Notes under the pieces: generated by a model | Databases searched by the model: none | What the model saw: only the letters and a program-made list of their open reading frames with translations | Told to the model about the DNA's origin: nothing | Position numbers and translations under genes: made by a program | Source: an uncultured Chloroflexia bacterium | GTDB taxonomy: Bacteria; Chloroflexota; Ktedonobacteria; Ktedonobacterales; JADMIN01 | Direction of reading: 5' to 3' | DNA: 32,000 nucleotides | Assembly: GCA_963718915.1 (NCBI GenBank) | Contig: CAVRAI010000007.1 | Span: 270,001-302,000, forward strand | Shown: positions 1 through 32,000 of the stretch, in pieces | Layout of the letters: the number at the start of each line of letters is the position of its first letter | How positions within the stretch are numbered: the first letter of the stretch is position 1

Positions 1-2
1 TA

Positions 3-410
3 GTGATGTTGCTCTCAGCGCCCGGAGTCGCGCTTGCGGCGATCTTGCTCACGGCGCCCGGCGTGCTCTGGGCGATCTACTGCTATCCCTCCGGCTCTTA
101 TGCCACGCGGGTCGCCGTCGGCCTGGCACTGGGGCTGGCGTTCCAGTGGCAGTGTTGCGCGCTCCTCGCCGCTGGCCTGGGCATCACGCGGCTTACCGTC
201 GCCCTCGCGACGAGCGGCGGACTGCTTATCGCGGGTACGCTGGCGTGGCGCAGGCGTCATACTTTCCGAATCAGGTGGATGTCGTGGCAGCTGCGGTGCG
301 CCTGGCTGCTGCTGGACTCGCTCGCCTGGTCATCCAGTAGAATACATCGAATAGCTGAGCAACGTTTGTGGTTGGTAAAAACGTCTTTGCCCGTGTCCGA
401 AAGCCTTTGA
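3..410 (+). CDS. C-terminal part of a polytopic membrane protein (5' end outside window)
   Basis: The ORF is open to the window edge. Hydrophobic segments (LLSAPGVALAAILLTAPGVLWAI, VAVGLALGLAF, LLAAGLGITRLTVALATSGGLLIAGTLAW) are followed by RRRH. Third-position GC is high. No family recognised. Confidence 0.35.
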   Translation: MMLLSAPGVALAAILLTAPGVLWAIYCYPSGSYATRVAVGLALGLAFQWQCCALLAAGLGITRLTVALATSGGLLIAGTLAWRRRHTFRIRWMSWQLRCAWLLLDSLAWSSSRIHRIAEQRLWLVKTSLPVSESL

Positions 411-487
411 CTCCCAACGATTCTTCTCCCTGCCTAGCGAACCGTGTGCTCGCCTACTGTCATTGAGTGACTGTGCGCAACCCAGTA

Positions 488-516
488 TTGACTTGTCACT
501 TGCTATCTTCTATACT
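488..516 (+). promoter_or_regulatory. sigma70-type promoter: TTGACT - 17 nt - TATACT
   Basis: TTGACT lies at 488-493 and TATACT at 511-516 with an exact 17-nt spacer. It sits in an AT-rich intergenic region upstream of the 662..1177 gene. Confidence 0.45.
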
Positions 517-661
517 CGCTACATCCATAGTTGGCAAGCTGAAAGGAGTGTAAAAGAAAGGCTAAAAGAGACATTTCAACCCTACAATGGCCCCCGCCAG
601 ATCAGGATATTTCTGGCATCCGCTAGGAAGATCTCCTAGAGGAGATGTAGAGGAGAACAAG

Positions 662-1177
662 GTGTTGAAGCGGAAATCGCAGGTCTTGGCTATCCTTGCG
701 CTCGTAGTCTTTGTGGCACTGTCGAGTGAAGGTATGGCATTTGCACCTCAACACATGCATGCTGGACAAACAGCCCTGACCTCCACCTGCTATCAGTACA
801 GCTGTGATGGCAGAGCTGTTGACGGCACGACATGCCAACAGGATCAAATTAAGGAGGTAAACATTCCCGTTTACTCCAAATATCAGCCGGGACGGTATAT
901 GTTTGATTTCTGGATCTTTTACTCTCCAGGGTGCAAATCAGCATGGACTGCGATTGCCAACCGCTCAGGAGTAACTCTAAACAATGTGAATGTGTTAACA
1001 TGTAGAGGAATGGGCTGTACAGGCGGAGGTCCAACCTCGTTAGCCAATGGCGCACATATCTCAACTCCGATGCTTGGAGGGAAGCCTGGAGATTTTGTCA
1101 GCGGTTCTGCATGGGTTAACGATATTGGCAATCATGGCGTGCTCTATGCTCCGAGCGGCTATGGGTTCCATTTCTAG
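662..1177 (+). CDS. secreted Cys-rich protein, DUF2690-like
   Basis: GTG at 662 is preceded by AGGAGA with 5-nt spacing. A classical signal peptide is present (LKRKSQVLAILALVVFVALSSEGMAFA). There are six Cys. The segment FWIFYSPGCKSAWTAI resembles the conserved YSxxCxxxWA core of DUF2690 proteins. The ORF-track ATG at 587 would add 25 non-signal residues. Confidence 0.6.
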   Translation: MLKRKSQVLAILALVVFVALSSEGMAFAPQHMHAGQTALTSTCYQYSCDGRAVDGTTCQQDQIKEVNIPVYSKYQPGRYMFDFWIFYSPGCKSAWTAIANRSGVTLNNVNVLTCRGMGCTGGGPTSLANGAHISTPMLGGKPGDFVSGSAWVNDIGNHGVLYAPSGYGFHF

Positions 1178-1196
1178 TGGACTTGCGATAGCTATT

Positions 1197-1231
1197 GTCA
1201 GCGCTACCGTTACTATTACGGTAACGCTGAC
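1197..1231 (+). terminator. imperfect hairpin downstream of the DUF2690-like gene
   Basis: GTCAGCG(C)TACCGT ... ACGGTA-ACGCTGAC forms 7+6 bp with one bulge, 20 nt after the stop codon. No clear T-tract follows. Confidence 0.3.
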
Positions 1232-1404
1232 ACATCTCCCCTTTACTTGATGGATGGGAAAATTTGTCCATCGCTCGGAATGCAATTGATCGGTACATCA
1301 AATACCTGGCCGAATCTAGGCTGCATGAAATCTCGCTACATATTCAAGCGCGCTGATCAGTCTGTCGGACAAATCGCTGGGCGCCCTACTTTACCCGACG
1401 CGAG

Positions 1405-2037
1405 GTGACCCAGACACCGATACCTACCAGCGAGTTCACGACAGGCTATGTGGCCGAAAAGCGCTATCTCGCGGGCGCGTTGCTTTCGCTACTTCACGGT
1501 GACAGGCTGATCGCGTTTGCCGCCGATGGCACAGCGCTGCCGACGTTGGCTCCGCGTCCGGTCGCGCTGCTCACCGATACCCGCCTCCCGCCCGCCTGGG
1601 ACAGGGCGCTGCGATTCCATGCTGGGCCAGAGATGGTCTATATGCTGGGGAACATCTTCGGCCAGGCGCTTGAGCAGGCGCCTGCTGCGCGCTGGTGGAA
1701 TGGGCAACAGCCACCGCCCGCTGGCTGGCAAACGTCGGAGGATTCCGTGGGTTGGGCGACACAGCCGCCAGCACTGCCTCCCGCTACTGGTGATGTCTAT
1801 CTACGACTGACCGTTCCAGGTGGAACGCCGTCGCCGCTACGGGTGAGCTGTGAAGCGCCGTCGGGCGGACGCCTCTTCATTGATGGCAAAGCGGTACCCG
1901 AGATCTGCGTTGGCTCGTGGCAGACATTCCCGGAGCTTGCGGCGCCAGGAACCCATCAGTTGGCGTTCCTGGCGTCTCCGGGGCGTGACCTCGGCCCCTG
2001 GTTCGACGTGGCGGTGACTATGGGTAGAGCAGGCTGA
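1405..2037 (+). CDS. hypothetical protein (210 aa, Pro/Ala-rich middle, beta-rich C-terminus)
   Basis: GTG start and strongly GC-biased third codon positions. No recognisable motifs. Confidence 0.45.
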   Translation: MTQTPIPTSEFTTGYVAEKRYLAGALLSLLHGDRLIAFAADGTALPTLAPRPVALLTDTRLPPAWDRALRFHAGPEMVYMLGNIFGQALEQAPAARWWNGQQPPPAGWQTSEDSVGWATQPPALPPATGDVYLRLTVPGGTPSPLRVSCEAPSGGRLFIDGKAVPEICVGSWQTFPELAAPGTHQLAFLASPGRDLGPWFDVAVTMGRAG

Positions 2038-2166
2038 GGCGGATCGTTGGTAGCCCTGTTACATCTGGCCATCCTTGTCAGTGTTATCATAAGTGCCCAA
2101 TTGAGATGAACTGTCTGCTCAAGTGATGTATGGCACTGCTTGGCATCGAGAGGCGAGGTGGCTCAC

Positions 2167-2838
2167 ATGTCCCTGGTGTACTCACAGATGCTTATGGCCT
2201 GGCGAGACAAACAAGCCGGATTGGCGTGGCGCTGGTGGGCTGCGCGTTCGTGGCGTCTCAGCACGCAGCAACCGACGGATGCGCAGGCGGCCGCTCAGCG
2301 TGTCCGAGCCATTTCCGCGCCCGTCCCGGCGATAAACGCCGACTGCGAGCGTTTTATCCGCGAGCACGAGCGAGTGATTCTCAATTATCTCTGGCGCATG
2401 ACTGGAGATGAGGAAACCGCCTGTGATCTCGCGCAGGAGGTGTTTCTGCGCGCGTGGCAGCGATTCGAGACGATTCGTACATATGACCAGCCAGTCTCGT
2501 GGCTCTTTCGCGTCGCCACCAATCTTGCCCTCACCTATCTGAAACGACGCTCGTTGCCAGCCGGATCGCCAGCCATGTTAGACGAGGACGGAGGCCCAGC
2601 CAGTAGTGATCCGACATGGCGTTTCGCGGAATCCGATCTCGTGCGCGACATCCTGCTCCAGCTTTCGCCACAGCGCCGTGCCGCGCTCGTATTGCGAGAG
2701 GTGTATGGGCTGAGCGCCGCCGAAGTTGGAAGCATCCTCGGCATCTCGCAGAGCGCAGTACGTATGGCGCTGCACCGTGCCCGCAGGCAGTTTCGCGAAC
2801 TCTATGTGCGGGAAGGAGCGAGCGACCATGGCGCGTGA
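2167..2838 (+). CDS. ECF (group IV sigma70) RNA polymerase sigma factor
   Basis: Region 2 reads ILNYLWRMTGDEETACDLAQEVFLRAWQRF...WLFRVATNLALTYLKRR. Region 4 HTH reads LSPQRRAALVLREVYGLSAAEVGSILGISQSAVRMALHRARRQFREL. The start is uncertain: ATG 2167 has GAGGTGG upstream, and ATG 2140 is also possible. Confidence 0.85.
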   Translation: MSLVYSQMLMAWRDKQAGLAWRWWAARSWRLSTQQPTDAQAAAQRVRAISAPVPAINADCERFIREHERVILNYLWRMTGDEETACDLAQEVFLRAWQRFETIRTYDQPVSWLFRVATNLALTYLKRRSLPAGSPAMLDEDGGPASSDPTWRFAESDLVRDILLQLSPQRRAALVLREVYGLSAAEVGSILGISQSAVRMALHRARRQFRELYVREGASDHGA

Positions 2839-4324
2839 TACCCTCGACTGCGCAGCCAATATTGGCGATGAAATGCTCTCCGGCTGGCGTGATTTTCCGC
2901 CCTCGCCCGCCGAAGCGGCACGCATCCACGAGCATGTCGTCGCGTGTCTGGCGTGCCAGCGGCGGCTGGCGGATTTCGAGCTGGTAGCTTCCGCGCTCTT
3001 GCGCCAGCGCGAGATCGAGCCAGATGAACGCATCCTGACCGCAGTGCGTCAGCGCGCGTCTCGGGCAGGCGCCCGTTCGCACCATGGCGTGTCACGGCGC
3101 ATCTGGAGCGGATTGGGCGCACTGGCAGCCAGCGCTGCAGTGGTGGTGTTGTTCGTTTATGTCTTCGGTGGCATCGCGGGGCATCCTAATCCTGCACCCA
3201 CCGCAACCACAGCCAAGACACCAATTGCCAGCCAGACTTTCGCTCCCTCGCCAACGCTTCCATCCGCGCCTGCGCTTGCCCCAGTTGTAGACGCGCAAAC
3301 CGCATGGGGCGCACACGCGGCTGCCACATTCAGCACTCGACTCGACGCTACGCATGTGTTCGAGGTTGGAGGCATAACGCCCGATGGCAAAGATGTGCTT
3401 GGCTATCGCATCACCCTTCCCGGCAGTGGCCAGATTGCTCCAGGAGCGCCTGCTGAGGCGGGTTTCGTGAACATTTCGACGCGGCAATTCACGCCCATTG
3501 GCCTGACCGATTGGGCCCTTTACTCCTATGGCTGCTGCGTAGCTGATGGGCATTTCCTGCTTATGGTGCAAGATGTCACGCCGCAAGCGACGTGCAGCCT
3601 ATGTGATCTTGCATACTGGTCCTATGACATAAACACAGGCCAGAAGTATCTGATTGCGAAAGGAACCGACTTCCAAACCGTCGAGGACACTTTCCTCAGC
3701 CATGGGCTATTCGTCATGTGGACAGGCGAGGGGTTCAAGGTGGCCGACCTTGCCACGCATGCGATTACCGCCGTGCCCAGTATGCCCGCATCTGCCCGGC
3801 CATCCGCGTTCTCCTGGCCATACCTGCTCTATACGGTGACGATGGGCAACAATGTTCCCTCGCAGACGCGCGTCCGTGATCTCAGCACTGGGCGGGATAT
3901 CGCTCTTCCACAGGTAGACGGCGACAGTGTGTCGGATGGCACAGTGTTGATGCTCGGAGACACACTCTTCGTTGAGGAGTCGCAGCCTGCCCTCCCCAGC
4001 ACACCCACTGGTTCCACGGGTCCGTCCACACTTTACCAGCTTGACGCATTTATGAATTCTGACGCTACGCTCAAAGCCGTTGCGACCTATAAAGATACCT
4101 TTGGCATGAGCAGCGCCAATGCGCGCCTCATTATCGTTTCTAGCCACCAGAATAGCCTGGTCTGGGATCGAGCGGAGCGTCGCTTCGTGAGTCTGGGTAG
4201 TCCTTATGAACTAGCGGGGAACTACCTCATCGGTAATACGTCTGGAACGGCGGGAAATGGCAGCGTACCCGCGACAGTCAGCATCTACAATACCGCGACG
4301 TTGCCGATTCTCATCGGAGGATGA
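2828..4324 (+). CDS. zinc-binding (ZAS-type) anti-sigma factor with one TM helix and a ~380-aa extracytoplasmic domain
   Basis: ATG 2828 overlaps the sigma factor stop (ATGGCGCGTGA). HVVACLAC is an Hx3Cx2C motif. The TM helix is IWSGLGALAASAAVVVLFVYVFGGI. A Pro/Ala/Thr linker follows, then a large domain of unknown fold. Confidence 0.8.
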   Translation: MARDTLDCAANIGDEMLSGWRDFPPSPAEAARIHEHVVACLACQRRLADFELVASALLRQREIEPDERILTAVRQRASRAGARSHHGVSRRIWSGLGALAASAAVVVLFVYVFGGIAGHPNPAPTATTAKTPIASQTFAPSPTLPSAPALAPVVDAQTAWGAHAAATFSTRLDATHVFEVGGITPDGKDVLGYRITLPGSGQIAPGAPAEAGFVNISTRQFTPIGLTDWALYSYGCCVADGHFLLMVQDVTPQATCSLCDLAYWSYDINTGQKYLIAKGTDFQTVEDTFLSHGLFVMWTGEGFKVADLATHAITAVPSMPASARPSAFSWPYLLYTVTMGNNVPSQTRVRDLSTGRDIALPQVDGDSVSDGTVLMLGDTLFVEESQPALPSTPTGSTGPSTLYQLDAFMNSDATLKAVATYKDTFGMSSANARLIIVSSHQNSLVWDRAERRFVSLGSPYELAGNYLIGNTSGTAGNGSVPATVSIYNTATLPILIGG

Positions 4325-4709
4325 TGCCGCTATGGAACAGCCGCTCATCCTTACAGAATGCATCGCGGCGCAGCGAGGAAGGGCATAGAGGAGATCCGCC
4401 CGCGCAAGTTCGAGGAGCAGGTTAGGAGCGGAAGGGACGCTTCAACAGCGTCTCATCCTGGGCTTTCCTCTCGTACAGGCCGTATGTATGCTCTCCATGT
4501 GGGGGCGCGGGCGGATGCTTTCGTATCCGCAGCATAGCATGCGACAGGCGGCGGCGACTGGTAGATTTCTCACCAACACCAGGAACATCAGATACTCTCT
4601 CCGCGAGGCCGGATGGAAACATATGCTCCCGATAAGTGGACGCACGGTGTTAGGATAGAAGGCGACGTGACAGTGAAACATGCCATGGTTGTGTGCGTGG
4701 AACTGGGGA

Positions 4710-4928
4710 ATGGCGATGCATGACGATGTGTTCTACTGGGAGGTCTCGGCAGACGAGTACCGCTCCATTTTCAAGGAGACCATCCATAGCCTCGATACTC
4801 ATGAGGCATGGGGGCATACGGGCATGTACGCCACGCGCGCCTATTCCTGCACAACGGTGTCAGGGGACAAGGCGCTACGCATCACGTTACTGGACGGCGA
4901 GGAGTGGCTGGTGGTCGAGAAGGAGTAG
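4710..4928 (+). CDS. small hypothetical protein (~72 aa)
   Basis: Third-position GC is high. Start is ambiguous (ATG at 4680, 4710 or 4716). No motif recognised. Confidence 0.4.
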   Translation: MAMHDDVFYWEVSADEYRSIFKETIHSLDTHEAWGHTGMYATRAYSCTTVSGDKALRITLLDGEEWLVVEKE

Positions 4929-4961
4929 GCGCTCCATTTAGTCTGAAACTGGAGATAGATG

Positions 4962-5035
4962 AGGGGCGGCCCCGCCGGGAATCGAACCCGGATGCTCGGT
5001 TTAGAAGACCGATGCTTTGTCCATTAAGCTACGGA
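4962..5035. repeat. direct repeat copy 1 (74 nt, tRNA-Arg derived; att-like)
   Basis: AGGGGCGGCCCCGCCGGGAATCGAACCCGGATGCTCGGTTTAGAAGACCGATGCTTTGTCCATTAAGCTACGGA is identical to 7246..7319. Confidence 0.95.
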
Positions 5036-5038
5036 ACT
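4967..5038 (-). tRNA. tRNA-Arg(UCU) variant or displaced copy (positions 4-73 identical to the 7251..7322 gene; 5' acceptor AGU instead of GGC)
   Basis: Cloverleaf folded by hand. The acceptor is AGUUCCG/CGGGGCC, giving an A1:C72 mismatch and U3:G70 and U4:G69 wobbles. The remainder is identical to the intact copy, and the anticodon loop is CUUCUAA. Confidence 0.55.
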
Positions 5039-5937
5039 GGAGGCAGGGCAGCTACATCGAGTGTTTGGTAATACGCGGCCAGGGTAGCAAAGGCAGAATC
5101 CATATCAGTCTGATTCAGATGGCATTCCGCAGCCAGGGCAGCGTACGGTAAACGCCAGGACGCAGGCGGCGCGCTGAGATCAACCGGGATCACATGAGTT
5201 TGGCGGCGTGCGAAGGTGATATAAAGCGACTGCCGTGTGCGCTCAAGGTCGGGCGAGCCTATGTTGATGAGCAGCGTTAGATCTACCAGGTCTTTGACGC
5301 GCGTATTGATGCGCTCACCATGCGGCAGTGTATAGGCATGGAGCTTCTCGGCGAACTGTTGCTCGCGGGAAAGTACGGCGGCACGAATGGGTGGAATACC
5401 CGCAAAGTTCAGAATATCCTGCCCAGTTAGCCACTCAGGAGGCTCTACGAGGGCGTCACCAACACCTACATCCAGATGGAAGGTCGTAAATGTACGCGCG
5501 TCAAGTCGCGCCTCTACTGGATAGCGCGCGCCGCCATAAGGCGCGGCATTGAGATCGGCCATCGGCTCACCGATGCGGAAGACGAAGCCATCCTGGAGAT
5601 CACGCTCGGCGGCATCCTGTAGTGACTCACGGATGAGCTGGGATGGTAATGCCGATGGTGTGGCATCCGCACTGGCAAGGCGTGACAAGACTGGAATCGA
5701 GAGATCAAGATCTCTGGTAGTGCGAGCAGCGTCGCTGCCAAGCCGTAACTCGAAGGCGTAGCCGCCTTTGAGCAACCAGGGTGGCTCCTGCGCAGCGAAA
5801 AGCCGGGCGAGAAGGCGATCGAATGCGACCTGGCGCCGCAATCGCATAAGGTCTAGACTACGTGCCTGTGCCATCTGCTTGAGGCGGGATTCTAGCGCGA
5901 TGCGAAATGCTTTTGCCGTTTGATAGCGACCGATCAT
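5029..5937 (-). CDS. abiEii: AbiEii/AbiGii-family nucleotidyltransferase toxin (type IV TA)
   Basis: WLLKGGYAFELRLG...ARTTRDLDLS matches the family N-terminal nucleotidyltransferase motif. A 4-nt ATGA overlap links it to the upstream antitoxin gene. The last two codons and the stop lie inside the tRNA-derived repeat. Confidence 0.85.
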   Translation of the reverse strand: MIGRYQTAKAFRIALESRLKQMAQARSLDLMRLRRQVAFDRLLARLFAAQEPPWLLKGGYAFELRLGSDAARTTRDLDLSIPVLSRLASADATPSALPSQLIRESLQDAAERDLQDGFVFRIGEPMADLNAAPYGGARYPVEARLDARTFTTFHLDVGVGDALVEPPEWLTGQDILNFAGIPPIRAAVLSREQQFAEKLHAYTLPHGERINTRVKDLVDLTLLINIGSPDLERTRQSLYITFARRQTHVIPVDLSAPPASWRLPYAALAAECHLNQTDMDSAFATLAAYYQTLDVAALPPVP

Positions 5938-6554
5938 ATCGATGTGCTCGCCTTCTCATCGGCGCCAGCTATTGCGGCTAGCAATCTGGTATGCGCTTCA
6001 GCAGATGTCACAGCGAATTGCAGTTGTCCTCTACGCGCCATACCCCGGCGCAGCGCGTCCCGCACGGCAGCCTCAAGATAAGGCCAACTTGTTGGGTCAT
6101 CAGCAATATCCAGTAGCGTACGAAGCGGCGTCGTAATGCGGTAGCCGTCGCGCTCTTCCCAATCCCTGGAAGGAACGACTCCATGATGCGTCACAACGCC
6201 AACAGGGAGCTTCCGACGAAAGTGGGGTGGGACAGTGAGGTGGATGCGGGCAGGATTCACCTCTCCCAGGTCATGCAGTGTGAGCGCGGTTTCATGTGAG
6301 AAGACAGCCTCAGGTTGCCCCGCGCGAGTATGACTCATCAGGGAGAGCACAATCAGATCTTCCCGCTCGGGCAGGGGATAATCACGCATGCGGAAGATAC
6401 CACGAGCGACTCGCTCCCAGGCGCCAGTCTGGACATGGTAGTGATGGCGGGGATAAGAATATCCGGCGTTAAGCGCCTGGCGCGCGGTGAAATAGCCGCT
6501 CTGCTGCGCTACGACGGCCATCAGTGCAGCGTGACGCTCCCTCGACGATGCCAT
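5934..6554 (-). CDS. abiEi: AbiEi-family antitoxin / transcriptional regulator
   Basis: The N-terminal winged-helix-like region reads VVAQQSGYFTARQALNAGYSYPRHHYHVQTGAWERVARGIFR. The position and 4-nt overlap with abiEii are as expected. Start taken at MASSRER (6554); the ORF extends to 6599. Confidence 0.8.
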   Translation of the reverse strand: MASSRERHAALMAVVAQQSGYFTARQALNAGYSYPRHHYHVQTGAWERVARGIFRMRDYPLPEREDLIVLSLMSHTRAGQPEAVFSHETALTLHDLGEVNPARIHLTVPPHFRRKLPVGVVTHHGVVPSRDWEERDGYRITTPLRTLLDIADDPTSWPYLEAAVRDALRRGMARRGQLQFAVTSAEAHTRLLAAIAGADEKASTSI

Positions 6555-6741
6555 ACAAAAACCTTCTGAAATAGAGAAGTATTTTGAGCCTATACGCACT
6601 GTATGCGCGTCAGCCTGCTCATGTCAATGATGGGGATACCCGCTCGCGGCGCCATGGTAGCACAGTCAAGCAGAATTGGTTCCAGTGATTCCTGACTACC
6701 CATGTTTTTTGTCTTGCCGCGTGAGCAAGAGCCTGTGCTTA

Positions 6742-7227
6742 TTATGTGGTTCCGCGGAGCGGAATCACCTCGCTAGCGAGAATTTCGTGCAGTTGCCAGA
6801 AATAGTCACCAACGCGGAACGTGGTCAACACAAGTCGTCCCTCGATACATACCAGATCCCCTTTGCGCAGGGACTGGACGCTCTTTTCGACCAAGGTGGA
6901 ACCTCTGCAGATGACAAGAAAATCGTCATTGCGATCAGGTGACTCTGGGTAACCCAAATCCATGGTCGACGCATCTGATAAGGGAGCATCCAGCGGTGGG
7001 GGAACAATGACGTGAATGCGTACCATTATGGTGCCATCTGGCTCATAGAGTTCATTCAGATCGTATTTAACCGTCCCGATGAGCGTTATTCTGTTGAGCA
7101 CAGCATATCCTCTACCACTTTTCCATGCAGAATCGTCCAGGCCCAATGCTCCGAATTCTCCAAAAGGGGATCGCTCAGCCATTCCATGACAGTTGAATGG
7201 GCTGGGGCTTGTCGCGGAGGCAAGCAT
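6742..7227 (-). CDS. divergent SSB-like OB-fold protein (no acidic C-terminal tip)
   Basis: LNRITLIGTVKYDLNELYEPDGTIMVRIHVIV ... DDFLVICRGSTLVEKSVQSLRKGDLVCIEGRLVLTTF ... EILASEVIPL follows the SSB pattern (LNxVxLIGxL..dP...y.pxGt...f.va.....f..v...g..AE....L.KGs.V.veGrL). A ~25-aa insert is present. Local GC is lower, about 50%. Start is uncertain (7227 or 7182). Confidence 0.6.
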   Translation of the reverse strand: MLASATSPSPFNCHGMAERSPFGEFGALGLDDSAWKSGRGYAVLNRITLIGTVKYDLNELYEPDGTIMVRIHVIVPPPLDAPLSDASTMDLGYPESPDRNDDFLVICRGSTLVEKSVQSLRKGDLVCIEGRLVLTTFRVGDYFWQLHEILASEVIPLRGTT

Positions 7228-7245
7228 GCAACTCGGCTTACCGTT

Positions 7246-7319
7246 AGGGGCGGCCCCGCCGGGAATCGAACCCGGATGCTCGGTTTAGAAGACCGATGCT
7301 TTGTCCATTAAGCTACGGA
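7246..7319. repeat. direct repeat copy 2 (74 nt, within the intact tRNA-Arg)
   Basis: Identical to 4962..5035. Confidence 0.95.
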
Positions 7320-7322
7320 GCC
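7251..7322 (-). tRNA. tRNA-Arg(UCU), intact
   Basis: Hand fold: acceptor GGCUCCG/CGGGGCC (7 bp including one G:U). D arm GCUU-AAUGGACA-AAGC. Anticodon arm UCGGU-CUUCUAA-ACCGA. 4-nt variable region. T arm CCGGG-UUCGAUU-CCCGG. Discriminator G. CCA is not encoded. Confidence 0.9.
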
Positions 7323-7514
7323 AGAAGATGTACGTGGATTGGCGATCACTCGCTCACCCGCATTGTAGGCATGCTTCGTCCGCGGACGCAACCCCCGCCC
7401 CGCGACCCGCCATCATCTCGCGCCGCAGCATACATGCTGTGTGGCGACTCGTCGTGGTACAGTGTGGGGCGAGCGTCACGCATAGAAGCGTTAGCAACTA
7501 CCGAGGTTTTCTCT

Positions 7515-8015
7515 ATGGAAAAAGCAGAATTCCTGGAACGCATCCGCAGTGGACGGCGGAAGTTGAACGAGGCGATCAGCGGACTGGCCGAAGAACAGAT
7601 TGCTGAGGATCTGGTGACGCCGGAATGGGCGTTACGCGACCTGCTGGCGCATCTTGCGGCCTGGCAGGGCGAGGCCTTGCGCTGGGTGGAACAGGCCGCG
7701 CATGGTGAGGAGATTGGGCCGCTTATCAATCAGAGCGTCGATGAATGGAATGCCCATCGGGTCGCGGAACGAAAGCATCTACCGATCATCGAGGTCATCC
7801 AGGAATTCAACGAGAACCACGACCACCTGCTGGCCGCGCTGGAAAAAGAGCCTGCCGACACTGTGCCACTGGGGCCGGGCGCGTGGGATGAGACTGCCCA
7901 TCTCTGGTGGTTGACCGAGCACGACGAAGAACATCTGCCAATGATTGCGGACTATCGACGTCGGCTCGCAGCCAGCGCGGCATCGGCGACCGACCACGAG
8001 CAGACAGTTCAATAA
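7515..8015 (+). CDS. DinB/ClbS-like four-helix-bundle protein
   Basis: Start taken at MEKAEFLERI, because the ORF-track start at 7296 lies inside the tRNA. WALRDLLAHLAAWQGEALRWV and LTEHDEEHLPMI are typical of the DinB_2/DUF1706-type helices with His ligands. Confidence 0.6.
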   Translation: MEKAEFLERIRSGRRKLNEAISGLAEEQIAEDLVTPEWALRDLLAHLAAWQGEALRWVEQAAHGEEIGPLINQSVDEWNAHRVAERKHLPIIEVIQEFNENHDHLLAALEKEPADTVPLGPGAWDETAHLWWLTEHDEEHLPMIADYRRRLAASAASATDHEQTVQ

Positions 8016-8052
8016 CCCATGAGGCATGAGGTTGGCGTATAACTGGTGGCTG

Positions 8053-8778
8053 TTAGCGCTTGCCGCCGGGGCGTGCAAGACCCGCGCCACCCATGCTCCG
8101 CAGCCGCTGGCCGATGCGCGCCAGCGTGACACCGCAATACACCACAATGGCGAATGCCAGCAGCGAGAGCCAGACATCCACCTGCTGCAACACCAGGCTG
8201 GAGATATTCGCGCCGTTAGAGATGATGAGATAAAAGACCGTTACGGCGGCGAAGAGCAGGCTGGCCAGGGCGGGCGAGCGGCGGAAGAAACGACGGATGC
8301 CCCGCTGTAGCCGCAGCAGAATCGAGACGATCACAATCGTAATGAGCGCAACCGCGAACTGAACGCCATTCTTTGGATTCGCCACCAGCGCCACAAGGAG
8401 CAGTAGCGAGGCCGCCAGCCCCAGCACGCCGCTGACAATGAGCAGCGGTGCGAGGAAAGTTAGACGCGGGCGGACGCGGGCGATGATGCCGAGGACTACC
8501 GTGGCGACGATGGCGACCGGGAGCGCGGCTACGACGATGCTCGCGAGTTGCGCATAGGTCGCGCCGAAATCCTTGAATGTTGTCCCGGCGTGGATGATCC
8601 CCGGATCAACCGTTCCACCTGACCACTGGCCGTTTGTCGCCTTCACGATGAGCTGCACCGCTTGATAGATCAAGCCCAGATAGGCGACAGCTGCAGCGAC
8701 ACCCCAGGCAATGGCCAGCGAAGCGCGCCTGGCGGCATCTACGCGCGGATCGGTTTGCTGCTTTTGTCTGTTGAACAT
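8053..8778 (-). CDS. polytopic membrane protein, unknown function
   Basis: ATG 8778 is preceded by GAGGAG. About six hydrophobic helices. No family recognised. Confidence 0.6.
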   Translation of the reverse strand: MFNRQKQQTDPRVDAARRASLAIAWGVAAAVAYLGLIYQAVQLIVKATNGQWSGGTVDPGIIHAGTTFKDFGATYAQLASIVVAALPVAIVATVVLGIIARVRPRLTFLAPLLIVSGVLGLAASLLLLVALVANPKNGVQFAVALITIVIVSILLRLQRGIRRFFRRSPALASLLFAAVTVFYLIISNGANISSLVLQQVDVWLSLLAFAIVVYCGVTLARIGQRLRSMGGAGLARPGGKR

Positions 8779-8960
8779 GAAGACTCCTCTGTCTGTCGTA
8801 ACTCCCACTCCCACGCCGCGCCCGCTATCATCCGCGCCGCCAGAATCGAGATCCATGGCGCACTGGCGACCGCCGCGATGACAATGCCCGGTGGGTTCTA
8901 TGCTAACAGGGTGTGTCTAGTCCTGGAAGTCGCCCGATGAAGTTCAGGGAACAGTGGCGC

Positions 8961-9230
8961 TTAGTCAACGAGGAAACGAGAGACGACATTCGTGAGGAGC
9001 GGCTGAATCTCAGGGTCGGTACGGTAGAGATGCAGGCAGGTCGGGCAGACATGCACACAGATGGAGGAGGTTGCGGTCAGGAGCGAGATGGCGCTCAGAT
9101 GGCGCTCGCAACAGAAGCGCTCGCACTCGAAGCAACTGGCGATCGCACAGCACGGGCAGGCGGCGACAGCGCAACGATAAGCGGCAGGGACGGTTGGTCC
9201 CTCGCTCGTATGCCCTGAGTTGCCAGCCAT
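8961..9230 (-). CDS. small Cys-rich (putative zinc-binding) protein, 89 aa
   Basis: ATG 9230 is preceded by GGGGGGAG. There are 12 Cys in 89 aa (CAVAACPCCAIASCFECERFCCERH ... CVHVCPTC). Third-position GC/C bias is consistent with coding. Confidence 0.5.
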   Translation of the reverse strand: MAGNSGHTSEGPTVPAAYRCAVAACPCCAIASCFECERFCCERHLSAISLLTATSSICVHVCPTCLHLYRTDPEIQPLLTNVVSRFLVD

Positions 9231-9469
9231 GAGGCGCTCCCCCCAGCCACACATCCTGCTTGTTCGCCACGAGTTCATGAGGCTTATGCTCAACAATACG
9301 TGTGGGGGTTACAGCGCATGTCATTCATGTCGTTGGTAGTGGGCCGCATGGTATGGTGTATTTGGTGATGGCGCATCAACACGCTCCGGAGGCGCGTACG
9401 CTTCACGAGCAGCGACGAACCCGCGCGCAGTCTCATGCGTGACGAGCGTGGCAAAAAGGCGGTACGCCC

Positions 9470-10789
9470 ATGCGGCCCGAACCTTCGACGGCAAACATTG
9501 CTGACGCGGCCAGCCAGCGGAATACGCGACGAGCCGCCAGGTATACGTTCGCGCGCGTGCTCTGGGTCGTGGTGGCGCTGTTGACGGTGAGCATCTTCGC
9601 CATCAGCCTCCCGGCCTACGCCACACAGATGCATACGCTCTGCCCCACATCATCCTGCGCCATCGGACAACTCACCTCCATCCAGGCAGCGGCGCTTGCA
9701 CGGCTGGGATTCTCGCTCGACTCCTATGCAAGCGCCTTCGTCGCGCTCAATATCGTCTCCAGTGCGTGCTGGTTTCTGATCGCCATGCTGGTGATCTGGC
9801 GCGGCGGCAATGACCGCATGGCGCTCTTTACCGCATTCACCCTGCTGCTCTTTGGCGTGGCGCGCTTTCCCGATGCGCCCGCCGCGCTGGCGGCGCTGCA
9901 CCCCGAATGGTGGCTGCTGGTGATGGGGCTGCGCTATCTCGGCTCAGCGTGCCTGAGCTTCTTCTGCTATCTTTTCCCGGATGGCCGCTTCGTGCCCTCG
10001 TGGACGCGCTGGGTAGCCTTTGCCTGGCTGCTGCCGCAACTCCCGGAGTTCTTCGCGCCCGGCTCATCGCTCGACCCCTTACGCTATCCGCCGCTGCTTC
10101 AGGCGGCGGGCTTCCTGGGATTTGTCCTCTCAGTCGTGGTGGCGCAGGTCTACCGTTTTCGCCGCGTCTCGACACCAGTACAGCGCCAGCAGACCAAGTG
10201 GGTCGTCTTTGGCGTCGCCATCGCGCTGATCGGATTCCTGGCGCTGACTTTCCTGACGCCGCTCATCTTTCCTACCACGCAGCCGCTCTCGTTCAGTGTC
10301 CCGGCGTTTCTGGCGGCCAGCTACGGAGTGATGCTGCTCGTTCCGGTCTCGCTCGCCATCGCCATCCTGCGTCACCAGCTCTATGACATCGATCTGCTCA
10401 TCAATCGTACCCTTGTCTACGGCTCGCTGACAGCCATTCTCTCTGGCATCTATTTCCTCGGTGTGGTTGGCGTTCAGGCGCTCATTCAGGCGGTAACCGG
10501 CGTCCAGAAGGAATCACCGCTCGCTATCGTCGCCTCTACCCTCGCCGTCGCCGCGCTCTTTCAGCCGCTGCGCCGTCGCCTCCAGCAGGGCATTGACCGC
10601 CGCTTCTATCGTCGCCGCTACGATACCGCCCGCACGTTGGAACGACTGGCGTCGACGCTCCGGCAGGAGGTTGACTTACAGACGCTCACCGACCAACTGC
10701 TGCATGTCGTGAAAGATACGATGCAACCAGCGCATCTCTCGCTCTGGCTCAAGCCCACTGGGCGCCGCGACGAGAATCGGCAGGGGTGA
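9470..10789 (+). CDS. sensor-like polytopic membrane protein with a conserved cytoplasmic C-terminal module, no output domain
   Basis: About 9-10 TM segments. The conserved tail reads LYDIDLLINRTLVYGSLTA...FQPLRRRLQQGIDRRFYRRRYDTARTLERLASTLRQEVDL. It is a paralog of 11432..12741. Confidence 0.7.
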   Translation: MRPEPSTANIADAASQRNTRRAARYTFARVLWVVVALLTVSIFAISLPAYATQMHTLCPTSSCAIGQLTSIQAAALARLGFSLDSYASAFVALNIVSSACWFLIAMLVIWRGGNDRMALFTAFTLLLFGVARFPDAPAALAALHPEWWLLVMGLRYLGSACLSFFCYLFPDGRFVPSWTRWVAFAWLLPQLPEFFAPGSSLDPLRYPPLLQAAGFLGFVLSVVVAQVYRFRRVSTPVQRQQTKWVVFGVAIALIGFLALTFLTPLIFPTTQPLSFSVPAFLAASYGVMLLVPVSLAIAILRHQLYDIDLLINRTLVYGSLTAILSGIYFLGVVGVQALIQAVTGVQKESPLAIVASTLAVAALFQPLRRRLQQGIDRRFYRRRYDTARTLERLASTLRQEVDLQTLTDQLLHVVKDTMQPAHLSLWLKPTGRRDENRQG

Positions 10790-10862
10790 TACACAATCGG
10801 CGCGACAGTTGACGCAGGGCGGTTGCGCGCGCTACGGTTCTAAGAACAAATGTTCTTTGTCA

Positions 10863-11354
10863 ATGACACAGGAGAAAACAGTGAACCGCTATTTTCAGGA
10901 AAAGTGGCCCTGGATCGAGGGCACTCACGGCATGCGCCTGCAATTGCTCGATGCGCTGAGCGATGAAAACCTCTCGTTCAATCCAGGCGGCGAAAATGTG
11001 ACGCTGGGCGCGCTGTGCCGCGAGTCTGGCGATGTCGAATACGCCTACATCCAGTCGCTGAAGACCTTCAAACAGGACTGGTCATATCACAACGAGACGC
11101 CGGGTATCGAGACCAGCGTGGCGCAGCTCAAAGCGTGGTATCAGCAGATGGATGAGGAGATCAAGGCCATCGTCGAGGCGATGTCTGACGACGATCTGAA
11201 GAAGACAATCGATCGTGGTGGCTATCCGGCGCCGGTGGATTCGCAGCTTGACATCTACCTTCAGGCGCTGCTCATCTTCTTCGGCAAGGTATCAATCTAC
11301 TGCAAGACGCTGAACATCGAGATGACATCGACCTTTAACGAGTATATCGGCTAA
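10863..11354 (+). CDS. DinB-superfamily protein
   Basis: Start at MTQEKTV (ATG 10863). Helical bundle-style sequence (RLQLLDALSDENLSFNP...GALCRESGDVEYAYIQSL...LDIYLQALLIFFGK). Family assignment is tentative. Confidence 0.5.
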   Translation: MTQEKTVNRYFQEKWPWIEGTHGMRLQLLDALSDENLSFNPGGENVTLGALCRESGDVEYAYIQSLKTFKQDWSYHNETPGIETSVAQLKAWYQQMDEEIKAIVEAMSDDDLKKTIDRGGYPAPVDSQLDIYLQALLIFFGKVSIYCKTLNIEMTSTFNEYIG

Positions 11355-11431
11355 CGCGAGCGGCAAGTCGACTATGTGATACCGCTCTCTTGTGACGGCT
11401 TATCGTCTCTACGACGTGAAGGTCCCTGCCG

Positions 11432-12741
11432 TCAGGCATGTGGGGGGTCAACTCTATGTGAGAGCCAGAGTGAGATATCTGTCGGTTGCATCGTCTCCTG
11501 AACGACCGCGACGAGCTGGTTCGTCAGGGTGGGGAGATCGACCTGCTGGCGCAGGGACGCGCCAAACTGCTCTATCGCTTGGCGCGCATCGTACTTGCCA
11601 CGGTAGAAGCGCCGATCCACCGCACGCTGGATTCGCGCCCGCAAGGGCTGGAAGAGCGCGGCAATCAGCAGCGTGGTGATGACGATAACGGGTGATGAGA
11701 AACCCTCGCTGCCGCGAGACTGCGCAATAAGGTCAATCAGGGCTTGCAGGCCAATGATACCGCCGATATAGACCAGCGCCAGAGTGGCCGTGAGTGAGCC
11801 GTAGATCAGCGTGCGCCGAATCACCACGTCGATGTCATAGAGTCGGTACCGCTGAATGGCAATGAAGAATGTAGATGGCAGCAATAGCAGCGTAATCAGA
11901 TAGAACAGCAATGTGAAAGGACCATAGACCGTTGCCCGTAGCGAATCCAGGCCATTGGTCTGCCAGAAGATCTGATTGGCCAGCAGCGAAGCGATAAGAC
12001 CAAATACGAACCATTTGGTCTGTTGCCGCTGCACAGGAGTGGAATGTCGCCAGAAGCGGTAAAGCTGGCAGAGAATGGCGCTGCCATAGAGCAGTGGATA
12101 GCCAAGGTAGAGCAGCCGCATCGAGGATGTTGAGCTGGAGCGTGATAGCGGTGATATCGAATAGACCAGATGAGCAGCAGTATCCAGGACCAACGCGGCA
12201 CAAAACGTCCGCTGGGAAAGATGAGGAAGGCGCCGTAAAATACAGCGAAGAACGGAAGATTGAGCAGCGCAATGATCAGGGATGCGAGCAGAGAGCTTGA
12301 TAGAGGGCCAGAAGAGTTTAGCGCGCTGATATTGCCGAGCGGTAAAGCCACCAGGAAGAAGGCGACGATGAGAGCCATCCAGTCGTCGGAGCGCCGCCAG
12401 AATACCAAGAGCGCCATCGCTAGCGAGATCAATAGAACGAGACACGAGAGTGTCACGACAATCCAGGCGTAGGCGTCCATGCTGATACCGATATCGGCGA
12501 GCGCATGCGCCTGTTGTGGCACAAAGGCGCATGTATCTGGACACACCTTCCCCACGGTGGCGAAGAGATCGGGAATCCCAGTGGCGAACGACACCAGACT
12601 AAACGCAATCAGCACAATCCAGGCGACGCGCGCGACCAGCAGCCTCTTCCCGCGCAGGCGAAAATCGCCGCCTTGTGTGAGTCTGCTCGGCGTCTTGTTA
12701 GACATATCGTTAGCAGATGGCGCTCTCACCGTTTTGCTCAT
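11432..12741 (-). pseudogene. frameshifted paralog of the 9470..10789 sensor-like membrane protein
   Basis: The N-terminal 2/3 reads in the frame of ORF 11896..12741 up to ...LIFPSGRFVPRWSWILLLIWSI. The C-terminal part (LYRFWRHSTPVQRQQTKW...VDRRFYRGKYDARQ...) reads in the frame of ORF 11432..12544. The frame switch is needed around 12090-12170. Confidence 0.6.
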
Positions 12742-12963
12742 CGGCGCACCCTCAAAACATGCGGAACCGTTCGCTGCTCTGAGAGGGAGTATACCGCGGT
12801 ATCGTTACTAGAGCGTTACGAGATGGCAACCCATTTTGCGCCGCTCGTTGAGGCAAGGGTGGAAGCGCCGAGCGCTTGCGCATCAGACTGCGCGTCGTGA
12901 CAAAGCCGTGACCCAGGTGTATAGGGCCGCGGCGCTCTGTCGTGCTATGATTGATGAATGTTG

Positions 12964-12979
12964 TGTGATATTTGTCGCA
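12964..12979 (+). promoter_or_regulatory. CRP/FNR-family-like site TGTGA-N6-TCGCA
   Basis: TGTGATATTTGTCGCA has one mismatch to TGTGA-N6-TCACA. Its centre lies ~32-37 nt upstream of a possible -10 (CATACT/TACTAT at 13001-13008). It is 83 nt upstream of the operon start. Confidence 0.3.
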
Positions 12980-13061
12980 GCGAATTCGGCCCAACCAAAT
13001 CATACTATGTTGGGAAAGAGCGGCATGGAAGGGGCGCCAGTAACACCGGAGGAGGAGCAAG

Positions 13062-14165
13062 ATGGATACGCGGCTTGGGCAGCGCAGTATAGCAGTTATC
13101 TTTGGCGTGGCGGCGGGACTGGGGCTGGTCGCACTCATTGCCCTTGGCTCGCGCGGCTTCCACTGGTTCGATTCCGCGCTGATCGGCTACGCCGTCGCCT
13201 CGATCTTCGCGCTGGCGGCGGTCACCTATAAATACACCTTCTGGCTGATGCGCCCGCAGACCGGTCGCTATTTCTGGCGCAGCTGGCAGCTTTTTCTCTC
13301 GCTCCAGAACTTTAAGCGCTATACGGCGCTCATCCCGCTCGCCATTCTCGACCTCTTCACCCAGCAGTTCATCCGCAGGCGCGCCTGGTATCGCTGGGTG
13401 ACGCACCAGTGCATCTTCTGGGGCGTGGTCATCTCCTGTCTCATCACCTTCCCGCTGACCTTCGGCTGGCTGCGGTTCACCCAGCCTGTCAACACCCTGC
13501 AGCAGCAACAGATCTGGGTATTCGGCTTCCAGCTCTTCTCGTTCGATCCGACCTCGCCATTTGGCTTCGTGATCTATCACGCGCTCGATTTCTCGGCGGC
13601 GCTGCTGCTCATCGGGCTGATTCTGGCGTTCCATCGGCGTTTTCATGACCTGGCGCTGATCGCTGTGCAGCGCTTCCGCTTCGATATCGTGCCGCTGGCG
13701 CTGCTCTTCGCCATTGTCATCACGGGCCTCGCGCTCACCGCCGATAGCGCGTTCTTCGGCGGGGCGTATTACTGGTTCATCTCGCTGACGCATCAGGCGA
13801 TTGTCGTGCTTTGGCTGATCTCGCTGCCGTTCGGCAAGTTCTTCCACATCATCGAGCGGCCAGCCACCGTCGGCGTCGAACTCTACTGGCGTACCGGCGA
13901 GGATACCACCCAGCGCACCTGTCCGCGCTGCGGGCAGCCGTTCGCGCCAGCGCGCTTCGTCGCCGATCTCAAACGGACGCTCTATGACATTGGCCAGAAC
14001 TATGCGGTGAGCGAGCAGGAGGGCGCGCCGATTGAGGATCATTCAGGGCGCGAGGCGGCCACCGTGGGCGTCTGGTGGCAGGACTTCTGCCCCGACTGCA
14101 AGCGGATCATGCGCGGCCAGGCCAATCTCGCCGCGATGGGCGGTCAGGGCAACCGCTTCCTGTGA
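13062..14165 (+). CDS. NarI/DsrM/HdrE-like b-type membrane subunit with C-terminal CxxC...CxxC zinc ribbon
   Basis: RBS GGAGGAGGAG. About 6-7 TM helices with intramembrane His residues (VTHQC, IYHAL, LTHQA). The terminal motif LPFGKFFHIIERP resembles the PFxKLxH ending of the nitrate-reductase-gamma family. The cytoplasmic tail carries CPRCGQPF...CPDCKRI. Confidence 0.55.
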   Translation: MDTRLGQRSIAVIFGVAAGLGLVALIALGSRGFHWFDSALIGYAVASIFALAAVTYKYTFWLMRPQTGRYFWRSWQLFLSLQNFKRYTALIPLAILDLFTQQFIRRRAWYRWVTHQCIFWGVVISCLITFPLTFGWLRFTQPVNTLQQQQIWVFGFQLFSFDPTSPFGFVIYHALDFSAALLLIGLILAFHRRFHDLALIAVQRFRFDIVPLALLFAIVITGLALTADSAFFGGAYYWFISLTHQAIVVLWLISLPFGKFFHIIERPATVGVELYWRTGEDTTQRTCPRCGQPFAPARFVADLKRTLYDIGQNYAVSEQEGAPIEDHSGREAATVGVWWQDFCPDCKRIMRGQANLAAMGGQGNRFL

Positions 14166-14230
14166 GCGATTGCGAAACGTTCAATTGCACGTCTGTACGT
14201 CCGAACACCAGCTTTGGGGTGGGGCGAGCA

Positions 14231-14294
14231 GGCCGTAGCATGAATGCTACGGCGAATGGGCAGGGAAATTCGCCGACGCCTTTGGGCTTCAGGC
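14231..14294 (+). repeat. structured intergenic repeat, copy 1 (two hairpins)
   Basis: The sequence CCGTAGCA-TGAA-TGCTACGG is followed by GCGAAT-(10 nt)-ATTCGC and ends in CTTCAGGC. It is homologous to 16641..16710. Confidence 0.65.
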
Positions 14295-14351
14295 ACAACA
14301 ATCAAACAAACCTGGCGTCACGCGATAACACCTGGAAGGCAGAGTATTCCG

Positions 14352-16631
14352 ATGAGCGTTGATAAAGGCGTCTTCAACGAGGGCCAGCGCGACACCTATG
14401 ACTTCCACGAGAGCAAGGAAACACCCTGGCGCTCGAACGAAGAGGTTGACCGCTACGTGCCGACGCACTGCTGCTACTGCGGGGTGCAGTGTGGCATGAA
14501 CCTCAAGGTGTCGGGAGGGAAAGTCGTTGGCGTCGAGCCGCGCTACGACTTCCCGGTGAATCGGGGTATGCTCTGCCCCAAGGGCACGACCGCCTATCAG
14601 ACGGTCAACCATCCCGACCGTCTCACCTCGCCGCTGATGCGCCGCGGCGGCAAGAACAGTCCGCTGGAGCCGGTAAGCTGGAATGAGGCGCTCGATACAG
14701 TGGCTCGGCGCTTCCGCGAGATTCAGGGACAGCATGGCAAAGACGCCGTCGCGGTCTATAGTGGCTCCTCGATGACCAACGAGAAGTGCTACCTGATGGG
14801 CAAATTCGCCCGCGTCGCCCTGGAAACGCGCCACTGCGACTACAACGGGCGGCTCTGCATGTCGTCCGCGACGGGGGCCAATGAGCGCTCGCTCGGCATT
14901 GATCGCGCCGCTAATCCCATCAGCGATATGCTGCATTCCGACGTGATCTTCGTCATCGGCGCCAATGTGGGCGAGTGCTTCCCCATCGTCACGAGCTGGC
15001 TCTGGCGCGCGCGCGACCGTGGCGCGAAGCTCATCGTAGCCGATCCGCGCCAGACACCGATTGCCCGCACCGCCGATGTCTTTCTGCCGCTCCGCTCCGG
15101 CACCGATTCAGCCCTGCTCAATGCGATGCTGAATGTCGTCATTCGCGAGGGGCTGGTGGATGAGGAGTTCATCCGCAGTCGCACGAACGGCTGGGACGAG
15201 ACGAAGGCGCTGGTGGAGCAGTATCCGCCGGAGCGCGCGGCGAAGGTCTGCGGGCTGCGTCCCGAGACGATCATCGACGCGGCGCGACTCTACGGGCGGG
15301 CGAATGCGGCGATGATCTATACGGCGCGCGGACTGGAGCATCAGAGCAAGGGCGTCGATAACGGCGTGGCAGCGGTGAATCTGGCGCTGGCAACTGGCAA
15401 CTTTGGCCGCCCAGGCGCGGGCTATATGACGCTGACGGGCCAGGGCAACGGCCAGGGCGGGCGCGAGATGGGCCAGAAAGCCTCGCAGCTGCCGGGCGAG
15501 CGCGAGATCGAGGATCCCGAAGATCGCGCCTATATCGCGTCGGTCTGGGGCATCGATGAGAAAGATATGCCGCACTCTGGCTACCCGGCGACGCTGATGA
15601 TTCCCGCTATGTTACGCGAGGAGATTCGCGGCTGCTTCATGATCTGCTCGAATCCGATGGTCTCGCTGCCCGACCAGCACACGACCGAGCGGGCGTTGCG
15701 CGCGCTCGATTTCTTCGTCGTCTGCGACTTCTTCATGTCGGAAACCTGCGAGCTGGCGGATGTGGTGCTGCCGGGCAACGTCTGGGCTGAAGAGGAAGGC
15801 ACCACGACCAACCTGGAGGGGCGTGTCATCAAGTATAACCGCGCGGTTGACCCACCGCAGGGCGCGCGCCGTGACTGGCAGATTGTCTGTGACCTGGCGC
15901 AGCGGCTGGGCAAGGGGCAATATTTCTCCTTCAAGTCCCCACGCGAGATCTTCGACGAATTACGCATCGCCACCAAAGGCAGCAAGGCAGACTACTTCGG
16001 CATCACCTATGAGAAGATCGAGCGGCAGAACGGCGTCTTCTGGCCATGTCCCACCGAGGAGAGCCAGGGAACGCCACGTCTCTACGAGGAGAGTTTTGGC
16101 TTCGCCGATGGCAAGGCGAAGTTCCACCCGATCACGTATCTGCCGCCCGCCGAGGAACCGGACGCCGAGTATCCGATGGTGCTGACGACGGGGCGCGTGA
16201 TCTATCACTATCTTTCGGGCAACCAGACGCGCCGCACGCCATTCCTGCTGGAGCAGGCGCCCTATCCGTGGGTGGAGATACACGAGCGGACGGCAAACGA
16301 GCTGGGCATCCGCGATAGCGACTGGGTCACGGTGCGGACGCGCCGTGGCGAGCTGACCGCTCCGGCGCTGGTGGTGAAGTCCATCCGGCCCGATACGCTT
16401 TTCATTCCTTACCACTATGGCCACACGCAGGCGGCGAACATCCTGACCAATCCTGTCCTCGAACCGATGAACAAGATTCCTGAGTATAAGGTCTGCGCCG
16501 CATCAATCGCGAAGGCGAAACAGCCGCCGGACTGGGCGAAAGATGTCAATCCGGCGCAGTTGCGGGCCACACGTGGACGCCGCCGCCGCCTGCCCAGCAC
16601 GGGCGAACAACAGGGGCCAACGGTGAGTTAG
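14352..16631 (+). CDS. Mo-bisPGD oxidoreductase catalytic subunit, NarB/NasA/NapA-like (putative nitrate reductase)
   Basis: The N-terminal 4Fe-4S motif is HCCYCGVQCGMN...MLCPKG. GRLCMSSATGANERSLG is a Cys Mo-ligand segment like RLCMSSA of assimilatory nitrate reductases. LTGQGNGQGGREMGQ is also present. The C-terminal dinucleotide-binding barrel reads VEIHERTANELGIRDSDWVTVRTRRGE. No twin-arginine signal. Start at MSVDKG (ATG 14352), since the track start 14244 covers the repeat element. Confidence 0.85.
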   Translation: MSVDKGVFNEGQRDTYDFHESKETPWRSNEEVDRYVPTHCCYCGVQCGMNLKVSGGKVVGVEPRYDFPVNRGMLCPKGTTAYQTVNHPDRLTSPLMRRGGKNSPLEPVSWNEALDTVARRFREIQGQHGKDAVAVYSGSSMTNEKCYLMGKFARVALETRHCDYNGRLCMSSATGANERSLGIDRAANPISDMLHSDVIFVIGANVGECFPIVTSWLWRARDRGAKLIVADPRQTPIARTADVFLPLRSGTDSALLNAMLNVVIREGLVDEEFIRSRTNGWDETKALVEQYPPERAAKVCGLRPETIIDAARLYGRANAAMIYTARGLEHQSKGVDNGVAAVNLALATGNFGRPGAGYMTLTGQGNGQGGREMGQKASQLPGEREIEDPEDRAYIASVWGIDEKDMPHSGYPATLMIPAMLREEIRGCFMICSNPMVSLPDQHTTERALRALDFFVVCDFFMSETCELADVVLPGNVWAEEEGTTTNLEGRVIKYNRAVDPPQGARRDWQIVCDLAQRLGKGQYFSFKSPREIFDELRIATKGSKADYFGITYEKIERQNGVFWPCPTEESQGTPRLYEESFGFADGKAKFHPITYLPPAEEPDAEYPMVLTTGRVIYHYLSGNQTRRTPFLLEQAPYPWVEIHERTANELGIRDSDWVTVRTRRGELTAPALVVKSIRPDTLFIPYHYGHTQAANILTNPVLEPMNKIPEYKVCAASIAKAKQPPDWAKDVNPAQLRATRGRRRRLPSTGEQQGPTVS

Positions 16632-16640
16632 GGGAAAGCG

Positions 16641-16710
16641 CGCCGTAGCGTAAACGCTACGGCGAATGGGCGGATGCTTCGGGTGCGGAAATTCGCCGGG
16701 GCCTTCAGGC
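16641..16710 (+). repeat. structured intergenic repeat, copy 2
   Basis: The sequence CCGTAGCG-TAAA-CGCTACGG is followed by GCGAAT-(23 nt)-ATTCGC and ends in CTTCAGGC. The stem change A:T to G:C relative to copy 1 is compensatory. Confidence 0.65.
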
Positions 16711-16761
16711 TCCGGCATGTGACGCCTGGCGCTACGTTCGTGGTTCATAGGGGAGCACGCT

Positions 16762-17529
16762 ATGGCGGTAAAACGCATATTTCTCGATCCCTCGCGCTGC
16801 ATTGGCTGTCGCGCGTGCGTGGCAGCGTGTCGCGAATGCGATACCCACAAGGGCGAGAGCATGATCTTCATCGACTATATCAATCGCGAGACGACCGTCG
16901 CTACCTCGCCGACGCTGTGTATGCACTGTGAGGAGCCAGTCGCGCCGTGCGCGCAGGTCTGTCCGGCGCAGGCGATTCTCATCAGCCCCGACGGCGTTGT
17001 GCAGCAGGCGGATGAGACGCGCTGCATCAATATTCAGAACTGCGTCTACGTCTGTCCATTTGGTGTACCAAAGTTCGATGGGCCGGGACGCATCATGCGC
17101 AAGTGCAATCTCTGCTACGACCGTACCAGCGTGGGTAAGCCGCCGATGTGTACCTCTGTCTGCCCGACGCAGGCGCTCTTCTACGGCACCTACGAGGAGT
17201 GGGTTCAGGCGGGACGCGGCCAGCAGGGCGCCAAGCCGGTGAACGTCTTTTACTTTGGCCAGCAGCGCGTGCGCACCCGCAACTATGTGGTGATGCGCGA
17301 GCAGGACGACGCGCTCGACCTGATGGCGCTGGCCGAGGAGGCGCAGTTGGGCAACCTGGGGGACGTACCCATCGCGACCACCGCACAGGAGTCTGAGGAG
17401 TGGGTGGAGGCCGGGAATGCGGGCATCCCCGAACGGAGCGCGCCACCGCAGCCCTGGGCGCCCCGCACGCCGCAAGAAGTACCCGCGCAGCCTGTTCCAG
17501 CCACCACACCTGAGCCGGTTCACCAGTGA
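16762..17529 (+). CDS. four-cluster ferredoxin-type FeS subunit (DmsB/NarH-like) with Pro/Ala-rich C-terminal tail
   Basis: Four Cys groups are present: CIGCRACVAAC, CMHCEEPVAPCAQVCP, CINIQNCVYVCP (second Cys replaced by Ile) and CNLCYDRTSVGKPPMCTSVCP. RBS AGGGGAG. Confidence 0.85.
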   Translation: MAVKRIFLDPSRCIGCRACVAACRECDTHKGESMIFIDYINRETTVATSPTLCMHCEEPVAPCAQVCPAQAILISPDGVVQQADETRCINIQNCVYVCPFGVPKFDGPGRIMRKCNLCYDRTSVGKPPMCTSVCPTQALFYGTYEEWVQAGRGQQGAKPVNVFYFGQQRVRTRNYVVMREQDDALDLMALAEEAQLGNLGDVPIATTAQESEEWVEAGNAGIPERSAPPQPWAPRTPQEVPAQPVPATTPEPVHQ

Positions 17530-17642
17530 TTCAACATTCGTATCTTCTGTTCTCTAGAGCCTGCGCAGGCAGGCTTTGCGGATGTGCGAGAGCACATCCC
17601 TTAGGCGCGGCTTCAGCCGCCAGCCTGTTGTGAGGAGCAGCT

Positions 17643-18263
17643 ATGACAGATATCCACGATGACCCAGGTGGCGACAAGCCTGCGAGCGCCCAGGAGCGCA
17701 CGCCAGAAGAGATCGCGGCGGCGGAGGCTTCGCGCGCCCGTCGCGCCCGTGAGTCTGCCCGCCGGTTACGCAGCGTCGTTCAGGGCCAGCAGTGGCGCGA
17801 GGAGTTCCCGTACCACTGGCGCGCCGACGATCTGGTGACGCGGCGCGATACGCTACGTTTTCTGGTGGCGGGCAGTGGCGCGCTCTTCGTCGCGACGACC
17901 GCGCTGGCGGCCGTGGGTAGCCTGCGGTCTACCAGTAGCGTGAACGTTAAAGCAGTGGCGCGGGTAGGCGAGCTGGCGGAGAATGAGTGGCGCGTCTTCA
18001 ACTTTCCCGACCAGTACGCGCAGGGCATCCTGGTCAATCTACCGGGGAAAGGGTTGGTGGCCTACAGCGATGTCTGCACCCATCTCTCCTGCGCCGTGCT
18101 CTACCAGCCGGGGGAGCAGAAGTTCCATTGCCCCTGCCACGAGGGCTTCTTCGACGCTTTTACCGGTGATGTGCTCGCGGGGCCGCCGACGCGCCCGCTG
18201 CCAATCATCGAGCTGCGCACGAGTGGTGGAATCGTCTACGCGGTGCGGGAGGTGGAGCGATGA
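17643..18263 (+). CDS. Rieske [2Fe-2S] protein, bc-complex/arsenite-oxidase-like boxes, RR motif plus hydrophobic anchor
   Basis: Box I is CTHLSC and box II is CPCHEG, 12 residues apart. TRRDTLRFLVAGSGALFVATTALAAVG begins at residue 66, after a long charged N-terminus. RBS GAGGAG. Confidence 0.85.
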   Translation: MTDIHDDPGGDKPASAQERTPEEIAAAEASRARRARESARRLRSVVQGQQWREEFPYHWRADDLVTRRDTLRFLVAGSGALFVATTALAAVGSLRSTSSVNVKAVARVGELAENEWRVFNFPDQYAQGILVNLPGKGLVAYSDVCTHLSCAVLYQPGEQKFHCPCHEGFFDAFTGDVLAGPPTRPLPIIELRTSGGIVYAVREVER

Positions 18264-18664
18264 CGGACGAACTGGACCGGTACGACGACGAAGACCACGA
18301 CACGCCCGCCTGGGGGCAGGTCGCCGACGATGAGCAGGTGTTGATGCGCCGCCAACACCTCGCCAATCCCGACGATGCGCCGGGCTATATCACGCCAGAC
18401 GAGCACGCCAGCCATTTGCGCGGCCCCGACTTTACCGGCTCGCCGGGATTCGTCGCCATCGTGCAGGGGCAGGTCTATCTGGTCGCCGCTATCCTGATCA
18501 TACAGCTATTCCTCATCACCACCGGGCTATTCGAGCTATTATCTGGCCGGGCAAGCGTCCTTTGGTGGATTGCCGGGGCCAGCCTGATTGCCTTCCTGAT
18601 TGCCCTGCTGATTATGCTCTGGCCACGCAGGCGTCTCCTCGGTAGCTCTCAGGCCAGCAGATAG
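18260..18664 (+). CDS. small membrane protein (acidic N-terminus, 2 TM helices), translationally coupled to the Rieske gene
   Basis: ATGA start/stop overlap at 18260-18263. The TM segments are VYLVAAILIIQLFLITTGLF and VLWWIAGASLIAFLIALLIMLW. No family recognised. Confidence 0.6.
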   Translation: MTDELDRYDDEDHDTPAWGQVADDEQVLMRRQHLANPDDAPGYITPDEHASHLRGPDFTGSPGFVAIVQGQVYLVAAILIIQLFLITTGLFELLSGRASVLWWIAGASLIAFLIALLIMLWPRRRLLGSSQASR

Positions 18665-18679
18665 ACGACAAGGACAAGC

Positions 18680-19405
18680 ATGACGACTTCGGATCCGGGT
18701 GGCGCTGAGACACAAGAGACGCCAGCGGCGCCAGAGACGCCAGAGACGCCGGACACTTCGCGGGACGGCTATCGCATTGACAGCCAGCACCCTATCGGCG
18801 GCGAGATGTCAGACATTCTGGCAGGCCTCTTTCGCCGCTTTCAGCTCAGGTGGCTGCTGGCGCACTATGCGCGTGTGCCAATACTGGCGCTCTTCAGCTT
18901 CATCAATGGCTGTCTCAGCATTGGTATCATGGCGATGGTGGCCGTTGTCACTGGCTCGCCTTTCATCTTCCCCTCGCTTGGCCCGACGGCGTTCCTCTTC
19001 TTTTACACGCCGACCGCACCGACCGCATCCCCTCGCAACGCGCTGATTGGGCATACGATTGGCGTGGTGGCTGGCTACTTCAGCCTGGTCGTCACCGGGC
19101 TGACGATGGCGGGGCCAGCATATGCCGTCGGTGTCACCGGGCCGCGTGTGATTGCCGCCGCACTTTCGCTGGGGCTGACATCAGGACTGATGGTGTTGCT
19201 GAAGTCGCCGCATCCTCCGGCGGGCGCGACTACGCTCATCGTCTCCCTGGGCATCCTGACGCAGCCCAGGCAGCTCGTGATTCTGCTGCTCGCGGTGGTG
19301 ATGCTCACCGTGCAGGCGTTTGTCATCAATCGGCTCGCTGGCATTGATTATCCACTCTGGAGTCCCCGCCGCGACCCCTCAGGCAACCCCCTGCGCACGC
19401 GCTAA
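18680..19405 (+). CDS. HPP-family integral membrane protein
   Basis: The eponymous motif LKSPHPPAGATTLIVSLG is present, with 4-5 TM helices. Members of this family have been reported as nitrite transporters in cyanobacteria and plastids. Confidence 0.8.
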   Translation: MTTSDPGGAETQETPAAPETPETPDTSRDGYRIDSQHPIGGEMSDILAGLFRRFQLRWLLAHYARVPILALFSFINGCLSIGIMAMVAVVTGSPFIFPSLGPTAFLFFYTPTAPTASPRNALIGHTIGVVAGYFSLVVTGLTMAGPAYAVGVTGPRVIAAALSLGLTSGLMVLLKSPHPPAGATTLIVSLGILTQPRQLVILLLAVVMLTVQAFVINRLAGIDYPLWSPRRDPSGNPLRTR

Positions 19406-19425
19406 ACAGGTAAGGACTTTTTTCT

Positions 19426-20838
19426 ATGTCGACCATTGCTCCGGAACGTACTGCGCGTCGCCAGGAACCATTCTCGCGGGTTGCGCCGATGCTGGGGGCG
19501 GCGCTGCTGATTGGCGCGGGCGGCGGCTTTGTGCTGGCCAGCGTGCTGACGTTGACGCGCGCGTTCCGCGTGCCGACGGGCGTATGGTGGGTGGCGCTGG
19601 CTCAGGCGCATGGACACCTCCAGCTCTATGGCTGGGCGGGCCTCTTCGTCCTGGGCGTCGCGTTCCACTTCCTGCCGCGGCTGCGCGGCGCCGGACTGGC
19701 GTACCCACAGGCGGTTCCCTGGCTGCTAGGGATGCTGGTGGCCGGTATCGTGCTGCGGGGCATCGGCCAGCCGCTGTTCGCCGCGACGGGACTGGGTATC
19801 TGGAAGATCGCGATGGTCACCAGCGGAGCGCTCGAAGCGTTCGCGTTCCTGGGGTTTCTGACTATTGTCGTCGCGACGGCGATGCAGGGACCGAAGTTCA
19901 GCACGCGCCCGCAGTTGCAGAAGACACTTCCCTTTCTCGTCGGCATCTTCGTCAGCCTGGGTCTGGCCGCCATCATCAACCTGTTTAACGTATCATTGGC
20001 CAGCGTCGTAGCAGTCGCGGGAGTCGTGCCAGCAAGCGGCGACGCGATCAATGTGACCCTTGGCCTGCTCGGCTTCCTCGTTCCGATGGCGCTGGCGATG
20101 TCGGCGCAGACGCTGCCGATGTACGCCGGGCTGGAGCCTTTTCCGCGGAAGCTGTTCTGGCCGCTCGCCATCGGCTATTTTGGCGGGCTGGCGCTGGCGC
20201 TGGTGGGTATTGGCAGCGGCGTCGGCTGGCTGGAGGGGCTGGGCACTTTCCTGGTGGGAGCCGTGCTGTTGATTTTCGTCAGCCTCTTCATGCGGCTGAT
20301 GCGCGCGCGGGGCAAACTGCCGCAGCGGGTGGCGAAGCTGGCGCCCGAACCCGAGGCGGCGGAGCATCACTACCGGCGGCAGATATCGAGCGACCGCAGC
20401 GCCTATGGGCCATTCGTGGCGCTGGTGGCGAGCGCATACACCTGGGCGATTGTGGGTGGCGCGCTGCTGGTGATCGATGGCATTGCGGGCGTGCTGGATC
20501 TGGACGCGCCAGTCTCGCCGGATGCCGCCCGCCACAGCCTCGCCATCGGCTTTATCGCGCTGCTCATCTGCGGCATCGCGCCGCGCATGGTACCCGGCTT
20601 CTCCGGCGGCCACATCCTCTCGGCGAAGCTGGTGACGGCGACGCTCTGGCTCGGCAATAGCGCCGCGATTCTGCGGGTGGGATCGCTGCTCATCGCGCCA
20701 CTGCTCGATGCGCTCGGCCCGGCTGGCGCGTTGGTGGATTCGCTGCTGTTCGGCCTCTCGGGACCACTGGGCCTGGCGCTGGCCATCTGCCTGGCGGTGA
20801 ACCTCTGGCCAGCGCTCTTTCCGAAGGATCATCGCTGA
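19426..20838 (+). CDS. NnrS-like polytopic membrane protein
   Basis: About 12 TM helices over ~470 aa. AQAHGHLQLYGWAGLFVLGVAFHFLPR resembles the conserved HxHxxxFGW...GFL..A.P block of NnrS. RBS TAAGGA. Confidence 0.55.
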   Translation: MSTIAPERTARRQEPFSRVAPMLGAALLIGAGGGFVLASVLTLTRAFRVPTGVWWVALAQAHGHLQLYGWAGLFVLGVAFHFLPRLRGAGLAYPQAVPWLLGMLVAGIVLRGIGQPLFAATGLGIWKIAMVTSGALEAFAFLGFLTIVVATAMQGPKFSTRPQLQKTLPFLVGIFVSLGLAAIINLFNVSLASVVAVAGVVPASGDAINVTLGLLGFLVPMALAMSAQTLPMYAGLEPFPRKLFWPLAIGYFGGLALALVGIGSGVGWLEGLGTFLVGAVLLIFVSLFMRLMRARGKLPQRVAKLAPEPEAAEHHYRRQISSDRSAYGPFVALVASAYTWAIVGGALLVIDGIAGVLDLDAPVSPDAARHSLAIGFIALLICGIAPRMVPGFSGGHILSAKLVTATLWLGNSAAILRVGSLLIAPLLDALGPAGALVDSLLFGLSGPLGLALAICLAVNLWPALFPKDHR

Positions 20839-20870
20839 AGTTAGCTCCACGTCGCGTCTCTCCGCGTACA

Positions 20871-20887
20871 GTGTGGTAAAACCACAC
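20871..20887. other. perfect 17-nt palindrome GTGTGGT-AAA-ACCACAC
   Basis: It lies 33 nt after the nnrS-like stop and 134 nt before the first LAL regulator start. It could be a weak terminator stem or a dimeric-regulator operator. Confidence 0.3.
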
Positions 20888-21020
20888 ATGTCGGGCATGA
20901 AAGCCGCACATCACGCGCCACTATGTTGTAGTCTGAGGACGTATAGGTATACGAATATGCAGGCGGATGACGTTCTGCCGCGAACGAGCACAGGCGCGCT
21001 TGCGGAGGAGAGGTGGCCCG

Positions 21021-23633
21021 ATGGCGGTGGACTTACTGGAGCGCGACCCCTTCTTGCTGACGCTAGACGACCTGCTGCGCCAGGCCGGTGAAGGGCGAGG
21101 GCGCGTCGCACTGATTAGCGGTGAGGCGGGCATCGGCAAGACATCGCTGGTGGAGTGGTTTCTTGAGCGGCATCAGGGGACGACGCGCACACTCTGGGGC
21201 GCATGTGAGGCGCTCTTTACGCCGCGCCCATTAGGCCCGCTGTACGACATCGCGCGGCAGACGAAGGCTCCCTTGCGTACGCTCCTCGCTGGTGATGCGA
21301 ACCGTGCATCGCTCTTTGCCGCAGTGCTCGATGAGCTTAGCCACGACCGCGCGCCGACCATCGTGGTGATCGAAGATATTCACTGGGCGGATGAGGCGAC
21401 GCTCGACCTGATTAAGTTTCTGGCCCGACGTATTCAACGCACATCAGCCCTCCTCATCCTGACCTACCGTGACGATGAGCTTACCAAAGACCACCCGCTT
21501 CGCCTCGTGCTCGGCGATCTTCCATCGGACAACGTCACGCGCGTGTGGCTGCCACCACTCTCCGAGATCGCGGTTGCCACGCTTGCCCAACAGGCAGGTC
21601 GTCCAGTGGGGAATCTTCACGCGGCCACCAGGGGTAACTCATTCTTCCTCAAAGAGGTGCTGGCAAGCGATATGCCAGGGCCGCCGACGAGTGTGCGTGA
21701 CGCGGTGCTGGCGCGGATTGCCCGCCTCTCGTACGAGGCGCAATGCTTTCTCGAACTGGCGTCCGTCGTGCCCACGAAGTTGGAATGGCGGACGGTTGAG
21801 GCGATGACTGTTGTGGATAATGTCTGGCTTGAGGAATGCCTGGCGTCCAGCATCTTGCAGCTTGAGGATGGATTACTGGACTTCCGCCATGAGCTTGCGC
21901 GTCAGGCCGTAGAGAGCACGCTGTCACCCTCACGGAAGCGGATGCTGAACGCCCAGGTGCTGCGCGTGTTCGTGGAACTCGGTGAAGGGCAGGTATCGCT
22001 GGCGCGGCTCGTGCATCATGCCACGCAGGCCGACGACCGGGAGCTGGTGCTGCGTTTTGCGCCAGAGGCGGCGCGGCAGGCATCCGCCCAGGGCGCGCAT
22101 CGTGAGGCGGCGGCGCATTATCGCACAGCGCTGCGTTACGCCAACGGCCTGGGCGATGAGCAACGGGCCGAACTGCTGGATGGCCTGTCATACGAGTGTT
22201 TGCTCACTGGTCAGGTCGACGAAGCGCTCCAAACCTGCACGGCGGCACTCGCGATCTGGCGGACGCCCGACCACACGGAGCAACTTGGGCGTATGCTCCG
22301 CCGATTATCACGAATCTCCTTGACGTTGGGCCGCAATACGGATGCGGAGAGGTATGCGGAGGAGGCGGTGGAGTTGCTGGAAACCCTGCCACCGAGTCGC
22401 GAGCTGGCCATGGCGTATGGCAACATGTCGCAATTGCGCATGCAGGTGAGTGATGATGCCAATGCTCTGCTCTGGGGCGAGCGCGCCATCGAGCTGGCCG
22501 AGCGGCTCCATGAGGGTGAGATTGTGTGTTATGCCCTTATCAGCATCGGCAGCGCTGAAGTGTGCCTGGGCGACGAAAAGGGGCAGGCCAGAATGGCGCG
22601 CGGTCTTCAGCTGGCCCTGGAACATGGCTATGAAGAGCAAGTCGCGCGCGCCTATGCCAATCTCGCCGACATCAGCGCCATGCAACGCGCCTATGCCGAG
22701 GCTACAGACTACTTAAAGGCGGGCTTAGCGTACTGCGCCGAGCATGATATGGACTCGATACGCGATAGCATGCTGGCAGTTCAGGCGCGAATTTTGCTCG
22801 ATCAGGGTGACTGGATTGGAGCGGAAGAAGGTGTCACCACGCTTTTGAGTCTCCCCCAGGCAAAAGCGTCAGATCCTACTCCAGCGCTGCTTATTCTTGG
22901 CCTGGTGCGGGCGCGGCGTGGCGACCCTGGCGTGGAGGCGGCGCTCGACGAGGCGCGTGACCTGGCGGCAGCCACGGGCGAAATGCAATTCATCTCACCC
23001 GTGGCGGCGGCGCGGGCGGAGTGGCGCTGGCTTGAGGGTGATTGCGACGGTTGCAGCGACGAAGCTGCTGTCGGCTTCCCGCTGGCATTCGCGGCGAACC
23101 GTCCTTGGTACTGGGGCGACGTGGCAATCTGGCTCTGGCGTGGTGGCAGGATGACCGAGGCGCCTGAGCGGACACCTGCTCCCTTCGCACTGGAGATCGC
23201 GGGCGACTGGCGCGCGGCGGCGGATGCCTGGGAGCGGATCGGGTGTCCCTACGAGCAGGCGCTGGCGCTTATGGGCGGCGATGAGACGGCCCAACGCAAC
23301 GCCCTGGCGATATTTGAGCGATTGGGCGCGCGCCCCGCCGCCGAGATCGTGCGACAGCGGTTGCGTTCGGCAGGCGTGCGTGGCTTGCCCCGTGGCCCGC
23401 GCTCCACCACCCGCGAGAATCCGTACGGCCTGACCAGCCGCCAACTCGAGATTCTGCTGCTCTTGGCGGAGGGGTTGCGCAACCCGGAGATTGCCGACCG
23501 GCTCTCGACGACCCCCAAGACGGTGGAGCACCATGTCTCGGCAGTGTTGGCCAAACTCAATGTGCGCTCGCGGGCTGAGGCGGTGCGTCTGGCGTATCAG
23601 TTGGGACTGTTTCCCCAGGCCGAGCGCATCTAG
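21021..23633 (+). CDS. LAL-type regulator: AAA/STAND ATPase - TPR-like repeats - LuxR HTH
   Basis: Walker A is GEAGIGKTSLV and Walker B is IVVIEDIHWADEATLDL. A long helical repeat region follows. The C-terminus reads LTSRQLEILLLLAEGLRNPEIADRLSTTPKTVEHHVSAVLAKLNV. Start at ATG 21021 behind GGAGGAGAGG. Confidence 0.85.
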   Translation: MAVDLLERDPFLLTLDDLLRQAGEGRGRVALISGEAGIGKTSLVEWFLERHQGTTRTLWGACEALFTPRPLGPLYDIARQTKAPLRTLLAGDANRASLFAAVLDELSHDRAPTIVVIEDIHWADEATLDLIKFLARRIQRTSALLILTYRDDELTKDHPLRLVLGDLPSDNVTRVWLPPLSEIAVATLAQQAGRPVGNLHAATRGNSFFLKEVLASDMPGPPTSVRDAVLARIARLSYEAQCFLELASVVPTKLEWRTVEAMTVVDNVWLEECLASSILQLEDGLLDFRHELARQAVESTLSPSRKRMLNAQVLRVFVELGEGQVSLARLVHHATQADDRELVLRFAPEAARQASAQGAHREAAAHYRTALRYANGLGDEQRAELLDGLSYECLLTGQVDEALQTCTAALAIWRTPDHTEQLGRMLRRLSRISLTLGRNTDAERYAEEAVELLETLPPSRELAMAYGNMSQLRMQVSDDANALLWGERAIELAERLHEGEIVCYALISIGSAEVCLGDEKGQARMARGLQLALEHGYEEQVARAYANLADISAMQRAYAEATDYLKAGLAYCAEHDMDSIRDSMLAVQARILLDQGDWIGAEEGVTTLLSLPQAKASDPTPALLILGLVRARRGDPGVEAALDEARDLAAATGEMQFISPVAAARAEWRWLEGDCDGCSDEAAVGFPLAFAANRPWYWGDVAIWLWRGGRMTEAPERTPAPFALEIAGDWRAAADAWERIGCPYEQALALMGGDETAQRNALAIFERLGARPAAEIVRQRLRSAGVRGLPRGPRSTTRENPYGLTSRQLEILLLLAEGLRNPEIADRLSTTPKTVEHHVSAVLAKLNVRSRAEAVRLAYQLGLFPQAERI

Positions 23634-23672
23634 AAGTTCGACCGAAGCCTGGCTGAAAGGTGCGGTGGTCGG

Positions 23673-26315
23673 ATGACGGTGGACTTACTGGAGCGCGACC
23701 CCTTCTTGCAGACGTTGGACGACCTGCTGCGCCAGGCTGGTGAAGGGCGAGGGCGGGTCGCGCTGGTCAGTGGTGAGGCGGGCATCGGCAAGACCTCGGT
23801 CGTCGAACGCTTCGTCGAGCGCCATCCCTCCGCGGCGCGTGTCCTGTGGGGGACGTGTGAGGCGCTCTTCACGCCGCGTCCGCTCGGCCCGCTGTATGAT
23901 ATCGCCCATCAGGGTCGGCCCACGCTCCGCGCGATGCTGGAAGACGGGGAGAACCGCGCGACGCTCTTTGCCGCAGTGCTCGACGAGCTTGCGTACCCTC
24001 CTCCTCCGACCGTGCTGGTGATCGAAGATATTCACTGGGCGGATGAGGCGACGCTCGATCTGGTCAAGTTCCTCGCCCGACGTATTCACCGCATACCAGC
24101 CCTGCTCATCCTGACCTACCGCGACGACGAGATAGATCGCGACCATCCTCTTCGCCTCGTCCTGGGCGACCTTCCCGCGCGTGATGTGGTTCGGCTCCAG
24201 CTTCCTCCTCTCTCGGAGGCTGTGGTGACGGCGCTCGCCGAGCAGGCTGGTCGCTCGACAGCGCAACTCTATGCCACGACCGGCGGTAATCCGTTCTATG
24301 TCACCGAGGTGCTTGCCAGCCATGCGCCGGGGATTCCCGTGACCATACGCGACGCGGTCATGACACGAGTCACGCGGCTCTCACCCGGCGCGCGCGAGGT
24401 GCTCACGCTTGCGGCGGTGGCGCCGAACCAGATTGAGCAGTGGGTCATTGAAACAGTGCTTGGCGCGTCATCGGCGCCCGCGCTGGAAGAGTGCCTCGCC
24501 GTGGGCATGCTCTCTCAGGACCGCACAGCGCTCACGCTCCGCTTCCATCACGAGCTGGCGCGCCAGGCAGTCGAGGGCGCAATCTCTCCAGCCCGCGTGC
24601 GGACGCTCCACGCCGACGTTCTTCGGGCGCTGCTCGCGCATGCAGGGGCGCAGATCGAGGTTGCGCGGCTGGTGCATCATGCCGCGCTGGCCCAGGATGC
24701 CGAGCAGACGCTACGCTTTGCGCCACAGGCGGCGAAACAGGCCTCTGCCCAGGGGGCGCATCGCGAGGCGGTGGAGCAGTATCGGACCGCCCTGCGTTTC
24801 GCGGACGGACTGGAAGCTAACCAGCGCGCTGAACTGCTTGAAGAACTGGCGCACGAGTATCTCCTGACCGGGCGAATGCCGGAGGCGATACAGGCGGGCG
24901 AGGATGCGCTGGCTATCTGGCGAAGGCTCGACATTCCTCTGCGGGTTGGCCACAACCTGCGCTGGTTCTCGCGTGTCTACTGGTACGTAGGGCAGGGGGC
25001 GGAAGCCCGCCATTATGTGGATGCGGCGGTGCGTCTGCTGCAAACATTACCCCCTGACAGCGAGTTGGCGTGGGCATATAGCTACCGGGCGATGTTTGCA
25101 ATGCTGGCGGAGGAGACCGATGACGCTCAGGAGTGGAGTAACCGCGCCATCGAACTGGCTGAACAGCTTGGCGACGACGAGGTGTTGATCCACGCTTACA
25201 ACACCCTTGGGATGTCTCAGATGAATGTGGGCGACCGGCAAGGGCAGGCGCTGGTGGAGCGGAGTCTTCGCCTCGCGCAGGAGCGTGGCTACGAGGAGCA
25301 TGTTGGTCGCGCCTATGCTAATCTATCATCCTACTTTGTGCGATTCCGCGACTATGCAAACGCCCACCACTATGTTGAATTGGGCATCACCCATTGCAGC
25401 GATAACGATCTCGATCTCTACAAGCATCAACTCATTGCCTGGCGAGCATTGGCCAGCCTCGATCAGGGAAACTGGCTGGCGGCCAGCGAAGACGCGAATG
25501 AGGTTGTCCGCGCCTATCGGGGTTCTCCGGTCAATACGATTCACGCGCGCGCCGTCCTTGGCTGGGTGCGAATGCGCTGCGGCGACCCTGGTATGGATGC
25601 TCCATTGGACGAAGCCCGTGATCTGGCGCTGTCCACTGGCGAATTACAGCGCATTGCCCCGGTCATGGCTGCTCGCGCCGAGTCAGCCTGGCTGCGTGGC
25701 GATCTCGTTCAGTGCGCGGCGGAGGCGCGTGTTGGCTTCGAGGTAGCGCGCGCGCACAGCAACCCCTGGCAACTCGGACAACTGGCCTTCTGGCTCTGGC
25801 GCGCTGGCGCCGTGACTCAGGCTCCGCCGGGCGCTGCGGCCCCGTACGCGCTCCAGATGGCGGGCGACTGGCAAGCGGCGGCAGACGCCTGGGAAGCGAT
25901 TGGCTGCCGCTACGAGCAAGCGCTGGCGCTCATGGACGGCGATGAGGCGGCCCAGCGGCAGGCGCTCACCCTCTTCGAGCGGCTGGGGGCGCGCCCCGCC
26001 GCCGAGATGCTGCGACGGCAGCTCCGCACGGCCGGCGCGCGCGGCCTGCCCCGTGGCCCGCGTCCGGCGACACAGGCGAACCCCTATGGGCTGACCAATC
26101 GCCAGCTCGAAATCCTCTTGCTGCTGGCCGAGGGGCTACGCAACCCGGAGATTGCCGACCGGCTCTCGACAACCCCCAAGACGGTGGAGCATCACGTCTC
26201 GGACGTGCTGGCGAAACTGAATGTGCGCTCGCGGGCCGAGGCGGTGCGTCTCGCCTATCAGCTCGGTCTTGTCCCTCAATCAGCAAATCCTCCCACTGGC
26301 AAAATGGGGGTCTGA
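23673..26315 (+). CDS. LAL-type regulator, tandem paralog of 21021..23633
   Basis: Same architecture (GEAGIGKTSVV, VLVIEDIHWADEATLDL, LTNRQLEILLLLAEGLRNPEIADRLSTTPKTVEHHVSDVLAKLNV). A 39-nt gap separates it from the upstream paralog. Confidence 0.85.
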   Translation: MTVDLLERDPFLQTLDDLLRQAGEGRGRVALVSGEAGIGKTSVVERFVERHPSAARVLWGTCEALFTPRPLGPLYDIAHQGRPTLRAMLEDGENRATLFAAVLDELAYPPPPTVLVIEDIHWADEATLDLVKFLARRIHRIPALLILTYRDDEIDRDHPLRLVLGDLPARDVVRLQLPPLSEAVVTALAEQAGRSTAQLYATTGGNPFYVTEVLASHAPGIPVTIRDAVMTRVTRLSPGAREVLTLAAVAPNQIEQWVIETVLGASSAPALEECLAVGMLSQDRTALTLRFHHELARQAVEGAISPARVRTLHADVLRALLAHAGAQIEVARLVHHAALAQDAEQTLRFAPQAAKQASAQGAHREAVEQYRTALRFADGLEANQRAELLEELAHEYLLTGRMPEAIQAGEDALAIWRRLDIPLRVGHNLRWFSRVYWYVGQGAEARHYVDAAVRLLQTLPPDSELAWAYSYRAMFAMLAEETDDAQEWSNRAIELAEQLGDDEVLIHAYNTLGMSQMNVGDRQGQALVERSLRLAQERGYEEHVGRAYANLSSYFVRFRDYANAHHYVELGITHCSDNDLDLYKHQLIAWRALASLDQGNWLAASEDANEVVRAYRGSPVNTIHARAVLGWVRMRCGDPGMDAPLDEARDLALSTGELQRIAPVMAARAESAWLRGDLVQCAAEARVGFEVARAHSNPWQLGQLAFWLWRAGAVTQAPPGAAAPYALQMAGDWQAAADAWEAIGCRYEQALALMDGDEAAQRQALTLFERLGARPAAEMLRRQLRTAGARGLPRGPRPATQANPYGLTNRQLEILLLLAEGLRNPEIADRLSTTPKTVEHHVSDVLAKLNVRSRAEAVRLAYQLGLVPQSANPPTGKMGV

Positions 26316-26318
26316 TTT

Positions 26319-26386
26319 CCCCAATGTGGGTGCTCCTCCCGATGTGACGCGCCGGGTAGCGCGAGTATGCTCCTGATGCCTGGAGC
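26319..26386 (+). promoter_or_regulatory. conserved promoter/operator module, copy 1
   Basis: The elements are CCCCAATGTGGG, TCCTCCCGA, TGTGAC (-35-like, 26343-26348), a 17-nt spacer, TATGCT (-10-like, 26366-26371) and ATGCCTGGAGC. All blocks recur at 27535..27603. Confidence 0.5.
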
Positions 26387-26427
26387 AGGTGACGTATGTG
26401 AGCGTCTGCCAGGCAAGGAGGAATGGC

Positions 26428-26721
26428 ATGCCGTGTTATCTCGTGGAGCGCGCTCGTCCTGTCGCTCTTGAGATCCCCATGGACGAGGAAGGCGAGCGTA
26501 TCGGTCACAGGGTTATTGCCACCAGCGGCGATGACCTGTTGACCTGGGTACAGACCTACGTCACTGACGATAAAGCGAGAACCTTCCCCAACGCTGACGC
26601 GCCCTCACTTGAGGCGATCCGCCACGTCGCTCGTCGCAACAACCCGCGCGTGGACAAGATCGTCGGAGTGACAGCGCTCGACTCCTTACAGCTATCACTA
26701 GCGAGAATTGAGAGGAATTGA
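26428..26721 (+). CDS. DUF4242-family small protein (divergent copy)
   Basis: MPCYLVERA...TWVQTYVTDDKARTF...APSLEAIRHVARRNNPRVDKI. It is a paralog of 27649..27921. RBS AAGGAGG. The family Cys-x-Tyr (FCIYDAP) is replaced by FPNADAP. Confidence 0.7.
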   Translation: MPCYLVERARPVALEIPMDEEGERIGHRVIATSGDDLLTWVQTYVTDDKARTFPNADAPSLEAIRHVARRNNPRVDKIVGVTALDSLQLSLARIERN

Positions 26722-26722
26722 C

Positions 26723-27367
26723 ATGCGTATCAACAGGCTTGTTCTGACAGTCGCCGCCGCTTTTGCCACCGTCATTTTGCTCGCGGCTGGCATAGCGGTC
26801 GCTTTCGCCCACGGATCGACGACGAGTAACGCTCACCGCGATCCGCTCCAGGCAGTCCGCGCCGCAACCGCTCGCTACCATTCGCTCACCGTCGCACAGG
26901 GAAATGGATATGCGCTGCTCACGGATACCGCTGGGATTGCGTGTATCGACAATCCAGGTGTTGGCGCCATGGGCGTCCATTATGCCAACGGAGACCTGGT
27001 CAAAGCGGGGAAGATCGACCCCAACAAGCCACAGGCGCTCGTCTATGAGCCAATGGGGAATGGCCAACTGCGTCTGGTCGCCGTCGAATACGTCGTCATC
27101 CAGCAGCAGTGGGACGCGGCGCACCACTCGGCGCCCGAGCTGTTCGGCCAGCACTTCATGCTGACGCCTGCTGGGAACCGCTTCGGGCTGCCAGCATTCT
27201 ACTCGTTGCACGCCTGGATCTGGCAGAACAACCCGTCGGGCACGTTCAGCATGTGGAATCCCACTGTGAGCTGCGCCGCGGCCACGACGGGATCAGGATC
27301 ATCCACCTCGGCTCCGGCCAACTCGGATGACGGTCGGCCACTCCCACATGTGCGACAGCCGCGTTAA
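26723..27367 (+). CDS. secreted protein of unknown function
   Basis: The ATG lies 1 nt after the DUF4242 stop. Signal peptide is MRINRLVLTVAAAFATVILLAAGIAVAFA. The C-terminus is Ser/Gly/Thr-rich. Confidence 0.6.
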   Translation: MRINRLVLTVAAAFATVILLAAGIAVAFAHGSTTSNAHRDPLQAVRAATARYHSLTVAQGNGYALLTDTAGIACIDNPGVGAMGVHYANGDLVKAGKIDPNKPQALVYEPMGNGQLRLVAVEYVVIQQQWDAAHHSAPELFGQHFMLTPAGNRFGLPAFYSLHAWIWQNNPSGTFSMWNPTVSCAAATTGSGSSTSAPANSDDGRPLPHVRQPR

Positions 27368-27534
27368 TCGTCCTGACTGGTAAGACCAACTCAGTCGTTG
27401 AGTCGAGGGCGGTGCGGGTCGTCTCATCCGCAAAGGTGGGACTATCTATGCCGTCCTCGGCTGTTATGTGGCCGCCAGGTGGGCTTCATCTCCGCACGGC
27501 AAAGCCACCCGCCAGCAAGATAGGTGGATGATTG

Positions 27535-27603
27535 CCCCAATGTAGGGGTTCCCCCCGATGTGACATACCAGCCAACTCAGGTATGCTGCCTCATGCCTGG
27601 AGC
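27535..27603 (+). promoter_or_regulatory. conserved promoter/operator module, copy 2
   Basis: The elements are CCCCAATGTAGGGG (CCCC/GGGG inverted arms), TCCCCCCGA, TGTGAC (27559-27564), a 17-nt spacer, TATGCT (27582-27587) and ATGCCTGGAGC. Confidence 0.5.
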
Positions 27604-27648
27604 GTTCGACCGCCAGCGGAGCGCGTCGGCCAGGCGAAGGAGGACAAT

Positions 27649-27921
27649 ATGCCACGCTATCTCGTTGAGCGCACCTTTACCGATGGTCTCCATATCCCCC
27701 TGACCGAGGAAGGCGCGAACATCTGCCGCACGGTGGTCGCCACCAATACCGATGATCTGGTGACCTGGGTTCACTCCTACGTCACCGAAGATAAATCGAA
27801 GACCTTCTGCATCTATGACGCGCCCTCACCTGAGGCGATTCGCCGGGCAGCGCGCCGCAATAACCTTCCAGTTGACAGGATCACCGAAGTCTTGGTGCTC
27901 GATCCCTACTTCTATCGATAG
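27649..27921 (+). CDS. DUF4242-family small protein
   Basis: MPRYLVERTF...VTWVHSYVTEDKSKTFCIYDAPSPEAIRRAARRNNLPVDRITEV is the typical family pattern. RBS GAAGGAGG. Confidence 0.8.
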   Translation: MPRYLVERTFTDGLHIPLTEEGANICRTVVATNTDDLVTWVHSYVTEDKSKTFCIYDAPSPEAIRRAARRNNLPVDRITEVLVLDPYFYR

Positions 27922-28121
27922 CCACTCTCGCCACTTAGCGCTATCCACAGGCGAACCCCCTCGGCGGAGCCTTTCTCCGTGGATGGCGCAACTGGGCAAT
28001 GAGTACGCGGCATGCCCGGCCCGCACATCTGCCTATCCGGGCATGCGTGCCACAAAATGTTCCAGGTTATCGAGGCTATTGAACCTGTCGAAAGCTCATC
28101 CACTTATACACGGTATCGCTC

Positions 28122-29375
28122 GTGCAACTCAGTAGAAAGGGTACGTCTTTGACGACTCAGCACATGTCTGCGCCGACCGCTCGCGATTCAGCATCGCCTC
28201 AATCACCAACCACATATGAAGGTGACATCGCCGCACTGCGCCAGGAGCTTGACACTTTGCGCGCGCAGATGGCGGCCCAGACCGAGGCGCTCAACGCACT
28301 CATGGGCCAACTGATACCAGCAGCATCCACCGAATATCTCACGAGAGAGGTCACTACGAACGTTTCCGCCCCGCTCAGTAGTGACGAGACCGGCCAACAA
28401 TCTGAGAAAACGCCACACACCGCCAGCCGCCGCAGCCTGCTCAAATGGGGCGGGTTGGGCGCAGCCGCGGCCCTCACCGCCGCTGGCGGAGCCGCACTGA
28501 CGAGCCAGACGGCCCAGGCCGCCAATGGCAACTACATGGTGCTGGGCTCCACTGGCAATACTGCGGAAAGCAACACAAAAATCACTGTTGACAGCACAAC
28601 ATCGAATCTCTACGGTCTGATCTCAAATGCCGAAAATAGCCCAGATAGCGTCGGCGTGTGGGCTATCGCTGGCGACGGGGGCATAGGTGTAAAGGCCACA
28701 GTAACCGGCGCTTCAGGAACTGCCATTTACGGGATCTCGGGCAGCGGCAACACGGGTACCGGCGTTTGTGGACAAAGCGATTCTGGGTGGGGTGTCTATG
28801 CTTACAGCCTGTCAGGTGTCGCCCTGGCCGCGGCCGGTACTGGGCGCATTTTTCAAACCCTCTCTGGATTCACAGGCGCTCCCACCAGCGGCTACAACTT
28901 TAAGGGCGAGCAGATTCGCGACAGCAAAGGGGATTTGTATCTTTGCATCGCCGAAGGCACACCCGGCACGTGGCGGAAGGTCGCGGCGGGCATCCCGGGA
29001 GTGAGCGGTGCGATCAACTTCCTGGCCAACCCCATTCGTCTGCTCGATACCCGCACCAGCTTCCCTTATGTCGCTGGATCCACACACGCTCTTCAGGTCA
29101 CAGGTGTCTCGATTGGCGGCATCAGCGTGCCCATCGGCGCGGTGGGTGTTGTCGGCAACGTCACGGTGGTGCGCGCGTCCGCTAGTGGTGACCTGCGTCT
29201 CTATCCGGGGTCGACCGCCCCCGATACAAGTTCGATCAATTTTGCCGCCGGACAGATAGTTGCCAATGGGGTGACGGTCGGCCTCAACGGCAGTGGCCAG
29301 CTCAACATCAAAGTGGATATGCCCACCGGCGCCAACGTCAATGTCCTCTTCGATGCCAGCGGCTATGTCTTGTAG
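28122..29375 (+). CDS. exported/anchored protein with N-terminal coiled coil, internal RR-motif anchor, Gly-rich repeats and C-terminal beta domain
   Basis: DIAALRQELDTLRAQMAAQTEALNALMGQL is the coiled coil. SRRSLLKWGGLGAAAALTAAGGAALTSQTAQA follows at residues ~102-133. Later come GDLYLCIAEGTPGTWRKV and the LLDTR...NVTVV...LRLYP...SSINF...ANG domain, both common in actinobacterial secreted proteins. Start is uncertain (GTG 28122, TTG 28149 or ATG 28164). Confidence 0.6.
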   Translation: MQLSRKGTSLTTQHMSAPTARDSASPQSPTTYEGDIAALRQELDTLRAQMAAQTEALNALMGQLIPAASTEYLTREVTTNVSAPLSSDETGQQSEKTPHTASRRSLLKWGGLGAAAALTAAGGAALTSQTAQAANGNYMVLGSTGNTAESNTKITVDSTTSNLYGLISNAENSPDSVGVWAIAGDGGIGVKATVTGASGTAIYGISGSGNTGTGVCGQSDSGWGVYAYSLSGVALAAAGTGRIFQTLSGFTGAPTSGYNFKGEQIRDSKGDLYLCIAEGTPGTWRKVAAGIPGVSGAINFLANPIRLLDTRTSFPYVAGSTHALQVTGVSIGGISVPIGAVGVVGNVTVVRASASGDLRLYPGSTAPDTSSINFAAGQIVANGVTVGLNGSGQLNIKVDMPTGANVNVLFDASGYVL

Positions 29376-29398
29376 TGTCCCCTTTGGATGTGGCTAAG

Positions 29399-29447
29399 GA
29401 ACCGGATGGGCCATCGGTGCTGTCTGTCGATGGCTCCTATCCGGTTC
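29399..29447. terminator. bidirectional hairpin between convergent genes
   Basis: GAACCGGAT..CCATCG - 11-nt loop - CGATGG..ATCCGGTTC gives 9+6 bp plus an internal loop. It sits between the stops at 29375 (+) and 29473 (-). Confidence 0.5.
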
Positions 29448-29472
29448 TTCGCGTGGGTGGAGGTGTACACTC

Positions 29473-31218
29473 CTACAGTAGCGTGTACGAGGCAAGCACC
29501 ATCAGCAGCACCGTCACCACCAGCAACAACACCGGCGCGCCGATCAACAGGGCGAGCTTGAAGCGCGTGCTCAGCTTCGAGCCACTGACGAAGTAGTAGA
29601 CGAACGGGCCAATGACCGGAACCGCCAGCACCAGCGCGCCCCAGCCCAGCTTCTTCCCGGCGCTCAACTCCTGACGCTGGCCAAGCTCCACGAAGGCGAC
29701 GGCGATCCAGGCGGCATAGAGCGCGAAGAAGAGCGCGTTGCCATAGAACGAGAGCAGAATCTGCACGATTGAGTATCCCGTGAAGCCGAGCGGCTGGAAC
29801 ATGGCGGAACCTCCTGAGTAGCCTGACGTATAGGCTGCGACAGCGGGCGGAATCCCATCATTCGAGGTGGTATCCTCAGGGAATGCATCGGTAAAGATTG
29901 GCCCTGGCCCTGCGTTGACATTGGGCATATTTGGCTGCGCGGCGGGCGCGGGCGCCTGGCGATAATCGGGCGGGTTGTAGCTGGGGCCGGGCGTGCTGAA
30001 GCCGGTGTTGAGATACTTTGCCACCAGCCGCAGCGTCGCGCCAAAATCGCCGCCACCCACCAGCGTTATCGGCGAGCCGCAGGGATGCGAGACCTCCAGC
30101 AGCGGCGGAACCGTCGTCGCCGCTTTGTTATCGGCGAAGCAGTTGTTGGCGCCGCTGGGCGAGGAGAGCGCCAGATCGGCCACGCCAGAGCTGGTCACCG
30201 TGTTGCCCCTGACGACATTGCCTGAGGCTAGCCAGAAGTTCTGGTCGATGTTGCCCAGCACGAGGATGCCGTACTCGCTGTTATTGGCGACACGGTTGTT
30301 GGCGATGTAGTTCAGGTCGCCGCCGGGCACGAGAATGCCGTCGCCCAGCGGGATATGCGACCAGAGGTTGTAGGGCGCCTTCTCGTTGCCGTTATCATGC
30401 ACATAGTTGCCGATAACCGAGGTACCGCGCTCTGGCGGGCCTTTCTCGCTATCGAGCGTATTGGGCACGATGCCCGCGCTGTTGTGCGCCCACTCAGAGT
30501 CCTGGATGATCAGATTGCCGCCCGCGTTGGTGCCCGAATAGCCCAGGCCGTTCCACTCCGAGACCACGTCGGTGATGAGTGCGTCGCAGGGATAGCACTG
30601 GCCGATGTAGAAACCGGAATCCGGGCTGCCAGAGGCGTAGGAGCGGTCGAACTCGCCACGCTTCGAGCCAAAGGCGTAGATGCCATAGTCGCCGTTGTCG
30701 TAGGCCGTCAGATAGCTGCCACGGTAGCCGGTCTGGTCTGTCCAGTAGAAGCCGTTGCCCACATAGTGATGGGCGGTCATGTTCTCGATGATGACATTAT
30801 CTGCCTGCACCGTGAAGCCATTGGTGAGCTTCGATTGGCCATCAAGGATCGTTTGATTGCGGTCCTCGCCGCGAATAGTCAGGTCGGATGTGCAGACCTT
30901 GACGGCCTCGTGGTAGGTTCCCGGCGCGACAAGGATGAGATCGCCCGGCTGCGCGGCGTTCACGGCGTCCTGGATGGTCGGTTTATCGGCGGGGACGTGA
31001 ATCACGTGGGCGAACTGCGATGGCGGCCCGAGCAGCGAGCTGCGCAACTGCGAGCCAGCGGGACAGAGCGCGTTGGCCGCCGGAGGGCGCTGGGCGCTTG
31101 CCTGCGCGGTAGGCGTCTGCCCGGCAAGCGCGAGTAGCGGAAGGGCTAGGAGCACGGCGAGCAGCGCGGGAAATGTAAGGGCCGCGAGCGCTGGACGGCG
31201 AGAACGAGGTTGTGGCAT
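29473..31218 (-). CDS. secreted right-handed parallel beta-helix (NosD-like) protein with C-terminal membrane anchor (PLD-N-terminal-like TM pair)
   Basis: The signal/RR-like N-terminus is PRSRRPALAALTFPALLAVLLALPLLALA. IQDAVNAAQPGDLILVAPGTYHEAVKV follows, with repeated NxxxxN beta-helix turns. The C-terminus reads WIAVAFVELGQRQELSAGKKLGWGALVLAVPVIGPFVYYFV. Confidence 0.75.
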   Translation of the reverse strand: MPQPRSRRPALAALTFPALLAVLLALPLLALAGQTPTAQASAQRPPAANALCPAGSQLRSSLLGPPSQFAHVIHVPADKPTIQDAVNAAQPGDLILVAPGTYHEAVKVCTSDLTIRGEDRNQTILDGQSKLTNGFTVQADNVIIENMTAHHYVGNGFYWTDQTGYRGSYLTAYDNGDYGIYAFGSKRGEFDRSYASGSPDSGFYIGQCYPCDALITDVVSEWNGLGYSGTNAGGNLIIQDSEWAHNSAGIVPNTLDSEKGPPERGTSVIGNYVHDNGNEKAPYNLWSHIPLGDGILVPGGDLNYIANNRVANNSEYGILVLGNIDQNFWLASGNVVRGNTVTSSGVADLALSSPSGANNCFADNKAATTVPPLLEVSHPCGSPITLVGGGDFGATLRLVAKYLNTGFSTPGPSYNPPDYRQAPAPAAQPNMPNVNAGPGPIFTDAFPEDTTSNDGIPPAVAAYTSGYSGGSAMFQPLGFTGYSIVQILLSFYGNALFFALYAAWIAVAFVELGQRQELSAGKKLGWGALVLAVPVIGPFVYYFVSGSKLSTRFKLALLIGAPVLLLVVTVLLMVLASYTLL

Positions 31219-31281
31219 GACGGCTCCCTCGATGAGCGGTAGGTGAGCGCACTACGCTGGGTGACTCATTACACGACAAGT

Positions 31282-31671
31282 CTATGATACGGTGACGACA
31301 ACCTCCATGCCTGGGTGAATGATGCAGACTACATGGTAGGTACCTGCCGTCGGGAAGACGATATTCTTGCTATCGCCAGTCTGAAATGGTAATCCCTGAT
31401 CGGTATTGAGATCGGCGGGCGCGCCAGTCTGCGGCACGCATTTTACCCCCGCGCCCACACAAATGATGTGCGTGCCACCGCTTGCCGGATCGACGAAATG
31501 GACGGCCTGCCCAGCCTTGATCGAAACACTGGTCTGCTGGAACGCGGCGACCCCCATATCCACTTCGTTGGATGGAGTGCTACCACATCCCGCCAGCAGC
31601 AGCGTCAGCGTCAGCAGCGCCACCACCAGGACACCGCCGCTGGCGAGGCTCAGGCGCTTGCCCACACGCAT
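31282..31671 (-). CDS. cupredoxin (amicyanin/plastocyanin-like) lipoprotein
   Basis: The lipobox is LLLAGCGS. The type-1 Cu ligand pattern is ...GGTH... and YHVVCIIHPGM (Cx2Hx2M). RBS AAGGAAG. Confidence 0.8.
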   Translation of the reverse strand: MRVGKRLSLASGGVLVVALLTLTLLLAGCGSTPSNEVDMGVAAFQQTSVSIKAGQAVHFVDPASGGTHIICVGAGVKCVPQTGAPADLNTDQGLPFQTGDSKNIVFPTAGTYHVVCIIHPGMEVVVTVS

Positions 31672-31709
31672 AGGTCTTCCTTACTTGCTATCTCACGGTA
31701 GGGATATCT

Positions 31710-31742
31710 CATCGCCCGCCATCGCCCGCCATCGCCCGCCAT
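31710..31742. repeat. perfect tandem repeat, 10-mer CATCGCCCGC x 3.3
   Basis: The period-10 identity holds from 31710 to 31742. It lies 39-71 nt upstream of the cupredoxin start codon. On the coding strand it reads ATGGCGGGCG repeats. Confidence 0.9.
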
Positions 31743-32000
31743 AGCCAGGCAGCGGGCGAGTAATGCGATGTACCGTGAAGGTTCGGTACGACTGGACACG
31801 AGTATAGCGGAGCTTGTGTATGCTGTCCACCCCTTGTCTGGAGCGCGACGGAGCCATCTTCGCGGGAGCATGTAGGGCTGTGGGTAGCTGGTACTGGCTC
31901 AACTGGCCCACTTGTCTAACTTCGTTGACGGGCAACCAGTAATGTTCTACCATCGGCAAAGCGGTTGCTGAGAGCAAGCAATGACCAAAAATGAGGTGAG

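Follow-up and report, generated by a model that had tools for sequence, protein, structure and literature searches.

To our knowledge, Aio and Idr are the only described pairs of a molybdoenzyme with a Rieske protein, and in these both subunits lie on the same side; AioA hitch-hikes on AioB. Nas enzymes, too, have a precedent for a Rieske partner, namely NasG in Paracoccus. The closest precedent in the literature searched is a remark of 2012 on Bacillus bataviensis, in which nasC adjoins genes for a Rieske and an FeS protein (PMC3475470). A search of the searchable full-text literature found no characterised enzyme with the subunit set encoded by g1 to g5 below, in line with the original prediction, which could match the combination to none of the Nar, Nap, Nas or Aio layouts; these genes apparently encode a membrane complex that is uncharacterised yet widespread.

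The window, that is, the whole stretch of 32,000 nucleotides analysed here, contains the seven co-directional open reading frames of the original prediction, all of them confirmed and listed here together with a candidate operator:

12964..12979, + strand: TGTGATATTTGTCGCA, candidate operator for a Crp/Fnr-family regulator, 98 nt before the start codon of g1
13062-14165, + strand: g1, membrane anchor, NarI-like cytochrome b with six predicted TM segments and a cytoplasmic C-terminal Cys4 domain
14352-16631, + strand: g2, Mo-bisPGD catalytic subunit of Nas/Nap type, 759 aa, no signal peptide
16762-17529, + strand: g3, four-cluster ferredoxin subunit of the DmsB/FdnH/NarH superfamily with four Cys groups
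17643-18263, + strand: g4, Rieske [2Fe-2S] subunit with an N-terminal cytoplasmic tail, a twin-arginine motif and one TM anchor (predicted topology)
18260-18664, + strand: g5, small 2-TM subunit, DUF6755-like, with an acidic N-terminus and an ATGA overlap with g4
18680-19405, + strand: g6, HPP-family membrane protein, candidate nitrite carrier
19426-20838, + strand: g7, divergent NnrS-like polytopic membrane protein, accessory and outside the conserved core

The g2 frame opens at 14244, but orthologues share a later start, M37 at 14352 (MSVDKG...); g2 therefore comprises 759 aa and is separated from g1 by 186 nt, exactly the gap given before, and the gaps among g1, g2, g3 and g4 in the window span 113-186 nt. 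The cluster start given earlier, 12964, needs correction: this position precedes the first start codon by 98 nt, is not in the g1 frame and coincides with the Crp-like palindrome.

The conserved unit is not seven genes but five, g1 to g5, plus one variable anion carrier. Of 55 Chloroflexota loci that are long enough, 53 keep the order g1>g2>g3>g4, so the adjacency of the cluster genes is not due to chance. The five-gene set also occurs on Deinococcus megaplasmids, in Brevibacillus laterosporus, in an Anaeromyxobacteraceae MAG (Myxococcota), in a Blastocatellia MAG (Acidobacteriota) and in one further metagenome locus, and the neighbourhood is thus kept across at least five phyla, frequently with overlapping stop and start codons. 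Moreover, within a plasmid collection, g1 homologues were found solely in the five records holding the best g2 homologues. The proposed seven-gene module therefore stands for its g1-g5 core and not for g7, since just 9 of 82 loci have an NnrS-like gene linked to the core.

The catalytic subunit g2 matches the Pfam families Molybdop_Fe4S4, Molybdopterin and Molydop_binding. Its best NCBIfam model is NasC (818 bits, below the cut-off of 1100), and the NapA model gives 287 bits. Where formate dehydrogenases have C-H and RGQNNVQ, g2 carries RLCMSSA and LTGQGNGQGGREMG; Met thereby stands in place of the catalytic His that adjoins the Cys/Sec ligand, and Thr in place of the RGQ-motif Arg, as they do in Nas and Nap, which likewise have TGQ...GGRE, and the Cys-Met and TGQGNGQGGRE signatures are common to NasC linked to nirBD. 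In the phylogeny, the g2 clade (96% bootstrap) has the NasC proteins of nirBD operons as its sister group, and the FdhF references group apart in a clade of their own (97%). The Nas/Nap-type identity assigned to this subunit is thereby upheld, and it does not fall among the formate dehydrogenases. As an observation that counts against the model favoured below, g2 scores under the NasC cut-off and above that of the formate dehydrogenase alpha model TIGR01591 (680 versus 666 bits). A twin-arginine motif was found in g2 in none of the phyla examined.

The neighbouring g3 was rightly described as a DmsB/NarH-like four-cluster protein, with its four Cys groups and a Fer4_11 match of 68.6 bits; its best NCBIfam models, FDH-beta, HybA and DmsB, all remain below cut-off. 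In the window, its group III reads CxxIxxCxxxCP, with three Cys, whereas most orthologues have CxxCxxCxxxCP. Hydropathy reveals no hydrophobic segment in g3, which also lacks a signal peptide, and neither g2 nor g3 has a signal or TM segment in any of the phyla examined.

The likeness of g1 to NarI, proposed from the outset, holds at the level of profile and fold only, as g1 has no Pfam match of its own. Its family profile matches E. coli NarI (1Q16_C, E=9e-5), aligning H244 with NarI H187 and H262 with NarI H205, and the top Foldseek PDB matches of its AF2 model (pLDDT 92) are NarI chains, with probabilities of 0.95-1.0. Hydropathy gives six hydrophobic segments, and together with K+R counts and the positive-inside rule it predicts an N-in and C-in orientation; the C-terminus of NarI is likewise cytoplasmic, its haem ligands aligning with the g1 ligands nearest the C-terminus. 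A NarK::anchor fusion, in which a g1-like anchor follows a 12-TM MFS transporter, agrees with the N-in start. The segment LPFGKFFHIIERP (residues 255-267) is followed by a tail of about 100 aa with CPRC...CPDC, a Cys4 domain that may be zinc-ribbon or rubredoxin-like. In a 128-sequence alignment, H115, H244, H262 and C287 are invariant, and H173, C290, C343 and C346 are each at least 90% conserved. The two-haem wire is nevertheless not certain family-wide, because half of the most divergent members have Asn or Gln in place of H173, the fourth haem ligand.

In the Rieske subunit g4, the bc-type boxes CTHLSC and CPCHEG, confirmed here along with a Rieske Pfam match of 39.5 bits, include the two extra disulfide cysteines. 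An invariant [ST]RRx[FTLM] and a hydrophobic stretch follow a conserved (D/E)FPxxW in Chloroflexota, Deinococcus, Myxococcota and Acidobacteriota; the Brevibacillus orthologue keeps a canonical twin-arginine motif, RRGFMK, and lacks (D/E)FPxxW. Among solved structures, its nearest relatives are the bc Rieske protein of Thermus (E=1e-14) and AioB (4e-11). From the twin-arginine motif and anchor, the disulfide cysteines and these relatives, the Rieske domain is predicted to lie outside the cell. NasG already provides a Rieske partner of a Nas enzyme, but g4 belongs with the respiratory Rieske proteins of bc/Aio type and not with those of the NasG/NirD type. The acidic 2-TM protein g5 is as described earlier, and the ATGA overlap couples its translation to that of g4. 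In the window it scores 17.6 bits against DUF6755, below cut-off; Deinococcus orthologues are annotated as DUF6755 in RefSeq, PF20540 matches the orthologues in loci L097 and L099, and all lineages examined have a 2-TM ORF behind the gene for the Rieske protein.

Downstream of the core, g6 is clearly of the HPP family, as predicted (TM_HPP, 92.6 bits against a cut-off of 27.2). Among 44 loci with enough flank, HPP adjoins the core in 29, a SLAC1/TehA-type channel takes its place in 9 and NarK in 1; the three are mutually exclusive neighbours in 39/44 loci, and two carriers never occur together. NarK adjoins the core in Brevibacillus and Deinococcus, and NarK::anchor fusions lie within the core operon in some Bacillota-like operons. 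In a statement of PMC7438415 citing Maeda et al. 2014, HPP proteins transport nitrite. The NnrS-like character of g7, with 11 hydrophobic segments by hydropathy, is borne out by its homologues, many of which carry PF05940 and the JGI name 'protein involved in response to NO', and less so by the window protein, whose 24.1 bits fall below the Pfam cut-off of 28.

With regard to regulation, TGTGATATTTGTCGCA is the sole TGYGA-N6-TCRCA match in the window and is not significant in the window alone, because 27% of window shuffles give at least one match; among 78 related loci, however, 11 have the motif upstream of g1, where about 0.7 would be expected. Genes for Crp/Fnr regulators lie next to the cluster in 18 related loci, and likewise in Brevibacillus, in the form of narK-fnr. 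Further neighbours in related loci encode Usp, a PAS-GAF kinase, DUF2249 and FeS-assembly proteins, qNor with a NorR-like activator and hemerythrins, and also ScdA/RIC. Taken with the adjacent or anchor-fused NarK, the alternation of HPP and SLAC1 and the NnrS-like genes, the qNor and RIC neighbours strengthen the proposed link to nitrate and NO.

The reading we favour, at a probability of roughly 0.55, is that g1-g5 form a menaquinol-dependent membrane nitrate reductase with a cytoplasmic active site, in which NarGHI-like wiring would serve a NasC-clade catalytic subunit. Quinol would be oxidised at the outer face of g1, where the Tat-anchored Rieske cluster of g4 could be part of the quinol-oxidising site or an extra electron entry. 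Electrons would cross the membrane through the g1 haem pair (H173/H244 and H115/H262) and enter g3, which would dock on the cytoplasmic face, probably with help from the g1 Cys4 tail and from the tails that g4 and g5 have on this side. From g3 they would pass to the [4Fe-4S] cluster and the Cys-ligated Mo-bisPGD in g2, where nitrate would be reduced to nitrite in the cytoplasm. Nitrite could then be exported through g6, g7 may limit NO damage, and expression is probably under a Crp/Fnr-type regulator. Nitrate as substrate is suggested by the best model, active-site signatures and sister clade of g2, by NarK linkage and fusion and by the mutually exclusive carriers; the wiring and cytoplasmic active site are suggested by NarI homology, the predicted g1 orientation, the NarK fusion and the signal-less g2 and g3. 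The role is probably dissimilatory, either to conserve energy or to balance redox state when oxygen is low, as the lack of NirB within 10 kb in 82 loci and the Crp/Fnr, qNor, RIC and hemerythrin neighbours would suggest, and in this sense the complex may be termed respiratory. Relative to NarGHI, it would add an extracytoplasmic Tat-anchored Rieske centre, for which a pure Nar-type redox loop has no obvious job, and, unlike in Aio and Idr, g2 and g4 would not share a side; both points count against the model.

The same complex and chemistry could instead be assimilatory, a quinol-driven substitute for NADH- or ferredoxin-dependent Nas that passes nitrite to an unlinked nitrite reductase, a role we consider unlikely. 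It would suit the 47-50% identity of g2 to its sister, the assimilatory NasC of nirBD operons. Carriers such as Ktedonobacteria and Deinococcus are mainly aerobes, which would also suit it, and the description of cultured Ktedonobacteria as aerobes counts against a dissimilatory role. Heylen and Keltjens, moreover, read the Bacillus bataviensis linkage as an alternative assimilatory system (PMC3475470). However, NirB was found within 10 kb of the cluster in none of 82 loci and NirD once, in L061, whereas true Nas clusters from these collections have nirBD and nitrate transporter genes close by; the neighbours are of the Fnr/Crp, qNor, RIC, hemerythrin, NnrS-like, DUF2249 and Usp kinds, with no GlnR/NtcA-type or ammonium-assimilation genes among them, and nitrite export via HPP would waste nitrogen.

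Somewhat more doubtful is an active site outside the cell, with g2 and g3 folding in the cytoplasm and crossing with the Rieske twin-arginine signal, much as AioA travels on AioB, so that nitrate would be reduced extracytoplasmically, by a 'pNas', and HPP or NarK would take up or handle nitrite. The Tat motif conserved in the Rieske subunit of every lineage, the relationship of g4 to AioB, the same-side contact established for AioAB and the want of signals in g2 and g3, as expected of hitch-hikers, all fit this arrangement. Against it, the homology of g1 to NarI implies that the FeS subunit docks where g1 meets the cytoplasm, next to the H115/H262 haem; the anchor, Rieske and DUF6755 proteins have conserved cytoplasmic extensions and short outer loops; adjacent and anchor-fused NarK suggests that nitrate is imported; and the cluster has no linked gene for a Tat-proofreading chaperone. 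We also know of no precedent for two large subunits hitch-hiking on a Rieske anchor, which weighs in the same direction.

A substrate other than nitrate (formate, chlorate/perchlorate, selenate or arsenic oxyanions), with the nitrogen-related neighbours incidental, is distinctly improbable: the TIGR01591 score, the best solved relatives of g2 (formate dehydrogenases, 568 bits) and the ability of Nap and Nas enzymes to turn over chlorate (PMC12769810) lend it some colour, but the loss of the FDH His and Arg, the separate FdhF clade, AioA and ArrA scores far below cut-off and the nitrate/nitrite carriers linked or fused in most loci speak against it. That the seven genes are mere chance neighbours is hardly credible: g7 and the exact set recur only in close relatives and the g1-g4 gaps in the window measure 113-186 nt, but the five-gene order in Chloroflexota and four other phyla, where stop and start codons often overlap, together with the conserved carrier linkage, refutes chance adjacency for g1-g6.

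Altogether, the overall interpretation in the original prediction is supported, with the Mo subunit outside the formate dehydrogenases, a conserved core and no characterised equivalent in the literature searched. If the favoured model of a membrane-bound Nas-type nitrate reductase is true, genes of soil bacteria that are at present interpreted as 'nitrate assimilation' may instead serve low-oxygen nitrate reduction.

All seven genes that the original prediction described as co-directional are present on the + strand of the window, and they are listed here together with a Crp-like palindrome.

Features of the gene cluster, in window coordinates
12964-12979: Crp-like palindrome TGTGATATTTGTCGCA, 98 nt upstream of g1
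13062-14165, + strand: g1, NarI-like anchor; polytopic protein with six hydrophobic segments, LPFGKFFHIIERP ending the last helix, and a tail of about 100 residues with two CxxC pairs
ORF from 14244, conserved start 14352, + strand: g2, Mo-bisPGD protein with three domains
16762-17529, + strand: g3, ferredoxin with four Cys groups
17643-18263, + strand: g4, Rieske protein
18260-18664, + strand: g5, 2-TM protein (DUF6755-like) with an ATGA overlap with g4
18680-19405, + strand: g6, HPP protein (92.6 bits against HPP PF04982, cut-off 27.2)
19426-20838, + strand: g7, NnrS-like membrane protein with 11 segments

The start common to all g2 orthologues corresponds to M37 (MSVDKG..., window 14352), which gives a protein of 759 aa and reproduces the gap of 186 nt predicted between g1 and g2; the cluster start predicted at 12964 proved to be no gene start and is the first base of the palindrome. 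An Rfam scan of the window returned two tRNAs and nothing else, with no Moco or other riboswitch in the g1-g2 gap, which holds a perfect 7-bp hairpin (GTAGCAT-GA-ATGCTAC, window 14235-14252) without an Rfam match. Promoter and terminator scans gave results at chance level. Apart from the cluster itself, no genes of nitrogen metabolism occur in the window flanks: upstream of the cluster there are DinB-like genes, and two tandem paralogous AAA-TPR-LuxR (MalT-like) genes of 888 and 880 aa (window 20967-26315) lie directly 3' of g7. A tblastn screen of the related loci detected these regulators only in the closest one, L001, and they probably do not belong to the system. Separately, an AbiEii/AbiEi toxin-antitoxin pair at 5029-6599 (- strand) lies between tRNA genes at 4967-5038 (- strand) and 7251-7322 (- strand), and with an SSB-like ORF in the same stretch, 4967-7322 may represent a small integrated element.

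The conservation of this arrangement was assessed by scanning the g1 alignment against one genome per species, which yielded 283 loci, 80 of which were fetched. In 53 of the 55 loci of sufficient length, g1>g2>g3>g4 succeed one another in this order on the same strand within a span of 6 kb, and the gene after the Rieske gene encodes a small 2-TM protein even in the Chloroflexota group that is most distant. The same five genes also occur on four megaplasmids of Deinococcus (two of them examined closely), in Brevibacillus laterosporus, in an Anaeromyxobacteraceae MAG, a Blastocatellia MAG and one further metagenome locus, and on one Bacillota-like contig. Since the five-gene order is kept both in and beyond Chloroflexota, the conserved unit, as judged from these loci, is five genes, with an anion carrier in sixth position. 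The predicted conservation of the neighbourhood is therefore upheld for the core, and the seven-gene unit as such is not, the carrier slot being variable and the NnrS-like gene being linked to the cluster in only 9 of 82 loci. The anchor family, i.e. the homologues of g1, comprises 882 clusters at 50% identity (E<=1e-3) and spans Chloroflexota, Acidobacteriota, Myxococcota, Deinococcota and Bacillota; within the plasmid collection, the only records with g1 homologues are the five in which the best g2 homologues occur.

The two exceptions to the gene order are L037, which carries a deletion, and L080, a remnant copy. In L037, from the type strain Ktedonobacter racemifer DSM 44963, the Mo gene is truncated at about 11100-12100 and the FeS and Rieske genes are absent between g2 and g5, which looks like an internal deletion of the cluster. 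L080 (7310-13477), the second copy in Ktedonobacter sp. SOSP1-85, is a remnant paralogue directly 3' of the cytochrome bd oxidase genes cydAB; its anchor is split, and the first ~240 residues of its Mo subunit continue into the reading frame of a lantibiotic dehydratase.

The catalytic subunit g2 carries the Pfam domains Fe4S4, Molybdopterin and Molydop_binding, and its best NCBIfam model is NasC (NF047855; 818.5 bits, below the cut-off of 1100). It scores 427 bits against the haloarchaeal NasA model, 287 bits against NapA (cut-off 904), 175 bits against arsenite_ox_L (cut-off 359) and 70 bits against narG TIGR01580 (cut-off 1084). The Fdh-alpha model TIGR01591 gives 680.2 bits, above its cut-off of 666.25, and formate dehydrogenases are the best solved relatives of g2 in the PDB; a formate dehydrogenase identity was rejected because of its catalytic residues and phylogeny. 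In alignments, C-M of g2 stands opposite Sec/Cys-His and LTGQ opposite LRGQ of the formate dehydrogenases, so that both catalytic residues of those enzymes (His, Arg) are absent. In a small, distance-based neighbour-joining tree (686 columns, 100 bootstraps), the cluster-type Mo subunits of Chloroflexota, Deinococcus and Brevibacillus form one clade (96%) with nirBD-linked NasC as its sister group (96%); the FdhF references make up a separate clade (97%). The tree agrees with the profile scores and with the motifs: RLCMSSA and TGQGNGQGGRE of g2 are identical in pattern to those of nirBD-linked NasC, with which g2 shares 47-50% identity, and the latter motif is common to g2 and the nirBD-adjacent NasC of Mycobacterium, Skermanella and Deinococcus gobiensis. 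The top-scoring NasC model, the Cys-Met active-site signatures and the sister position to NasC together bear out the Nas/Nap-type catalytic subunit of the original prediction. Furthermore, the conserved g2 N-terminus (MSVDKG...) contains no signal peptide, RR motif or hydrophobic region, and no signal or TM segment was found in g2 or g3 in any lineage compared.

The assignment of g1 as a NarI-like membrane subunit, also part of the original prediction, is likewise sustained. The window protein has no Pfam match, cytochrome b/b6 included, and a profile of 38 sequences from the g1 family gives E. coli NarI (1Q16_C, E=9e-5) as best PDB match. Divergent anchor-family members reach 20.8-22.4 bits on PF02665, just below the cut-off of 22.9, and fused members match the qmoC and TcuB membrane domains (E=5e-8 and 5e-7). 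An AlphaFold2 model computed from a 128-sequence alignment attained a pLDDT of 92 and a pTM of 0.85 (an earlier model from 13 close homologues, pLDDT 55, was discarded), and its top Foldseek PDB hits were NarI chains (probability 0.95-1.0) and mycobacterial EtfD. The haem ligands of NarI are H56 and H66 on one helix and H187 and H205 on another. H244 and H262 of g1 align to H187 and H205, respectively, and the other putative ligand pair, H115/H173, is located on two different helices. Throughout the 128-sequence alignment H115, H244, H262 and C287 are invariant, and H173 and the remaining three cysteines are at least 90% conserved; among the 38 most divergent representatives H173 is kept in 19, with Asn or Gln in half.

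Lysine and arginine residues of g1 number 8 and 4 in loops 63-108 and 192-208 and 1, 1 and 0 in the alternate loops, and the N-terminus, the two charged loops and the Cys4 tail are therefore assigned to the cytoplasm, with a predicted C-terminal location matching that of NarI. In addition, some anchor-family members (P0131, P0171 and P0199) are fused behind a 12-TM NarK-family transporter, and one such fusion heads a Mo-FeS-Rieske-2TM operon. The fusion agrees with an N-in start and physically ties the anchor to nitrate/nitrite transport; it is also the likely reason for the RefSeq name 'MFS transporter' given to the NarI-like anchors at L083 4720-5832 and L088 8854-9966, a name that is misleading for unfused anchors. 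In these two Deinococcus loci a conserved soluble ORF of 65-70 aa overlaps the start of the anchor gene (L083 4530-4727, L088 8649-8861), and no counterpart was seen in the window.

The FeS subunit g3 scores 34 bits against narH TIGR01660 (cut-off 524). Its Cys group III (residues 88-99, window 17023-17058: CINIQNCVYVCP) has three cysteines (CxxIxxCxxxCP), as in its closest relatives, and most g3 orthologues have CxxCxxCxxxCP. In NarH, the three-Cys pattern of group III belongs to the [3Fe-4S] cluster adjoining the anchor. By analogy, the cluster adjacent to the anchor is predicted to be [3Fe-4S] instead of [4Fe-4S] in g3 of the window type.

The bc-type Rieske boxes predicted for g4, CTHLSC and CPCHEG, were confirmed, and they include the disulfide pair of cysteines usually seen in Rieske proteins outside the cytoplasm. 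Among solved structures, g4 comes closest to the Rieske protein of the Thermus bc complex (E=1e-14), AioB (4e-11) and PetC of b6f, cytoplasmic dioxygenase ferredoxins reaching only E~3e-4; the score against arsenite_ox_S is 48.8 bits (cut-off 95.65). The g4 orthologues share a conserved (D/E)FPxxW...[ST]RRx[FTLM] followed by one weakly hydrophobic segment, and the Brevibacillus protein has a canonical RRGFMK signal without (D/E)FPxxW; [ST]RR and the hydrophobic segment are kept in every lineage examined, across five phyla. Because of this Tat motif and anchor, the disulfide cysteines and the nearest structures, the Rieske domain is predicted to lie outside the cell; Tat motif, cysteines and closest structures are also the grounds on which a cytoplasmic Rieske ferredoxin of the NasG/NirD type was rejected. 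Moreover, the Ser and Tyr hydrogen-bond donors to which bc1 Rieske proteins owe their raised potential are missing from box II of g4, as they are in the low-potential Rieske proteins that oxidise menaquinol, and the analogy suggests a low-potential centre compatible with menaquinol.

Another recurrent component of these loci is an anion carrier. Among 44 loci with enough flanking sequence, the carrier beside the core is an HPP protein in 29, a SLAC1/TehA-type channel in 9, NarK in 1 and none in 5, and two carriers occur together in 0 of 44. The HPP gene lies downstream of the core and the SLAC1/TehA-type gene usually directly upstream of g1; their strictly alternative occurrence (29 versus 9, never both) suggests that the two do the same job. 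The Deinococcus and Brevibacillus clusters have NarK-family transporters. The HPP identity proposed for g6 is secured by its Pfam score, and the nitrite transport cited in PMC7438415 (Maeda 2014) refers only to cyanobacterial and plastid HPP members. The NnrS-like identity of g7 held only in part: many close homologues carry a precomputed PF05940 match and a COG-style NO-response name, but g7 itself scores 24.1 bits, below the cut-off of 28, with only residues 325-430 covered, and is at best a divergent NnrS relative.

Gene context was further examined with respect to neighbouring enzymes and regulators. No NirB homologue lies within 10 kb of the cluster in any of 82 loci, the nirBD linkage being present in reference Nas loci, and neither the window nor the related loci showed a NarJ-like gene. 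Crp/Fnr regulator genes are recurrent neighbours (18 loci), as are genes for DUF2249 with a ~450-aa polytopic protein, an FeS-assembly protein, Usp and a PAS-GAF kinase. The ~450-aa protein (e.g., L081 6778-8517, L082 16900-19378) matches no Pfam family. In 13 loci it forms a pair with small DUF2249 proteins close to the cluster, and it resembles g7 only marginally (E=0.016). The Brevibacillus cluster is adjoined by narK and an Fnr-like gene, the Anaeromyxobacteraceae locus contains qNor, a GAF-sigma54 activator and hemerythrins, and the Blastocatellia locus contains ScdA/RIC and a hemerythrin. Of 78 related loci, 11 carry the motif TGYGA-N6-TCRCA upstream of g1, with 0.7 expected. The palindrome at 12964-12979 has this pattern too, and in the window alone it is not significant. 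An induced Rieske gene of Thermomicrobium roseum, trd_0121 (Islam et al. 2019, supplement), adjoins sarcosine-oxidase-like genes and therefore does not belong to this cluster.

The functional statements are all inferred from sequence, predicted structure and genomic neighbourhood. The simplest model places a Nas-type catalytic subunit at the core of a Nar-like redox loop. Quinol would be oxidised at the outer face, electrons would cross the membrane via the NarI-like haems and pass through the four clusters of g3 and the [4Fe-4S] cluster of g2 to the Cys-ligated Mo, nitrate would be reduced in the cytoplasm, and nitrite would leave via HPP, SLAC1 or NarK. With NarGHI the complex shares a NarI-homologous cytochrome b anchor, a four-cluster FeS subunit, a Mo-bisPGD subunit of predicted cytoplasmic location, linkage to NarK and Fnr-type regulators and, in the window, a three-Cys group III in g3 as at the NarH [3Fe-4S] site. 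The differences are these: g2 is not NarG, having a Cys ligand, a place in the Nas/Nap/Fdh branch and about 760 aa versus 1250; g3 is not NarH; NarJ is absent here; g1 has an extra TM segment, a Cys4 tail and two putative haem ligands placed differently; and Nar has no counterpart of the Rieske and DUF6755 subunits. The outward Rieske centre does not fit neatly into a Nar-like loop, and it might belong to the quinol site, provide another entry for electrons or open a second branch leading outward.

The main rival is export of g2 and g3 as hitch-hikers of the Rieske protein and its signal, on the model of AioAB. Arsenite oxidase AioAB and iodate reductase IdrAB likewise partner a Mo-bisPGD subunit with a Tat-signal Rieske protein, and AioB is one of the nearest solved relatives of g4. 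However, the NarI homology of g1, the conserved cytoplasmic extensions and the NarK fusion count against export. AioA differs in having a [3Fe-4S] cluster and Mo without a protein ligand, and the Aio enzyme, periplasmic as a whole, has neither a four-cluster subunit nor a cytochrome b anchor.

It is also possible that the same complex has an assimilatory role, since the search for nitrite reductase genes covered the neighbourhoods of the cluster. NasC, NasA and NarB provide the closest catalytic subunit, with the same domains and active-site motifs and a cytoplasmic location without signal peptide, and in the NasC-NasG(Rieske)-NasB system of Paracoccus a Rieske-type protein feeds NasC. Unlike these enzymes, g2 falls below the NasC equivalog cut-off into a separate sister clade, its cluster lacks linkage to nirBD or nirA, and it is partnered by membrane proteins and a four-cluster ferredoxin rather than by NADH-, ferredoxin- or flavodoxin-dependent donors; g4 is of the Tat-anchored bc/Aio type, whereas the NirD/NasG type is soluble.

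A more elaborate reading, which we consider a long shot, would combine the Nar-type redox loop with a bifurcating quinol oxidase of the bc type. One electron would travel inward from quinol at the outer face through the NarI-like haems to cytoplasmic nitrate reduction, and one outward through the Rieske centre to an extracytoplasmic acceptor, possibly a nitrite or NO reductase, a cupredoxin or a cytochrome, so that a single quinol site would couple the reduction of nitrate to that of downstream N-oxides. The bc1/b6f complexes resemble the cluster in combining a membrane cytochrome b with a Tat-inserted Rieske protein with disulfide cysteines and a short tether. They differ in that g1, being of the NarI type, lacks Qo (PEWY) or Qi architecture, cytochrome c1 or f is absent from the cluster, and the low-potential branch would terminate in a Mo enzyme, not at a Qi site.

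Whichever role the Rieske protein has, the parts are all of known kinds and their combination is unlike Nar, Nap, Nas, Aio or archaeal pNar, which upholds and extends the originally claimed mismatch with the first four. No description of this subunit set, and no characterised enzyme with the same subunits, was found in open-access papers and preprints, an absence that is no proof; the nearest published statement notes that nasC is linked to FeS and Rieske genes in Bacillus bataviensis (PMC3475470). In the pNar of haloarchaea and Methanoperedens, a nitrate reductase is similarly coupled genetically to a Rieske protein (NarB) and a cytochrome b (NarC), but its Mo subunit is of the NarG type with its own Tat signal and an outside active site, whereas g2 is of the Nas type without signal, and its cytochrome b belongs to the bc1/b6f family and g1 to the NarI type. 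From NapA, g2 is set apart by a score below the equivalog cut-off and the lack of a twin-arginine signal.

As a new test case for the redox-enzyme construction kit, the complex raises the question of the role of a Rieske protein on a NarI-type cytochrome b. If the bifurcating arrangement were true, it would constitute a fourth architectural class of prokaryotic nitrate reductase beside Nar, Nap and Nas, and the first Rieske protein paired with a NarI-type cytochrome b. Since culturable carriers exist (Brevibacillus laterosporus, Deinococcus psychrotolerans, Dictyobacter and Thermogemmatispora), the question is directly testable. In gene-centric nitrogen-cycle surveys, Mo nitrate reductases are assigned to one of the three types Nar, Nap or Nas, and catalytic subunits of the g2 clade would be binned as nasA/narB, that is, as assimilation. 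Many of the phyla in which the anchor family occurs are abundant in soil, and if the complex is quinol-linked and associated with hypoxia or NO, a widespread dissimilatory source of nitrite from nitrate would have been overlooked.
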